Source: Ruminococcus sp. (GTDB taxonomy: Bacteria; Bacillota; Clostridia; Oscillospirales; Ruminococcaceae). From it: a stretch of DNA of 64,000 nt. The stretch covers positions 36,715-100,714 of the forward strand of contig NZ_JAILNU010000075.1 of the NCBI RefSeq assembly GCF_024691275.1, read 5' to 3'. This document shows positions 1 to 64,000 of this stretch, in pieces. Made by a program: the position numbers and the translations under genes. The notes under the pieces are model-generated. The model ran no database searches, was not told the DNA's origin, and saw nothing but the letters and a program-made list of their open reading frames with translations. How positions within the stretch are numbered: the first letter of the stretch is position 1; each line of letters begins with the position of its first letter.

Positions 1-2
1 TG

Positions 3-284
3 GTGGCGGGGATACTCTACGGTCTTGGCGAGAATTATTCTCACGAGGAAAAGACTGAGCATTACAAGCGCATACAGGAGCTTGCTGACTGTTTCAGGGA
101 AAAGCACGGCACTATAGTCTGTCGTGAGCTCTTAAAGGAGCTGAGCGTGACCTCTGCTCCCGAGCCCGAAAAACGCACCGAGCAGTATTACAAGGTACGT
201 CCATGCATAAGATTCGTACGCACGGCAGCAGAGATACTCGACAGCTACATTGCGGAAAATCCGCCGAAATGTCTGAATAAGTAA
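3..284 (+). CDS. C_GCAxxG_C_C family protein, C-terminal fragment (5' end outside window)
   Basis: ORF is open at the window edge. C-terminal CRELL...RPCIRFVRTAAEIL parallels CRELK...SCRGCVTDAAEIL of the paralog at 5354-5725. Confidence 0.6.
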   Translation: MAGILYGLGENYSHEEKTEHYKRIQELADCFREKHGTIVCRELLKELSVTSAPEPEKRTEQYYKVRPCIRFVRTAAEILDSYIAENPPKCLNK

Positions 285-336
285 ATACCCAAAGCTTTTT
301 TTAGTATATTTGTAAATATTGTTCACATTTTAGATA

Positions 337-365
337 TTGAAAAATTGCAGTATTTGGTGTATAAT
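337..365 (+). promoter_or_regulatory. sigma-A type promoter for the GGDEF gene
   Basis: TTGAAA (337-342), 17-nt spacer, TATAAT (360-365), about 40 nt upstream of the start codon. Confidence 0.5.
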
Positions 366-402
366 AAATGGTAATACAACTTGAAGGGAAGTGATAATAA
401 AC

Positions 403-1518
403 ATGGGTTCCCGAAATGACACGTATTTCCTCAGAGAATTCGTTGCCAGCCACAAGCAGATATTTGGCAAATCAAATGAAAAGTTTATATATTCATTCAG
501 TAATATAGCCTGTTTATGTACACATATTGCGTACCTGATAATGTTCTATATACTTCAGGTCAAAGAACTTGTTATATTCAATATATTCAGTGTTCTTTTT
601 TATTTTACGCTCTTTGTTGTCATACGTTTAGGAAAGGGCGGTGCAGCACTGCTGTATCTTGCGGATATCGAAGTTATCGTTCACGCCGCATTTGCCACGC
701 ATTTTCTTGGGTGGCAGCCCGACTTTGCGATGTTCTTTATTCTGATAATCCCCGCAACGTTCCTGACGTATACGCAGAAGATATATATCCCGTTCATTAT
801 CTCGGCGGTATCTATGGGACTGTTCCTGTATTATAAGGTCACCATGGATTACAATGCCGATGTAAAATATGTATTCGAAGATAATGACGTAATAAAGGCG
901 ATACAGATAACAAACGCAGTCATCGGAGTTTTCGTGATGATGGTAGCAGGCGTATCAAATATCTTTATCCGTGAGTATAAGGAGTTCCAGCTGGTGGACC
1001 AGCGTGAGGAATTCAAGGAGCAGGCTTCAAAGGATCCGCTTACTCATCTGTTCAACCGCCGTGCCATGACTGAGCATATACGCAATATCAGAAGGGATTG
1101 TTCTCCACAAAGCCAGTACGTGATCGGTATCGGAGATATTGACAACTTCAAGAGGATAAACGATACCTACGGACACGATGTAGGCGATAAGGTGCTCGTT
1201 TATGTATCGAATCAGTTCATAAACTTTATCCCTGACGGCGGTTATGCCGCAAGATGGGGCGGTGAGGAGTTCCTCTTTGTAATACCAAATGCAAGCATAG
1301 AAAAGGGCGTTTCATTTACAGAGCAGATACATAAAATGCTTCGTTCTCATGTTTTTGAGATAGACGATGTTGAATTCGGAGTTACCATGACCTTCGGTGT
1401 AAGCAAGGGTATACCGGTCGACAAAATAGACAACGTAATAACAGCAGCCGATAAACTCCTTTACAGGGGCAAGAACAACGGCAAGAACCACACAGAATAT
1501 ATAGATGAAAGGACGTGA
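403..1518 (+). CDS. membrane-bound diguanylate cyclase (multi-TM N-terminus + GGDEF domain)
   Basis: Hydrophobic ~190-aa N-terminus with several TM segments, then GGDEF-domain motifs DPLTHLFNRR, DIDNFKRINDTYGH and active-site RWGGEEF. ATG 403 is preferred over the in-frame GTG 391. Confidence 0.85.
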   Translation: MGSRNDTYFLREFVASHKQIFGKSNEKFIYSFSNIACLCTHIAYLIMFYILQVKELVIFNIFSVLFYFTLFVVIRLGKGGAALLYLADIEVIVHAAFATHFLGWQPDFAMFFILIIPATFLTYTQKIYIPFIISAVSMGLFLYYKVTMDYNADVKYVFEDNDVIKAIQITNAVIGVFVMMVAGVSNIFIREYKEFQLVDQREEFKEQASKDPLTHLFNRRAMTEHIRNIRRDCSPQSQYVIGIGDIDNFKRINDTYGHDVGDKVLVYVSNQFINFIPDGGYAARWGGEEFLFVIPNASIEKGVSFTEQIHKMLRSHVFEIDDVEFGVTMTFGVSKGIPVDKIDNVITAADKLLYRGKNNGKNHTEYIDERT

Positions 1519-1536
1519 ACTATCACGTCCTTTTTT
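1510..1536 (+). terminator. intrinsic terminator of the GGDEF gene
   Basis: AGGACGTGA / TCACGTCCT stem with a 4-nt loop, followed by TTTTTT. It overlaps the stop codon. Confidence 0.75.
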
Positions 1537-1583
1537 ATATGCTTCCAAAGCAGGGCGGCAGCTGATGCCCTTATTTCACTGTG

Positions 1584-1618
1584 AAAAGGCGAACGGACTT
1601 CCGCAAAGGGAAGCCCGT
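1584..1618 (-). terminator. probable intrinsic terminator of the GH44 gene
   Basis: On the minus strand, ACGGGCUUCC / GGAAGUCCGU form a 10-bp stem (one G-U pair). A short U-run follows after a 5-nt gap. Confidence 0.45.
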
Positions 1619-1669
1619 TAAACTTTAGAAATAGAAGATGTCGTTTTGGGATAAAGAGGTAAATGGAAA

Positions 1670-4114
1670 TTATTCCTTTATCTCAGCAGGGAGCTTGTCT
1701 ATAAGCTTGAGCAGATAGAGCTGTATTGCCAGCGCATCGTTGTTTGTAACGCCGTCGCCAACGTTGCAGCAGTCTGCATTCTTGAGTCCCTTGTCGGTGA
1801 TATGGTGCTCATCGGTACCATTCAAGCCGTATTTATTTGGATTAGCCAGCTCCTGCATTATCATTACTGCGTCTGAAAGGTCTACGCCGCCGTCAGCGTT
1901 TGCGTCGCCGAATAAAACATCTCCGCCGCCGACTGTAGTAGTTGTCGCAGAAGCAGTTGTTGTGGTGCTGTTACTGGCTGTAGTCGTAGCTGTAGTCGTG
2001 GTAGTTGTTGTAACTGACGGAGCTTCGCCCTGTGCGTACTCATAAACTACCTGTATGCTTGAATACTTGACCTCTATCTTGTCCTCAGCGGCAGCCTCGC
2101 TCTTTTCGGAAGCGTCCCACCACTTCTGAAGCTCTATCTTGCCGTCGGCAATAGTTGCTTCGAGGTCCTCCGAGACCTTGTCGGCGCCCTCGCCTGTTGT
2201 CTTTGTGAGTATGCCGTCAAACTTTACGGTAGCGGAGACCTTATTGCCCAGAGGCATTGAGTAGTCCTTGTAGGTCCAGAAGCCCTCGCCGTCCTTTGAA
2301 ACAGCGTTCATGCAGACTGCACAGCCTGCTGTAGCCCAGCTTGAACCTGCGCTTGATGTTACAGCGCCGTTGATAACGATCTTTGAGAGATGCTTTGCGT
2401 CCTCGATAGGAACTACTACGAAGCCCTTGTCGTTGGTCAGCTTCTCGATATCTGTGTATTCCTTTGTAACGAGGTCGGTCTTTGTTTCCTCATAGGTCTT
2501 GAGGTCGCTGAAAGCGTCAGCCTTGTCGGAAACGACTACCATAGCTGCTGAGAAGGCAGGGAGGTCAACGCTTACGCTGTTATCCTTTACGTCATTGATG
2601 ATGTCGATGAGCTTTATCTGCTCGTCGTCGCCGAAGATAGCGTAAACAGCTGCGGACTTGTAATCCTTTTCAGCGTTTTTGAGGTCGATGACAGCGTTTT
2701 CCTTTTCTGTCATATTCTTGTTGGTGACCATAACAGTGACCTTTGAGTCGTCCTTAGCGTTTACAGCAGCATATGTGCTTGACTTTGAAACGTCCTCGGT
2801 CTTTGCAGGGATAAGGGTATCGCCGAAGCTGCCGCCCTTTCCGTCATAGTTTGTGTAAAGGTTGATACCTGATACGATGAAAGGCTCGCCGCCCCATAGT
2901 GTAGCGAAGTATACGCCGTGGTCAGCATAGCAGCCCAGAGCCTCGACCTGTGCGATAGTACCTGATGTATCATCTCCGCCGCCGAAGTTGTACTCTGAGA
3001 TACCAAGCTTTGTGCCCGGGTAGTATTTATCTATTGATGCCTGAATAGTCGGAAGTATCGGCACATTCTCCATGCACCACTGACCTATCCAGCTGTTCTC
3101 GGAGAAGCCCTTTTCGTAGAGTGTACGAACTGACTGAACTCTGTCCTCTGCGCCCTTACGTGCTGATTCTGAATAGTAGTGTATATCAAGAACATCAAGG
3201 AGTCTTGTGCCTGCCTCCTCAGAAGCCTTGTGCATATCGTCAAGGTAGCTGTCAAGATACCAGTGATAGTTGTTTTCAGCCTTTACCTTTTCCCATTCGT
3301 CGTGCTGATCGTCGTCATCAAGGTGATCAAAGGCTGTATATCCGTACAGTGCAGGACCGAATACCTCGGCATTCGGATCGAGCTTTTTGACATTTTTAGC
3401 CATTTCGATGGACTTTGTCCTGAGCTCCTCGATAGTAACAGGCTCGGGGTGCATTCTGCTGTGAGTGTCGTTCCAGAGAACAGGCTCGTTGTCGAGGCTG
3501 TAGCCCTGTATACCTGTTGCTGACTTTGAGTCGCCAAGCTTCTTGATGATGTAGTTTACGTACTCGTCCATGTAGACTACGCCGTCTGTGAGGTCAGGAG
3601 TATCAGCGAAGTCTGAGCCCTTTGTGAGGACTATCTTGTTCCAGCGGTCTGAGGGAGCTTTTTCCTCCTCACTGACAGGACCGTTCTTATCAGCGGAAAC
3701 ATAGCCTGCAAGCTGGAGTGTCGTCAGCTTATAGCCTACATTGTACTTAGCTGCGTCCTTTGAGAGGACCTGTACGCAGTCAGCAGGATCATCGGATTCA
3801 GAGAGGTTGGTATCAGAGCTGTGTTTCCAGTCGGAGCCTGCGTTGGAAGCGTTGGTCTCCCAGTTGTATGCTGTCATACGGTTTCCGCCCTGACGGACTG
3901 AATTGGTCTTTACGTCCTTGAGGGAAGTTGTATACTGGTTCACGCCATAGATGAGAGGGGATATTTCCTTTCTTTCGCCCTTGAGGTCAACGGTTATCTT
4001 CATGTCATAGCCGTCAGCTGCATTAACGGCTGTCTGAGGTATGCCGTTCATGGGCGCTGTGAGTGTACAGCCTGTAACAACGCAGGCTGCAAGAAACGCT
4101 GCTGTTTTTTTCAT
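1670..4114 (-). CDS. GH44 endoglucanase/xyloglucanase with C-terminal dockerin (cellulosomal enzyme)
   Basis: Signal peptide. GNRMTAYNWETNASNAGSDW block typical of GH44. Thr-rich linker (TTTTTTTATTTASNSTTTTASATTTT). Duplicated dockerin segments GDANADGGVDLSDAVMI and NVGDGVTNNDALAI. Confidence 0.8.
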   Translation of the reverse strand: MKKTAAFLAACVVTGCTLTAPMNGIPQTAVNAADGYDMKITVDLKGERKEISPLIYGVNQYTTSLKDVKTNSVRQGGNRMTAYNWETNASNAGSDWKHSSDTNLSESDDPADCVQVLSKDAAKYNVGYKLTTLQLAGYVSADKNGPVSEEEKAPSDRWNKIVLTKGSDFADTPDLTDGVVYMDEYVNYIIKKLGDSKSATGIQGYSLDNEPVLWNDTHSRMHPEPVTIEELRTKSIEMAKNVKKLDPNAEVFGPALYGYTAFDHLDDDDQHDEWEKVKAENNYHWYLDSYLDDMHKASEEAGTRLLDVLDIHYYSESARKGAEDRVQSVRTLYEKGFSENSWIGQWCMENVPILPTIQASIDKYYPGTKLGISEYNFGGGDDTSGTIAQVEALGCYADHGVYFATLWGGEPFIVSGINLYTNYDGKGGSFGDTLIPAKTEDVSKSSTYAAVNAKDDSKVTVMVTNKNMTEKENAVIDLKNAEKDYKSAAVYAIFGDDEQIKLIDIINDVKDNSVSVDLPAFSAAMVVVSDKADAFSDLKTYEETKTDLVTKEYTDIEKLTNDKGFVVVPIEDAKHLSKIVINGAVTSSAGSSWATAGCAVCMNAVSKDGEGFWTYKDYSMPLGNKVSATVKFDGILTKTTGEGADKVSEDLEATIADGKIELQKWWDASEKSEAAAEDKIEVKYSSIQVVYEYAQGEAPSVTTTTTTTATTTASNSTTTTASATTTTVGGGDVLFGDANADGGVDLSDAVMIMQELANPNKYGLNGTDEHHITDKGLKNADCCNVGDGVTNNDALAIQLYLLKLIDKLPAEIKE

Positions 4115-4170
4115 GTATTTTCCTCCTTATTTTATCCGCTGCAGTGCAGGACAGCGGAGTATGACTTGGA

Positions 4171-5067
4171 TTATAGTTCGCCTTCGCTCCACCACGGCAC
4201 CTGTGGGACTACCTCGTCCTGTTCGCCGTTCTCGCGTCTGAAAGCTCCCTGTGACCACTCCTCAACATTTGGATCCATATACTTCAGGTAGTTGGTAATG
4301 GTCTTTGCAAGGACAAGTATCAGTGTCAGCGGTATCTGGTGGGTATAGCCGTAGAGTATTACGGGAAGGTCGTTTATATCGGCGGAAACTCGCCATACAA
4401 GTCCGAAGCGGTCGAGCCTGTCGATGATGTGCTGGACCTTTGCAGACGGTATTTCCAGCTTTTCCGATATCATTGCCACCGAGAACATCTTGTTCCTGAC
4501 GCTTGCGCCTAAGTAGCTGATAATGCTGATAGCGTCATCGTCGGCAAGGGTATTGAAAAGCCTTATCATATTCGTTGTGTCACCAAAGTAGGAATTCACG
4601 CCGTTTTCGGGTATCTCTAAAAAGCAGAAGTAACGCAGGTCCTCGCTGATACGCGACAGTGCTAACTCACGGTCAGTTTTGAGACCTGCGTAGGTCTCAT
4701 GCTCGTAGCTTTCCCTTAACCTGCCTACTGTATCGGTGTTGGGATTGCAGGCACAAAGTGAGGAGTACATGATGCGCATGAACTTTTCCGAGCGCTTTTC
4801 AGGGGGAGTTGTACGCAGCTCGTCGTCAACGAGCTGTTCGATGTCCCGCTGGCTGTCTGTTATCTTTACGCCGAACAGGGAATCAAGAGAGGTATTAAGC
4901 TCCTTAGCAAGCTGTGGAAGGAGCTCGCCGTCGGGGTAGCTGGAATTTTCCCACTTGGAAACAGCCTGAGGGGAAACATTCATACGCGAAGCAAGCTGTT
5001 CCTGAGTAAGTCCAAGCTCCTTACGGCGTTTGACGAGATTTATCCTGAAAACGCTTTTTTTGTCCAT
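4171..5067 (-). CDS. XRE-family transcriptional regulator with an additional C-terminal winged-helix-like region
   Basis: N-terminal HTH_3 (RRKELGLTQEQLASRMNVSPQAVSKWE). The C-terminal part has a second HTH-like stretch (MISEKLEIPSAKVQHIIDRLDRFGLV). Confidence 0.75.
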   Translation of the reverse strand: MDKKSVFRINLVKRRKELGLTQEQLASRMNVSPQAVSKWENSSYPDGELLPQLAKELNTSLDSLFGVKITDSQRDIEQLVDDELRTTPPEKRSEKFMRIMYSSLCACNPNTDTVGRLRESYEHETYAGLKTDRELALSRISEDLRYFCFLEIPENGVNSYFGDTTNMIRLFNTLADDDAISIISYLGASVRNKMFSVAMISEKLEIPSAKVQHIIDRLDRFGLVWRVSADINDLPVILYGYTHQIPLTLILVLAKTITNYLKYMDPNVEEWSQGAFRRENGEQDEVVPQVPWWSEGEL

Positions 5068-5273
5068 GTTGCACCTCCCTCTCTGTGCTTTCTACAATCT
5101 ATTGTATCACCACTTGCAGTTGAGTTCAAGCGAATAAAAATAGATAAATATAAACCATTGGTTGAATTTGTAATAAGAATCATTCAAAATGCAGAGCGAA
5201 ACAGTTATATTTCTTTTCAAATTCAAATATCAGTTAATTTTTGTGTCGGATTATAACTTTCGTTGAATAAAAA

Positions 5274-5346
5274 CCCCGAAAACAGTGATAAGGGTTCGTA
5301 ATACTTAATATATAAGCATCACGGCAGATTATCACCGTTTTCGGGG
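5274..5346 (-). terminator. long inverted repeat / probable terminator downstream of the C_GCAxxG gene
   Basis: 18-nt arms CCCCGAAAACAGTGATAA (5274-5291) and TTATCACCGTTTTCGGGG (5329-5346), 17/18 complementary. A/T runs flank both sides. Confidence 0.5.
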
Positions 5347-5353
5347 GAGTTTT

Positions 5354-5725
5354 TTAATATTCCGAGCACATTCTTTCGAGTATCTCGGCGGCGTCGGTTA
5401 CGCAGCCTCTGCACGAACGCAGGGGAGAACCTGTGAGAGCACCTTTAAGCTCGCGGCATAATACCGAGCGGTTCAAGGCTGTGAATTCCTTTTCCAAAGC
5501 AGCGCATTTTTCGTCGGCTTTGTCGGGAAAGCGCTTTGAGAGCACATATTCCGCTGCAAGAACAGCTCCGCATTTGCCCATTCTGCCGCCTGCAAAGGGC
5601 GCAGCGACGGCTTTTGCCTCCTGCTCGCTTATGCCTGCTTCCTCTGCAAAGGCACAGAGCACAGCGGCAGAGCAGCTGTAGAAACGCTTGTGGTTCTCGA
5701 CCGCCTTATTTGCTTTTTCTGACAT
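5354..5725 (-). CDS. C_GCAxxG_C_C family protein
   Basis: YSCSAAVLCAF and GKCGAVLAAEY Cys motifs with a C-terminal CRELK...CRGC. ATG at 5725 is preceded by GAGGAGG. The upstream ORF stops at 5727. Confidence 0.7.
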   Translation of the reverse strand: MSEKANKAVENHKRFYSCSAAVLCAFAEEAGISEQEAKAVAAPFAGGRMGKCGAVLAAEYVLSKRFPDKADEKCAALEKEFTALNRSVLCRELKGALTGSPLRSCRGCVTDAAEILERMCSEY

Positions 5726-5726
5726 A

Positions 5727-5918
5727 TCAGACCTCCTCAAGCAGCAGTGTGCTGCCTTTTTTCAGCTGATTCTCTGTGAGAAAGCTGTCTGCAAGCCTGA
5801 TATGCTTTTCAAAGCCGCTTTCGTCACGGATAAGCACAGTACACATGAGCTCCTCACCCTCGGGGATACCCTCACAGCCGTAATCCTCTTCAAATATATT
5901 GATAATTTCGTATCTCAT
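5727..5918 (-). CDS. small hypothetical protein (63 aa)
   Basis: ATG at 5918 with RBS GGAGGAA. Its stop lies 1 nt before the start of the next gene, which suggests translational coupling. No family recognised. Confidence 0.45.
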   Translation of the reverse strand: MRYEIINIFEEDYGCEGIPEGEELMCTVLIRDESGFEKHIRLADSFLTENQLKKGSTLLLEEV

Positions 5919-5988
5919 GGTATTCCTCCGTTTTTCGGATATTATGAGAATATTATATATCAATACGGCTGATTTGTCAAATTTACGG

Positions 5989-7734
5989 TCAGAACTCAAT
6001 AGCCGCAGTAAACCTCTTATCCTTGCAGTTTATCTTGACTTTAAAGCCGTTCTGTGCGGCAGCTGAGGAGGCTATTGCGAGCCCCAGACCGCTGCTGGTC
6101 TTGTCGCTTCTTGCCTTGTCGCCCTTGACGAATGGCATGAGCAGGTCATTTGTATCAACGTTCTCAGCGGCATCATTGACAACGGTAAAATGCTTTTTAT
6201 CGGCGGTTATTCTTATTTCTCCGCCGTCACGGGTGTATTTTACAGCGTTGGAGATGAGGTTCTCGACAGCAGCCATAAGAGTATCCTCGTCGGCAGTAAT
6301 TTCAGCTCCGCCCTCTATTTTAAGGTTTATGCTCCTCTCCTCAAGGATGGTACGGTATTTCTCTGCGGACCTCTCGGCAAGAGACTTTATATCGACTTTC
6401 TTTCTGTTCAGTTTCTTTATCTGTTCTGTTTCGCTCAGCTTCAGCGTTTTAGCGATCATGTCATCGGTGTATGAGACATTCTGCATTATTGAGGCGAGGT
6501 ATTTAAGCTCCTTCTCATCGCCGCAGTCCTTTCGCATTTCCATGAGATTTTCCGCATAGCCGCCTATGACCGCAAGTGGAGTTTTCAGGTCGTGGGCGAG
6601 GTTGTTGGTGAGAGCTCTCTGGTAGTCCTCGAAGGCGTACTGAGCCTTGTTTTTGGCGTTTCTGATAATTGAGAGAACCAGAGCGATAAGTGTGGAAATG
6701 ATAAATACTATGGCTGTTATGAGAATGTATTTTCTTACAGCGTGTCTGTTCATAAGGTTGATACGGGTAATGCTGATACAGCCGCTTGCGCCGTATTTAT
6801 TTTCAGCGAGGTCTTCTTTGTGGTAGAAATCATTGGTGTTATCACCATTTCCCTTCATTCCTGATGTGTATTTTTCGGTTTTTACGACCTCGTCGTATTG
6901 ACGGCTTATTTCGTCGAAGGTTACAGGATCAACGCCCCATATTGAGAAAAAGTTGGCACTGGGATAATCGTCAGGTGAATTTCTGTCAGCTAATTCTATG
7001 AGCTTAAAGCCCTCCTCATCGGTGTTTATGACGATATTCTTAGTTCCTATGGAATCGTGTTCTGTTTCGTAAATACTATTTGGCATGAAAACACTGTATT
7101 TATCCTTTATTATTTCGAACTCATGGGGGATCATCTGGTTGGTCTCCTCGTTGAGATAAAGGCTTTTCAGATGAAATTCATAGCTGATATTGTTTTCTTT
7201 CGTGTCCTTGAAGTATTCTGCAAACAGCTCATTCAGCTCGGGAATATCAAACTCCTCGGGATCGAATTTACAGTAGCGCCTTCCGTCATCTTCGGCGCTG
7301 TATCTGAGGATCACCCACATTTTAGCTCTGTTTGACATAATGATATTTCCGTCGCTGTCAAATACCCATTTTGCGCTTGCGCTTTTGGGATCGTCATAGG
7401 TAGTACCCATGACGTACTGTCCTGCGCCTGTGTTGAAGAATATTCCGTCTGTGGAGATGACTCTTGATGCGCTTACACACATTGGGAACTCAATAGGTCT
7501 GTTCCATGCCTTTTCGGGAGTGTCACCCTTTTCTACCCAGTTGACTAAATTGTTGAAATCCGTGTTATTCTGTGCTTCGGTACGTGACTGTATATAGCTG
7601 TGACCGAGGGGGAATATGTTGAAACCTACGAATGCCGTGATAAATATCGGCAGTATCATTGCTTTGGCAAATAATTTTAAAAAGGTGGTGCGTTTTGGCT
7701 TGTGTCTGAATAATTTATCTTTCATTCTGCTCAC
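5989..7734 (-). CDS. sensor histidine kinase with a large (~290 aa) extracytoplasmic domain
   Basis: Two TM segments flank an unassigned ectodomain. HisKA H-box NLAHDLKTPLAVI. HATPase motifs NLISNAVKYT and SGLGLAIA. 4-nt overlap with the upstream response-regulator gene. Confidence 0.85.
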   Translation of the reverse strand: MSRMKDKLFRHKPKRTTFLKLFAKAMILPIFITAFVGFNIFPLGHSYIQSRTEAQNNTDFNNLVNWVEKGDTPEKAWNRPIEFPMCVSASRVISTDGIFFNTGAGQYVMGTTYDDPKSASAKWVFDSDGNIIMSNRAKMWVILRYSAEDDGRRYCKFDPEEFDIPELNELFAEYFKDTKENNISYEFHLKSLYLNEETNQMIPHEFEIIKDKYSVFMPNSIYETEHDSIGTKNIVINTDEEGFKLIELADRNSPDDYPSANFFSIWGVDPVTFDEISRQYDEVVKTEKYTSGMKGNGDNTNDFYHKEDLAENKYGASGCISITRINLMNRHAVRKYILITAIVFIISTLIALVLSIIRNAKNKAQYAFEDYQRALTNNLAHDLKTPLAVIGGYAENLMEMRKDCGDEKELKYLASIMQNVSYTDDMIAKTLKLSETEQIKKLNRKKVDIKSLAERSAEKYRTILEERSINLKIEGGAEITADEDTLMAAVENLISNAVKYTRDGGEIRITADKKHFTVVNDAAENVDTNDLLMPFVKGDKARSDKTSSGLGLAIASSAAAQNGFKVKINCKDKRFTAAIEF

Positions 7735-8405
7735 TCCTTTGTCAGCTTATACCCTCGTCCCACAAGCGTTTTTATCTGGCTTCCTGCGCTGCCGAGGGCT
7801 TTTCTCAGTTTCTTTATATGGTTATCCACCACGCGGTCGCTTCCGAAGTAGTCGTAGCCCCACACTTTATCAAGGAGGGTGTCACGTGTTACAGCCCAGT
7901 TCTCATGCTCTAAGAGATAGCGCAGGATAGCGAACTCCTTCGGGGGAAGCTCGATCTCCGCACCGTCTGCAAAGCAGCGGAGAGTCCTTGTGTCAAGGCT
8001 TATCTTACCGCAGGTGAGGGTGTGCTTTATGTCGGAGCTGACAGCACGGCGCACTAAGGCTTCACACTTGCTGTACAGCACCGAGAGCAGAAAGGGCTTT
8101 ACGATATAGTCGTCACAGCCAAGATCATAGCCGCTGAGTATGTCCTCCTCGCAGCCGCGGGCAGTGATGAATATAACGGGAATGTCGCTTCTCGTGCGCA
8201 GCTGTCTGCACAGGGTAAAGCCGTCGGTCCCGGGCAGCATTATGTCTAAGAGCACCAATGCATAGCTGTCTAAGCCGCTTCTGATGATGTCAGATGCTTC
8301 GCCGCCGCTGTTCACAACAGTCATCGATGTACCCTTATTTTCAAAATAGTTACGAATGACCTCACATATATCGAGGTCGTCCTCAACGAGAAGAATCTTA
8401 TCCAT
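7731..8405 (-). CDS. OmpR-family response regulator
   Basis: Receiver domain (ILLVEDD, LLDIMLPGTDG, KPF) plus a winged-helix C-terminus (RVVDNHIKKLRKAL, GRGYKL). Confidence 0.9.
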   Translation of the reverse strand: MDKILLVEDDLDICEVIRNYFENKGTSMTVVNSGGEASDIIRSGLDSYALVLLDIMLPGTDGFTLCRQLRTRSDIPVIFITARGCEEDILSGYDLGCDDYIVKPFLLSVLYSKCEALVRRAVSSDIKHTLTCGKISLDTRTLRCFADGAEIELPPKEFAILRYLLEHENWAVTRDTLLDKVWGYDYFGSDRVVDNHIKKLRKALGSAGSQIKTLVGRGYKLTKE

Positions 8406-8561
8406 AGCACGTGCTCCCTTAATGTTCTGAGCTTATTATAGCTCTGAGGTGTATCCTTTGTGTGTCCTTGCGGAGTTTTTTGTGTGACTTTTGGTCATAC
8501 CAATTTAAAATGCACATATCAAATATTGTGATTCTATTATAACCATAATATATAAAGATGT

Positions 8562-8654
8562 CAATTTTTGAATACTATTTGAATAAAATAATAACAATTT
8601 TTGAATAAAATCGCAATTTTTGGTTTACATTAAACTTTTATTCACAATTTTTAG
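8562..8654. promoter_or_regulatory. phased AT-rich direct repeats (candidate response-regulator boxes) upstream of the GH11-like gene
   Basis: TTTGAATA occurs at 8567, 8578 and 8600 (11- and 22-nt phasing). CAATTTTTGAATA is identical at 8562-8574 and 8595-8607, with partial copies at 8614 and 8645. A weak promoter follows: TTGTAT (8656-8661), 17-nt spacer, TATAAT (8679-8684). Confidence 0.4.
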
Positions 8655-8751
8655 CTTGTATTTTTTGTGAATTTATTATATAATTTAGTTATAAATCCCC
8701 GATCGGCTCATGTTTTTAGTTGATTATACAGAAAAGGGGGAGTTTAAAACC

Positions 8752-11130
8752 ATGATTTTTAAAGGCTCAAAGCAGTTAATTGCGGGAATTACCGCAGCAG
8801 CCATGTGCGTTATGGCTGTATCGCTTAACTTTACGTCTAATCTCAGTTCTAATGCAGCTTCAGATCAAAATGAACAATTCTATATTGACGGCTATCACTA
8901 TGAGTTTTATAACATGAGCAATATCGGAGAGTGCTCCTTTGAACCCGATAATGAGGGCGGATTCTACGCTGAATGGTCAGGTATCAGGGAGTGCCAGTTC
9001 GACAAGGGCATATACGGCAATGAATTGCCTAATGATCCCGAAAGCGTTATAATAAATTACGACCTTGAGTTTAGTCCTCTCACTGACAGCGAGGAGGTCA
9101 CCGACGGCAGCTCCCGAGTGGGGATATACGGCTGGCTGGTGCCAAAAAGTGCAAGATACAACATTGAATATGCAGTAATTGATTATCAGTGCAATTTCGA
9201 CACGGAAAACTATGCAAGTATCCTTGGATTACAGAACATAGGCAGCTATGAGCTGGACGGCATGACCTATGATCTGTACAACAAAAAAGCCGATGCAAAC
9301 GGCTTTTCATTTGACGCAAGCGTTGAGAAGTATTTCAGCTTCAGACGCGACAACAATATCGGCAGCGGTGCTCTGGTAAACCTTAAAAGCTCTATCGACC
9401 TTACCAGACACATGGAAGAGTGGCAGAAGCTCGGCATGGAAAAGAGCAATATCTACAGTACCATGCTGGACGTCCGTGCGTGGATGTCAAGCGGCAGCGC
9501 AAAGCTCAACAGCTGCGATATTGAAATTACCGAAAGGGAAAGGGAAGCCTTCACCGAGGACGGCTGTTTCTATTTCACAGAGCCTGCTGCAAACGGCGGC
9601 GATTACGAAATGAAGCCCCTCGGCGAGGGCGGCTTTGAGGCAAAGTGGGACAGCTATTCCAGTGTCACATTCCGCAAGGGAAGAAGCTTTGCCCAGGCTC
9701 CCGTAAACTATAGCAGCGAGGAATGTATCATAGCAGACTATGATATCAGTGTAACACCTGTCAAGTACGGCGATAACGGCGTTATCGACATAGGCGTTCA
9801 CGGCTGGCTCGATATCGGTGAGGGCAGCGACTGGAAGGACGAATTCAATATAATCCTCGGCAGAAAAAATTATTATTTCCCAAGCAATTACAAGGATTTC
9901 CAGAATAATGAAAATGTAATAGAGCTGGGCACCCTTGTGGATAACGGCAGAAAATTCACGCTTTACCGTTCTATCCCTATGCATAACTATACTGCTTTGG
10001 GCTTGTCCGAGGCTCCTCCTCATGCAAGATATACCTATTGGAGCGTTGCCGAGGACTGCGCTATGGATAATATCAGTGCTCCTAAGCTAAGCGGAAGGCT
10101 CAATATCCGAAAGCACCTTGAAAAATTCATGGAGCAGGCTTCTGCGCTTGAAAGAGTAAGCAATATCAGTGAAATATCCCTTGACCTGTTTACTATGGGC
10201 GGCGAGGGCAGTGCAAAGGTGAATGACTTCGATCTGCAACTTGGCAGCGATAACGATGAGGGCGGCAAGGTCACGTTCTCCTCTAAGGGTAATGCCACAG
10301 ACGCAAACAGTACTATAGATCCCAATGGAGCAGGCGGCTTTTCAAGCAGCTGGAGCGAGGGCGAGTACAAGTCATTCTCAAAGAAGCTTGAAGTTGACGG
10401 CGAAATAAATATGGACGAGTTTTCAGTGGACTATGATGCAGATGTGAATGCAAAATCGGTTTCTGGTACGGAATGGTCACTGTGCGCAGCCTGCAAGTCT
10501 GCTCAGTCTAATTTTGAATACTATGTTTTTGAAGGCTATGGTGCAAGCTCGGTCAAGACGAATACCAGCGGAAAGGACGGCACAAATGCTGAGCCCTATT
10601 CCTTCCTCAAGGATCATGCGGTCATCAAGAAGAATTCCGCTATAATCAACGGCGACAGATACGATCTGTACTATCTGCGCTATAAGGCAGGGGAGGGCGG
10701 TCTCGGCGGATATGATATCTACCGCTGCCTGAGCATAAAGCAGAACGCAGGTAATACTATGGGTAAGAAATGTCACCTGAACGGCAGAATAGACTGGTCT
10801 AAGCATATCATGGCATGGGACAGCGCAGGGTTCCCTATAGCCCCTGTTGACAGCTGTGAGGTATTCTTTGAGACCAACAGCCCAAGCGGCAATTTCAGCC
10901 TCAATATCTGCAAGTTTAATCTGGCAGCAAATGAGGGCAGTATAAAGGGTGACTTTAACGGTGACAGAGCTGTTGACAACTTTGATGTAATAGCTTGCCG
11001 AAAAGTGCTCCTCAATCCTGAAAACAGCCCCTATGATACAGAGGCAGGAGATATGAATGGAAACGGAAAGATCGACGTTGGCGACCTTATCATTCTTACT
11101 CGCTTTATTCTCGGAGTATCAAAGACCTGA
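8752..11130 (+). CDS. secreted protein with three tandem GH11-like beta-jelly-roll modules and a C-terminal dockerin
   Basis: Signal peptide. Three ~215-aa repeats each show GH11 landmarks: GG[FY]xxxWS, YGW...EY[AY]V, DGxxYDLY, and a xxSSGS-type last strand. Dockerin GDFNGDRAVDNFD ... GDMNGNGKIDVGD. ATG 8752 follows RBS AGGGGGA. Confidence 0.65.
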   Translation: MIFKGSKQLIAGITAAAMCVMAVSLNFTSNLSSNAASDQNEQFYIDGYHYEFYNMSNIGECSFEPDNEGGFYAEWSGIRECQFDKGIYGNELPNDPESVIINYDLEFSPLTDSEEVTDGSSRVGIYGWLVPKSARYNIEYAVIDYQCNFDTENYASILGLQNIGSYELDGMTYDLYNKKADANGFSFDASVEKYFSFRRDNNIGSGALVNLKSSIDLTRHMEEWQKLGMEKSNIYSTMLDVRAWMSSGSAKLNSCDIEITEREREAFTEDGCFYFTEPAANGGDYEMKPLGEGGFEAKWDSYSSVTFRKGRSFAQAPVNYSSEECIIADYDISVTPVKYGDNGVIDIGVHGWLDIGEGSDWKDEFNIILGRKNYYFPSNYKDFQNNENVIELGTLVDNGRKFTLYRSIPMHNYTALGLSEAPPHARYTYWSVAEDCAMDNISAPKLSGRLNIRKHLEKFMEQASALERVSNISEISLDLFTMGGEGSAKVNDFDLQLGSDNDEGGKVTFSSKGNATDANSTIDPNGAGGFSSSWSEGEYKSFSKKLEVDGEINMDEFSVDYDADVNAKSVSGTEWSLCAACKSAQSNFEYYVFEGYGASSVKTNTSGKDGTNAEPYSFLKDHAVIKKNSAIINGDRYDLYYLRYKAGEGGLGGYDIYRCLSIKQNAGNTMGKKCHLNGRIDWSKHIMAWDSAGFPIAPVDSCEVFFETNSPSGNFSLNICKFNLAANEGSIKGDFNGDRAVDNFDVIACRKVLLNPENSPYDTEAGDMNGNGKIDVGDLIILTRFILGVSKT

Positions 11131-11151
11131 CAACTATACCCCTCTAAATAT

Positions 11152-11189
11152 AAAAAGAAGATCTCCTCTGATAGGGAGATCTTCTTTTT
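11152..11189. terminator. bidirectional intrinsic terminator (GH11-like gene / PPK2 gene)
   Basis: GAAGATCTCC / GGAGATCTTC 10-bp stem, flanked by an A-run on the left and a T-run on the right, between convergent genes. Confidence 0.8.
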
Positions 11190-11203
11190 ATACATTTGGA
11201 ATA

Positions 11204-12175
11204 TTACTTTTTTGACTTCTTTTTCGCCTTTTTCTTGGGCTCGTCTGCTTTTTTCTCTGATTTATCAGCCTTTCCGCTCTCATACTCTGCCATAGCTTCT
11301 TCAAGCACCTTTCTGCACTCGGGGAGCTTTTCGGCTTCCTCGGGAGGAAGTGCAGGATATTCGGGCTTGCAGGCTTTCAGCTCGTTAAGAAGTATCTCTG
11401 TGATCAGATACCTTGTATACCACCTCTGGTCTCCCGGAAGCACATACCACGGGCAGTGCTTGGTGGAGGTCATGTTTATGACCTCGTTGAAGCATTTGAG
11501 ATATGAATCGTATTTATCGCGGACTTTAAGATCGTCTGCGCGGAATTTCCAGTTCTTTTCGGGGAGCTGTATACGCTCAAGAAGCTGTTCTGTCTGCTCC
11601 TCCTTTGAGACGTGCAGGAATATCTTCACCATGCGGAAGCTGTTTTCCCGGAGATATTCCTCAAAATTATTGACCTGCTTATAGCGCTTCTCGAAGAATT
11701 TCTTTTTGCCGTCATCGAGAATACGGTCAGACATATGATAATTCTTCCATATATCCTCAGCCTGAACTGTGACTAAGTCCTCATAGTGACTGCGGTTGAA
11801 AACGGCAATCTCGCCTCTGCGCGGGATATTCTGATGTATGCGCCAGAGATAATCGTGAGCCAGTTCATCAGCGGTAGGAGCTTTATAATAGTGTACCTTT
11901 ACGCCCATAGGATTCATTCCGCTGAAAACGTACTTGATCGCAGAGTCCTTTCCGGAAGCGTCAAGCGCTTGTATCACAACGATAAGTCCTTCTCTGCCAT
12001 CGGCGTAGAACTTGTCCTGGAGAGCAATGAGCTCCTGCTTGTTTGCCTCATATTTAGCAATGATGTCATCCTTTTCGACGTTATCCTCCTTGCTGTTTGT
12101 AGGGAGTTTTCGTATATCTGTTTTCTTGTTTGCTTCGATGATGTATTTATCAGCCTTCACCTTTGATACCTCCAA
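11204..12175 (-). CDS. polyphosphate kinase 2 (PPK2) family phosphotransferase with a Lys-rich C-terminal tail
   Basis: P-loop-like ALDASGKDSAIKYVF. PPK2-type blocks YLWRIHQNIPRRGEIAVFNRSHYED and LPGDQRWYTRY. Tail KADKSEKKADEPKKKAKKKSKK. Confidence 0.75.
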   Translation of the reverse strand: MEVSKVKADKYIIEANKKTDIRKLPTNSKEDNVEKDDIIAKYEANKQELIALQDKFYADGREGLIVVIQALDASGKDSAIKYVFSGMNPMGVKVHYYKAPTADELAHDYLWRIHQNIPRRGEIAVFNRSHYEDLVTVQAEDIWKNYHMSDRILDDGKKKFFEKRYKQVNNFEEYLRENSFRMVKIFLHVSKEEQTEQLLERIQLPEKNWKFRADDLKVRDKYDSYLKCFNEVINMTSTKHCPWYVLPGDQRWYTRYLITEILLNELKACKPEYPALPPEEAEKLPECRKVLEEAMAEYESGKADKSEKKADEPKKKAKKKSKK

Positions 12176-12214
12176 TAGTACAGTGTTATTTGCATTGCGA
12201 GAAACGAAATCGAG

Positions 12215-13192
12215 CTACTCTGAGAGCACAGGCGCTACCGTCATCATGCTGTAGACCATAACGGAATACAGTGCAGTCTGTCTTGCCGCAAGGAGAGCTC
12301 GTCTTTCCTGTTCGTCGCCAACATTTTCGTCGCTGGCATAAGCGGTGATCAGAAGCATGAATGCGTGGCTTACAGGCTCGCTCCTGCCGAATTCGGATAA
12401 GTCCGCAATGGAATTATGCTCTGAGAGAAAAGCCTCAACGTCGCTTATATCGCCCAGTATCTCGGCACTTCCGAACTTTGTCATAGCCAGTGCGGCAAGC
12501 ATTGCAAGCTCATAGTGCTTGCCATACTTGTGTCCCTTTTTGAGCATACTGTCGTACAGCTCCATGAACTTTGCGCACTTGTCCTCGGGCTTTCCGCCTG
12601 CCATAGAAAGAACATGAGACACAGTCTGGATACTGTTCTTGTCGGCGCTGTGCTTGAGAAGCTTATAGCTCGCCTCCATATCCTCTATGAGCTCATCGTC
12701 GGTCTTTTCGGAGAATGCAAGCATTACCGCAAAAGCCACGTCCTCCTTTGTGGTGAGGATGCGGTGCTCCTTTTTCATGCGGTCGTATATCTGTCTGCCG
12801 CGTTTTATATAGCTTTCGGCGGTATTCTTGTCCGTTATCCTCTGGAGCAGCACCGCCATTAATGCAAGGTGCTCGGAATTGGTAAAATACTTCCTAAGCA
12901 GGTCGTAGCATTCAAGGCAGCGCTCCATTTCACCCTTTGGATCGTCGCTTATTGACAGCCATGACGCTATCAGCGGTCTTATAGTACTGCGGAAGCTTGA
13001 CAGCATTTTGTTGTTATCCTTGATAAGAGCCATGCTGTTTTTGAATTTTGAAAGGTCAAAATCCGAATCCGCGGTGCAAATAACGTTTGCACATACAGGG
13101 TAAAGAATATCCCTTTCCAGCGGACAGAAATCGGTAAACAGCCCCAGATTGAGCAGATACTTATCACACAGAGTTTCAAGCAGCTCCTTCAT
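12215..13192 (-). CDS. hypothetical all-alpha protein (possibly DUF4003-like; family not verified)
   Basis: The ORF is trimmed to ATG 13192, preceded by a G-rich RBS. No catalytic motif recognised. Confidence 0.4.
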   Translation of the reverse strand: MKELLETLCDKYLLNLGLFTDFCPLERDILYPVCANVICTADSDFDLSKFKNSMALIKDNNKMLSSFRSTIRPLIASWLSISDDPKGEMERCLECYDLLRKYFTNSEHLALMAVLLQRITDKNTAESYIKRGRQIYDRMKKEHRILTTKEDVAFAVMLAFSEKTDDELIEDMEASYKLLKHSADKNSIQTVSHVLSMAGGKPEDKCAKFMELYDSMLKKGHKYGKHYELAMLAALAMTKFGSAEILGDISDVEAFLSEHNSIADLSEFGRSEPVSHAFMLLITAYASDENVGDEQERRALLAARQTALYSVMVYSMMTVAPVLSE

Positions 13193-13465
13193 GGTGTCCC
13201 CCCTTTTTGTGTACATTGATTTACAATTTACAATTATTATATCACATTGCACAGGAAATTTCAATGCAAAAATGCTGATTTTTTCATATTTTTTGGATAA
13301 AAACAGCAAAAAGTTACTAAAATCATCAAATATTGCGCTTTTTCTCGCAGAAACGCCCTTTCTTAGAGCGGCGGAATTCGGTAGGAATTAAAGCTTACAG
13401 CGGCGGCTTTTGTAGAAAACAGCAAATTTTGAATATTATAACGACATTTTTACACATTATTACTG

Positions 13466-13494
13466 TTGACTTGAAGTGAAAAATATGCTATAAT
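13466..13494 (+). promoter_or_regulatory. sigma-A promoter (extended -10) for the GntR-TraB/GumN operon
   Basis: TTGACT (13466-13471), 17-nt spacer, TGcTATAAT (13486-13494). This leaves a ~185-nt leader. Confidence 0.6.
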
Positions 13495-13680
13495 TTTTCT
13501 GTATATAAATTATTTATATTATTTTATAATTTCTTACGGCTGAGAAACCCGCATATACCGTTTGTGTTCAAAAAACGGTGCAGCCAATAAATGTTCAGGT
13601 CATATATTTAATATATTTACTTGAAAAATGCTCACTTCGGGCTTTGCAGTCAACTGATTTTTTATGTTAAGGAGGAAGCT

Positions 13681-14352
13681 ATGGGAAACAGTGAATACCG
13701 CAAGACTATTGATTATATACTCGACCTTATCAGAAGCGGAATGCTGCAGGTAGGGGACAAGCTTCCGACAGAGCGCAGTATATCGGAAAAGCTCGGCATA
13801 AGCCGAAATACTGTCCGCGAAGCGCTCAGGGGACTTGAGATTCTCGGTATTGTCAATGGAAAACAGGGCTCGGGAAATTATCTTACTGATAATATCTCGG
13901 ATTCTATCGCTTCGGCGATGGACATCATGCTTCTGATGAACAGAACTTCAAAGGAAGAGATATGTTCTTTCAGGAGAAGCATGGAAAAGACCGTGTGCAG
14001 CTATCTTATCGCTAAGGGCTGCAGCTCGGAAAACAAACTTAAAATAGTCGCCGCTCTCAACAGGCTCAAGGATTCCGAGGGCACTGAAGAGCAGACTGTG
14101 GCAGACAGAGACTTCCACTATTCGCTTATAAACGCTACGGAAAACGGCTTCTGGATAACCTTCATGAACGCTGTATCCGAGGTGTATATGCGCTGGATAG
14201 ACGATTTCCTGACTACTGCCGACCACGATGTGCGCATGAGACTTCAGGACGCCCATGAGAAAATAGTACAGGGAATAATCACGGGCGACATCGAATTCTG
14301 CTTCCGCGCCATTGATGCACACTATAACATAATAGACGAGAGCTTCGGCTAA
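13681..14352 (+). CDS. GntR-family (FadR/FCD-type) transcriptional regulator
   Basis: GDKLPTERSISEKLGISRNTVREALRGLEILGIV winged HTH, with an all-alpha C-terminal domain. ATG 13681 follows AAGGAGGA. Confidence 0.85.
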   Translation: MGNSEYRKTIDYILDLIRSGMLQVGDKLPTERSISEKLGISRNTVREALRGLEILGIVNGKQGSGNYLTDNISDSIASAMDIMLLMNRTSKEEICSFRRSMEKTVCSYLIAKGCSSENKLKIVAALNRLKDSEGTEEQTVADRDFHYSLINATENGFWITFMNAVSEVYMRWIDDFLTTADHDVRMRLQDAHEKIVQGIITGDIEFCFRAIDAHYNIIDESFG

Positions 14353-14365
14353 AGAAAGGGATTTT

Positions 14366-15415
14366 ATGAGGAAAAAGGGTTTCTTTGCCGCTCTTATGGC
14401 GGTACTGTTTGCTTTTAGCGCTGCTTCCTGTGATAATGAGCTCCATGTCGATGAAAGACCTAAATCGAGCGTACAGGAAACAACCGCGGCAGAAGGGGAA
14501 AAGGGAACTCAGTCGGCTGATACAAATACAATGGCCAACGATATAAACTCATATATCACAGTGAAGGAATCAAAGCCTGCACTGTGGAGGATCACAGACA
14601 CAAATAGCGGAAACGGGCTTTATGTGCTGGGTATGGTGTATTTTATGACGGATTATACCCTTCCGCTGCCCGACTATGTTATGGACGCTTATAAAAACAG
14701 CGATACCATAGCTGTTGAGTACGATATGAGCAATATGTCACAGGATATGGAGCAGATGCAGGAATTCTACAGCCATATGGTCTATACCGACGGCACAAGC
14801 ATAACCGATCATATCTCCGAGGAGACCTATAACAAGGCGAAGGAATATCTGTCAAAGTATTTCTTCTACAATAATATGATGGACGGCTATTCCGCAAGCT
14901 TCTGGGCTTCACAGGTAAATGCCGTGGCTGTTGGAAACGTGAAGAATATTCTCATGGAGACTCTTGATTCGAGATTTGTCACTATGGCAAAAATGGAGAA
15001 CAAAAAGGTAGTCAGCCTTGCAGACGCGGATTCTCAGCTCAGGGCTATGGACGCAGGTACCGATGAGCTGTCTGATTTTATGATAAGCGATACTATCAGA
15101 CGTGCAGAGGATATAGGCTTATTCACAAAAACTCTTGCCGAGCAGTACAACCAATGGGCAAGAGGCGACGTCGAGCCCCTTGCTGAGGAGTACTACTGGC
15201 TGGATCGCTCGTCAGACCTTGATGACGATTACGAGGCTTATCTTGAGGCTACTCTTTATGCGAAAAACGACAATATAGCCGCAAAGGTCAGGGATTTTCT
15301 TGCCGGCGGCGAAAGTCCGTTCATTATCGTGAACGTTACAAGCTTTTCGGGTGAGAAGGGCGTTGACGATATTCTTGCGGCTGAGGGCTACAAGATCGAG
15401 AGAGTGGATAAATAA
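14366..15415 (+). CDS. TraB/GumN family lipoprotein
   Basis: Lipobox FSAASC. LWRITDTNSGNGLYVLGMVYFM N-terminal block typical of the TraB/GumN family. Family call is made from memory. Confidence 0.55.
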   Translation: MRKKGFFAALMAVLFAFSAASCDNELHVDERPKSSVQETTAAEGEKGTQSADTNTMANDINSYITVKESKPALWRITDTNSGNGLYVLGMVYFMTDYTLPLPDYVMDAYKNSDTIAVEYDMSNMSQDMEQMQEFYSHMVYTDGTSITDHISEETYNKAKEYLSKYFFYNNMMDGYSASFWASQVNAVAVGNVKNILMETLDSRFVTMAKMENKKVVSLADADSQLRAMDAGTDELSDFMISDTIRRAEDIGLFTKTLAEQYNQWARGDVEPLAEEYYWLDRSSDLDDDYEAYLEATLYAKNDNIAAKVRDFLAGGESPFIIVNVTSFSGEKGVDDILAAEGYKIERVDK

Positions 15416-15450
15416 CCATTTATACCATATATTACTAAATCGAACAAAAA

Positions 15451-15486
15451 AAGCGCCGAATGGTTTTTAAATTCGGCGCTTTTTTA
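15451..15486 (+). terminator. intrinsic terminator
   Basis: AAGCGCCGAAT / ATTCGGCGCTT stem followed by TTTTT. Confidence 0.8.
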
Positions 15487-15505
15487 TAAATCTTCACGGA
15501 GCCCC

Positions 15506-15534
15506 TTGACATGGGACAAAATCTGTATTATAAT
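15506..15534 (+). promoter_or_regulatory. sigma-A promoter of rpoBC
   Basis: TTGACA (15506-15511), 17-nt spacer, TATAAT (15529-15534). ~180-nt leader to the rpoB ATG. Confidence 0.6.
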
Positions 15535-15715
15535 GTTATAATGTATCAATATGGAATAGTATCGCTATTTTGCAAGATATTATAGCATACATTGCACTGA
15601 CTTGTCAATAGTTTTCTGCAAAAAAATTCATGATACGATAGCAACAAACAAGAACTGCTCTGTCTGCACTGTGTGCGGCAGCAGGGCAGCAAAAAAATAC
15701 AAGGAGGTTCCGCCT

Positions 15716-18700
15716 ATGGTGAATGTTACACCTAAGCAGCTGGGAAAGAATGTCAGAATGAGCTTCGGTAAGATTACCGAGCCTCTGGAGATGCCGAACC
15801 TTATCGAGGTGCAGAAGAACTCGTATAAGTGGTTCAAGGAGGAGGGTCTTCGTGAAGTATTCCGCGAAATGACCGCTATCACTGATTATAACGGCAATCT
15901 CGTCCTCAACTTCAAGGACTATCGCTTTGATGACACTCCCAAATATTCTCTCGCAGAATGTAAATCAAGAGGAGCTACCTATCAGGTCGCTATGAGAGCT
16001 ACCGCTACACTTGCAAACAAGGAAACAGGTGCGGTAAGTGAGAGCGAGATATATATGGGTGACTTCCCGCTCATGACAGACAGCGGTACTTTCGTTATCA
16101 ACGGTGCTGAGCGTGTTATCGTTTCTCAGCTCGTTCGTTCCCCGGGTGTTTACTACTCATTCACTAAAGATAAAACAGGTAAGGATCTCTTCAGCTCGCA
16201 GATAATCCCTAACCGTGGTGCATGGCTCGAGTATGAACAGGATTCCAACGACGTTGTTTACGTTCGTATTGATAAAAACAGAAAGATCCCGCTCACTACC
16301 TTTATAAGAGCTCTGGGCGAGGAGGGTACTGATGAGGAGATCTACGAGATCTTCGGCGACGATGACCGCCTCAAGCAGACTATCCTCCAGAAGGATCAGA
16401 CCAAGAACCGTTCGGACGCTCTTATCGACGTATACAAGAAGCTCCGTCCGGGCGAACCTCCTACGGTCGAGAGCGCAGTCAGCCACCTCAACAACCTCTT
16501 CTTCGAGGCTAAGAGATATGACCTCTGCCGCTTCGGTAGATACAAGTACAACAAGAAGCTCGGCATCGCTTCACGTCTTGCAGGCAGAACCCTTGCTGAG
16601 CCTATAATAAATGAGATGACAGGTGAGATACTCGCCGATGCAGGTGAGACTATCTCCTACGACAAGGCTTGTGAGATCGAGCAGGCAGGCGTATACAGCG
16701 CTTTCGTAACTGTTGAAGCAAAGGAATACTACACTGACGACCGCGGTGAGACCTCTATCCGCATGGTTGAGAAGGTAGTAAAGGTCATCGGTAACGGCAT
16801 GGTAGATATCAAGGGCTATGTCGATTTCGATGCTGAAAAGTACGGCATCAACGAGAAGGTATCCTTCAATGTCCTCAAGGAGATCATGGACAGCGCTGCT
16901 GACGCTGATGAACTCGAAGAGACAGTTAAGAAGAAGGCAGACGAGCTTTCTCCTAAGTACATCACTCTTGATGATATCAAGGCTTCTATCAGCTACTTCC
17001 TCAACCTCTGCGAGGGTGTCGGTACTGTTGATGATATCGACCACCTCGGAAACAGACGTATCAGAAGTGTCGGAGAGCTCCTCCAGAACCAGTTCCGTAT
17101 CGGTTATACACGTATGGAGCGCGGTATCCGCGAGAGAATGAACCTCCAGACTCAGGACGTGAATACCCTCACTCCTCAGACACTTATTAACATAAGACCT
17201 ATTTCTTCAGCTATGAAGGAGTTCTTCTGCTCCTCACCACTTTCACAGTTCATGGATCAGAACAACCCTCTTGCCGAGCTTACTCATAAGAGACGTCTTT
17301 CAGCCCTCGGACCAGGTGGTCTTTCAAGAGACCGTGCCGGATTTGAGGTTCGTGACGTTCACTACAGCCACTACGGAAGAATGTGTCCTATCGAGACTCC
17401 TGAAGGTCCTAACATCGGACTTATCTCCTATCTGGCTACTTTCGCAAGAATAAATGAGTACGGCTTCATCGAGGCTCCTTACAGAAAGGTCGACAAGGCT
17501 ACAGGCGTTGTTACCAAGGACGTAGTTTACATGACTGCTGATATGGAGGATAACTTCGTTGTTGCTCAGGCTAACGAGCCTCTTACAGAAGATGGCAAGT
17601 TCGCAAGACCTCGTGTAAACGCACGTCACCGCGAGCAGATCCTTGAATGTGAACGCGAAAAGGTAGACTACATGGACGTATCTCCTAAGATGGTCGTTTC
17701 TGTAGCTACATCAATGATCCCGTTCCTCGAAAACGATGATGCTAACCGTGCCCTCATGGGTTCAAACATGCAGCGTCAGGCAGTTCCGCTCCTCAAGACA
17801 GAGCGTCCTTTCGTTGGTACAGGTATGGAATACAAGGCTGCCGTTGACTCGGGCGTATGCGTTGTATCTGCTTACGACGGCAAGATCACTTATGTTGACG
17901 CTGACAAGATCACTATGGTGGATACAGACGGCGTTGAGCATAAGTATGAGCTTATCAAGTTCAAGCGCTCCAACCAGGGCACTTGTGTAAATCAGAGACC
18001 TATCGTTACAGCAGGCGAGGAAGTAAAGAAGGGTCAGGTACTGGCTGACGGCCCTGCAACTGCTGACGGTGAGATATCCCTCGGTAAGAATGCCCTCATC
18101 GGCTTCATGACTTGGGAAGGTTACAACTACGAGGACGCTGTTCTCCTTAACGAGCGCCTTGTAAGAGAAGATGTATTCACATCTGTTCATATAGAAGAAT
18201 ACGAGATCGAGTGCCGTGATACAAAGCTCGGACCCGAAGAGATCACAAGAGATATCCCGAACGTGGGCGATGACGCTCTCGCAAACCTCGACGAAAACGG
18301 TATCATCCGTATCGGTTCTGAGGTAAATTCAGGCGATATCCTCGTTGGTAAGGTAACTCCTAAGGGCGAAACAGAGCTCACCGCTGAGGAAAGACTCCTC
18401 CGCGCTATCTTCGGTGAGAAGGCAAGAGAAGTACGTGATAATTCACTTAAAGTACCTCACGGTGAATCAGGTGTCATTGTTGACGTTAAGGTGTTCACAC
18501 GTGATAACTGCGACGAGCTCTCAGCAGGCGTTAATATGCGCGTTGTCTGCTATATCGCTCAGAAGCGTAAGATCACTGTCGGCGATAAGATGGCCGGTCG
18601 TCACGGTAACAAGGGTGTCGTTTCACGTATACTCCCTGAGGAGGATATGCCGTTCCTTCCTGACGGTACTCCGCTCGATATTGTGCTGAATCCTCTCGGC

Positions 18701-19639
18701 GTTCCTTCACGAATGAATATCGGTCAGGTACTTGAAGTACACCTCGGTATGGCTTGTAAGGCTCTTGGCTGGCATATCATGACTCCTGTATTCGACGGCG
18801 CACACGAAGGCGATATCCGTGAGTGCTTCAAGATGGCTAATGAACACGCTCAGGAGCACAAGGACGATATGTTCGAGCTCAAGGCTATGGACAAGGTAAT
18901 TAATCCTAATGCTCTGGAATTCACAGAGGATTGTAAGTTTACTCTCTACGACGGACGTACAGGTGAAAAGTTCGATAACCGCGTAACTGTGGGCTATATG
19001 TACTACCTCAAGCTCCACCACCTCGTTGATGATAAGATCCACGCACGTTCCGTTGGTCCTTACGCTCTCGTTACTCAGCAGCCTCTGGGCGGTAAAGCTC
19101 AGTTCGGCGGTCAGCGTTTCGGAGAGATGGAAGTTTGGGCTCTTGAAGCTTACGGTGCAGCTTACACCCTTCAGGAGATCCTTACTGTCAAGTCTGATGA
19201 TACTATCGGCCGTGTAAACACTTATGAGGCTATCGTAAAGGGTCAGAACGTTCCTACACCTGGTATTCCTGAATCATTCAAGGTACTTATCAAGGAAATG
19301 CAGTCACTCTGTCTCGATGTCAAGGTTCTCGACATCAATCAGGAAGAGATCGACCTCAAGCAGAACTTCGACGACGACGATCCGATGCCTTCACGCGAAT
19401 CCTTCGCTGATGAGGATACTGCCGACAGCACAAGCTACTCCGACAGCGATATCGGTGACGCAGGCTTCTCCTTCGACGAAGAGGACGGAGAAGACGGAGA
19501 TTCCTTCGATGGCGTTGACAAGGACGATGAGTTCAGCTTCGACGACGGCGAGGAGGATGACTTCAGCTTCGACGATGACGAGGAGGACGGAGACTTCTAT
19601 AATAGTCTCGATATCGACGATCCTTCAGATGAGGACTAA
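15716..19639 (+). CDS. rpoB: DNA-directed RNA polymerase subunit beta, with an acidic C-terminal extension
   Basis: Conserved RpoB blocks throughout ([69 protein letters not shown]). ATG 15716 follows AAGGAGG. The 5' extension in the ORF track was rejected. Confidence 0.97.
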
Positions 19640-19729
19640 TATATAATCAGTAATTCAGATACGCTTCGCACCCGACGGTCGGTATGACCGCGGTGCGGCG
19701 CGGTATAATGTAAATTTGCAGGAGGTAGC

Positions 19730-22700
19730 ATGGAATTTACAACTTTTGAATCAATAAAGATAGGTCTTGCTTCGCCTGAGCAGATCAGAAGCTGGTCTTA
19801 CGGCGCTGTTGAAAGACCTGAAACTATAAATTACAGAACACAGAAGCCTGAGCGTGACGGTCTTTTCTGTGAGAGGATCTTCGGACCTACAAAGGACTGG
19901 GAGTGCCACTGCGGAAAATTCAAGAAGATACGCTTCAAGGGCAAGGTCTGTGACCGCTGCGGCGTTGAGGTCACAAGAGCAAGAGTAAGACGTGAGAGAA
20001 TGGGTCACATCGAGCTCGCAGCTCCTGTTTCTCACATCTGGTACTTCAAGGGTACACCTTCACGTATCGGTCAGGTCCTCGAAGTTTCACAGAAGAGACT
20101 TGAGGAAGTCCTTTACTTCACAAAATATATCGTTACCGATCCCGGTAACACAGAGCTTATAAAGAAGCAGCTCCTCTCAGAGAAGGAGTACCTCTCATAC
20201 CTCGAAAAGTACGGCGACGACTTCAAGGCTGAGATGGGAGCTGAGGCTATAAGAAAGCTCCTTAACGAGTACGATCCCGCAAGATATGACGCTCAGAAGC
20301 AGAGACTTGTCGAAATGGGCAAGGTATCTCTCGGCGGCAAGAAGATCGAGTGCTTCAACAAGCCGACTGAGTGTGAGTGTGAGGAGTGCCAGAAGTTCAG
20401 AGAGCTGGAAGATATCGACTGGAAGAACAACCTTGAACTCGTTGCTGACGATCTCAAGGCTGAGCTTGTTGGTCTCCCAAGCGGTCAGAAGAAGGTCAAG
20501 CTCCTCAAGAGGCTCCAGATCATCGAGGCATTCCGTCTTTCAGGCAACAAGCCTGAGTGGATGATACTCAGCGTAGTACCTGTTATTCCGCCTGATATCC
20601 GTCCTATGATAATGCTCGACGGCGGACGTTACGCAACTTCAGACCTTAACGACCTCTACAGAAGAGTTATCAACAGAAACAACCGTCTCAAGAGAATGTT
20701 AGAGCTCGACGCTCCTGACATCATCGTAAGAAACGAGAAGCGTATGCTTCAGGAAGCTGTTGACGCTCTCATAGATAACGGCAGACACGGCAGACCTGTT
20801 ACAGGTCCGAGCAACCGTGCCCTCAAATCTCTTTCCGATATGCTTAAAGGTAAGCAGGGACGTTTCCGTCAGAACCTTCTCGGTAAGCGTGTTGACTACT
20901 CGGGACGTTCTGTTATCGTCGTTGGACCTGAGCTCAAGATGTATCAGTGCGGTCTCCCTAAGGAGATGGCTCTCGAGCTCTTCAAGCCGTTCGTATTAAA
21001 GAGACTCGTTGATAAAAAGGCTATCGCTAATATAAAGAGCGCTAGAAAGCTCATCGACCGTGCAGACAACAAGGTTTGGGACGCTCTTGAAGACGTTATC
21101 AAGGATCACCCTGTAATGCTCAACCGTGCCCCCACGCTTCACAGACTTGGTATCCAGGCATTCGAGCCTATCCTTGTTGAGGGTCGTGCTATCAAGCTCC
21201 ACCCACTGGTATGTTCTGCATTCAACGCTGACTTCGACGGCGACCAGATGGCTGTACATCTCCCACTGTCCGCAGAAGCTCAGGCTGAGGCTCGTTTCCT
21301 CATGCTCGCAGCAAATAACCTCCTCAAGCCTTCGGACGGTAAGCCTGTTGCCGTTCCTTCACAGGATATGGTACTCGGTTCTTACTACCTAACTATGGAT
21401 AAGCCGGGTGAGCCGGGCGAGGGCAAGGTATTCCGCGACGTGAACGAAGCTCTTATGGCTTATCACGAGCACGATGTATCTCTCCACGCTAATATCAAGG
21501 TAAAGATCACAAAGGATATCGGCGACAAGAAGGTATCAAAGATCATCGACGCTACTGTCGGAAGACTTATTTTCAACGAGAATATCCCGCAGAATCTCGG
21601 ATATGTTGACAGAACAAACTCAGACAAGCAGTTCGACCTCGAGGTCGCATTCCTCGTAGGCAAGAAGCAGCTCTCCGATATCATCGAGCGCTGCATAAAG
21701 ATACACGGCACAACAACTACTTCCGAAGTTCTTGACCGTATCAAGGCTCTCGGCTATAAGTACTCAACAAGAGCAGCTCTTACCGTTGCGGTATGTGACG
21801 CTACTATACCACCTCAGAAGAAGGATATCCTTGCCGAAGCTGATGCAGAGGTCGCAGAGATCACTTCTGAGTACGAGTACGGATATATCTCCGAGCAGGA
21901 GAAATCAAAGAAGATCATCGCTCTCTGGACAGATACCAACGACCGAGTTACAGCTGCACTGAAGGCAAACTTCGACAGATACAATCCTATCTGGATGATG
22001 GCTGACTCAGGTGCCCGTGGTTCTATCTCACAGATCCGTCAGCTTGCAGGAATGCGTGGACTTATCGCTAACACATCCGGTGCTGTCATCGAGATCCCGA
22101 TCAGAGCTAACTACCGTGAAGGTCTTAACATCTTGGAGTACTTTATCGCGTCACGAGGTGCGAGAAAGGGTCTTGCTGATACCGCTCTCCGTACCGCTGA
22201 CTCAGGTTACCTTACACGTCGTCTCGTTGACGTTTCTCAGGACGTTATTATCCGTGAGGACGACTGCGGAACAACAGAAGGTATCGAGGTATTCGAGATC
22301 AAGAACGGCAACGAGATCGTTGAGCCGTTCGAGGAGCGTCTTGTAGGCAGATTCCTTGCTGAGGATCTCCACAACGAGTCTGGTGAGCTCATCGTTTCAC
22401 GCAACAAGCTCATCACAGACGCTGACGCTAAGAAGATCGCTGACGCAGGTGTTGAAAGGATCAAGATCCGTTCAGTCCTTACCTGTAAGTCAAGAACAGG
22501 TGTCTGCGCTAAGTGCTACGGTGCTAACCTTGCAAACAACAATATGGTTTCCGTCGGTGAAGCTGTTGGTATCATCGCTGCTCAGTCTATCGGTGAGCCT
22601 GGTACACAGCTTACCATGAGAACCTTCCATACCGGTGGTGTTGCTTCTGCCGACGCTGAAGATATCACACAGGGTCTCCCTCGTGTTGAGGAACTTTTCG

Positions 22701-23452
22701 AGAGCAGACGTCCTAAGGGTGCTGCTATCCTTTCAAGGATCAACGGAAAGATTCACATCGAAGAAGTCAAGACTACAAGAAATATCATTGTAAGCAACGA
22801 CGAAACAGGCGAATCTGAGAGCTATATGATCCCATATAACCTCAAGATCAGAGTTCAGGAGGGCGAGGTCATCGAAAAGGGTACCCGTCTTACTGAAGGT
22901 AACATCTATCCTGCTGATATCCTCAATATCCTCGGAACACAGGCTGTTCAGAACTACATCATCAATGAAGTTCAGAAGGTTTACCGTTTACAGGGTGTTG
23001 ATATCAACGATAAGCACATCGAAGTTATCGTTCGTCAGATGCTCCGCAAGATCAAGGTCGAGGAAACAGGCAGCAGCTATCTGCTCCCCGGTACTCTCGT
23101 TGACAGCAAGGAGATCGACGCTATCAATGAAGAGCTTCAGGCACGTATCGACGCAGGCGAGTACGATGTACAGCTTGTTCAGACAAGTCCTGTCCTTCAG
23201 GGTATCACTAAGGCTTCATCAAATTCAGACAGCTTCATGTCAGCAGCTTCATTCCAGGAGACTACAAAGGCTCTTACAGATGCTGCTATCAGAGGAAAGA
23301 GCGACCGACTCCTTGGTCTTAAGGAGAACGTTATCATCGGTAAGCTCATTCCTGCTGGTACAGGTATGGAGTGCTACAGAAACGTTGAGGTCGTTAAGAA
23401 CGAAGGCTACGGCGAGCACAATACAGCTGCTCCGATGTCTAACCAGATATAA
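19730..23452 (+). CDS. rpoC: DNA-directed RNA polymerase subunit beta'
   Basis: Zn-finger [23 protein letters not shown]. Catalytic [21 protein letters not shown] upstream. Confidence 0.97.
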
Positions 23453-23455
23453 CGC

Positions 23456-23486
23456 AAAAGCTCCCGATATTTCGGGAGCTTTTTTA
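23456..23486 (+). terminator. intrinsic terminator of rpoBC
   Basis: AGCTCCCG / CGGGAGCT stem followed by TTTTT. Confidence 0.85.
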
Positions 23487-23562
23487 GTTGAAACAGAGTT
23501 GAAGTATTTTGTCGTGTTTGATCTGTCGTCGCAGATCTCAAGTATAAAAAGGAGCATGAAAC

Positions 23563-24027
23563 ATGGATATAAAACTTGAACGAATCGGTATTGATGACTG
23601 CGAAAAGCTCTGGAAAATGCAGGTAGAAGCCTTTTCCGAGCTGCTTGAAAAATATCAGGACTACGACACAAGTCCTGCAAATGAGCCTATGAGCAGAGTG
23701 GCAGCAAGACTGGATCAGCCGTTTACATATTATTACTTCATAATTGACGGCGAAACGCCCGTGGGAGCTGTTCGCGTTGTGGATATGAAGGACGGCAGTC
23801 CCAAGCGTATTTCTCCGATATTTATAATGAAAGAATTCAGAAGAAATGGCTATGCAAAGGCTGCTTTGAGAGCTGCCGAGGAGATACACGGCTCTGAAAA
23901 CTGGTCGCTGGATACTATCTTGCAGGAAAAGGGAAACTGCTGTCTGTATGAGAAAATGGGCTATCGCAGAACCAATGAGACAACGCATATTAATGAGCGA
24001 ATGACCATTATTGGCTACAAAAAATAG
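23563..24027 (+). CDS. GNAT family N-acetyltransferase
   Basis: Motif A-like FRRNGYAKAAL and C-terminal YEKMGY. Confidence 0.75.
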   Translation: MDIKLERIGIDDCEKLWKMQVEAFSELLEKYQDYDTSPANEPMSRVAARLDQPFTYYYFIIDGETPVGAVRVVDMKDGSPKRISPIFIMKEFRRNGYAKAALRAAEEIHGSENWSLDTILQEKGNCCLYEKMGYRRTNETTHINERMTIIGYKK

Positions 24028-24080
24028 CTCTTTGTCATATCATGTTCGATCACTGAATATAATTCAGTGAGGTGAGATGA

Positions 24081-25220
24081 ATGAAAAAGTTCATTGCAGC
24101 TGCCTGTGCAGCTGCTATTTGTTTGAGTGGGTGCTCTGCTGTGAAAAGTGACAGCGGTCTACAGCGAACTGCCGAATATAATGAATCACTTGCACCTGAG
24201 AGCTGCGGCACGAAATATGTTCCGATGAATTTCCGCGAGCAGGTGGGAGTATGGCTTCCGTATGTTAAATTTCCCGAGATAATGCAGGGCAAGAATGCTG
24301 ACGGTTTCCGAAAAGCGCTGGGAGAGTTCCTTGAAGATGCGGCAGCTGATAATGTCAACACCCTGTACTTCCACGTACACCCCATGGGAGATTCATACTA
24401 CAGCTCAGAGATATATCCCACGGGAGTATACCTTGACGGCGGATTTGATGCGCTTGGAATAGTTCTTGATGAAGCTCATAAACGTGGAATATCTGTCCAT
24501 GCGTGGATAAATCCTCTTCGTATGCAAACCGATGAGGTCATGAGAACTCTGCCTGATGATTACATCATAAAGAGGTGGATAAACGACGGTGAACCCTATG
24601 TCAAAAACGTGAACGGCAGGTGGTATCTTGACCCTGCGTATGAGGAATCAGTTGAGCTGATGACGAGGACAGTCAGTGAGATACTTGATAATTACAGGGT
24701 AGACGGTTTGCAGATAGATGATTACTTTTATCCTACGACCGACCCTGAGTTCGACCGTGAAGCTTTTGAAGCGAGCGGCTGCACTGATCTTGCTGAATGG
24801 CGTACAGGAAACGTTGACCGCTTTGTAAAGGCGATATACGACACTGTGAAATCACGGGACGAAAGACTTGTTTTCGGCATAAGTCCGCAGGGAAATATCA
24901 GAGTTGACTATGATACTCAGTATGCAGATGTGAGACTCTGGGGCGGAGAAAAGGGCTACTGCGATTATATCGTTCCGCAGATCTATTACGGATTCGAGAA
25001 TGTGAACAGTCCATTTCTGCCTACGCTCGACGAATGGGTGGAGCTTGTAGGAGACAGCGGAGTTTCACTGATAATCGGGCTTGCTGCCTATAAACTGGGA
25101 CGAGAGGACAAATGGGCAGGCGAAGCCGCCGAGCTGGAATGGATAAACGATCCCGACATTATCCGCAAGCAGATTGAAGCGGTAAAGAAGTCGGCTGCGG
25201 ACGGATATGCACTCTACTGA
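24081..25220 (+). CDS. GHL10 / DUF187-type glycoside-hydrolase-like lipoprotein
   Basis: Lipobox LSGCS. TIM-barrel-like blocks NTLYFHVHPMGDSYY, HAWINPLR, DGLQIDDYFYP typical of the YngK/GHL10 family. Call is made from memory. Confidence 0.6.
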   Translation: MKKFIAAACAAAICLSGCSAVKSDSGLQRTAEYNESLAPESCGTKYVPMNFREQVGVWLPYVKFPEIMQGKNADGFRKALGEFLEDAAADNVNTLYFHVHPMGDSYYSSEIYPTGVYLDGGFDALGIVLDEAHKRGISVHAWINPLRMQTDEVMRTLPDDYIIKRWINDGEPYVKNVNGRWYLDPAYEESVELMTRTVSEILDNYRVDGLQIDDYFYPTTDPEFDREAFEASGCTDLAEWRTGNVDRFVKAIYDTVKSRDERLVFGISPQGNIRVDYDTQYADVRLWGGEKGYCDYIVPQIYYGFENVNSPFLPTLDEWVELVGDSGVSLIIGLAAYKLGREDKWAGEAAELEWINDPDIIRKQIEAVKKSAADGYALY

Positions 25221-25235
25221 GTAGGGGATATAAAG

Positions 25236-25266
25236 AAAGATGCCTGAATTTCTCAGGCATCTTTTT
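25236..25266. terminator. bidirectional intrinsic terminator
   Basis: GATGCCTGA / TCAGGCATC stem, flanked by an A-rich left side and a T-run on the right, between convergent genes. Confidence 0.75.
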
Positions 25267-25268
25267 GC

Positions 25269-28200
25269 TTATTTTTTGTCTTTAAGGTAATCGTCTATAG
25301 ATTTCACATTATCTGAAGTAGTTGACTCGTAAGCGTAGTATGCAAGTATCTTTGAAGCATCAATTGAGTTGATAGCACCGTCATGGTCAACGTCTGCGGC
25401 AGCTTTCTGTCTGTCAGAGTAACCGCCTTTCTGATCTGTGGAATTTTTAGCGTAATATGCGAGTACGGAAGATGCGTCAATAGAATTTATCATGCCGTCG
25501 TTATTTACGTCACCGAGGGAATAAGCTTTTCCGAGCGAGCTGAACTTATAGCCGTTTTTTAATGCGTACTCTTCGGCTGTGGAGTCATCATAGCCGTATA
25601 TAGTTCCGCTGAAGTTAACGACCTTATCGCCGTCATCAGAAAAACTTATGGAGTTGCAGATAATTTCAGGATAGTTGAAAGAGAAGTCACAGTCAGGGTT
25701 CAGGATCGTCACTGATTCAAGTGAAGCACATAATGAAAACGCATTATATTCTATACTCTGAATATTTGCAGGTATAACAACATTTTTCAGTGAATTGCAG
25801 GATTCAAACTCATGTGAAATAATTGTAGTTGCATCAGGAGCTAATATTATGTTTTCAAGTGAAGAGCATCCGTAGAAAGTTGAGTCGTATTCGAGAGTTG
25901 TACCTTTGGGGATATTTACAGATTTAAGGGAAGAGCAGCCGCTGAATGCACGACTGCCTATCTGCACAATGCTGTCAGGAAGAGTTACGGATTCGATGAA
26001 TATATTGTGATCGAATGCATTATCTGCAATGCACTTTATGCCGTCCTTTATAGTTACGTTGGGGTAGTCTGACAATATTCCCCTCATTTCGTAAAAGGCT
26101 GAACCGCAGTAAACAGGACCGTTTGGATAATAGCGCAGCCACGGAGTATCGTAAAGTACGTTTGAGCCGAAGTGGATCAGATTTTTTGAAAATACTATCT
26201 TTCTGAGCCCTTTACAGTTGTAAAACGCCATATCGTGAATATGTGTAACGCTGTCAGGGATCATCACGTTGTTGAGCTTATCGCATTTTTCAAAGGCTGA
26301 ATTAAAGATCATTTCGAGACTGTCAGGGAATGTGATGCTTACAAGCTTGTCACAGTCATAGAATGCACAGTTACCGATGTATTTTATGCTTTCGGGAACT
26401 ATGTAGCTGGTGTCGGGGTGGTTTGGTGGGAAATATTTAAGGAGCGAGTTGTCTTCTATCAGCACACCGTTGATACTGCTGTATTTTTCATTTCCCTTAG
26501 CAACGTTGACAGCTTCGAGCGAAGAGCAGCCTTCAATTGAATCCGGGAAATACTTTACTGATGCAGGCACATATATCTTAGTGAGCTCGGAGCAGTTATT
26601 AAATGCATAGTCATCAACTTTTACGACGGTATCAGGGATATTTAATTCACCTGATACCTTTGTTGAGCATCTCAGCAGATGTGCCTTATCGCTGGTGTAC
26701 AGCACACCGTTTTCCACGATATAAGATTTGTTGTCCTTATCGACTTCAATATCGGTAATTTTTTCGATGCCGTTCAGACAAGTATTTAGTTCAGTGATAT
26801 TTGCAGGGATCTTTATGCTTTTAGTATTGTAATTGAATATAAATAACGTGCTTATTTCTGTAACAGGGAGACCGTTCAGGGTATTCGGGATAGTGATATC
26901 TTCTTCCTCGCTTATGCATGACACTATTACAGCGTGATCCTTGAATTCGACCCATCTCCATGTATCGTCATCTTTTAATTCGCCGTCACCGAATAAACTG
27001 GGGGAAGAATAGTTGCCAAGAGAAGTGAAATTGTGTCCGTTTTCCTCGGCGTATTTCTGTGCGGAGGAATCCTCATATCCGCAGATAGTACCTGTAAATT
27101 CAGTTATTTCATCAAGAGAATGATCCTGCTCCTGCTTGAAAGGTTCGTTTATAGTGCAATAGGTACAGTTGAAAGTAACTGATCTCAGCGAGGAACAGTT
27201 TGTTAAGCAGCCGTCTGATACATTGATGATATTTTGAGGGATATCTATTTCTTCGAGTGATGAGCAGCCATAAAATGTAAATGACTCAATTTCAGAGAGA
27301 TTTTGCGGGAGTGTGATGCTTTTCAGGGAAGAACAGTCCATAAATGCGCAGTAGCCTATTTTAGTCAGGCTGTCGGGGAGGTTTATCTCGGTAAGGTCCA
27401 CGCAGCCGCAGAGAGCATACGGCCCGATATACTTTATGCCTTCGGGAAGGACTACGGAAACGACATTTTTATTGCACGGCTCGTAATCCTCGCCATCGGT
27501 GTTGAAAGCGTAATCGGATATGCCGACAGTTCCCTCCTTTACAGTAACAGTGGAGTTCTTCGGCAGCTGACCCTTTATCCTGTATAATACCTTTCCAATG
27601 TATATTGCACCATCGGGCTGCTTGTCGAACCACGGAGTACTGAGCATAGCACTGCTGTGGATATCGGTAATATTTTTGGAAAAGGTAATATCGGAAAGAC
27701 TTTTGCATTCATTGAATGCGTTGATCTCTATTTTGGTAACACTGTCAGGGATAACAACACCGTTGAGCTTGATGCAGTTCTCGAAAGCGGCGATGCCAAT
27801 GACTTCAAGAGAGTCCGGTAAATTCACGGCCTCGAGGTTAAAGGAGTTCTCAAAGGCACAGGAAGATATGAGAGTAACGCCGTTTGGGATCGTATAGCTG
27901 CTGTTTTTGCTGCCGTTGGGGTACTTGTACAGTATATCCTTGTGGTAATCGAACAGTACGCCGTCAACGGTAGAATAATAAAGGTTTTTTTCATCGACAT
28001 TGATGCTTTCAAGGCTATCGCAGTTGATAAACGCCTCATTTCCCATACTCTTTACAGTGGAGGGGATATTAACTTTTTTCAGCTTGCTGCAATATGAGAA
28101 AGCTCCGTCCTCTATGCGTGTGACCGTATCAGGGACAGTGATCTCTGCTGCTTCGTGAGATAAACATTTTATGAGCTTTGTCTTGTTGGAATTATAAATG

Positions 28201-28607
28201 ATATCGTTTTCTGTAATAAAGCTCGTATTGTCCTTGTCTATCTCAACTCTGGCGAGCTTTGGGCAGTATTTCAGTGAAATGTCTATATCAGTAACTGTGG
28301 ACGGAATAAAAATTTCTTCAATTGTTGATGCTTTTAACCAGAAAACGTCCTCTGTCAGAGCAGTAACAGGAAGTCCCTCAATTGAAGATGGGATAGTAAC
28401 CTTTGGCTGATTGCTGAAATATTTTGTTATTATGACATGATCTCCGAAATTCTTCCATTCCCATGTATCGTTTGAAGCTTCCTTGTATTCGCCGATGCTG
28501 TCAGATGAATACACTGCCTCAGAAGTATACGGTATCATGATATTACAGCCTGTACCTGTTAAAGCGAGGGCTGCTGCACATATAATACTGATGAATTTTT
28601 TCTTCAT
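25269..28607 (-). CDS. BspA-type leucine-rich-repeat (LRR_5) protein with internal duplication and C-terminal dockerin
   Basis: Signal peptide/lipobox. Dozens of ~23-aa repeats of the form IPxSVTxIxxxAFxxCxxLxxV. Dockerin GDVNNDGMINSIDAS ... ADVDHDGAINSIDAS. Confidence 0.85.
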   Translation of the reverse strand: MKKKFISIICAAALALTGTGCNIMIPYTSEAVYSSDSIGEYKEASNDTWEWKNFGDHVIITKYFSNQPKVTIPSSIEGLPVTALTEDVFWLKASTIEEIFIPSTVTDIDISLKYCPKLARVEIDKDNTSFITENDIIYNSNKTKLIKCLSHEAAEITVPDTVTRIEDGAFSYCSKLKKVNIPSTVKSMGNEAFINCDSLESINVDEKNLYYSTVDGVLFDYHKDILYKYPNGSKNSSYTIPNGVTLISSCAFENSFNLEAVNLPDSLEVIGIAAFENCIKLNGVVIPDSVTKIEINAFNECKSLSDITFSKNITDIHSSAMLSTPWFDKQPDGAIYIGKVLYRIKGQLPKNSTVTVKEGTVGISDYAFNTDGEDYEPCNKNVVSVVLPEGIKYIGPYALCGCVDLTEINLPDSLTKIGYCAFMDCSSLKSITLPQNLSEIESFTFYGCSSLEEIDIPQNIINVSDGCLTNCSSLRSVTFNCTYCTINEPFKQEQDHSLDEITEFTGTICGYEDSSAQKYAEENGHNFTSLGNYSSPSLFGDGELKDDDTWRWVEFKDHAVIVSCISEEEDITIPNTLNGLPVTEISTLFIFNYNTKSIKIPANITELNTCLNGIEKITDIEVDKDNKSYIVENGVLYTSDKAHLLRCSTKVSGELNIPDTVVKVDDYAFNNCSELTKIYVPASVKYFPDSIEGCSSLEAVNVAKGNEKYSSINGVLIEDNSLLKYFPPNHPDTSYIVPESIKYIGNCAFYDCDKLVSITFPDSLEMIFNSAFEKCDKLNNVMIPDSVTHIHDMAFYNCKGLRKIVFSKNLIHFGSNVLYDTPWLRYYPNGPVYCGSAFYEMRGILSDYPNVTIKDGIKCIADNAFDHNIFIESVTLPDSIVQIGSRAFSGCSSLKSVNIPKGTTLEYDSTFYGCSSLENIILAPDATTIISHEFESCNSLKNVVIPANIQSIEYNAFSLCASLESVTILNPDCDFSFNYPEIICNSISFSDDGDKVVNFSGTIYGYDDSTAEEYALKNGYKFSSLGKAYSLGDVNNDGMINSIDASSVLAYYAKNSTDQKGGYSDRQKAAADVDHDGAINSIDASKILAYYAYESTTSDNVKSIDDYLKDKK

Positions 28608-28750
28608 ATAACACCTCTCAGAATAATTTGTACATTTATTATAAACCTTTTGTTATAATCATACAATAATTAAAAAGAAAGTTATTTTAATATGAGCTAA
28701 ATTCTGCTATTTGCAACATTATTTAACAGTATTTATTATGTATAAGTAAC

Positions 28751-28778
28751 AAAAAAGTACCTGCTGCTGCAAGTACTC
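28751..28778 (-). terminator. intrinsic terminator of the 28815-30083 gene
   Basis: On the minus strand, AGUACUUGC / GCAGGUACU form a stem (one G-U pair) followed by UUUUUU. Confidence 0.7.
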
Positions 28779-28814
28779 TTTAAATTCTGTATCGAATGAA
28801 TCTGAGTTAACCGA

Positions 28815-30083
28815 TCATTTCTTTTCGGCTTCCTTGTATTTACCTTCTGCGAGAGCCTTGATAGTCTCCTCAGTGATGTCGTTATCCTGACCCAGTACAT
28901 AGTGTTTGGGCTTTGTTTTTGCCTCAACAGTGCTTGTATAGTTCTTCTTGTCGGTCTCCTCGCCGTTGACATAATAAGCAGGAGTTACTTTTTCGCCGTC
29001 ATTTGACGTACTTTTAGCGCTGTTCTCGGTATCACCGTAGGAGAATACCTCCTCAAACTTGAAGTTATCAGTGAACTTGTGGAAGCTTCCTGATGTATAG
29101 CTGGGGCCGTCATAATATGTTGCGAGTTCCTCGGTATCCTTGTAGTAGAGAATGGTTCCGTCGGCACCGAAGCTGCCTACAGGTACAGGACAGCCATTCC
29201 ATGCATAGATATCAACGTATGGAGCGTAGTGGTAGCCGCCTGAAACGAAAAGCTCAGGCACGTCATCGCCGTTTATGTCCATGAGTGAGAAATGATTGTT
29301 ATCGTTTTCCTTCTTGTATTTGAGGTAGTCGTTCAGGACAGCACAGTAAGCTTCCTTCCAGTCCTTTGCTTCTCCGAGTGCAGCGTTGATAATGTCGTCG
29401 TCGAAGCTGTGGTCTGTGCCCATTTGCTTGATAACGCCGTTGATAAGGAATTTGTACTCCTCATCGTACTTATCCGAGTCAACTTCCTGACCGTTTACCT
29501 TTGCATAGTCTTGTCCGAGCTCGTAGGTGTAAACGTTGGCGAGCTTATCGTTTTTCAGTCTGTACAGCTGGTTGGTCTGTACGTGATTTGTGTCATCAAG
29601 TCTTAAAGTGACAAGAAGGCTCTTATTCATGACATACAATAAGTCAGTGCAATTCTTGATCTCTTCAAATTCAGTGTAATTAGTATCTCCGAGAGATTTC
29701 AGGAGATAATTTTTGTTTCCGTAAGGACCGTATGATATGATAAGCTCAGGTATCAAGTCATCGTTGATATCGTATACCGTGAATCTTGCGGTATCGTCGA
29801 ACTTGTCCGACTTCTTGAAATCTTCCAGAGCTTTGCGGTAAAGCTTGTTCCAGCTTACGTCAGAGATGCCTGTAACATCTGTGGAAGTGCCGATAACAGG
29901 CTCCTCGTATGAATCGTCGATGCTGTAGTCATAAGTAACATCTTCTATATTAAAAGAAGTAGTTGTATTATCTGAAGATGAAGCGGTTGTGGTGTTATTA
30001 TCTTTGCTGCCGCTGTTGTTGTTTTTTGATGAGCAGCCGCAGAACAGTGCTGTAACGCACAATAAAGCAAAAAGCTTCTTCAT
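28815..30083 (-). CDS. hypothetical lipoprotein with two related modules
   Basis: Lipobox LFCGCSS and a Ser/Thr/Asn linker. The motif D(I/M)N(D/G)D.(I/V)PEL(I/F)(I/V)S.G occurs twice (DINDDLIPELIISYG, DINGDDVPELFVSGG). Confidence 0.6.
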   Translation of the reverse strand: MKKLFALLCVTALFCGCSSKNNNSGSKDNNTTTASSSDNTTTSFNIEDVTYDYSIDDSYEEPVIGTSTDVTGISDVSWNKLYRKALEDFKKSDKFDDTARFTVYDINDDLIPELIISYGPYGNKNYLLKSLGDTNYTEFEEIKNCTDLLYVMNKSLLVTLRLDDTNHVQTNQLYRLKNDKLANVYTYELGQDYAKVNGQEVDSDKYDEEYKFLINGVIKQMGTDHSFDDDIINAALGEAKDWKEAYCAVLNDYLKYKKENDNNHFSLMDINGDDVPELFVSGGYHYAPYVDIYAWNGCPVPVGSFGADGTILYYKDTEELATYYDGPSYTSGSFHKFTDNFKFEEVFSYGDTENSAKSTSNDGEKVTPAYYVNGEETDKKNYTSTVEAKTKPKHYVLGQDNDITEETIKALAEGKYKEAEKK

Positions 30084-30219
30084 ATAATGACCTCCGTAAA
30101 AGATAAACTTATCGTAAGTATTATAACATATTATTTCGTAAATAGCAACACAGGCGCGGAATATTTCATCGTACTATCATCTATGCTCCGAAAAGACTGA
30201 TATTAAGCTGTTCGTCGTA

Positions 30220-30248
30220 TTGAAAATGTGAGGACTATGTGATATAAT
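30220..30248 (+). promoter_or_regulatory. sigma-A promoter (extended -10) of the ABC/C45/TCS module
   Basis: TTGAAA (30220-30225), 17-nt spacer, TGaTATAAT (30240-30248). Confidence 0.6.
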
Positions 30249-30347
30249 CATATATGAAAAATATTTTTTATATTTAAAGACTTTTTAATCTTTTATGTGT
30301 TATCATAATATCAGCAGCAAGGAAAAAATACAGCGGAGGATAGAGAT

Positions 30348-32759
30348 ATGTTCTTTAAAATGCTGAAAAGTGACCTTAAACGCAAAAAAGGTCTGAATGT
30401 CATACTATTCATATTTATAACAGTTGCATCGGTTATCGTATTTGCAGGAGCTGTGGAGATATTTTCTACTCTGACAGTCAAGAGCAAGACTAAGGAATAC
30501 TGTAAATTGTCTGATGCGTTAGTATTTCTGCTCCAGGGAGAATCACAGAACGAAAAGGTGATAGAGACAGTCGAAAATAAGCTTGATGAAAATGACAACG
30601 TTATTTCGTATGAGAAGCGTGAATGGACCAAGATACCGTCGATCTCCATGGATTATCCGCGCTTTGAGGAGAACGAAAAAAGTCCGTATATCACCTCGCG
30701 CTTGAACTTTTTGTGCAAGCAGCCCCGTAACGGTGATCTGGTCTATGATCTTAACGACCAGCCATTCTTCGTTGAGAGCGGCAAGATAGCGCTTCCGGTT
30801 GATCTCAGCCTGAATATCGGAGTGCAGGTCGGCGATATTGTGAGGTTCACAACTGCCATGGGAGATGTTTATGAGCTTAGAGTAAGCACGCTGTTCAAGG
30901 AAAACAGCTACCCGAACTTTCTGAGGTTCATAGTGTCAGATGCTGATTATGATATACTTACGAAGGACGAGACAGGCAAACACGCAGTGTACTTCCTGAA
31001 GCTGCATGATGATTCCGTGAATAAGCTTGAGGACATCAGGAACCAGATGATCTCTGAGGAGATCAATGCCTTGATCTTCAAGCAGCAAAACGATTATTCC
31101 GAGGACTTTGTTATGCAGTCCATAGTAGCGGTATTTGTTGTGATAATATGTATGTTCCTTATCATAATTATTTTCATGACTATAAGGTTCACTATGGTGG
31201 CGGATCTGAAACGCGAGGAAAAGGAAATAGGCATGATGAAGGCGATAGGAGTAGATTCGCTGAAGTTCAGGTGGCTGTTTGCTGCGAAATATATAGCCTT
31301 TGCCGTAATAGGCGGCATTATAGGCATCGCAGCGGGACTTCCGCTGGCAGAGATGACAGTGAACACCTTTGCTGCGAATGCTATTCTACCTGACAGAATG
31401 ATACTGGTCATCATAGGAGTAGTATCTGTAATGTCGATGATATTCCTTATGATAGCCTTTTCACTTCTGGTAATGCGCAGGATAAACAAGATATCGGTAA
31501 TGGACGCGATACACGGCGAGAACCGCGGCGAGAGGTTCGGCAAGGGCTTCCCCATGTTCCTGCACAGAAGAAAAAAGATGTCCGTGCCCATGTTCCTTGC
31601 GTTCTCTGATATACTGGGACGAGTAAAGCGATACATTTTCCTCGTGATAGCCTATACACTGGGAGCAGCTATAATGCTTCTGGCGTTCAATGTCCGCAAC
31701 AGCATAATTTCCCGTGAATACTGCAAGCTTTTCCTCTATCATACTGTGGATTTCGGAGAAAACCTCTATCAGGATGCCAAGCAGCGCATGGAGGCTGAGG
31801 GCAGGAGCTTCACGGAGATATGCAACGAGATGTTTGAGGAAGCAGGCTTCCCTGCACATATGGACGCTCTGAAGGTTACCGACGGATACTATATCAATAA
31901 AAGCGGCGAAAAGGAAAAGTATTTCTCAGTGCTGTTCGGTGATGCAAAGATCGAGAAACTGAACTATAGAGAAGGAGGAAAATACCCCAAGCTTGAAAAC
32001 GAAGCGGCTATGAGCTATTTTACGGCAAAAAAATACGGCATAGCTGTGGGAGATGTGGTAAAGTTCCTGATATATGAGAAAAACGAGGATAATACAGATG
32101 CCGAAGAACATGAGAGACAGCTTGTAATAACGGCGTTTTTCGATAACTTTGAGGAAGGTACTCCCACGCTCATTATGGGCAAGGCTTATGACAAGGGATA
32201 CTCTTATGGAGAAAACTGCATAGGAATGGAGATAGACGCAAAGGAGAGCAGGAAAGCAGGCATAATAAAGCAGATGAAGGCTTATTTCGGCAATGACAGG
32301 ATACTCGACATTGATGAGCTGCTGCAAGACTGGATGTCGGAATATGACAGGCTTTTCGCTCTGATAGAGTATGTTCTGGGCGGAGCTATAATCGCGGTGC
32401 TGCTGCTCATAACGTACCTGTATACAAGCGTGTTTATCGCTGAGGAAATGCCTGAGATAGCGCTGCTGAAAAGTATGGGCTTCACCGAACGAGCCGTGAA
32501 GAAGTGGTATCTGCTGAGAATAATTATACTGGCGGCTGTTTCTGTCGGAATAGCCGAGATACTGTTCAGGACGCTGGGACAGCTGCTCATGAGCACGTTT
32601 ATGAACAGCTTTGAGGTAACGGGAATAAGCTTCCTGCTTGAGCTGCCTGTAAGCTTTGTTTTGATACCCCTCATAGTCATTGGTTCGGCGCTTGTCACGG
32701 TATGGGTCACACTCAGGAGCGTACACGGCATAGACATATGGAAGATATCAGAGGAATAA
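30348..32759 (+). CDS. FtsX-family ABC transporter permease (two FtsX modules, two large extracytoplasmic loops)
   Basis: 803 aa. TM1, ~210-aa loop, TM cluster, ~230-aa loop, then a C-terminal TM cluster: MacB/FtsX-type topology. Confidence 0.8.
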   Translation: MFFKMLKSDLKRKKGLNVILFIFITVASVIVFAGAVEIFSTLTVKSKTKEYCKLSDALVFLLQGESQNEKVIETVENKLDENDNVISYEKREWTKIPSISMDYPRFEENEKSPYITSRLNFLCKQPRNGDLVYDLNDQPFFVESGKIALPVDLSLNIGVQVGDIVRFTTAMGDVYELRVSTLFKENSYPNFLRFIVSDADYDILTKDETGKHAVYFLKLHDDSVNKLEDIRNQMISEEINALIFKQQNDYSEDFVMQSIVAVFVVIICMFLIIIIFMTIRFTMVADLKREEKEIGMMKAIGVDSLKFRWLFAAKYIAFAVIGGIIGIAAGLPLAEMTVNTFAANAILPDRMILVIIGVVSVMSMIFLMIAFSLLVMRRINKISVMDAIHGENRGERFGKGFPMFLHRRKKMSVPMFLAFSDILGRVKRYIFLVIAYTLGAAIMLLAFNVRNSIISREYCKLFLYHTVDFGENLYQDAKQRMEAEGRSFTEICNEMFEEAGFPAHMDALKVTDGYYINKSGEKEKYFSVLFGDAKIEKLNYREGGKYPKLENEAAMSYFTAKKYGIAVGDVVKFLIYEKNEDNTDAEEHERQLVITAFFDNFEEGTPTLIMGKAYDKGYSYGENCIGMEIDAKESRKAGIIKQMKAYFGNDRILDIDELLQDWMSEYDRLFALIEYVLGGAIIAVLLLITYLYTSVFIAEEMPEIALLKSMGFTERAVKKWYLLRIIILAAVSVGIAEILFRTLGQLLMSTFMNSFEVTGISFLLELPVSFVLIPLIVIGSALVTVWVTLRSVHGIDIWKISEE

Positions 32760-32773
32760 TTGGAGGAGCATAA

Positions 32774-33532
32774 ATGAGTACAGTTTTATCCGTTAAGGAA
32801 CTTTGCAAGACATATATAATCAAGGAATACAGCAACAATGTTCTCAGAAATATCAGCCTGAAGCTGGAGCAGGGCGAGTTCATAACTGTTATGGGCCCCA
32901 GCGGAAGCGGAAAATCCACACTGCTTTATACCATCAGCGGTATGGACAGAATGACTTCGGGAACAGTTGATTTCTGTGGAAAAGACCTGGGCAGCATAAG
33001 CAAAAAGGAACTCACAAATGTGCGGCTCACTGAGATGGGATTTATATTCCAGCAGATGTACATGATGAAAAAACTGTGTGTGTTCGATAATATCGTTCTG
33101 CCTGCATATCAGGCGGGAGCACCGAGGGCAGATGCTAACAAAAGGGCAGAGGAGCTCATGCGCAGACTCGATATCATAGATATCGCAAAGCATGAGGTCA
33201 GCGAGGTCTCGGGCGGACAGCTGCAAAGAGCCTGCCTTTGCAGGGCGCTGATAAATTCGCCGAAGGTGATATTCGCAGATGAACCTACAGGTGCCCTGAA
33301 CTCTAAGGCTGCAATGGACGTTATGCGCGAGATAGTTGCTGCGAACAGAAGGGGTACAAGCGTTATGATGGTTACGCACAGCGTCAAAGTAGCAGCTATG
33401 AGCGATAAGGTGCTGTACCTTATGGACGGCGAGATACAGGGAGAGCTTGAACTCGGCAAGCTCGCAGGCGATGAAACGCTTGCAGAAAGAGAGCGCAGGC
33501 TCAGCAGCTGGCTCATGGAGCGCGGCTGGTAA
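32774..33532 (+). CDS. ABC transporter ATP-binding protein (MacB/LolD-like)
   Basis: Walker A GPSGSGKST, signature SGGQLQR, Walker B VIFADEPT. Confidence 0.92.
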   Translation: MSTVLSVKELCKTYIIKEYSNNVLRNISLKLEQGEFITVMGPSGSGKSTLLYTISGMDRMTSGTVDFCGKDLGSISKKELTNVRLTEMGFIFQQMYMMKKLCVFDNIVLPAYQAGAPRADANKRAEELMRRLDIIDIAKHEVSEVSGGQLQRACLCRALINSPKVIFADEPTGALNSKAAMDVMREIVAANRRGTSVMMVTHSVKVAAMSDKVLYLMDGEIQGELELGKLAGDETLAERERRLSSWLMERGW

Positions 33533-33544
33533 GGGGAGTTTATC

Positions 33545-34945
33545 ATGAGAAGAAAAATATGCGTATTTACAGCCGTTATCGCTGCATCAGCCGTTTTGCT
33601 CTGCGGCTGCGGAAAAAACGGATACGAGGACTTTGTTATACCTGAACAGGGAAACAGTGTGCTCACGGCATTGAAGGAAAACGTTGTGGAGAATCACTAT
33701 GAAGGCGTTGAGCCTACAGTTGAGGAGGCTCAGAGTACAGAGACTTCCGCTGACGGGCTCTGCACTATAAAATGTATGAGCAGCTATTATGATATTACCC
33801 TTGATTACGAAAAAGGGTCGTATTACGATGTGGGAAAAGCCTACGGAGAGATGACACTGAAAGTTCGGGCGGATTACGGCGAGATGATGGAACAGTACCT
33901 TTTCGAGAATATTAGTGCGGTATTTATGAATCTTAACGGCGATTATTCCAGTATCAAGGAGAGAGTGGATTCGTTCTACAACGCGCTGTACAGCGACTAC
34001 AAGCAGGAGCTTGACGGTTTTGCGGACGCAGTTTCGGGAGATTCTCAGGGCATAAAAAAGGACGGTATCCTCAGTGCCGATGAAGTGAGGCTTTGCCAGT
34101 TCGTTCCCGATGCACTCAGGGGAACGGCTTGCAGCGCAATATCCCTTGACGGCACCATGACAGCTTCTGGCAGCAGGATATCCAACCGTATCCTTGAATG
34201 GCAGCTGGGCAGCGAAAACCAGCTTTGCAGAGCACATTCACTGGTGCATTTCATCAACGGCAGCAAGACTTTAACATCTGTTACATATCTTGGCTTCTTC
34301 CCTATACTCACAGCGGTCAGCGACGACGGCGTGATGATAAGCGAGTACGATGTGGGAAGTTATATGGGAGAGCCGTATACATATTTGGAAAAAAGAAGCT
34401 ATACTTACGATATGAGGTATGCTGTCGAGAATTATGCCACAGCAAGAGAATGTGTTGATTTTCTCGTTGACAACGCAGAAAAGTATCCATACTGTGTGAA
34501 TGTTCTTGCAACAGACGAAAATGACGCGCTTGTCGCAGAGCTCGTTGTGGAAAGCAGCGACGGAACACCGACTGTCAGGGACGGTTCATCGAAGCTGGGG
34601 GACAAGATCGAATGGAGCGATCCCCATTGTGTCTGTGTCGTGAATTCCTTTGCAGCAGACGGGAATCCGGGATATATCGCATTTGATGCAAACAATAACG
34701 TAAGGTGGAAAAGATACGAACAGCTTTTCTGCGGTCAGAAGGGATTGACCACAGGACGTTTCAAGGAGCTCATAACAAGTGAGAAGCTAAGTGAAACCCG
34801 CGAGAATATCCGCAGTGACAGTGTAGTCCACATGGTGCTTGCGGACTACGATACGAAAAGACTTCAGGCGGTATTAACAGGGGAGGACGGAGTTGTGCAA
34901 ACCCCTGAATTCATAGATCTTGGCAGTTGGGAGTATGCCCGCTGA
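33545..34945 (+). CDS. lipoprotein, candidate C45/Ntn-hydrolase (acyltransferase/peptidase-like) family
   Basis: Lipobox LLCGCG. The internal GTACSAISLDG resembles the autoprocessing Gly/Ala-Cys nucleophile site of C45 acyl-CoA:6-APA acyltransferase-like proteins. Assignment is tentative. Confidence 0.4.
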   Translation: MRRKICVFTAVIAASAVLLCGCGKNGYEDFVIPEQGNSVLTALKENVVENHYEGVEPTVEEAQSTETSADGLCTIKCMSSYYDITLDYEKGSYYDVGKAYGEMTLKVRADYGEMMEQYLFENISAVFMNLNGDYSSIKERVDSFYNALYSDYKQELDGFADAVSGDSQGIKKDGILSADEVRLCQFVPDALRGTACSAISLDGTMTASGSRISNRILEWQLGSENQLCRAHSLVHFINGSKTLTSVTYLGFFPILTAVSDDGVMISEYDVGSYMGEPYTYLEKRSYTYDMRYAVENYATARECVDFLVDNAEKYPYCVNVLATDENDALVAELVVESSDGTPTVRDGSSKLGDKIEWSDPHCVCVVNSFAADGNPGYIAFDANNNVRWKRYEQLFCGQKGLTTGRFKELITSEKLSETRENIRSDSVVHMVLADYDTKRLQAVLTGEDGVVQTPEFIDLGSWEYAR

Positions 34946-34967
34946 TACTTCATATACGGAGAAAAAC

Positions 34968-35657
34968 ATGACTGATATACTTATAATAGAAGACGACCAT
35001 GAATTAGGAACACTGATAAGGGATTTCATGATAAAGGAGGGCTTCTCGGCACGGCTTTGCGCTGATGCCGGGAAAGCCCTTGAGCTGTTTGATGAGGAGG
35101 ATTTCCGAATAGTGCTTCTTGACGTTATTTTGCCGAAAATGAACGGGTTTGAGTTCTGTACTGTTATACGCAGTAAAAGCTGCGGGATACCGATACTCAT
35201 GATGAGTGCTCAGACGGACGAGGACAGTAAGCTCCTCGGTTACGATACAGGTGCCGATGACTACATAGACAAGCCTTTTTCGGTTAAAGTCCTGACTGCA
35301 AAGATACGGGCACTTATAAAGCGCAGCGGTTCGGAGACTTCACAGAGTGCTGTTCTCGAAAGCTGCGGGATAGTTCTCGATACCGCTTCAAGGCGCGTCA
35401 CCAAGGACGGCAGAGAGCTAAGGCTCAACACAAAGGAGTTTGAACTTTTACAGTACCTCATGCAGCACGAAGGTGAAGCCGTCAGCAAGGAGGAGCTGTT
35501 CAATGCGGTGTGGGGAACTGACTGCTTTACAGAACCAAGCACAGTCAGCGTACATATACGCTGGTTAAGGGAGAAACTTGAAAGTGCGCCGAATTCTCCT
35601 GAGATCATAAAGACTGTATGGAAGTACGGCTACCGATTTGGTGAATGCAATGAGTAG
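34968..35657 (+). CDS. OmpR-family response regulator
   Basis: ILIIEDD, LLDVILPKMNG and KPF receiver motifs. Winged-helix VSVHIRWLREKL, WKYGYRF. Confidence 0.9.
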   Translation: MTDILIIEDDHELGTLIRDFMIKEGFSARLCADAGKALELFDEEDFRIVLLDVILPKMNGFEFCTVIRSKSCGIPILMMSAQTDEDSKLLGYDTGADDYIDKPFSVKVLTAKIRALIKRSGSETSQSAVLESCGIVLDTASRRVTKDGRELRLNTKEFELLQYLMQHEGEAVSKEELFNAVWGTDCFTEPSTVSVHIRWLREKLESAPNSPEIIKTVWKYGYRFGECNE

Positions 35658-36960
35658 ATTTGTTAAAACAGTACTGTCTATAGCAGCAGTGTTCGCTGTC
35701 CTGATAACAGGGCTGAATTACTGGTGCAGAGAGCTGTCGGAAAGACGCATCGGCGAGCGTAATGTAACGACAAACAGGATAAATGATGAGCTCGTGCGCG
35801 AGCATAACACTACAGCTGATGATATAGATGTTATCATTGCGCGGAATATCAGCAGCTGGCGCAGTGAGTACGGGAGCAATGCTCCCGAAAGGATAGAATA
35901 TATCCCTCTGAAAATGAAGAGTGAAGATGCTTTTTATGTCTCGACGGATAAGCTCAGCGCAGTTTGCAGTATATATGACAATAACGGCGAATTGGAAGGC
36001 TTTGTGGAATATACCTATAAAGTGGATATTGATATGGGATTTGTCACGGCAGCAAATACTGTTATCATAGTATGCTTTATTATTATCCTTGCAGCAGTGA
36101 TGTATATTTATTTCGCAGTGCTTGCTCCGTTTCGGAAGCTGTCGGAATATCCCGAGCGCCTTGCGCGTCTTCGTGACATTCAGAAGCTGCCTGAGAGCAG
36201 GAACCGATATTTCGGCAAGTACATCTGGGGAATGAATATGCTGACGGACGTTCTGAAGGCGAGCAGCAGACGCATACATGACCTTGAAGGTCAGCGGCAG
36301 AAGTTCGTTTCTGCAATAGCTCACGGAGTAAAGACACCTGTTGCGAATATCCGCCTTTACACAGATGCCGTGCGCACGGGACTTTACTCGGACAAGGGCA
36401 TGACTGCTGATATTACCGACAAGATAGACCACAACGCAGAGAAGATAGAAGCTCTTGCAGCTGATCTTATCGCGTCCTCAAACGCCTCGGCAGACGGCTG
36501 CGACATTGAGGTGAGCCGCTTCCCTATAAGTGAGCTTGCCGAACTTATAAGGCGTGAGTACAAGGACAGAATGAAGTTGAAAATGATAGGATTCAGCGTT
36601 GAATGCAGCGGCGAAGCAGTTGTTGAGAGCGATAAATATGCACTTTACCGCGCAGTGAGCCAGCTTCTGGAGAATGCTGTGAAATACGGTGACGGCAGCA
36701 GCATAGCAGTCAGGATAATGCGCGACGATGAGGGCTTCTGTATAACTGTCAGGAACAGCGGAAAGCTTCTTCCCGAGAATGAACTGCCATACGTGTTCAG
36801 GAGCTACTGGAGAGGCTCGAATGCGTCAGACAAGAACGGCAGCGGTATCGGACTATATGTAGTTCATGAGACCGCAAAGGCGCTCGGCGGAAGCGCATAT
36901 GTAAGAAGACTTGAAGAAACATCGGAAATGGAATTCACTATATATATCGAAAACGCATAA
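35650..36960 (+). CDS. sensor histidine kinase (~115-aa ectodomain)
   Basis: Two TM segments. H-box SAIAHGVKTPVANI. N/G boxes LLENAVKYG and GSGIGLYVV. 8-nt overlap with the response-regulator gene. Confidence 0.85.
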   Translation: MSRFVKTVLSIAAVFAVLITGLNYWCRELSERRIGERNVTTNRINDELVREHNTTADDIDVIIARNISSWRSEYGSNAPERIEYIPLKMKSEDAFYVSTDKLSAVCSIYDNNGELEGFVEYTYKVDIDMGFVTAANTVIIVCFIIILAAVMYIYFAVLAPFRKLSEYPERLARLRDIQKLPESRNRYFGKYIWGMNMLTDVLKASSRRIHDLEGQRQKFVSAIAHGVKTPVANIRLYTDAVRTGLYSDKGMTADITDKIDHNAEKIEALAADLIASSNASADGCDIEVSRFPISELAELIRREYKDRMKLKMIGFSVECSGEAVVESDKYALYRAVSQLLENAVKYGDGSSIAVRIMRDDEGFCITVRNSGKLLPENELPYVFRSYWRGSNASDKNGSGIGLYVVHETAKALGGSAYVRRLEETSEMEFTIYIENA

Positions 36961-36993
36961 AAGCTCCGCGGAGATCATTCCGCGGAGCTTTTA
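36961..36993. terminator. bidirectional terminator between the kinase gene and the 72-aa ORF
   Basis: AAGCTCCGCGG / CCGCGGAGCTT stem followed by TTTT. The stop codon of the minus-strand 72-aa ORF lies in the loop. Confidence 0.75.
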
Positions 36994-37193
36994 TTATTGG
37001 CTGATCGTAAAAAAGAAGGGTCTGCATTTTCAAGAGCAGATATTACTGCGCAGAGCTTTTTGGTAGCACCGTTGTCGAATTTGATCGTAACGATCGTATC
37101 ATCACCGATAGGGAGCGTATCGGTAACAGTACCTTCACCGAAAAGTCTGTGGCGTACTCTGTCGCCTTTTTTTATTTTTGTGTGGTCGAGCAT
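36975..37193 (-). CDS. stand-alone small protein resembling the C-terminal Tudor-like domain of UvrD/PcrA helicases
   Basis: KKGDRVRHRLFGEGTVTD...IVTIKFDNGATKKL matches the K.GD.V.H..FG.G.V...V.F...G.K.L signature of the PcrA/UvrD C-terminus. Confidence 0.55.
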   Translation of the reverse strand: MLDHTKIKKGDRVRHRLFGEGTVTDTLPIGDDTIVTIKFDNGATKKLCAVISALENADPSFLRSANNKSSAE

Positions 37194-37200
37194 GGCAGGA

Positions 37201-38085
37201 TCACTGGTCGTAGTTGACCGATGATGAACCTACTCCCGTATCTATATCAATGCTGTATTTGCCGTTTGAGCCGAAGTCGCTTGACGGATTGGTGAGGTTG
37301 AACTCCATGGAGCCTATGCCGCCGTCAGCGTCGATATTTCCGTTGATAGCGCCTGTGAATGTGAATTCGCCGACGCCCTGATCCAGGTCTATGCCGCCGA
37401 GGAAGCCGCTGATATTTATTTCGCCTGCGCCGCCGTCGATAATAAGCTTGTGTTCGCAGTCAATATTGCTTAAAGTCAACTCACCTGCACCGCAGTCGAT
37501 ATCTGCGCCTGAGCACTTGAGCTTGTTTATATTGACTTCTCCTGCGCCGCACTCCATTTTGAACTGGTCACAGCTGAGACCTGAGATATATGTTTTGCCT
37601 GCACCCATATTGAGTAAGAACGAATCGTATACCTTTTCAGGGAGAGATATCTCTACAGTCGAATCCTTGTATGAGTCGTCGAGCAAGAACGGGATATGTA
37701 TATTTGAGATAAAGCCTCCCTTTTTTTTGTAGTTTATCATGAAGACATTGTTCCTGACCTCTGCTTTGAAGTTTGAGGGAACATTTTTAGCATCGACGTA
37801 TATCTTATCATCATTGCTAATATTTATAGTGAAGTCTGACCATGCGATATCGAGGTCAAGTTTATTTATATCATCAGCATCAAAGCTGTTGTTGTAGTTG
37901 ATAACGTTGTATTTTTCACCGCTGCCCACTGTCTTGTATAAAATGAGACCTGTGAAGAAAAGAAGTGCGCCGAGGATAAGAAGTATTATCCAGACAGAGC
38001 TGCTGCCTGAACGCTTTTTATCGGGTTGAGGTGTCTGCTGTGGTGCCTGCTGAGGTGCAGTCTGTACATAATTATACTCATTCAT
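37201..38085 (-). CDS. DUF4097-type beta-strand-repeat membrane protein (N-terminal TM, Gly-rich repeats)
   Basis: Gln/Pro-rich N-terminus and one TM segment. Repeats CGAGEVNI / CGAGELTL / GGAGEINI / QGVGEFTF. ATG 38085 has RBS AAGGAGAG and an 8-nt overlap with the upstream gene. Confidence 0.65.
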   Translation of the reverse strand: MNEYNYVQTAPQQAPQQTPQPDKKRSGSSSVWIILLILGALLFFTGLILYKTVGSGEKYNVINYNNSFDADDINKLDLDIAWSDFTINISNDDKIYVDAKNVPSNFKAEVRNNVFMINYKKKGGFISNIHIPFLLDDSYKDSTVEISLPEKVYDSFLLNMGAGKTYISGLSCDQFKMECGAGEVNINKLKCSGADIDCGAGELTLSNIDCEHKLIIDGGAGEINISGFLGGIDLDQGVGEFTFTGAINGNIDADGGIGSMEFNLTNPSSDFGSNGKYSIDIDTGVGSSSVNYDQ

Positions 38086-38746
38086 TTGTTTTCTCTCCTT
38101 TTTTGAACAGGCCCATGAGCCAGTTGAAGAATTTTTTGATAGCATTGCCGAAAGCGGGGATAACCGAGTTGAAAACAGGTTTTGTTATCAGTATTATCAA
38201 GCCGCCTAAGAAAAGGGATATGCCAAGGAACATCAGTCCGATCGCAGGAGCTTCAAACAGACAGAAGAAGCCTGCGAACAGCATACCGACCGCGCTTGCG
38301 AAGAGAGCAAATACTATTGATAATGCAGCGACTATAAGCGCGAAGAGTACTGCGGCTACTGCTATTAAAAGAGGTATCCATATTGGTGATGATAATATTG
38401 CAAAAAATATCATTACTGCTGTTAAGCCGGCACTTTTCTGCTTTACAGGCTGAGCAGCTGCTGCATATGCGCCCTGGTATGCGAACTGTCCGAAATTTGG
38501 CTGCGGATTGTTCATCTGAGGCGGCATACTCGGAGCAGGATCAACATTGAGACCGCTCTCACGCAGGAGGTCAACGGCGATATTCTCGGGAGAACCCAGA
38601 GAAGCGGCAGTTTCTTCTTCCTTGCCAAAACCTGCATCGAGAAATACTTCTTCGTAATATGTTAAAGCGTCATTTATATCATCGGCTGGCATACCGCCGT
38701 TTTCAAGACGGTTCCTAAGCCTTGTAAGAAATTCAAGTTTGTTCAT
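38078..38746 (-). CDS. DUF1700-type membrane protein (PadR-associated sensor-like)
   Basis: N-terminal FLTRLRNRLENGGMPADDINDALTYYEE block typical of DUF1700, plus C-terminal TM segments. Start at ATG 38746 (RBS GAGGGAG). Confidence 0.65.
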   Translation of the reverse strand: MNKLEFLTRLRNRLENGGMPADDINDALTYYEEVFLDAGFGKEEETAASLGSPENIAVDLLRESGLNVDPAPSMPPQMNNPQPNFGQFAYQGAYAAAAQPVKQKSAGLTAVMIFFAILSSPIWIPLLIAVAAVLFALIVAALSIVFALFASAVGMLFAGFFCLFEAPAIGLMFLGISLFLGGLIILITKPVFNSVIPAFGNAIKKFFNWLMGLFKKGEKTNE

Positions 38747-39065
38747 GATTTTCAGCTCCCTCATTCATTAAAATATTGTCGATCTTCTTTTTATGGTTTC
38801 GCCATTCTTCTCTGTACTCGTCCAGAGAAGTTACCCCATGAGGCGTTATCCGATAATATCTTCGATTACGTCCCATAAATTCCTTGTCGTAAGTTTCGAG
38901 CATCTCGCCCTTCTGCAATCGCCGAAGCACGGGGTACAGTGTCGATTCCGAGATGTCCACGGCTTTTTGCAGGTATTGGGTGATCTCGTAGCCGTAGGTG
39001 TCATTCTTCTGAACTATGGAAAGCACCATCGCGTCGAGAAGGCTCGCATTGATTGAAAAACCCAT
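38733..39065 (-). CDS. PadR-family transcriptional regulator
   Basis: DTYGYEITQYL...SESTLYPVLRRLQKGEMLETY and GRNRRYYRITPHG are PadR hallmarks. Confidence 0.9.
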   Translation of the reverse strand: MGFSINASLLDAMVLSIVQKNDTYGYEITQYLQKAVDISESTLYPVLRRLQKGEMLETYDKEFMGRNRRYYRITPHGVTSLDEYREEWRNHKKKIDNILMNEGAENHEQT

Positions 39066-39352
39066 ATTCTGACTCCTTTCCGTTTGATTTAAAAGAGATA
39101 TAGTATTTTATAAGCTGTAATATCTAAGCTCTGATAATATTATATCTCGTATAATATAGTTTGTCAATATAATATTGCAAGTTTTATACAATATTGTGCG
39201 TTTGGACAATACAGACGTGACAAATCAACTTTAAATTAGTAAAATTTAACAAAAGCGCTGAAAAACGACTTTTTTTGTTCTATTAATAATAAGAAGAATA
39301 TTGTTAAAACAGGCTCAGTATCAAGTAAAATGACTATTTTAAGCTGTTTCTC

Positions 39353-39381
39353 TTGACACGGTAAACTTTGGGTGATATAAT
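39353..39381 (+). promoter_or_regulatory. sigma-A promoter (extended -10) of the queuosine operon
   Basis: TTGACA (39353-39358), 17-nt spacer, TGaTATAAT (39373-39381). Confidence 0.7.
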
Positions 39382-39399
39382 GATTAGCGGAACTATTCC

Positions 39400-39442
39400 C
39401 GACAGTTCGTTTGCGCCATCCTGTCGTAAAACAAAACCAGGG
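39400..39442 (+). promoter_or_regulatory. candidate preQ1-I riboswitch aptamer
   Basis: P1 is CGACAG (39400-39405) paired with CUGUCG (39421-39426). UUC follows immediately 3' of the first P1 strand. A-rich tail UAAAACAAAAC follows. It sits in the leader of a que operon, upstream of a terminator. Confidence 0.5.
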
Positions 39443-39487
39443 CATCTGTGTATTTGCAGGAATGAACTGCAATGTAATGAAGGACAG

Positions 39488-39519
39488 GTGCGTCTGCTGA
39501 TGGCAGGCGCACATTTTTT
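39488..39519 (+). terminator. leader attenuator (expression platform) upstream of queD
   Basis: GUGCGUCUGC / GCAGGCGCAC stem (one G-U pair) followed by AUUUUUU, ending 22 nt before the queD ATG. Competing pairings: CCUGUC (39420-39425) with GACAGG (39483-39488), and UGCGCC (39412-39417) with GGCGCA (39506-39511). Confidence 0.65.
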
Positions 39520-39541
39520 ATATATAGTATGAGGTGATAGA

Positions 39542-39964
39542 ATGTACAGGCTCAAAACATCTGCTGAGTTTGACAGTGCCCATTTCCTTGCGGGATATAA
39601 GGGGAAATGTGCCAATATCCACGGACACCGCTGGAAGACAGAGGTCATCGTGGAAAGTCCCGAGCTTATCGCTGACGGCGAAAAGCGTGGAATGATAATA
39701 GATTTCGGCGACCTTAAACGTGAGGTAAGAGCTCTTGCCGACAGCTTTGACCACGCACTTATATATGAGAATGGCTCGCTGCGTGAGACAACTCTTGCAG
39801 CTCTCCGCGACGAAGACTTCCGCTTGATCGAAGTGGAGTTCCGCCCCACTGCCGAGAACTTTGCAAAGCATTTCTTCGGAGTGCTCAGAGAAAGCGGACT
39901 TCCCGTGAAAAGCGTCACGGTATACGAGACACCCGAAAACTGCGCAGTATATGAGGAGGATTGA
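39542..39964 (+). CDS. queD: 6-carboxy-5,6,7,8-tetrahydropterin synthase
   Basis: SAHFL...CANIHGHRW motif. ~140 aa. Lies in the que operon. Confidence 0.9.
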   Translation: MYRLKTSAEFDSAHFLAGYKGKCANIHGHRWKTEVIVESPELIADGEKRGMIIDFGDLKREVRALADSFDHALIYENGSLRETTLAALRDEDFRLIEVEFRPTAENFAKHFFGVLRESGLPVKSVTVYETPENCAVYEED

Positions 39965-39966
39965 AT

Positions 39967-40626
39967 ATGTTTCCTGTAGTTGAAAAATTCGTGAGCATTA
40001 ACGGCGAGGGCGCACACGCAGGAGAGCTTGCAGCTTTCATACGTTTCCGCGGCTGCAATCTCAGCTGTTCGTACTGCGATACAAGATGGGCTAACAGCGA
40101 GAATGCTCCTGCTGACTACAAAACTGCGGAGGAGCTTTCGGCATGGGTGGCTGAAACAGGAGTACGCAACGTTACTATTACAGGGGGCGAACCTCTCCTG
40201 AACAGGGATTGCAGCGAGATCATCGCTCTCCTTATGGAGCAGGGCTGCCGCGTGGAAATAGAGACCAACGGCAGTATCAGCCTTGAAAAGCTTGCAGCTT
40301 CTGAGTACCGCCCTGTGTTCACAATGGACTATAAGCTTCCGTCCAGCGGTATGGAGCAGTTCATGTGCAGGGACAATTTCAGACTTCTTGACTGTCATGA
40401 TACGGTAAAATTCGTATCGGGCAGTACCGAAGACCTTGAAAAAGCAGCGGAAATAATCAATACATACAGGCTCGATGAACGCTGCCACGTATACATAAGT
40501 CCTGTTTTCGGTGAGATAGAGCCGTCTGAGATAGTCGATTTCATGGAGGAACGACGTATGAACAATGTCCGTCTGCAATTGCAGCTCCACAAATTTATAT
40601 GGGAACCCACAAGGAGGGGAGTATGA
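39967..40626 (+). CDS. queE: 7-carboxy-7-deazaguanine synthase (radical SAM)
   Basis: INGEG...FIRFRGCNLSCSYCDT cluster motif. ATG 39967 follows GAGGAGGA. Confidence 0.9.
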   Translation: MFPVVEKFVSINGEGAHAGELAAFIRFRGCNLSCSYCDTRWANSENAPADYKTAEELSAWVAETGVRNVTITGGEPLLNRDCSEIIALLMEQGCRVEIETNGSISLEKLAASEYRPVFTMDYKLPSSGMEQFMCRDNFRLLDCHDTVKFVSGSTEDLEKAAEIINTYRLDERCHVYISPVFGEIEPSEIVDFMEERRMNNVRLQLQLHKFIWEPTRRGV

Positions 40627-41195
40627 TGAACAAAGAAGCTATAGAGTACCATATACGCGGACTTATAGAAGCAATAGGCGAAGACCCTGAGCGTGAGGGA
40701 CTGAAAGAAACTCCTGCCCGTGTGGCACGTATGCTGGAGGAGGTGCTGGAGGGTACTGCCTATACCAACCACCAGATAGCGGAAATGTTCGGCAAGACAT
40801 TTGACAACGACAGCAGCACAGATATGGACAGCGCTGTTGTTATGAAAGATATAACGGTGTTCAGCTACTGTGAGCATCACCTTGCACTGATGTACGATAT
40901 GACGGTGAATGTTGCCTATATCCCTCGCGGCAGAGTTCTCGGTCTCAGCAAGATAGCGCGTATCTGCGATATGGCAGCAAAGCGGCTGCAATTGCAGGAG
41001 CGCCTCGGCAGGGATATCGCTGAGATAATCTCGGAAGCCGCAGGTACTCCCGATGTTGGAGTGATGATACGCGGCAGTCACAGCTGCATGACCGCCCGCG
41101 GTATCCGCAATGCCTCCGCTAAAACTGTCACAGGTACATTCATGGGAGCATTCCGCGACCGCACAGAGCTGAAAGAACTCGTAGATTTTGATTGA
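40623..41195 (+). CDS. folE: GTP cyclohydrolase I
   Basis: REGLKETPARVARM and FSYCEHHL motifs. ATGA overlap with the queE stop. Confidence 0.9.
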   Translation: MMNKEAIEYHIRGLIEAIGEDPEREGLKETPARVARMLEEVLEGTAYTNHQIAEMFGKTFDNDSSTDMDSAVVMKDITVFSYCEHHLALMYDMTVNVAYIPRGRVLGLSKIARICDMAAKRLQLQERLGRDIAEIISEAAGTPDVGVMIRGSHSCMTARGIRNASAKTVTGTFMGAFRDRTELKELVDFD

Positions 41196-41205
41196 GGTGA
41201 ATGAT

Positions 41206-41892
41206 ATGAAAGCATTGGTACTATTCAGCGGAGGCGTTGACAGCACGACCTGTCTTGCCATTGCCGCAGATAAATACGGCGCAGACGAAGTGCTTGCGCT
41301 GTCACTTTTTTACGGACAGAAGCACAGCAAGGAGCTTGAAGCAGCTCGTAAGATAGCTGCATACTACGGCGTAAAGCACAAGGAGCTCGATCTTGCTCCC
41401 ATATTTGCGGACAGTGACTGCTCACTGCTTGTTGGCTCTGATGCGGATATCCCGAAGGAGAGCTACGCAGAACAGCTCGAAAAGACTGACGGCAAGCCTG
41501 TTTCCACGTATGTTCCGTTCAGAAACGGACTTTTCCTCGCTTCCGCAGCAAGTATCGCTCTTTCCAACGGCTGCACGGAGATATACTACGGAGCTCACAG
41601 CGACGATGCGGCAGGCAATGCCTATCCCGATTGCAGCAGTGACTTCAACGATGCCATAAATCGCGCTATACACCTCGGAAGCGGCTGCGAACTGAGCGTT
41701 GTCGCACCGTTTATCGGCATGAACAAGGCACAGGTGGTCGCAAAGGGACTTTCCCTCGGAGTGCCTTACGAACTGACATGGAGCTGCTATGAGGGCGGCG
41801 ACAAGCCCTGCGGAGTATGCGGCACCTGCCGTGACAGAATGGCAGCATTTGAAGCAAACGGCATGAAAGACCCTGCTATGAAAGGAGAATAA
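41206..41892 (+). CDS. queC: 7-cyano-7-deazaguanine synthase
   Basis: [15 protein letters not shown]-loop. C-terminal Zn site [15 protein letters not shown]. Confidence 0.92.
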
Positions 41893-41894
41893 CT

Positions 41895-42392
41895 ATGAGC
41901 GGAAGAAACGAAAACGAAAAGGGCGATATCACTTTGCTCGGCAATCAGCACACAAAGTATTCTTCGGACTATGACCCGTCCGTGCTTGAAACTTTTCCGA
42001 ACAAGCACCCCGACAACGATTACTTCGTAAAGTTCAACTGCCCCGAGTTCACAAGTCTTTGTCCTATCACGGGACAGCCTGATTTCGCAACGATATACAT
42101 TTCTTATATCCCAGCCGAGAGAATGGTGGAGAGCAAGTCGCTGAAGCTCTATCTGTTCAGCTTCCGCAATCACGGCGATTTTCACGAGGACTGTGTGAAC
42201 ATAATCATGAAGGATCTGATAAAGCTCATGGATCCAAAGTATATAGAGGTGTGGGGAAAGTTCCTGCCTCGCGGCGGCATCTCCATTGATCCTTACTGCA
42301 ATTACGGCAAGGCAGGTACAAAGTGGGAGCAGCTGGCATGGGAGCGTCTTTCACAGCATGATATGTACCCAGAATCAGTCAATAACAGATAA
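41895..42392 (+). CDS. queF: NADPH-dependent 7-cyano-7-deazaguanine reductase
   Basis: [22 protein letters not shown] and [16 protein letters not shown] motifs. Confidence 0.92.
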
Positions 42393-42397
42393 TAAAA

Positions 42398-42430
42398 ATG
42401 TCAACCCGTTAATACAAAATAGGTTGACAT
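42398..42430. promoter_or_regulatory. BirA-type biotin operator (bioO) upstream of bioB
   Basis: ATGTCAACC, 15-nt spacer, GGTTGACAT. This perfect 9-bp inverted repeat fits the TGTnAACC-N14-16-GGTTnACA BirA box. The right arm contains the bioB -35 hexamer. Confidence 0.65.
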
Positions 42431-42452
42431 TTCTTTTTGCCAGTGGTATAAT
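42424..42452 (+). promoter_or_regulatory. sigma-A promoter of bioB
   Basis: TTGACA (42424-42429), 17-nt spacer, TATAAT (42447-42452). Confidence 0.65.
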
Positions 42453-42485
42453 ACTCTTATCTCAATGAATAAGAGGAGGTATAAA

Positions 42486-43442
42486 ATGGATATGAATAAA
42501 CTTGCCGACGAGATAATCGGCGGCAGACGCATAAAGCGCGGCGAGGAGCTCGGATACTTCATCACCGCCAACCTTGAACAGCTCTGCAAGGGCGCGGACA
42601 GGATACGCAGGCATTTTCACGGAGATCACGCAGACCTTTGCAGCATAATCAACGGCAGGAGCGGCAAATGCTCTGAAAACTGCAAGTTCTGTGCTCAGTC
42701 CGCACATCACTGCACAGGTGTAGAGGAGTACGGTTTCCTCGATAATGATACTATACTTGCGGAGTGCCGCCACAATGAGGAGCGCGGCGTACATCGCTTT
42801 TCAATAGTTACAGCAGGAAAAACTCTCAGCGATGAGGATTTCGCAAAAGCTGCCGATGCCTACAGTCTGCTCAGCAGGGAATGTCATATTGCTCTTTGCG
42901 GCTCACACGGACTTCTCACTCAGGAGCAGTTCGAGAAGCTCCGTGAAGCGGGAGTGAGCAGATACCACTGCAATATCGAGACTTCAAGGCGGAATTTCCC
43001 GAATATATGCACAACTCATACCTACGATGACAAAATAGAGTGTATACGCAGAGCGCAGAAGGCAGGGGTCGAGGTCTGTTCGGGCGGAATAATCGGCATG
43101 GGTGAGACTTGGGAGGACAGGCTGGACATGGCAGTGAGCCTTTCCGAACTGAACGTGAAGTCCATACCGATAAATGCTCTTATGCCAATAAAGGGAACTC
43201 CTCTTGAAAATACCGAGCGTATTACAGAGGACGATATACTTCGTACAATAGCATTTTTCAGGTATATAGTCCCCGAAGCTGACATTCGTCTGGCAGCAGG
43301 AAGGAACCTCATGAAAGACAGCGGCGCAAAGGCGTTTTTATCGGGAGCTGATTCAACTATCACAGGCGATATGCTCACCACATCAGGCAACGATATACGC
43401 GGAGATGTGGATATGCTGAAAGGTATGGGATTTTCGATATAA
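42486..43442 (+). CDS. bioB: biotin synthase
   Basis: Radical-SAM GKCSENCKFCAQS. ~320 aa with BioB-like YHCNIETS and GGIIGMGE blocks. ATG 42486 follows AGGAGG. Confidence 0.88.
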   Translation: MDMNKLADEIIGGRRIKRGEELGYFITANLEQLCKGADRIRRHFHGDHADLCSIINGRSGKCSENCKFCAQSAHHCTGVEEYGFLDNDTILAECRHNEERGVHRFSIVTAGKTLSDEDFAKAADAYSLLSRECHIALCGSHGLLTQEQFEKLREAGVSRYHCNIETSRRNFPNICTTHTYDDKIECIRRAQKAGVEVCSGGIIGMGETWEDRLDMAVSLSELNVKSIPINALMPIKGTPLENTERITEDDILRTIAFFRYIVPEADIRLAAGRNLMKDSGAKAFLSGADSTITGDMLTTSGNDIRGDVDMLKGMGFSI

Positions 43443-43453
43443 CCGCAAAAAGT

Positions 43454-43485
43454 CCCCTCTGAATCTTATCAGAGGGGATATTTTT
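43454..43485. terminator. bidirectional terminator (bioB / anti-sigma gene)
   Basis: CCCCTCTGA / TCAGAGGGG stem followed by a T-run. An A-run lies on the other side. Confidence 0.8.
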
Positions 43486-44698
43486 ATCTTGTGTAATATT
43501 TATCGTACATTTTTTTGGCTGCTTCATAAACTTCGGGAGATGCCTGATAAAGTCTTCTCGTAGCACTGCCGCCGTAAAGACAGTATATAGTATTGTCGTT
43601 AAAGAACCATATATGGTACATTTTGAGGTTATCTTCCTTTATTTCGATATTAAAGATAAAATCAGGGGAAGAATTAAGTATATGATCCGATTCAGCTCCA
43701 TCAGTGCTTGGCAGCTCTTTCGGAGCGTATTCCTGGTCAGAGGCTGTCAGGAACTTTATGAACGCATCAAAGTCTTCATTGCTTAAAGTACGTATTTCGT
43801 CATGCGTATCTGTGTTTTGACATATGATATCAGCTGAAACGGGTGTGTAAAGTTTTAGGAAAAGGTCTGGACTTAAATTGTCATACATTTTTTTTGATTC
43901 TGTTTCAGCCATATCAATAAGCTTTTTTGCGTTTTCTTCACTTATCTGATAATAGTATATGTTATTATTATCTTTTGAGTTTGAAACAATGCCGTTTTCA
44001 TAGATAATGATATAGTATGGATCATCAGATTCGTCATATGGTGTGTATGCGATGTTAAGAGTGTTTCCATTGTAATTAATCATGCGATCGATAATATCGT
44101 AGTCCGACGGCAGTTCTTCATAGTCAAATGAATTCAGAAGATTTATCCATTGAGGGTATCTATTATTGAAATCCGTATGAGTATCATCTTTGTAGTTATA
44201 TAAATTGAATGAAAAACAACTCAGATCACATTCAATGAATGAGTCAGTTATAGGATCATAAAAAGAGTGAGGTTCATTCTCTGTTTCTGATACAGTGACG
44301 GATTCTGTTGGAAGCGTGGTAACATTCTCTGTAGTTGCTTCTGTTGCGGTATTTTCTTCGGTGGGGAGAGTTGTCTCGTTTTCTGTGGATATGGTATGGA
44401 CATTTTTGCGGTTTCTGATAAGCCAAGCACCGCCTGAGACAGCTCCTGCTGTGAGTACAAGAGCAGCAGCGGCAGCGACGAATTTCTGCCATACAGTTTT
44501 TCTGTACTGTTCAACGCCCGATACCTCAATGCCATTTGATCTGGCGTTGGTGTTGGTCTTTTCGTTGTATATCTTTCTGCTGATATCGAACATTCTCTCC
44601 TTTGCACTGTCGGGGACGCTGTTGAATTCGGCGATGCGTTTTATTTCGCTGTCATCTGCATTTTCGAGTATATCGAGATCAAGTTCCATGTCTTTCAT
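43484..44698 (-). CDS. putative anti-sigma factor / single-pass membrane protein with a ~290-aa ectodomain
   Basis: ATGA overlap with the upstream sigma-factor gene. ~80-aa cytoplasmic N-terminus, one TM (FVAAAAALVLTAGAVSGGAWLI), Thr/Glu-rich linker, unassigned C-terminal domain. Confidence 0.5.
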   Translation of the reverse strand: MKDMELDLDILENADDSEIKRIAEFNSVPDSAKERMFDISRKIYNEKTNTNARSNGIEVSGVEQYRKTVWQKFVAAAAALVLTAGAVSGGAWLIRNRKNVHTISTENETTLPTEENTATEATTENVTTLPTESVTVSETENEPHSFYDPITDSFIECDLSCFSFNLYNYKDDTHTDFNNRYPQWINLLNSFDYEELPSDYDIIDRMINYNGNTLNIAYTPYDESDDPYYIIIYENGIVSNSKDNNNIYYYQISEENAKKLIDMAETESKKMYDNLSPDLFLKLYTPVSADIICQNTDTHDEIRTLSNEDFDAFIKFLTASDQEYAPKELPSTDGAESDHILNSSPDFIFNIEIKEDNLKMYHIWFFNDNTIYCLYGGSATRRLYQASPEVYEAAKKMYDKYYTR

Positions 44699-45270
44699 AT
44701 TAAGCCCTCCTTTATTCCCATTGAGCTAAGTTGTTTCCTGAGTTTTTCAAGTGCGCGGCTGCTGCGTACACGTACAGCCTCGGGAGTCATTGATACAAGT
44801 TCAGCTATCTCCTTCGAGCTTCGCATAAAGAAATACTTCTGCATTATTATCGTTGAATCTGGGGTGCCGAGGAGCTCTATACATTTCAGAAGAATGGAGC
44901 GAAGCTCTTTTTTCTCGACAGTTTCAACTGTATTGTCAGGAGCTTTTAGTTCAGCGGTTTCTTCGTCATCAACTGAGACCGTTGCGAGATTATTTTTTGT
45001 GAGCTTTTTGTAAACATCTATAGCTTTTCGTCTTGCAACAGTTCCGATAAAAGCTGATATATTACCGATAGGAGCTTTGTTTTCGTTGTAGTATATGTAT
45101 ACATCGGCGAAAACGTCTCCCACACATTCTTCGATATCCTCAGGTTTTGCGCAGCTGCGGAGTTTACCGTAAACTATAGTATATACATAGCTGAAGTATT
45201 CATCGAACAGAGCTCTCTGAGCCTGTTCAGACGAGCGGTCTGCGTTTTTGCGGAATTCATCTTTGGTCAT
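44695..45270 (-). CDS. sigma-70 family (ECF-like) RNA polymerase sigma factor
   Basis: Region 2-like EDIEECVGDVFADVY. Region 4 HTH SSKEIAELVSMTPEAVRVRSSRALEKLR. Confidence 0.8.
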   Translation of the reverse strand: MTKDEFRKNADRSSEQAQRALFDEYFSYVYTIVYGKLRSCAKPEDIEECVGDVFADVYIYYNENKAPIGNISAFIGTVARRKAIDVYKKLTKNNLATVSVDDEETAELKAPDNTVETVEKKELRSILLKCIELLGTPDSTIIMQKYFFMRSSKEIAELVSMTPEAVRVRSSRALEKLRKQLSSMGIKEGLI

Positions 45271-45441
45271 TATCTATCACCTCGTAAAGTAAAGCTTTTT
45301 CAATGCATTGCGACGGCTTTCATAATATCTATTCCGCAAAAGCATCATAAACGTAACAGGAAAATATATATTTTTTTGTTTTAATCATAGATTTGCGGCG
45401 TTCACCTTGAACTCATTATTTAGAAGGGCGTTTTCTGACAG

Positions 45442-45472
45442 AAAAAGAGCTCCGAGGCGCACCTCAGAGCTC
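45442..45472 (-). terminator. intrinsic terminator of the VanY-like gene
   Basis: On the minus strand, GAGCUCUGAGG / CCUCGGAGCUC form a stem followed by UUUUU. Confidence 0.75.
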
Positions 45473-45487
45473 GTGGAAAAGCATTTA

Positions 45488-46441
45488 TCAGTGATAGTAT
45501 GAGTCTATACCGAAGTATTCCTCAAGAGTAAGACCGCTGTTATGGATAGCGTAAGACATATCAGTACCTACATAGCGGATATGCCATGATTCATACTTAT
45601 AGCCTGTGATGTTCTGCTTGCCCTGCGGGTAACGGAGGATAAATCCATACTCGTGGCAGTGATTCTCGAGCCAGACAGCTTCGGGAGTGCCTATGAAGGA
45701 GTCGTCTATCTGGTTGACATCAATGGCAAGACCCGTCTGATGCTCGGAATATCCTGGACGTGCGGAATATGTATCTGCTGCTGCCTGTCCGTCACGGGCT
45801 ACGTAGTTATTGTATATCTGAGCCTGATAATCGTATGAACGGTAGCCTGATGACAGCCATATGTTGAGACCCTGCTGTGAAGCTGCATTCTGGAGCTTGT
45901 AGAACTGGTTGAGGCAGGTCTGGTCAAGACCTGGAGCAAAGCCGGCAGGGAGGCTGTAGGACTTGTTTGCGATGAGTACGCCCTGAATGTATGTCATGCC
46001 GTCGTAGTTGTATACTGTAGGTGCAGCACCGTAATTGCTGTCGTTCGGTGAAGGAGCTGTGGTGTTGGAAGGAGTATATGACGGAGCAGGTGCGGATTGC
46101 TGCGGCTGTTCCTGCTGCTGAGCTGGCTGCTGAACGGGCTGCTGTGCGGCTGCACCGCCGCCTGCGGGAGCAGCTTCGTTTGACTGAGCAGCTGTTGGTG
46201 CCTGTGTGGGAGTTTCAGCAGTGGTGGTCGCAGTTGTCTCGATATTGGCAGCTGAAGTGGTTGCAGATGCAGCTGCCTTTGTAGTCGAAGTTGTTTCGCT
46301 CTGCACCTTGGCAGTGCCCGATGTTATTTTTGCAGTTGACGCAGAAGGAAGCACGTCAGACTGACCTACGATGTCTTTTCCGCAGCCTGTGCATGAAATG
46401 ACAGCTGCGAGTAATAATGTAATAAATAAACGTCTTTTCAT
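45488..46441 (-). CDS. M15B (VanY-type) D-alanyl-D-alanine carboxypeptidase lipoprotein
   Basis: Lipobox VISCTGC and a Thr/Ala/Gln-rich linker. Motifs SGYRSYDYQ, PGYSEHQTGLAIDV, EYGFILRYPQGK...ESWHIRYVG. Confidence 0.88.
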   Translation of the reverse strand: MKRRLFITLLLAAVISCTGCGKDIVGQSDVLPSASTAKITSGTAKVQSETTSTTKAAASATTSAANIETTATTTAETPTQAPTAAQSNEAAPAGGGAAAQQPVQQPAQQQEQPQQSAPAPSYTPSNTTAPSPNDSNYGAAPTVYNYDGMTYIQGVLIANKSYSLPAGFAPGLDQTCLNQFYKLQNAASQQGLNIWLSSGYRSYDYQAQIYNNYVARDGQAAADTYSARPGYSEHQTGLAIDVNQIDDSFIGTPEAVWLENHCHEYGFILRYPQGKQNITGYKYESWHIRYVGTDMSYAIHNSGLTLEEYFGIDSYYH

Positions 46442-46699
46442 TTTAAAAATCTCCTTTTGGTATGAACTTCAAGTGCTTTCATACCAATAATCGAATCTAA
46501 AAAACAAGGTGTGACATAAAAGAACAACTTTTGAAAAATATTTCTTTCAGCCATTATAGCGTATAAGCGAAGCGTTATGCTATAATGTCCCGATTGCAGG
46601 GAGTAAATCTAAGATTTGCGTATCTGCAAGTTCTTTTGCATTCATTATATCACATTTTGCAGCGATATTCAATTGTCAGGTTGTGAAAAAAATATCCCA

Positions 46700-46728
46700 T
46701 TGAAATAAATATGTTTTTATGATATAAT
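46700..46728 (+). promoter_or_regulatory. sigma-A promoter (extended -10) of the GNAT/kinase pair
   Basis: TTGAAA (46700-46705), 17-nt spacer, TGaTATAAT (46720-46728). Confidence 0.55.
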
Positions 46729-46754
46729 CATAAAAAACACGGCGGAGGTAATTC

Positions 46755-47189
46755 ATGGACTACACGATACACGAAAATACACTGAAAACAGATCGCTTTA
46801 TTGAGCTTTGGGAGTCTGCGGGCTGGGGCAGCCTCGACCGCGAACTCGTTGAAACTTCACTGAAGAACAGCTATGTTACTTTTGAAGTTAGGGACGGCGA
46901 AAAGACTATAGCTATGGCAAGGCTTATCGGTGACGGCGCAATGGCATTCTTTCTGAAAGATCTTGTTGTGCTGCCTGAGTATCAGGGGAAAGGTGTGGGA
47001 AGGCGGCTGCTCACTCATATTGAGGAGTATATCCGCAGTCAGCTTAAAGAGGGATGGTGGTCGTACCTACAGCTTATGAGTGCTAAGGATAAAGAGGAGT
47101 TTTACCTGAAATGCGGCTATAAAGCACACCCCCATGAAAGAAGCGGAGCAGGATTCACAAAAGTACTGATCGGAGGAAAAAATGCCTGA
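46755..47189 (+). CDS. GNAT family N-acetyltransferase
   Basis: LVVLPEYQGKGVGRRLL motif A. Confidence 0.8.
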   Translation: MDYTIHENTLKTDRFIELWESAGWGSLDRELVETSLKNSYVTFEVRDGEKTIAMARLIGDGAMAFFLKDLVVLPEYQGKGVGRRLLTHIEEYIRSQLKEGWWSYLQLMSAKDKEEFYLKCGYKAHPHERSGAGFTKVLIGGKNA

Positions 47190-47655
47190 AATAATTATGA
47201 CTTGCGGCAGGATATGCAGCGGAAAAAGTACCTACGCACAAAAGCTCGGCATGGAGCTCGGTGCAGTGATACTCTCTATCGACGAGCTTATGATATCAAT
47301 TCTCGGAAAGGAAACAGGCGATATGCATGATGAATATGTTCGCCGCAGCGAGAAGTACCTGTACAAAAAAGCCGCAGAGATAGTCTCTGCGGGAACTGAT
47401 GTTATCCTCGACTGGGGATTCTGGACAAGGGAGCAGCGCAGCTTCGCAAGGTGCTTCTTTGCCGAGCGCGGTATCGACTGTCAGCTGCACTATATACACG
47501 TCAGTGATGAGGAGTGGCAGCGGCGTATAGCTCAGCGCAATGCCGAAGTGGAAGCAGGCACGAACGATGCGTACTTCATCGACGAGGGACTTGCGGAAAA
47601 GTTCAGGTCGATATTCCAGATGCCTGACAGATCTGAGGTCGATGTACTTGTTTAA
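47182..47655 (+). CDS. P-loop kinase-like ATP-binding protein (AAA_33 / zeta-CPT-like)
   Basis: Walker A GRICSGKST. ~155 aa. 8-nt overlap with the upstream GNAT gene. Confidence 0.6.
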   Translation: MPEIIMTCGRICSGKSTYAQKLGMELGAVILSIDELMISILGKETGDMHDEYVRRSEKYLYKKAAEIVSAGTDVILDWGFWTREQRSFARCFFAERGIDCQLHYIHVSDEEWQRRIAQRNAEVEAGTNDAYFIDEGLAEKFRSIFQMPDRSEVDVLV

Positions 47656-47667
47656 AATGTTTTGCGT

Positions 47668-48210
47668 TTAATCGCGTTCGATGCAGTAGCACACCTCACC
47701 TGTCGGGAGCTCTCCCTGCTGACGGAAGCGCTCAACATTGTCGGTGATGTGCATTTCTGATTTTTCGAGAACTCGTCCCGACTTTGTGTTCTCAGCGCGG
47801 TGATAGGCTTCGAGCCGCTTGAAATCCGTGCTTTTCATTATCTCGGCGATGACAGCCGAAAGAGCTTCTCCTGCGTAGCCATGCCCCTGAAAAGCTCTGC
47901 CTATGCAGTATTCGATCTCGGCTGTACGTATGTCCTCGTATACTCTGCAAAAGGCTATCTGACCGATGTTCTGACCGCTTTCCTTTTCAATCACAGCCCA
48001 GCGGTAAAAGCTGTCAGAGGCGTAACCGCTCATGTATTTGTCAAGAAGCGCCTGAGCTTCTTCGGCTGTGGGATATGAAGGCTCGCCGTATTCGCTCTGC
48101 ACAGCCTCATCGCCTGCCCAGTTGGTGAGCATATCTTCGAGGTCGTTTTGTGCGAATCTGCGCAGTGTGAGCCGTGGTGTGCTTATGGTTTGTGTGCCGC
48201 AGTGTTTCAT
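47668..48210 (-). CDS. GNAT family N-acetyltransferase (RimJ/RimL-like)
   Basis: RLTLRRF N-terminus and FQGHGYAGEAL motif A. Confidence 0.8.
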   Translation of the reverse strand: MKHCGTQTISTPRLTLRRFAQNDLEDMLTNWAGDEAVQSEYGEPSYPTAEEAQALLDKYMSGYASDSFYRWAVIEKESGQNIGQIAFCRVYEDIRTAEIEYCIGRAFQGHGYAGEALSAVIAEIMKSTDFKRLEAYHRAENTKSGRVLEKSEMHITDNVERFRQQGELPTGEVCYCIERD

Positions 48211-48719
48211 CTGATACGCTCCTTTGCAACGCGGTCATAGTATGATATATCGTCTTCATCTTTGATATATCCGCCGTTTTTCAGCATAACTCTGAGAGAG
48301 GCGGGATTATTTTTGTGAACGCAGAGATATACCTCGTCTTCGGGAACTGTTTTGGCAGCTTCTTTGAGCAGAAGTGCAAGACCTGCCGAAGCATAGCCTT
48401 TTCTGCGGTGTTCCGGAGCTATGTAATATCCTATATGACCTGCTCCCGTTATAAGCGACTCGCAAAGATAGTGGCGGAGGTCGAATTTCCCGACGATATT
48501 TTCGCCGTCCCATAAAAAGTAGGAAGTTGCCGGAACATAGCCTTCGGGGAGGCGTCCGCCTTTAGAGTTTGCGATGATACAGTCGAGAGCATCGACGAAG
48601 TCCTGACGTGAAATGCCGTTATATTCATTGATATAGCCGTTTTCGTCGGAGGGGATATCTCGGACGAAAAGGTATTCTTTTTCGATATCGTCTGTATTTG
48701 CTGCTTTCAGGTATATCAT
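48207..48719 (-). CDS. GNAT family N-acetyltransferase
   Basis: EHRRKGYASAGL motif A. ATG 48719 follows AAGGAGA. ATGA overlap with the downstream GNAT gene. Confidence 0.75.
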   Translation of the reverse strand: MIYLKAANTDDIEKEYLFVRDIPSDENGYINEYNGISRQDFVDALDCIIANSKGGRLPEGYVPATSYFLWDGENIVGKFDLRHYLCESLITGAGHIGYYIAPEHRRKGYASAGLALLLKEAAKTVPEDEVYLCVHKNNPASLRVMLKNGGYIKDEDDISYYDRVAKERIR

Positions 48720-48926
48720 GATAGTTTCTCCTTTTATAATATTATATATTGAATGAGCCGCTTTTTCAATAGATAAGCTAAACAAAATTAAATATTTATA
48801 CATTGCTTTTCTGTTTATTGCGTGATATAATTATTATAATTGATTTAATGCTGCGGCATACCGTGCGTTCATACCATAACGCTTAACGTATACGATCCGC
48901 ATTTTCAACAGACAGGAGGAGATATT

Positions 48927-49382
48927 ATGACGGAGATCAGAAGACTTGGGGCAGATGATATTGATATTATAAAAGAGCTTTTTATATCAGTCTTTACCAG
49001 CGAACCGTGGTTCGATGACTGGAGCGACCCTGTTCAGCTGAACAGCTATATCCTTGACCTGATAGGGAATAACAATTCTCTTTCGCTGGGACTTTACGAA
49101 CATAATGTGCTTGTGGGACTGGCGCTTGGCTATATCATGCACTGGTTTGCGGGCACGGAGTACTATATCCATGAGTTCTGCGTAAAGACGGAAAAGCAGG
49201 GGAAGGGTCTGGGCAGTGAGTTCATGCGCCTGATAGACGAATATGTGCGAGGACTTGACGTGGATCATATCTTTTTGCAGACTGACAGATCTCTGCCTGC
49301 TTTTGATTTCTACGTAAAAAACGGCTTCAGAGAGCTTGAAGGCCATGTTTCTCTTGTACGCCGACCGGACGATAAACAGTGA
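48927..49382 (+). CDS. GNAT family N-acetyltransferase
   Basis: KTEKQGKGLGSEFM motif A and a YVKNGF C-terminus. Confidence 0.8.
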   Translation: MTEIRRLGADDIDIIKELFISVFTSEPWFDDWSDPVQLNSYILDLIGNNNSLSLGLYEHNVLVGLALGYIMHWFAGTEYYIHEFCVKTEKQGKGLGSEFMRLIDEYVRGLDVDHIFLQTDRSLPAFDFYVKNGFRELEGHVSLVRRPDDKQ

Positions 49383-49397
49383 TAATATACTGAAAAA

Positions 49398-49435
49398 AAC
49401 GCTTTTGCAGCACTGAGGCTGCGGAAGCGTTTTTG
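49398..49435 (+). terminator. intrinsic terminator
   Basis: AACGCUUUUGCAGC / GCUGCGGAAGCGUU stem (two G-U pairs) followed by UUUU. Confidence 0.7.
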
Positions 49436-49515
49436 CGTAAATAATGACATATCGGTATTTTGTGCGTTTTGCATTATATATGTTTGTGAGTTGTGCAATA
49501 AACTTATTCAAAATA

Positions 49516-49544
49516 TTGACAAATCGTGTTCAAAGTGGTATAAT
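49516..49544 (+). promoter_or_regulatory. sigma-A promoter (extended -10) of the FHA/PP2C/kinase/surface-protein operon
   Basis: TTGACA (49516-49521), 17-nt spacer, TGgTATAAT (49536-49544). Confidence 0.7.
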
Positions 49545-49645
49545 AATTCGTAAGTTTGTTTTTTTCTGTACGTTGTGTGTCAATAAGGTGGGTGAAGTGC
49601 AGAAAAAGGCGAGATTTCGCGTTAGTTTCATTTAGGGGTGAGAAG

Positions 49646-51001
49646 ATGGCTGGTAATATCACTACAAAGCTGCTTTATCAGGGCTGCGATACGTTTTTGC
49701 AGGCAGTTCTGAAAAAAAGAGATAAAATAAACGAGAAACAGTTGCAGTTCATCAACGGGAATACTGATAAGGGCTTCCTGAATGTAAGATGGGAAAAAAC
49801 GGCTACAAGAAATGTGCTGAAGTATAATGTAAGCAACATGACTGCGCTGTCGGAATATATCAAGCAGACTATGCCGCAGGATAAGTATTTCGCTATACTG
49901 AGCCAGTTTCAGAAGATAGTGGAGTTCTGTATGAGCGCAACTATCCCCTATGACAATATCCTGCTGAATGATCTGAAGAACGTGTATTTTGATGTGGAAA
50001 AGCAGAAGCTCTATGTAGCTTATCTGCCGCTCCTCGAAAACGGCTATAGAAGTGCCAATATGATAAAGTTCCTCAATAAGCTGAACAAGAATGCAAATAT
50101 CACTATCACCAACGGAACGGTCATGCAGAAGTACAGCTTCTTCCTTGAGGAGCAGATGAACGCTCAGAAGGACAAGGGCGGCTTTATCTCGCCGAAAAGC
50201 CTTCACACCGTGCTCCATGATGTGCTCATGGTGCCTGAGGCAGCCGAGCAGCAGATGAGCAGCAATGCCGCTCCCGTGAATATCGCTGCTGCGGAGGTCA
50301 AAAGCACTGCGCCTGCGGACGACGACTCTGACCATACCATTCTTGTGAACAGGAACAGGAATGCGGATTGCCCTGCTTTCCTGAAAGACGAGAACAACAG
50401 GGAAATACCTATCACACGCTTCCCGTTCACTATCGGACGCAGACCCGACAACGATCTTGCGCTTACCGATAAGGGAACTGTCTCCAAGGAACACGCTGTT
50501 ATAACCTGTTCGGACGGAAGCTTCTATATCGAGGACAAGGGATCTGCTAACGGCACCTTCCTCAATAATTGTACGGATAATGCAAAGAGGATATCAAAGG
50601 AACAGCTCAACAGCGGCGACGTGATCTATTTCTGCGATGTGCCTTACGTGTTTACAGTCAATGCAAGTGATTCCGCCACTGTCATAGTGGGGGACAAAAA
50701 CAGTGCAGCTGCCAGAAAAGCCGATCCTGCAATGGCAAAAAAAATCGCTTACCTTGTGAATTCATCAAGCAAGGAGCGCATACCTGTGTTCGTTTATCCT
50801 TTCACCTGTGCCGAGCTTTCGGGACTTATCATCGGACGTGAAAACAACGGCAGCAGACACAGCATATTCATCGAGAATATATCCTGTCCGTCACTGAGCG
50901 TTGAGGGCTGTGAAGTGCCGTCGGGTGAAAAGACGAGTATATTTTCAGGCTGTAATTTCCTGTATCACGGTATCGTGTATACCTTCTACGAAGAAAACTG
51001 A
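49646..51001 (+). CDS. FHA domain-containing protein (unassigned ~230-aa N-terminal domain + FHA + unassigned C-terminal ~110 aa)
   Basis: Canonical FHA: FPFTIGRRPDNDLAL...VSKEHAVI...IEDKGSANGTFLNN. ATG 49646 follows GGGGTGAG. Confidence 0.85.
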   Translation: MAGNITTKLLYQGCDTFLQAVLKKRDKINEKQLQFINGNTDKGFLNVRWEKTATRNVLKYNVSNMTALSEYIKQTMPQDKYFAILSQFQKIVEFCMSATIPYDNILLNDLKNVYFDVEKQKLYVAYLPLLENGYRSANMIKFLNKLNKNANITITNGTVMQKYSFFLEEQMNAQKDKGGFISPKSLHTVLHDVLMVPEAAEQQMSSNAAPVNIAAAEVKSTAPADDDSDHTILVNRNRNADCPAFLKDENNREIPITRFPFTIGRRPDNDLALTDKGTVSKEHAVITCSDGSFYIEDKGSANGTFLNNCTDNAKRISKEQLNSGDVIYFCDVPYVFTVNASDSATVIVGDKNSAAARKADPAMAKKIAYLVNSSSKERIPVFVYPFTCAELSGLIIGRENNGSRHSIFIENISCPSLSVEGCEVPSGEKTSIFSGCNFLYHGIVYTFYEEN

Positions 51002-51015
51002 CGGTGGGAAATGAT

Positions 51016-51795
51016 ATGGAATATGTTTTTTCTTATGTGACGACCGAAGGCGCTGTACGAAAGGTCAATCAGGATTCGCTGTTTATCGCGGAGGCTGCCT
51101 TCGAGGACGACAAGGTGCTGTTTGCAGCTGTCTGTGACGGAGTTGGCGGCCTTTCGTCAGGCGAAAAAGCCAGCGGCTTCGTTTGCAAGCGCATGAACGA
51201 GTGGTTCGCCGACGAGTTTCCCGAGCTGCTGCGCTGCTCTGCATCGGTACTGAAGATAAGGGAGTCTATCGACGACAGGCTCCACGAACTCAATGACTGC
51301 ATAAATTCATATGCGGAGAAACACGCCTCGGATATGGCTACGACGTTTACGGGAATACTTATAATCCCGCATATGAACGTGCTCCTGACAGCTCATGTGG
51401 GCGATACGCGCCTTTACAAGATAACCGAGAACGAGATAAAGATACTCACCTCAGACCACTCCGTTGTCGGTCAGGAGCTGAGGAACGGCACTATAACCGA
51501 GGAAATGGCTGAAAAAGATCCGAGACAGAACCAGCTCACAAACTGTATAGGTGCAGGACTGGAGGACACTTCTTACGATTACAGCATTTCCGAATTCAGC
51601 AAAGGCGAGTGCTATATGCTTTGCTCGGACGGATTCAGGAAAAAGGTGTCCGCAGATGAGCTGAAGGTGGCGCTCTGTCCGTCGGCAAACAAAGATGAAA
51701 AGACGATAAGGTCTAACCTTGAAAAGCTGAAAAATAAGGTCATTCAGTGCGGAGAAAAGGACAATATTACTGCCCTTATGGTCAAGCTCTGCTGA
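51016..51795 (+). CDS. PP2C-family Ser/Thr protein phosphatase
   Basis: Motifs VNQDS, AVCDGVGG, MLCSDGF, EKDNITALMV. An in-frame GTG at 51004 is an alternative start. Confidence 0.88.
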   Translation: MEYVFSYVTTEGAVRKVNQDSLFIAEAAFEDDKVLFAAVCDGVGGLSSGEKASGFVCKRMNEWFADEFPELLRCSASVLKIRESIDDRLHELNDCINSYAEKHASDMATTFTGILIIPHMNVLLTAHVGDTRLYKITENEIKILTSDHSVVGQELRNGTITEEMAEKDPRQNQLTNCIGAGLEDTSYDYSISEFSKGECYMLCSDGFRKKVSADELKVALCPSANKDEKTIRSNLEKLKNKVIQCGEKDNITALMVKLC

Positions 51796-51811
51796 AAGCG
51801 AGGAGATCCGT

Positions 51812-53512
51812 TTGCTCAACAAAGGCTTTGTCCTTGAAAATAGATACAAGATCGTTAATGTCGCAGGTAAGGGCGGTACATCTGTGGTGTACAGAGCCGT
51901 TGATCTGAAGGCGAATAACGCTCAGCGAGCCGTAAAAGAGGTCATGAAGACAAATGGTACGGACGCTTACAATGCAAGACAGGAGTCGCTCCTGATAAAA
52001 GAATTCTATGAGAAGGACGTGAAAAACTCCTTCTTTCCCAATATAATCGAGATCATTGACAATGACCCGAATGCACTGTATATCGTGCAGGACTATATCA
52101 ACGGAGTCTCTATGGAGAAGCTCCTTGCCTATGATCCCTTCCGTCACAAGACCGTGCTGAGATATGCCAAGGATATATGCTATGTAATGTCGTTCATACA
52201 TAAGTGCGGCTTCATACACAGCGATATGAAGCCCGACAATATCATGGTCGTGAGGAATGAGGAGGACTTTGAGAACGCAAAGCGCCCCGATAAGTTCGGC
52301 AAGCTGAAATTCATAGACTTCGGCTCTGTTATCGAGAGACAGGAAGGTACTTTTGCCTATACTCCCGCCTATGCAGCTCCCGAGCAGTTCAATCAGGAGG
52401 AGCTGGACGAGCAGACCGATATCTTCAATATAGGTGCTACTCTGTACCATATGCTCACGGGAAAAAAGCCGAAAAACGTTTCTGCAAACGGTGAGCTTGT
52501 AAGCTCTGCGGACAGATTCGTTTTCGACAAGGGTGCAAATGCAGGCCTTGTCAGGATAATCCGTAAATGTGTCAGCGATGATAAGACAAAACGCTACCGT
52601 TCGTGTGATGAGCTTTATGAGGAGCTCGAAAGAACGGATAATCATACATACTTCAGAGCAACAGGCATCGTTGCGGGACTGGCGGCACTGTCTCTGTGCG
52701 TATCCCTTTTCGCAGGAATAATGGCGAATAAGAGCAGGAGCGAGGACTTCACAAAGCTTGTCGAAAGAGCTGAAAATACCGCCGAGTATTCTGCCCGTGC
52801 AGACGCTTTTGAGAAGGTGATAATCGCTGACGGTTCTTATGCCGATGCTTACCTGAAGCTCATCGAGCTGTACAAGAACGATATGGTGTTCGATGCCGAT
52901 GAAACCGAACAGATACTTGCCCTCATCAATGAGAATATCAATCTGCTCAAAAAAGATCCGCAGTATGAGGAAGTCGCCTATGAGCTGGGCATACTTTACT
53001 GGTATTACTATTTTTACGGGAATACAAGTGACGATGTTTCTCAGCAGAGCGGCAGTACTTCGGGCAAGATAGCTTCCGTAAAGTGGTTCAGGGAAGCCCA
53101 GACGCAGAATTTCAAGAAGCGCTCGCCCGATAAGTACGAGATAGCTCAGGTATACTGTGCTATTGGTGATTTCTGCTCGCAGACACAGAAAAAGGAGAAT
53201 GAGCTGCTCAAAAAGAACTACTGCAGCGATCTCTGGGACAGCATGAAGGCTCTCAGCGAACTTGTGGAGGAGGCTAATGCCGATTCTGAGATAATAATCC
53301 TGGAGACATATAAAACTCTTATTAATCTTGAATACGCCAATATGAGAGAGCTTGCAAAGTCAGGTATAAACTATGATGAGCAGAAGAGCTTTCTTGATGA
53401 TATAAAGGAAAAGACCGAGAGTATCAATACCGCAGATGATTCTGCAAATGAAGCAAAGAAGTACGTGCTTCGCTTCTATAATGACATAATTGAGGAGATA
53501 CAGGGCGCATAA
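51812..53512 (+). CDS. Hanks-type Ser/Thr protein kinase with one TM and a TPR-like all-alpha ectodomain
   Basis: GKGGTSVVY, AVKEV, HSDMKPDN, DFG, AAPE. TM at GIVAGLAALSLCVSLFAGIMA. No PASTA repeats. TTG start 6 nt after AGGAG. Confidence 0.88.
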   Translation: MLNKGFVLENRYKIVNVAGKGGTSVVYRAVDLKANNAQRAVKEVMKTNGTDAYNARQESLLIKEFYEKDVKNSFFPNIIEIIDNDPNALYIVQDYINGVSMEKLLAYDPFRHKTVLRYAKDICYVMSFIHKCGFIHSDMKPDNIMVVRNEEDFENAKRPDKFGKLKFIDFGSVIERQEGTFAYTPAYAAPEQFNQEELDEQTDIFNIGATLYHMLTGKKPKNVSANGELVSSADRFVFDKGANAGLVRIIRKCVSDDKTKRYRSCDELYEELERTDNHTYFRATGIVAGLAALSLCVSLFAGIMANKSRSEDFTKLVERAENTAEYSARADAFEKVIIADGSYADAYLKLIELYKNDMVFDADETEQILALINENINLLKKDPQYEEVAYELGILYWYYYFYGNTSDDVSQQSGSTSGKIASVKWFREAQTQNFKKRSPDKYEIAQVYCAIGDFCSQTQKKENELLKKNYCSDLWDSMKALSELVEEANADSEIIILETYKTLINLEYANMRELAKSGINYDEQKSFLDDIKEKTESINTADDSANEAKKYVLRFYNDIIEEIQGA

Positions 53513-53528
53513 TGAACGGAGGTGCGGA

Positions 53529-53921
53529 ATGGATTCACATAGCTGGCAGATGATCTCACAGATATTTCTGTGGCTGGGGATACTGCTGCTCATATGTACC
53601 GTTGTGATCGCGGCAAGGTATAAGGTCGTCGCCAATCTCGTATCTGAGATCAAGGCTAAAAAGAGCCCTTCAGAACCATTGAAGGAAGTCCATTCTGCGG
53701 TGATGTCAGGCTCGGGAAGCGTTACAGAAACTGCCGTTAACGCTCAGAATGACGATGAAAATATAACCGTTGTTGTTGGCAGAAAAAAAGCCGAAACCGT
53801 GAATGATACAATTGTGGTCAGCAGAAATAACAGTCCTGAAAACGATTTCAGGATAATAAGAAATATTATTGTTATAAACGCCGATCCTGATGTGATCGAC
53901 GACCGTAGGAGTAAAAAATGA
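53529..53921 (+). CDS. small single-pass membrane protein (130 aa)
   Basis: N-terminal TM (ISQIFLWLGILLLICTVVIAA) followed by a Ser/Thr/Asn-rich hydrophilic tail. RBS GGAGGTG. ATGA overlap with the next gene. Confidence 0.55.
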   Translation: MDSHSWQMISQIFLWLGILLLICTVVIAARYKVVANLVSEIKAKKSPSEPLKEVHSAVMSGSGSVTETAVNAQNDDENITVVVGRKKAETVNDTIVVSRNNSPENDFRIIRNIIVINADPDVIDDRRSKK

Positions 53922-54892
53922 AAGTTATCAGAACAGCCTTTGGAATTTCCGCTGCTGCTTTAACTATGGCAGCGGGTATGAATTCATACCCGACAGCAGA
54001 TGCGATAAGCTATACTGCTCCGTCAGATATAGAGCTGAATATGGGCAGCGCCGAGATAGACAGATCGACGCTGAATACTGACAGGGTAGTGGAGATACCT
54101 GTATACATCTGGAACAATCCGGGATTCGTGTCACTGAATGTCATCTTTGATGTTGATGAAAGACTGAGATTTGACAGCGATCACGTTATCAAAAGCGATG
54201 TCAACGGTCTCATGGGAGTAAATATTTACGGCTGCTCAGGGCGTGATAATACCATATCAGCTTCGTTTATTGCGGAGAACCGTTTTAATGATGAAGGTAA
54301 GATAGGTTCGTTCATCGTTACCGTTCCCGCAGGTACTCCGGTAGGCACTTATCGTGTAAATATTTGGGAATCATGCGGAGATTTCAGTACCACGATAATG
54401 ACTCATAACAATAGTGCGGCTGTATTCGGTCTGGAATGTTTTTCTGTTGTTGACGGCGGTGTGATAGATGTTGTCGAGCATTTTTCGGAACGTCCGCCGG
54501 TACAGCAGATCAATGAGGAGAATCCTCAGGAACAGCAGAATAATGAGGATCAGCACGACGAAAAGAAAAATGATGATCCCCAGAATGAAGCGCCTGATCC
54601 TGTGACTACATCGGCAGGCTCGGAAACGACTAAGGTGACTGCAAAGGTAACTACAAGCGGGATTGCAAAGAAAACGAGCGTGACATCTGAGGATGCAGCA
54701 GTAACAGTGTCTTCTACAGTGTCCTACGTTCAGAGCAGCATAAATCCTCAAAGTACAGACTATGAGGAAATAGCATCTCAGAAACAGGAAAACAATACAC
54801 TTGAAAGATTCCTGTTTCCTGTTATCTGTTCGGCAATAATGATCGCTGTTTGTGCGGCAGTCGTTATATCTATTATTAAGGGAGGCAGTTGA
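53918..54892 (+). CDS. membrane-anchored cohesin-like domain protein
   Basis: Signal peptide. ~170-aa beta-sandwich with cohesin-like strands (VEIPVYIWNNPGFVSLNVIFDVDERLRFDS ... IGSFIVTVPAGTPVGTYRVNIWE). Gln/Glu/Pro/Thr linker. C-terminal TM FPVICSAIMIAVCAAVVISII. Confidence 0.55.
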   Translation: MKVIRTAFGISAAALTMAAGMNSYPTADAISYTAPSDIELNMGSAEIDRSTLNTDRVVEIPVYIWNNPGFVSLNVIFDVDERLRFDSDHVIKSDVNGLMGVNIYGCSGRDNTISASFIAENRFNDEGKIGSFIVTVPAGTPVGTYRVNIWESCGDFSTTIMTHNNSAAVFGLECFSVVDGGVIDVVEHFSERPPVQQINEENPQEQQNNEDQHDEKKNDDPQNEAPDPVTTSAGSETTKVTAKVTTSGIAKKTSVTSEDAAVTVSSTVSYVQSSINPQSTDYEEIASQKQENNTLERFLFPVICSAIMIAVCAAVVISIIKGGS

Positions 54893-54894
54893 TA

Positions 54895-57800
54895 ATGAAT
54901 AATGGCGGATTTGATCTTAAAAGAAAAATAGCTTTTGCTGCGGCACTTATTGTAGTATCACATTCTGTCGGGGCTATGCCCATAGCTTCGGCTGCTCCTG
55001 TGTCTGTGAAGGTGCAGAATGTCAACAGACAGACAAAGGCGGAAGAGAATAACGAAGAGCCAGCTGCTCCTGCGGAAACAACGACTTCGGCTGCGGTCAC
55101 AACTTCTGCCGTGACCACATCGGCTGCTGCTGCAACAACTACTGTATCGGAAACTACAGCTGCTGTCACAACAACGCAGAATCCGTATAATGAATATAAA
55201 ATTACAGTCAATTCGATCGAGCTTGATTATGAGGGATTTTCAAGCCTTGCATCAAAGGCACTGGGAGATAATATCATCATAGATGTCGATCCTGAGCGTA
55301 ATTACAGCAATACCGTAAAGGTACCGAAGGCAAATACGGTGAATCGCGGAGATATCTACATCTACCAGAAGAGCATAAAGTTTACCCTCGTTTCCTTCAA
55401 GAATAACGAGCTTGTCTATGATGTCAGCTACAGGGTGAGCGTGGATAAAAACGTCAGGAACGTCGAAATTACCGATGAAAACGGCGAAAAGCTGAACGAA
55501 AGCGTATATCTGCCGCACGGCTCGAAAGTCAATGTCAAGCCGCTCCCTGCGTATATGCTTGATGATAGCGACGATGCGAAGTCCTTTACGCTCGATACTG
55601 CGATGTGGGTCAAGGTGACCGACGAGAACGGCGAAGGCTTCAATCTCGATATAAGCAACCAGAAGCACAGCGTCAAGCCCAAGAAATTCAGCATAAATAT
55701 CTCGAATTATCATAAGGTCTATCATGAGGTTAATGAGAACCAGTCCGATGAGACAGGTCAGAGAGAATTCAAATGGAACGAGATAGATGATTTCTATATC
55801 TATAGTAAAGATAAGTGCGCCCTTATAGTTTCCTATGATAACAAGGTTGAGACATACGAGCTCAAAAATGAGAGGTTCTACCTGAAGGATCTCCTGAAAT
55901 CGGAGAAATTCAAATACATCAACGGAGCAAGGTTCAACATCACAGGTGTCAATCATAAGCTTCACGTAAAGTCTATGTTTGACGGCTCTGAAACGACAAA
56001 AGAGTCGGATATAAATGTTGAGAAGGGCGACGGCAGCGACTATATCATACGTGTGCCGTACCTTGAGAGCAACAATTACCGCCTTGTAAGCTATGACTAC
56101 AAGGGCAACACGTTCTATGTCAATAATGAATATCAGGACAAACTGATCGACAAGGAAAATTTCTACAGGATAACTGTTGACAGTGAGGAAAAGAACATAA
56201 CTCTCAATTATTCACAGATCAGTATGTTCGGAAAATACTCCTTCGTTCCCACAAAAGATGTATACAGAAGGAGCGAACACTGCTATGTGTACGACTCAGC
56301 GTCACCGACTCCGAAATTTATGAATTTCAGCGCTGATTTTGACGGAAGCAACATCTATTACAGCTTTCTCAGAGACAAAAACTCTTTGGAAAGCGGAAAG
56401 TACAGCATTGTTGAGAGATCAAGGACGTTTGCTGTAGATGTTAAGAATATCGGCTATCCTAAGTTCATTTTCGTTACTAATATCTTAAAGAACGGTGATG
56501 TGCTGGAGGGCGGTCTTGAAAACAGTATCTGCTTCTATGACGACAAAAATGCTCCGGGTGTTACCGTTGAACCGAAAGACGGCTGGAGCGGAAAAGACGG
56601 TCTCGAATTCAGAGTAAATACCGATGACAGCGAAGAATGTCCCGTAAGCGGCGGCGGTGAATCTTTCTATGAGCAGAATCTCATAAAGGAAGTATTTGAT
56701 AAGTACATCAATGATAAGTCCGATGACAAGCAGCAGATAAGCGCTCTTTATGTAGGCGATTACAGGTTCGATCGTCCTGCTGATGGCTGGAAGGATGGCG
56801 TTGAACAGGAAGGCACAGTCGAGACGTTAAGCATTACAAAGGCTGAAAATGCGCTTATAACCGTTCTTGCGGAGACAGACCTTTCAATACTTGGATCGGA
56901 ATACGCTTCTCACCCCGAAACAGATGTATTCTATCAGGGCTTTGTCAGGGGCGGCGGCTGTACAAGCCTTTCAGCTTACTACACAAAGCTGGCAAAGACC
57001 ACTCCCGAGGACGAGATGCCCGCAGAGGCAATTGCCTTTGAACACGCTTTTGCAGCTTATAATAAAGCTGTTGACAGCGAAAAAACTGAGGCGGCAGCAT
57101 TAAAGAGAAAGGTTGTCCCAACACTTGTATATAACGCTGAGGAAAACAAATTCATTATAAAGGTAAAAGCTGTTGACAAGCTGAAGGACACAGTGATCGA
57201 GAACAAGAAACTTGTCGTATATGCTGTCGATAATAACGGAAATTCAGACCCTACAGGCAAGTCGGAGACTGTCACTGTTAATCTTGACGGCGAAGCTCCT
57301 GTGATCCACGATAAAAATGATAAGAAGATAAGCGTGGGCGGAACAGCTGAATTTGTCAGAGAGAAAGATGGTGTCAGTGAGTATGTCATCAGGGCGGGCT
57401 CTGTTATCAGTGCGTATATCACTGATAAAGGCATGGGTCTTGATAAGGGAAAATGCGGCTTCGGCACCGAAAAAGAACCATCTTTCATCATGAGCGGCGA
57501 TGACAGCGGCAAATTCACCTATACATTCAGTGATGAAGAACTTGACAAAGAGCTCAAGAGCTTCATAAGCATAAAGGCTTCCGACAGGGCTGGCAACGAT
57601 GCTTCGCTGAACAGCGGCGAAACTGCCGAAAAGATAAAGGTTATCATTGATAAAACCGCTCCGGAAAGCGAGATCCTCAATAGCTCTGTTTCCGAGAACT
57701 GTTTCATTCAGGTGACAGGCGAGGGTGAAGACAAGCAGGAAAAGAAGTGGTTCAGGAACTACAGCGATGTAAGAATGGACATCAGGGCGGCTGATTTGTA

Positions 57801-60546
57801 TCCTGACAAATGTTCGGGTATAAGAAGTCTCAGTATCAGTGTCAACGGACGCGAAAAGAACATAGTTCTTGCCGACAACGGCATCAGTGAGGAAAAGCTG
57901 AATGCTGCGGGAAAATACTATGTAGCGCTTGAATCCGCAGAAGATGAGAACTTCTTCAACGCTTTCCTCAGAAGCAGCGATGACAAGAAACTCAACGTGC
58001 TCATATGCGAAAATGTTCCCTGTATCAGCGAAGGCGATCAGAGTGAGAATATCGAAAATGGCAGCGTAAGAATAGGCTTCTGCGTTGAAGACTTTGCTCA
58101 TAATTACAGCGCGGTCAAGTACGAGACAGTCTACGTGGATCTTTCTGATCCTACGGTAGTTTCGGCAGAGGTGAACGGCAGGAATTTCATCAGGAGCGGC
58201 GATTACTGCTATGATATTTTCGGACGAAGTGAAGCCGTTGTCAGCATCAGAGTGACTGACGATGCTCCAAGCTCAGGTTTCGCAAGTGTGTATGCTTCAC
58301 TTTACAACGAAAATGATGAGCTTGCTGCTGAGAAGATCATTGCCGAGAGATTGGAGTCTGCGGATATATGGAATGTGAGAGTTCCTGTTGATTTCAAGGG
58401 CTACCTTGTGATATATGCAGTTGACAATGTGGGAAGGATTTCCCCCGAAGTCCGTACTAACGGCATAATCACAGAGAGTGAGGAAAAACATTCGGAGGAG
58501 CCGCATATAAACTTCGTGCTCCCTTCGACAAGCCACAAGGACAGGGACGGCAGACCTCTCTACAGCAGCGATATCTCCGTTGATATCACTGCGGAGGATA
58601 AGTTCTCGGGCATCGCGGAGATAATTACTTCCGTTACGGGAAGAAACAGCAGCTCCGTAACTGTTAATGCGGCAGGTGAAGTATCGGGAGCCGATGCAGG
58701 TGAATGGCACGATACTCCGAATAACAGGGAATACAACCTTGTTTCCCGACTCTCGCGCAAGCTGGACATAGCTCAGGATTCAAACAATATCGTTGTTGAC
58801 ATAAGTCTGAAGGATCAGGCAGGAAATCCGCTGAATACTCCTCATGAGACAGTTAATTTCAGCATCGACAAGACCGACCCGAAGATAGATGTTACATATA
58901 CCGATTTGAGTGGAAATCCCGAAAACGGCAGCAAGACCCTTTACAATACCGCAAGACGTGCGCTGATAACTGTTACCGAACGCAATTTCGACAGCTCACT
59001 TGCCGAGGTGCTTGTAAACGGTTCAAGACGCAGCGTTTCGTGGTCTCACGTCAGCGGAACTGAGGGCACTGATGACGCTAAGTATCGTGCAGAGGTAACA
59101 TTTGAGGCTGACGGAAATTATGATCTTAATGTCAAGTGTACAGATATGGGCGGCAGAACTGCCAATGAGTATAAACAGAGCTTTGAGATCGACCGCACTC
59201 CGCCATCGCTGAGTGTAGGCTTCGATAAGTCTGTGACCAATTCTCATTACTATAATGAGCCTGTTACAGCAACATTAAGGATATCCGATGTGAATTTCGA
59301 TGCTCAGAGCATAAATATCACAGGTACTTACAATAACAAGTCCGATGGCTTCCCGACAGCTTCTGCATGGACAAAGTCGGGAAATGAGTATGTTTCGTCC
59401 ATAAGGTTCGAGAAGAACGGCGAGTACGAGATAACTGTATCGGGCCGCGATAAGGCAGGCAATGCGCTTGAGACTTATAACGGAAGCTTCTGCATTGATA
59501 CCAAGAAGCCTGCTATCCGTACAGATAATGTGAGCAGATCTAACAACGGAAGCGAGATACGTCCGCGTATCGAGTTCACCGACACTAATCTTAATAAGGA
59601 CAGCATCAAGATCGAGCTGGACGGCGCTAACCGAGGCAAGTCGCTGGAGTACAGCGGTGAGCTTATCGAGAAGAAGGACGGCTACGAGTATGTCTTCGAT
59701 AATTTCCCGCAGACCGCCGAGTATGACGATATTTATACCATCAGGGCAAGTGCAAAGGACAATGCCAACAATAAGCTCGAACAGAATGTGAGCTTCTCAG
59801 TAAACAGATTCGGTTCCACATTCTCACTTGATGAGGCTACGGCGTTCGTTATCGGCAGGTTCATCTCGGAGCCGCGCGATATCGTCATCACTGAGCGTAA
59901 TGCCGATAAACACGCTGAACCAAGCAAGGTGTACATCACAAGAGATACCGAGATGATAGAGCTCACCGAGAGAAAGGATTATGCCGTTGAAGAAAAGGGC
60001 GGCAAAAATGAATGGGCTGAGTACAGATACGTCATCTATGCAAAGAACTTCGATAAGGACGCTAAGTATACGGTCTCTATCCACTCGGTGGACGAAGCCG
60101 GCAATATAAACGTCAGCGCTGCTCTGAAGAAGAATGCTGCTGTATCGTTCAGTGTAGATAAGACAGCTCCTCTTTGTATACCGCTGAACATTTCCGAAAA
60201 CAGTGCTTACAAGGGCGAGAGCCATACAGCAAAGCTTTGCATCTCCGACAACGTTGCACTGAAAGAGGTAAAGGTATATGTCAACGGCGATCCGGCTCCG
60301 ACAAGAATAGATAATGACGAGTATTCATTCGAGATATACAACTCTCCTCATGCTCAGGAGATATCGGTTGTGCTGACAGATATGGCAGACAACGAGATCG
60401 AATACAATTACAGGAACATACTTGTCACAACAAGTGTGCTCAGACTTCTTATCCGCAAGACATGGTTCAAGATAGCTGGAATAGCTGCACTGCTGCTGGC
60501 AGGAGCTGCCACATTCTTTATCAGGAGAAGAAGACGTTTACGCTGA
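54895..60546 (+). CDS. giant (1883 aa) cell-surface protein: signal peptide, Thr/Ala linker, multiple Ig-like modules, C-terminal TM anchor
   Basis: Signal peptide ending in ASA. Linker TTTSAAVTTSAVTTSAAAATTT. Eight module-boundary motifs D-x-x-x-P (DKNAPGV 56542, DGEAPVI 57286, DKTAPES 57649, DLSDPTV 58138, DKTDPKI 58867, DRTPPSL 59191, DTKKPAI 59497, DKTAPLC 60157). C-terminal IAGIAALLLAGAATFFIRRRRRLR. No LPXTG motif. Confidence 0.8.
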   Translation: MNNGGFDLKRKIAFAAALIVVSHSVGAMPIASAAPVSVKVQNVNRQTKAEENNEEPAAPAETTTSAAVTTSAVTTSAAAATTTVSETTAAVTTTQNPYNEYKITVNSIELDYEGFSSLASKALGDNIIIDVDPERNYSNTVKVPKANTVNRGDIYIYQKSIKFTLVSFKNNELVYDVSYRVSVDKNVRNVEITDENGEKLNESVYLPHGSKVNVKPLPAYMLDDSDDAKSFTLDTAMWVKVTDENGEGFNLDISNQKHSVKPKKFSINISNYHKVYHEVNENQSDETGQREFKWNEIDDFYIYSKDKCALIVSYDNKVETYELKNERFYLKDLLKSEKFKYINGARFNITGVNHKLHVKSMFDGSETTKESDINVEKGDGSDYIIRVPYLESNNYRLVSYDYKGNTFYVNNEYQDKLIDKENFYRITVDSEEKNITLNYSQISMFGKYSFVPTKDVYRRSEHCYVYDSASPTPKFMNFSADFDGSNIYYSFLRDKNSLESGKYSIVERSRTFAVDVKNIGYPKFIFVTNILKNGDVLEGGLENSICFYDDKNAPGVTVEPKDGWSGKDGLEFRVNTDDSEECPVSGGGESFYEQNLIKEVFDKYINDKSDDKQQISALYVGDYRFDRPADGWKDGVEQEGTVETLSITKAENALITVLAETDLSILGSEYASHPETDVFYQGFVRGGGCTSLSAYYTKLAKTTPEDEMPAEAIAFEHAFAAYNKAVDSEKTEAAALKRKVVPTLVYNAEENKFIIKVKAVDKLKDTVIENKKLVVYAVDNNGNSDPTGKSETVTVNLDGEAPVIHDKNDKKISVGGTAEFVREKDGVSEYVIRAGSVISAYITDKGMGLDKGKCGFGTEKEPSFIMSGDDSGKFTYTFSDEELDKELKSFISIKASDRAGNDASLNSGETAEKIKVIIDKTAPESEILNSSVSENCFIQVTGEGEDKQEKKWFRNYSDVRMDIRAADLYPDKCSGIRSLSISVNGREKNIVLADNGISEEKLNAAGKYYVALESAEDENFFNAFLRSSDDKKLNVLICENVPCISEGDQSENIENGSVRIGFCVEDFAHNYSAVKYETVYVDLSDPTVVSAEVNGRNFIRSGDYCYDIFGRSEAVVSIRVTDDAPSSGFASVYASLYNENDELAAEKIIAERLESADIWNVRVPVDFKGYLVIYAVDNVGRISPEVRTNGIITESEEKHSEEPHINFVLPSTSHKDRDGRPLYSSDISVDITAEDKFSGIAEIITSVTGRNSSSVTVNAAGEVSGADAGEWHDTPNNREYNLVSRLSRKLDIAQDSNNIVVDISLKDQAGNPLNTPHETVNFSIDKTDPKIDVTYTDLSGNPENGSKTLYNTARRALITVTERNFDSSLAEVLVNGSRRSVSWSHVSGTEGTDDAKYRAEVTFEADGNYDLNVKCTDMGGRTANEYKQSFEIDRTPPSLSVGFDKSVTNSHYYNEPVTATLRISDVNFDAQSINITGTYNNKSDGFPTASAWTKSGNEYVSSIRFEKNGEYEITVSGRDKAGNALETYNGSFCIDTKKPAIRTDNVSRSNNGSEIRPRIEFTDTNLNKDSIKIELDGANRGKSLEYSGELIEKKDGYEYVFDNFPQTAEYDDIYTIRASAKDNANNKLEQNVSFSVNRFGSTFSLDEATAFVIGRFISEPRDIVITERNADKHAEPSKVYITRDTEMIELTERKDYAVEEKGGKNEWAEYRYVIYAKNFDKDAKYTVSIHSVDEAGNINVSAALKKNAAVSFSVDKTAPLCIPLNISENSAYKGESHTAKLCISDNVALKEVKVYVNGDPAPTRIDNDEYSFEIYNSPHAQEISVVLTDMADNEIEYNYRNILVTTSVLRLLIRKTWFKIAGIAALLLAGAATFFIRRRRRLR

Positions 60547-60556
60547 TATCATAAGT

Positions 60557-60588
60557 AAAGCCGCTCTGGTTTTCAGAGCGGCTTTTTT
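60557..60588 (+). terminator. intrinsic terminator of the six-gene operon
   Basis: AGCCGCTCTG / CAGAGCGGCT stem followed by TTTTTT. Confidence 0.85.
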
Positions 60589-60768
60589 GTTGAAAAGTTC
60601 AACAAAATTCCACAACGATTTGGACATTAATTTAATAAGAATAAACAGTCTGAAAGTAACAGATTTTATCGGGAAATATAAAATGCACGAAATGTCATAG
60701 TCAATTGACAAAGTGCACATAATTGAGCTGCTTGTATTATTCAATCAACCAAATTTAACATAAAACAT

Positions 60769-60798
60769 ATTGACATTGTGATTGATATTGTGTAAAAT
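60769..60798 (+). promoter_or_regulatory. sigma-A promoter of the sugar ABC operon embedded in a tandem 12-nt repeat
   Basis: TTGACA (60770-60775), 17-nt spacer, TAAAAT (60793-60798). ATTGACATTGTG (60769-60780) and ATTGATATTGTG (60781-60792) are tandem, giving ATTG every 6 nt four times. Confidence 0.55.
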
Positions 60799-60881
60799 AC
60801 TAAGTAGGAAGCAACTTATAACTTGTTTTTACAAGGCAACAATTTTTTCACATAAATTATTTACAAAGGAGGACATTTGAT

Positions 60882-62099
60882 ATGAAAATGAAAAAGTTTC
60901 TGGCAGTTCTGATGACTGTTGTTATGGGAGGTTCACTCGTAGCGTGTGGATCATCAGACACAGATCAAAGTACAAATTCAAATTCAAGTTCAAATTCCAA
61001 TTCTGATTCAAATTCAAACGCTGATTCAAATTCTAATTCTGACACAAAGTCAGGTGACAAGAAAACTGTTGGTATCGCAATGCCTACAAAGTCGCTTGAG
61101 CGTTGGAACAGAGACGGCGAGTATCTTGAGGCTCAGTTCAAGGCAGCAGGCTATGATGTTGAACTGAAGTATTCCGATAACGATACAAACCAGCAGAACA
61201 ACGATATCCAGGGTATGATCGCTGACGGCGTTGACCTTCTCCTTATCGCTGCTATCGACGGAAATACACTCTCTCAGACACTTGCTGAGGCAAAGGACGC
61301 TAATATCCCTGTTATCGCTTATGACCGTCTTATTATGAACACTGATGCTGTTTCATACTACGTTTCATTCGATAACTATACAGTTGGTAAGCTCCAGGGT
61401 CAGTACGTAATCGACGAGCTCAAGCTCGACAGCGAGAAAGGACCTTTCAATATCGAGTTTACCGCAGGCGATCCTGCTGATAATAACGCAGGATACTTCT
61501 TCAACGGTGCTTATGAGACTCTTGAGTCTTACATCAAGGAAGGCAAGCTTGTAATTCCTTCAGGCAAGAAGACTTTCGAGCAGGTAGCTACTCCATCATG
61601 GTCAACAGATAACGCTCTTGAGAATATGCAGAATACTCTTGCTTCATATTACTCAGACGGTACTATCCTTGATGTTGCACTTTGCTCTAACGACTCTACT
61701 GCTCTTGGTGTTGCTCAGGCTATCAAGTCTGACTATACAGGCGGCAATGCACCTATCGTTACAGGTCAGGACGGCGATATCGCTAACCTCAAGAACATCG
61801 TTGACGGCAGACAGTCTATGACTGTTTACAAGAACGTAAATGATGAGGCCGGTGTAACTCTTGAAGTTTCCAAGGCTATCCTTTCAGGCGAGACTCCTGA
61901 TGCAGGTCTTATAAGCTCACTTTCAGCTGAAGCTACATATGATACAGAGTCTTACGATAACGGTGTTAAGACAGTTCCTTCTTACCTGCTCGTTCCTTAT
62001 GTTATCACTAAGGATAACCTCGACGTTCTCGTTGATACAGGCCTTTATAAGTGGGACAGCGACAATAAGTACCTTGAGTCTACAGCTTCAACGACCTGA
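60882..62099 (+). CDS. CUT2-family sugar ABC transporter substrate-binding lipoprotein (ChvE/XylF-like)
   Basis: Lipobox LVACGSS, SN/SD repeat linker, then KTVGIAMPTKSLERWNRDG...DGVDLLLIAAIDG, typical of periplasmic-binding-protein type I sugar binders. Confidence 0.85.
   Translation: MKMKKFLAVLMTVVMGGSLVACGSSDTDQSTNSNSSSNSNSDSNSNADSNSNSDTKSGDKKTVGIAMPTKSLERWNRDGEYLEAQFKAAGYDVELKYSDNDTNQQNNDIQGMIADGVDLLLIAAIDGNTLSQTLAEAKDANIPVIAYDRLIMNTDAVSYYVSFDNYTVGKLQGQYVIDELKLDSEKGPFNIEFTAGDPADNNAGYFFNGAYETLESYIKEGKLVIPSGKKTFEQVATPSWSTDNALENMQNTLASYYSDGTILDVALCSNDSTALGVAQAIKSDYTGGNAPIVTGQDGDIANLKNIVDGRQSMTVYKNVNDEAGVTLEVSKAILSGETPDAGLISSLSAEATYDTESYDNGVKTVPSYLLVPYVITKDNLDVLVDTGLYKWDSDNKYLESTASTT
60974..61040 (+). 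repeat. imperfect hexanucleotide (TCAAAT/TCTAAT-type) tandem repeat encoding an (S-N/S-D)n linker
   Basis: Encodes NSNSSSNSNSDSNSNADSNSNSD. Repeated AATTCA/AATTCT units are visible in the DNA. Confidence 0.8.
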
Positions 62100-62126
62100 T
62101 AAAAACATTGCATCACATTGTCTTAA

Positions 62127-62149
62127 AAGGGTGGGCTTTGCCCGCCCTT
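62127..62149 (+). other. intercistronic stem-loop after the binding-protein gene
   Basis: AAGGGUGGGC / GCCCGCCCUU stem (one G-U pair) with a weak U-tract. This is the typical position of partial terminators or stabilisers after ABC binding-protein genes. Confidence 0.5.
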
Positions 62150-62190
62150 CTTATGAATAAAAGGCAATAAGATGCGAGGAGGGATACAAC

Positions 62191-63726
62191 TTGGCAGATT
62201 ACATTCTGGAAATGAAAAATATCACAAAGGAGTTCCCCGGTGTTAAGGCTCTTGACAATGTAAACCTTCAGGTTGAGCGCGGAGAGATCCATGCGCTTGT
62301 TGGTGAGAACGGTGCGGGTAAGTCTACCCTTATGAACGTTCTCAGCGGTACCTATCCATTCGGTTCGTATACCGGAGATATCATCTACAACGGTCAGACC
62401 TGTCAGTTCAAAACACTGCATGACAGCGAAGAAAAAGGCATTGTTATCATACATCAGGAACTCGCTCTTATCCCCGAGCTTTCAATAGGGGAGAATATGT
62501 TCCTCGGCAACGAGAGAAAAGGTAAATTCGGCATCGACTGGGATCGTACCTATCACGAGGCCGGAGAGCATATGCGTCAGGTAGGTCTTAAAGAAGAAGC
62601 TACCACGCTTATAAAGGATATCGGTACAGGTAAGCAGCAGCTTGTCGAGATAGCCAAGGCGCTCAGTAAGAACGTTAAGCTGCTGATCCTTGACGAGCCT
62701 ACGTCTTCTCTTAACGAAGAGGATTCGCGTATGCTCCTTGATCTCCTTATAGGCTTCAAGAAAGAGGGAATGACCTCTATCATCATCTCTCATAAACTCA
62801 ATGAGATATCTTACGTTGCCGATAAGATCACTGTAGTGCGTGACGGCTCGACTATCGAGACTATCGACAATGCCGAGCACAATATCGACGAGGCGCGTAT
62901 CATACGCGGAATGGTTGGTCGTGAGATCAGCGACCGTTATCCTGCCCGTGAACATAATATCAGCGATAAGATAGGCATAGAAGTTAAGAACTGGAACGTT
63001 TACCACCCGCTGTATACAGAGAAAAAGGTCGTTGACAACGTTTCGTTCAACGTTCACCGCGGCGAGATAGTAGGCTTCTCGGGCTTGCAGGGGGCAGGAC
63101 GTACTGAGCTGGCTATGTCTATTTTCGGAAAATCATACGGTACGAATATCAGCGGTGAGCTCAGGATAGACGGTTCGGAGAAATCACTGAAAAATGTTCG
63201 TGCTGCTATCGAATCAGGTCTTGCTTACGTTACCGAAGACAGAAAGGGTAACGGTCTCGTTCTTGAGGAAACTATCGCTAAAAATACAACTATGGCGAGA
63301 CTTGAAAAAGTCTGCAAGAAGGGTATAATCGACTTCAATGAGGAAAACAAGGTGGCTGAAGAATATAAGGAGAAACTTCACACAAAAACTCCTTCCGTTC
63401 AGCAGGCTGTCGGAAATCTCTCAGGCGGTAATCAGCAGAAGGTGCTTCTGGCAAAGTGGATGTTTGCCGATCCTGAAGTGCTTATCCTTGATGAGCCGAC
63501 CCGTGGTATAGATGTCGGCGCTAAGTATGAGATATACTGCATCATGAATGATCTTGTCGCTCAGGGCAAGTCAGTGGTAATGATATCTTCGGAAATGCCC
63601 GAGCTTCTTGGTATGTGCGATCGCATCTATGTCATGAACGAGGGCAAAATGGTGGCGGAAATGCCTGCTGCCGAGGCAACGCAGGAAAAGATCATGGCCG
63701 CTATCCTCCAGTCCGACAAAAAATAA
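62191..63726 (+). CDS. sugar ABC transporter ATP-binding protein (duplicated ABC domains; MglA/XylG/GguA-like)
   Basis: Two Walker A sites ([18 protein letters not shown]), two signatures (GTGKQQ, SGGNQQK) and two Walker B sites ([16 protein letters not shown]). TTG 62191 lies 7 nt after GAGGAGGG; ATG 62212 is an alternative start. Confidence 0.9.
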
Positions 63727-63744
63727 AACAGTGAGGAATGCAAC

Positions 63745-64000
63745 ATGAATACAAATACGTTATTTGATAGAAATAAAATTAAGACGTTAGTAAAGAATTA
63801 TACCATGGTCATAGCCCTGGTCGTGGTATTTATCTTCTTCTCTTACTGGACAGAAGGACGTCTTTTATATGCACAGAATCTTTCCAACCTTCTGATACAG
63901 AATGCATACGTTCTGGTTCTTGCCTGCGGTATGCTTATGTGTATCCTTACAGGTGGTAACATCGACCTCTCAGTAGGTTCGACCGTATGTCTCATCGGTG
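63745..64000 (+). CDS. sugar ABC transporter permease, N-terminal fragment (3' end outside window)
   Basis: ATG 63745 follows GTGAGGAA. Hydrophobic N-terminus ...LVLACGMLMCILTGGNIDLSVGS is typical of CUT2 (XylH/GguB/RbsC-like) permeases. The ORF runs off the window end. Confidence 0.75.
   Translation, partial: MNTNTLFDRNKIKTLVKNYTMVIALVVVFIFFSYWTEGRLLYAQNLSNLLIQNAYVLVLACGMLMCILTGGNIDLSVGSTVCLIG

Follow-up and report, generated by a model that had tools for sequence, protein, structure and literature searches.

The window, by which we mean the whole 64-kb stretch of Ruminococcus DNA that was analyzed, contains six consecutive genes (g1-g6). As judged from the sequence, they probably encode the part of a T7SSe-like system that serves phospho-regulation and the cell envelope, in a Ruminococcus that belongs to the R. 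flavefaciens group and makes cellulosomes. The ATPase half of the system is presumably encoded elsewhere in the genome. T7SSe is a type VII secretion system that was described in 2024 by bioinformatics alone and defined from gene neighbourhoods, mostly in bacilli; its relatives T7SSd and T7SSj have TsxD and TsxI in common (Garrett et al., microLife uqae013, PMC11217815). Ruminococcus is not named in the main text or in part of the supplements of that paper. The cohesin-fold protein, the four conserved threonine motifs and the free-standing arrangement are new here.

Gene calls placed the six genes in the same orientation, each preceded by a GGAGG-type ribosome-binding site, between a promoter and an intrinsic terminator. 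The features of the operon are as follows:

49516-49544, + strand: sigma-70-type promoter, TTGACA-17 nt-TG-n-TATAAT, a 12/12 match with an extended -10 TG
49646-51001, + strand: g1, 451 aa, TseJ-like protein
50330-50347, + strand: first threonine motif of g1, D-H-T231-I-L-V, in a linker disordered in the AF2 model
50672-50689, + strand: second threonine motif of g1, S-A-T345-V-I-V, in a linker disordered in the AF2 model
51016-51795, + strand: g2, 259 aa, TseF-like PP2C/PPM phosphatase
51812-53512, + strand: g3, TTG start, 566 aa, TseD-like Hanks Ser/Thr kinase
53529-53921, + strand: g4, 130 aa, TseH/TseK-like single-pass protein
53918-54892, + strand: g5, 324 aa, cohesin-fold membrane protein
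54895-60546, + strand: g6, 1883 aa, TseI-like giant, C-terminally anchored
60557-60593, + strand: strong intrinsic terminator, 13-bp stem with 7 GC pairs and 3-nt loop (60557-60585), then a T run

The spacing between successive genes was 14, 16, and 16 nt, followed by a 4-nt ATGA overlap (53918-53921) and a 2-nt gap. The promoter was the sole 12/12 site within the 14 kb scanned, and its -35 and extended -10 hexamers were kept in 15 of 17 orthologous loci, in which the surrounding bases diverge. Terminator-like matches inside the genes were weak and occurred at the chance rate (13 found vs 11.3 expected), and the gene after the terminator encodes an unrelated sugar ABC transporter. An Rfam search of the whole 64-kb window gave no match, so the ~100-nt leader of the operon holds no known riboswitch. 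The six-gene order was conserved in approximately 25 independent Ruminococcus/Oscillospiraceae loci, and all six ORFs were intact across about 22 species-level genomes, with identities of 52-83% in the cytoplasmic parts and only 29-56% in the surface parts. Cultured R. flavefaciens strains of the window type include ATCC 19208, 007c, YAD2003, ND2009, Y1, MA2007, YL228, and SAb67. The first-pass annotation had read the six as real, same-strand genes forming one unit; the gene calls, junction lengths, promoter, and terminator agreed with it, and the layout together with the conserved order points to a single, co-conserved and probably co-transcribed unit.

Domains were called by Pfam search in all six products, and AF2 models were used for g1 and g5. 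In g1, Pfam detected DUF6382 (E 9.5e-7, 29.1 bits; cut-off 26.7) and an FHA domain (E 1.1e-18, 67.8 bits). The protein is composed of DUF6382 (aa 1-195), a linker, the FHA domain (aa 241-340), a second linker, and a C-terminal beta domain (aa 365-451), and its AF2 model showed three folded domains with pLDDT <50 at 200-240 and 341-364. No transmembrane (TM) segment was present; an N-terminal DUF6382 followed by FHA in a cytoplasmic protein is the architecture of TseJ. The BLAST match of g1 to Neobacillus TseJ was limited to the FHA domain. The phosphothreonine-binding GR, SxxH, and NG residues of this domain were invariant among orthologues, and the domain looks competent for phosphothreonine binding; its nearest structures were GarA, OdhI, EmbR, and Rv1747.

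Foldseek with the full g1 model returned FHA domains only among the 50 matches listed, with none for the DUF6382 fold. DUF6382 was also considered as a pseudokinase and rejected: its hhalign alignment with a kinase domain was topologically sensible, but the probability was 2%, which is not significant. A kinase-like Foldseek match has been reported only for TsfJ (PMC11217815). Comparison of the C-terminal domain with the FHA domain of g1 gave an hhalign probability of 48% over 22 columns, and this is only a suggestion that the C-terminal domain may be a degenerate second FHA.

The g2 product matched PP2C_2 in Pfam (E 4.3e-11) and aligned over its full length with Neobacillus TseF (36% identity, E 3e-44), as a TseF should. 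The g3 product matched Pkinase (E 5.3e-32) and consists of a kinase domain (aa 1-280), a TM segment (283-305), and an extracytoplasmic domain (306-566). Its alignment with Neobacillus TseD (32% identity over 554 aa, E 2e-77) takes in the ectodomain, and it resembles TseD in its single pass, its intact active site, and its presumably helical extracytoplasmic domain. Every catalytic and phosphothreonine-binding motif quoted earlier was present in the translations, so the FHA/PP2C/kinase triad is intact as claimed, and the kinase has one TM and no PASTA domain, as described. The TPR-like nature proposed for this ectodomain was borderline: a consensus TPR protein gave a profile match (E 1e-3, ~50 residues), but Pfam gave no TPR match, and a Pfam search of the ectodomain at E<=1 found nothing meaningful.

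The g4 product, for which Pfam gave no match, has an N-terminal TM (about 7-38) and a ~90-aa tail that is predicted to be cytoplasmic from the positive-inside rule. The tail carries the motifs ITVVVG (T80) and DTIVVS (T94); both threonines were invariant and were kept in every window-type locus with a readable g4. Together with T231 and T345 of g1, they make up four conserved motifs of the form T-[IV]-[ILV]-V. The T231 motif was present in every window-type locus with a readable g1 ORF, and Neobacillus TseJ carries TTVLG twice at the place equivalent to the T345 motif. The N-terminus and motifs of g4 also resemble those of a Neobacillus 218-aa protein, which has five T-x-V-L motifs. The four threonines are candidate targets of the kinase and the FHA domain, and we infer that T231 and T345 serve as phospho-acceptors or FHA ligands. 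The earlier proposal that the small membrane protein is a substrate or adaptor appears credible, as it has two invariant T-V-V-V-type threonines in its predicted cytoplasmic tail and the motif recurs twice in g1. In T7SSe, TseH and TseK each cross the membrane once and have a short unstructured region in the cytoplasm; one such protein, g4, was seen in the operon, and a second was not found there. The g5 product, with its signal peptide and folded ectodomain, fits neither description.

The g5 product consists of a signal peptide, a cohesin-fold domain (aa 31-196), a ~100-aa linker rich in Pro, Thr, Ser, and Gln, and a C-terminal TM (294-324). The AF2 model had pLDDT values of mostly 81-94 over aa 41-190, with one block at 69, and the best 44 PDB matches in Foldseek were all cohesins (E down to 5.5e-7, target TM-score up to 0.73). 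The g5 profile matched solved cohesin chains (E 2e-5), the best being 10uv_A, a chain named 'Cohesin domain number 2', which we infer to come from the study PMC13463774. It also matched multi-module scaffoldins with seven Pfam Cohesin domains and a Dockerin (E 1e-9 to 1e-16), and g5 itself gave no match to Pfam Cohesin. Structure model, Foldseek, and sequence profiles thus confirmed the cohesin-like character claimed for this protein and place it in the cohesin superfamily by both fold and homology. The g5 protein is not among the published T7SSe parts and is a new addition.

The g6 product has a signal peptide, a Thr/Ala-rich segment (aa ~50-95), a ~1000-aa variable region, an Ig-like array, a TM segment (1858-1876), and an RRRRRLR tail. 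Pfam matches (Big_13, Big_3_4, Big_3_3, and PKD) all fell within residues 1144-1536, and the N-terminal 1100 aa gave nothing meaningful in Pfam at E<=1. Self-BLAST revealed no internal sequence repeats at E<=1e-3, the sequence had no match in the PDB, and a regex search found no dockerin-like Ca loops. The first-pass annotation had described an Ig-repeat giant; Ig-like domains were indeed present in the C-terminal third, but the N-terminal 1100 aa had no Pfam match and repeats were absent at the sequence level. A sortase-anchored (LPXTG) adhesin was rejected as an identity for g6, the C-terminus of which reads ...VTTSVLRLLIRKTWFKIAGIAALLLAGAATFFIRRRRRLR, with no LPXTG.

Among orthologues of g6, length was kept (1850-1964 aa) and identity climbed toward the C-terminus, where it was 0.52-0.64, as against 0.19-0.35 at the N-terminus. 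This distal-to-proximal gradient, together with the lower conservation of the surface parts of the operon, is as expected of an exposed envelope machine. The Sec signal peptide, large Ig-like region, C-terminal TM, and syntenic position of g6 are those of TseI. No match was found between g6 and the giant at the TseI position in Neobacillus, of which only the first 393 aa lay in that locus.

The module lies beside genes of the secretion core in the loci of relatives, namely those for the EssC-type ATPase TseC, the YukD-like TseB, and the WXG100 pair (TseA1/A2). It adjoined TseC in all seven Ruminococcus/Oscillospiraceae TseC loci examined (L003, L030, L032, L035, L038, L039, and L040), in three arrangements. 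The cluster of R. flavefaciens FD-1, which reads kinase-130aa-334aa-giant-311-328-TseC-TseB-WXG100x2, is orthologous to g1-g6, with a kinase C-terminus 65% identical and a giant colinear over 2041 columns. In Neobacillus (locus L031), the order TseC-TseB-WXG100x2-...-DUF6382/FHA-PP2C-kinase-218aa-giant reproduces g1-g2-g3-g4-g6. The FHA domains of TseC have largely retained their phosphothreonine-binding residues. Circumstantial evidence came from Logan, where a TseJ (53% identical to g1) and a TseC were each found on one contig, of the same length in both cases (22,842 bp).

The first-pass annotation had seen no Gram-positive precedent for such an operon and had taken the giant as the regulated output. 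Neither view held. The gene set and order of T7SSe match (PMC11217815), and this match is to a system described by bioinformatics only, so that the refuting condition named in the first-pass annotation, a match to a system already characterised, applies only in part. Since in relatives the module is physically joined to genes for an EssC-type ATPase and WXG100 proteins, the likely outputs are secreted WXG100/LXG-type proteins, and the giant is predicted to be a wall-spanning part of the machine.

In the mechanism that we propose, TseD (g3) would sense an envelope or extracellular cue via its helical ectodomain and would phosphorylate the T-[IV]-[ILV]-V threonines of the g4 cytoplasmic tail and of the two disordered TseJ linkers. 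Multivalent binding would then assemble or activate the ATPase at the membrane complex, and TseF would undo the phosphorylation. The giant, anchored at its C-terminus, would cross the wall as a stalk that is Ig-like and conserved near the membrane and evolves fast at its exposed tip, and may act as a conduit or in target recognition. The cohesin-fold g5, held beyond the membrane on its ~100-aa linker, may be a clade-specific accessory part, the partner of which could be the giant or a secreted or dockerin-bearing protein.

The model of the first-pass annotation, a free-standing kinase-gated surface-display module in which the triad controls the giant and the cohesin protein without a type VII ATPase, having been detached from or having outlived the secretion core, appears unlikely. 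It draws on the conserved promoter and strong terminator that the operon has of its own, on the six ORFs kept intact in the species-level genomes, and on the lack of T7SS core genes in the window, where tblastn with the FD-1 and L003 proteins found no TseC, TseB, or WXG100. Likewise, no 311/328/TseC homologue follows the giant in the window or in L001, L041, L044, and L045, the window-type loci with a readable flank; a queuosine operon lies shortly downstream of the giant in L001, L044, and L045, and in L012 the giant is followed by an ORF on the minus strand. These downstream flanks came from a metagenome scan, since the 10-kb flanks taken around the 22 genome loci stop near the end of the giant. 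Distant DUF6382-FHA, kinase, and giant Ig-like genes also neighbour a Tad pilus locus, and the locus examined there contained no T7SS genes, which indicates that the trio is not strictly tied to T7SS. However, the window covers only 3.4 kb 3' of the operon, every TseC locus examined carries the module, and in FD-1 the orthologous cluster forms one stretch with TseC. Furthermore, TseC homologues occur widely across R. flavefaciens and Ruminococcus MAGs, so their absence from the genomes with the split arrangement would be unexpected.

The operon could also be a membrane-anchored unit for the cellulosome, with g5 as a monovalent scaffoldin for dockerin enzymes, the giant as a substrate adhesin, and the triad regulating fibre attachment. 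The organism is cellulosomal, the window encodes GH11-dockerin and LRR-dockerin proteins, and the cohesin fold of g5 has Pfam-Cohesin, dockerin-bearing scaffoldins as its sequence relatives; transmembrane-anchored single cohesins of Ruminococcus have been interpreted as anchoring scaffoldins (PMC13463774, mBio 2026). We nevertheless consider this very improbable, because g5 is dispensable, being missing in L022 and L012 with the other five genes retained, the locus examined in Bacilli has the same module but lacks a gene for a g5-like cohesin, g6 has no dockerin or Ca-loop motif, and the linkage is to T7SS genes, not scaffoldin genes. The kinase and phosphatase matched Stk1/Stp1 NCBIfam models and PADLOC kinase models, which would fit a PknB/Stp1/FhaA-type cassette for wall growth and division signalling or an anti-phage kinase system. 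The Stk1/Stp1 scores were 114 bits vs a cut-off of 450 and 160 bits vs a cut-off of 230, there is no PASTA domain, and the operon has no division or wall-synthesis genes. The PADLOC matches were generic and confined to the kinase domain and one weak candidate-phosphatase model, with none for the other four proteins, and a defence system was rejected as an identity for the operon. The failed family cut-offs and the T7SS synteny effectively refute both readings, to which we give almost no credence.

A T7SSe-like module would extend this system from mostly bacilli to the main Ruminococcus fibre degraders of the rumen, a community whose structure T7SS toxins could shape through contact-dependent antagonism. 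We also put forward a bolder and rather doubtful proposal: the R. flavefaciens lineage may have a free-standing TseJ-TseF-TseD-TseH-cohesin-TseI operon, often near queuosine genes, that works without a dedicated adjacent ATPase, with the cohesin physically linking either the type VII apparatus or just the giant stalk to the dockerin/cellulosome system. If true, g5 might, for example, recruit secreted proteins or proteins with dockerins to the place where the machine sits; a cohesin would then be used outside cellulosome assembly, and the surface structure would be gated by phosphorylation.

Among known systems, T7SSe has in common with the operon TseJ (DUF6382+FHA), the PPM phosphatase TseF, the membrane Hanks kinase TseD with its extracytoplasmic helical domain, a single-pass protein with an unstructured cytoplasmic region (TseH/K, of which g4 is a candidate counterpart), and TseI of ~2000 aa, which like g6 has a signal peptide, an Ig-like region, and a TM at the C-terminus. 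Unlike the operon, its published parts list has no cohesin-fold membrane protein. The T7SSe loci of relatives are contiguous with TseC, whereas the operon here is free-standing, with no ATPase in the 64-kb window. In addition, the Ruminococcus loci encode next to TseC a conserved pair of soluble proteins (about 311 and 328 aa), neither of which has a counterpart in the portion of the Neobacillus locus examined. The non-canonical ruminococcal cohesins resemble g5 in being nine-strand beta-sandwiches missed by the Pfam Cohesin model, and the TM-anchored ones in carrying a single cohesin on a C-terminal TM helix (PMC13463774). Those proteins were read as cellulosome anchors with no reported link to a T7SS locus, whereas g5 lies in a T7SSe-like operon. 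Among the 'transmembrane-anchored single cohesins' that have been classed as anchoring scaffoldins, some may instead be parts of secretion-system loci.

T7SSb of Staphylococcus and Bacillus (EssB pseudokinase, EssC FHA) resembles the operon in having a cytoplasmic kinase-like or FHA partner for an FHA-bearing ATPase, and its EsaA/YueB is, as predicted for g6, a very large extracellular component crossing the wall. The fast-evolving tip of g6 is in keeping with this likeness, since EsaA/YueB is exposed and is the receptor of phage SPP1. In architecture the two differ: EsaA is a helical, polytopic protein, and g6 is Ig-like and C-terminally anchored. The EssC FHA domains of T7SSb lack phosphothreonine-binding residues, and the system has no active kinase/phosphatase pair (PMC11217815).

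The T6SS (P. aeruginosa PpkA/PppA/Fha1; A. tumefaciens TssL-Fha) has a membrane Hanks kinase, a PP2C phosphatase, and an FHA protein, as the operon does. There, phosphothreonine on a membrane component gates assembly of an envelope-spanning secretion machine. The T6SS is an unrelated machine of the Gram-negative envelope with no homologous structural genes, and the likeness is one of analogy only. In GarA/OdhI and Rv1747, the FHA domain binds phospho-threonines in the protein's own disordered segments. Their partners are metabolic enzymes and an ABC transporter, and unlike g1 they have no DUF6382 domain; their self-binding layout is the one that we propose for T231 and T345 of g1.

Inspection of open reading frames and junctions revealed six same-strand genes (g1-g6), separated from g1 to g6 by 14, 16, 16, -4, and 2 nt and each preceded by a GGAGG-type ribosome-binding site.

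Genes of the operon (window positions)
49646-51001, + strand: g1, DUF6382 and FHA protein, 451 aa
51016-51795, + strand: g2, PP2C protein, 259 aa
51812-53512, + strand: g3, Hanks kinase, TTG start, 566 aa
53529-53921, + strand: g4, single-pass protein, 130 aa
53918-54892, + strand: g5, cohesin-fold protein, 324 aa
54895-60546, + strand: g6, giant protein, 1883 aa

The promoter (49516-49544) has an extended -10 TG and was the sole 12/12 consensus site within the 14 kb scanned. Alignment of the 190 nt upstream of g1 showed that the -35 hexamer and TG-n-TATAAT were kept in 15 of 17 orthologous loci while neighbouring bases varied, indicating that the promoter is more than a chance match. About 20 nt just 5' of the -35 hexamer (49490-49515, AAACTTATTCAAAATA) were conserved along with it and could be a UP element or a regulator-binding site. 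The terminator (60557-60585) has a 13-bp stem. Together, the ORF listing, the junctions, and the promoter alignment over 17 loci confirmed the promoter- and terminator-bracketed operon described in the first-pass annotation.

Pfam searches matched DUF6382 and FHA in g1, PP2C_2 in g2, and Pkinase in g3, bearing out the proposed FHA/PP2C/kinase triad; g4 and g5 had no match in Pfam or NCBIfam. Hydropathy analysis indicated one transmembrane (TM) segment each in g3 (residues 283-305), g4 (near the N-terminus), and g5 (C-terminus); in g6 it indicated a signal peptide and a TM segment at the C-terminus. The TPR-like ectodomain suggested for the kinase gave a borderline profile match to consensus TPR proteins (E = 1e-3, about 50 residues) and no Pfam TPR match. 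The description of g6 as an Ig-repeat protein holds for one region: Big_13, Big_3_4, Big_3_3, and PKD were matched solely between residues 1144 and 1536, and Pfam and self-comparison revealed no recognisable domains or sequence repeats in the N-terminal 1100 residues.

The window was 99-100% identical to R. flavefaciens-group MAGs. A scan with a g1 alignment, one genome per GTDB species, found 22 loci, all from Ruminococcus or Oscillospiraceae, and tblastn revealed an identical gene order in all of them, so that the proposed grouping of signalling and envelope genes was upheld across related genomes. Identity to the window was 63-83% within Ruminococcus for g2 and g3, 52-68% for g1, 32-56% for g4, 29-46% for g5, and 35-42% for g6, showing that the cytoplasmic components are conserved and the exposed ones fast-evolving. 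The giant was steady in length among orthologues (1850-1964 aa), whereas its mean identity was 0.19-0.35 in the first 1300 residues and 0.52-0.64 in the last 500, on the membrane-anchor side.

Directly upstream of the operon (46755-49382) lie four ORFs (two with GNAT acetyltransferase matches, two GNAT-like in appearance) and an AAA_33 kinase-like gene; the AAA_33 and GNAT pair is also upstream, inverted, in the related locus L001 (L numbers denote related genomes or metagenome contigs). On the minus strand, 43484-46441 carries an ECF-type sigma factor overlapping a 404-aa putative anti-sigma membrane protein (no Pfam match), beside a VanY-type D-Ala-D-Ala carboxypeptidase whose N-terminal region is long and of low complexity. 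The folE-queC-queF genes (40599-42392) precede the operon by about 7 kb, while queuosine genes (queD/queE/folE/queC/queF) lie shortly downstream of the giant in L001 (16901-19750), L044 (13039-15888), and L045 (2669-5311); this difference suggests local rearrangement around a conserved neighbourhood.

To the literature search, DUF6382 was known only from Garrett et al. (preprint and published version, PMC11217815), who described a type VII secretion system, T7SSe. Its components comprise TseA1/A2 (WXG100 proteins), TseB (YukD-like), TseC (an EssC-type ATPase with pThr-competent FHA domains), TseD (a membrane Ser/Thr kinase with a helical outer domain), TseF (a PPM phosphatase), TseH and TseK (single-pass proteins without signal peptide or folded domain), TseI (a predicted envelope-spanning protein in the manner of EsaA, with signal peptide, Ig-like domains, and C-terminal TM), and TseJ (DUF6382 and FHA) (PMC11217815). 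In a Neobacillus locus, the order was TseC-TseB-WXG100-WXG100-(toxin cassette)-DUF6382/FHA-PP2C-kinase-218aa-giant. Over 554 residues, the g3 kinase aligned with its Neobacillus counterpart (32%, E = 2e-77), a span indicating that the ectodomains are also homologous; g2 aligned full-length with the Neobacillus PP2C (36%), and g4 resembled the 218-aa protein in its N-terminus and a C-terminal motif.

In L003 (Oscillospiraceae), divergent EssC-like, 83-aa, and WXG100 genes lie beside the six-gene cluster. Homologues of this EssC included R. flavefaciens and Ruminococcus MAG proteins (46-60% identity) and EssC of Neobacillus, Lysinibacillus, and Sutcliffiella (37-40%). The FHA/PP2C/kinase module adjoined TseC in all seven Ruminococcus/Oscillospiraceae TseC loci opened, being upstream and co-oriented in L032 (R. 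flavefaciens FD-1), L030, and L035, divergent in L003, L038, and L040, and downstream in L039. The FD-1 cluster continues directly into 311aa-328aa-TseC-TseB-WXG100-WXG100. Its kinase C-terminus was 65% identical to that of g3, and its giant was colinear with g6 over the whole length (36%, within the range of other window-type loci, the orthologous six-gene clusters), so the cluster is orthologous to that of the window. The matching parts, the Neobacillus order, the TseC linkage, and the FD-1 orthology indicate that g1-g6 encode the regulatory and envelope components of a T7SSe-like system.

Several further features were seen in these loci. A Big_2 (C-terminal) protein of about 650-700 aa follows the WXG100 pair in L032 (16091-18211), L030 (16153-18222), L035 (15788-17896), and L039 (4243-6174). 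In the FD-1 copy, the only one read for this, the N-terminus forms a hydrophobic, lipoprotein-like signal segment. Possible roles of the protein are substrate, immunity protein, and machine component. L039 has two DUF6382 and FHA paralogues of 375 and 465 aa (6521-7648 and 16112-17509) with TseC between them. In L038 (3281-7843), FHA/PP2C/kinase/small-TM genes diverge from TseC and neither a cohesin-fold gene nor a giant is present, indicating that the envelope genes are absent or elsewhere in some T7SS loci. Assignment to PASTA-kinase signalling or an anti-phage system was rejected, as family cut-offs were missed or support came from the kinase domain plus a single weak match to a phosphatase.

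An AlphaFold2 model of g5 (eight homologues) was confident at residues ~40-190 (pLDDT mostly 81-94, one ten-residue block 69), and disordered at 197-306, with a helix at the C-terminal TM. The cohesin likeness noted in the first pass was corroborated by Foldseek, in which the top 44 PDB matches were cohesins, including R. flavefaciens ScaB, ScaC, ScaE, and autonomous cohesin 4n2o. A g5-family profile agreed, matching solved structures whose chains are titled 'Cohesin domain number 2/1/2/4' (E = 2e-5 for the best). Among 1.84 billion representatives, it found about 90 full-length relatives of 300-360 aa and, beyond these, multi-module proteins annotated by Pfam as Cohesin x7 plus Dockerin. Model and profile matches identify g5 as a genuine though divergent cohesin-superfamily protein, membrane-tethered by a low-complexity linker of ~100 aa. 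Most Ruminococcus/Oscillospiraceae loci have a cohesin-fold gene (330-350 aa) located after the small TM gene and before the giant; its absence from L022, where the giant directly follows g4, and from L012 indicates that g5 is accessory.

Transmembrane-anchored single cohesins in ruminococci have been read as cellulosome anchors, with no mention of secretion systems (PMC13463774, 2026). Such a role for g5 is possible given the dockerin proteins in the window, a GH11 xylanase (8710-11130, + strand) and a 1112-aa BspA-type LRR protein (25269-28607, - strand); the organism makes a cellulosome, and its genome therefore supplies authentic dockerin partners to a cohesin. A GH44 enzyme is also encoded (1670-4114, - strand). 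However, cellulosome anchoring leaves both the synteny and the dispensability of g5 unexplained.

The main alternative, implied by the first-pass proposal, is a free-standing operon acting without a type VII ATPase. No TseC, TseB, or WXG100 gene was found in the 64 kb, and a sugar ABC transporter lies downstream of the strong terminator that closes the operon. No 311/328/TseC homologue followed the giant in L001, L041, L044, or L045, the other window-type loci with a readable downstream side, and a minus-strand ORF followed it in L012. With the window, these four show that the free-standing arrangement is common in this lineage, FD-1 being the exception. Moreover, a distant DUF6382 and FHA gene ends a Tad/Flp pilus locus in the metagenome contigs L006 (1-17817) and L007 (T2SSE, two T2SSF, Flp1_like, DUF5702, prepilin peptidase, and WG_beta_rep), followed by a 53-aa gene, a 939-aa kinase, and a 1152-aa He_PIG/CarboxypepD_reg protein; the FHA-kinase-giant trio is thus not confined to T7SS loci. 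Both observations favour independence, but the module-TseC linkage in seven of seven loci and the FD-1 orthologue adjoining TseC make it unlikely. Exactly one Logan contig showed a TseJ with 53% identity to g1, and exactly one showed a TseC, both contigs being 22,842 bp long; this is a circumstantial pointer that genomes with a detached module may retain the ATPase.

In the g1 model, two disordered linkers connect three folded domains (1-195, 241-340, and 365-451). Among the matches listed, its FHA domain was closest to GarA, OdhI, EmbR, FhaA, and Rv1747, and the GR, SxxH, and NG residues were kept in 31/31 aligned homologues. The motif T-[ILVMT]-[ILV]-[ILV] occurs at only five places in g1-g6, one inside the g4 TM helix. 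The other four are conserved: DHT231ILV and SAT345VIV in the g1 linkers, and ITVVVG (T80) and DTIVVS (T94) in the g4 tail, both invariant in the g4 alignment. All four were kept in every window-type locus with both ORFs readable. In Neobacillus, TTVLG occurs twice before the TseJ FHA domain and five T-x-V-L motifs occur in the 218-aa protein. The relatives' TseC FHA domains mostly kept the pThr-binding residues, with Arg replaced by Gln or Lys in some. FHA domains commonly prefer a hydrophobic residue at pT+3, and those of GarA/OdhI and Rv1747 bind phospho-threonines within their own disordered segments. From this preference and these precedents, we infer that T231, T345, T80, and T94 are candidate kinase targets and FHA ligands; the kinase would phosphorylate the g1 linkers and g4 tail, and FHA domains would bind them. 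The first-pass interpretation is supported in part: gating through pThr-FHA interactions and the small protein as substrate are plausible, but the system itself belongs, with variations, to a secretion-system type known from earlier bioinformatic work.

Compared with that type, the Ruminococcus/Oscillospiraceae loci differ in their cohesin-fold protein, which neither the Neobacillus locus nor the published T7SSe list includes. The Ruminococcus ATPase halves also encode two conserved soluble proteins (~311 and ~328 aa, the latter with a weak Rep3_N winged-helix match) that are not on that list and were matched by no gene in the fetched stretch of the Neobacillus locus; they always flank TseC (L032 8083-10001; also L003, L030, L035, L038, L039, and L040). 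Three features are new relative to the known system: the cohesin-fold protein, the conservation of the threonine motifs, and the detached module found in a cellulosome-producing bacterium of the rumen.
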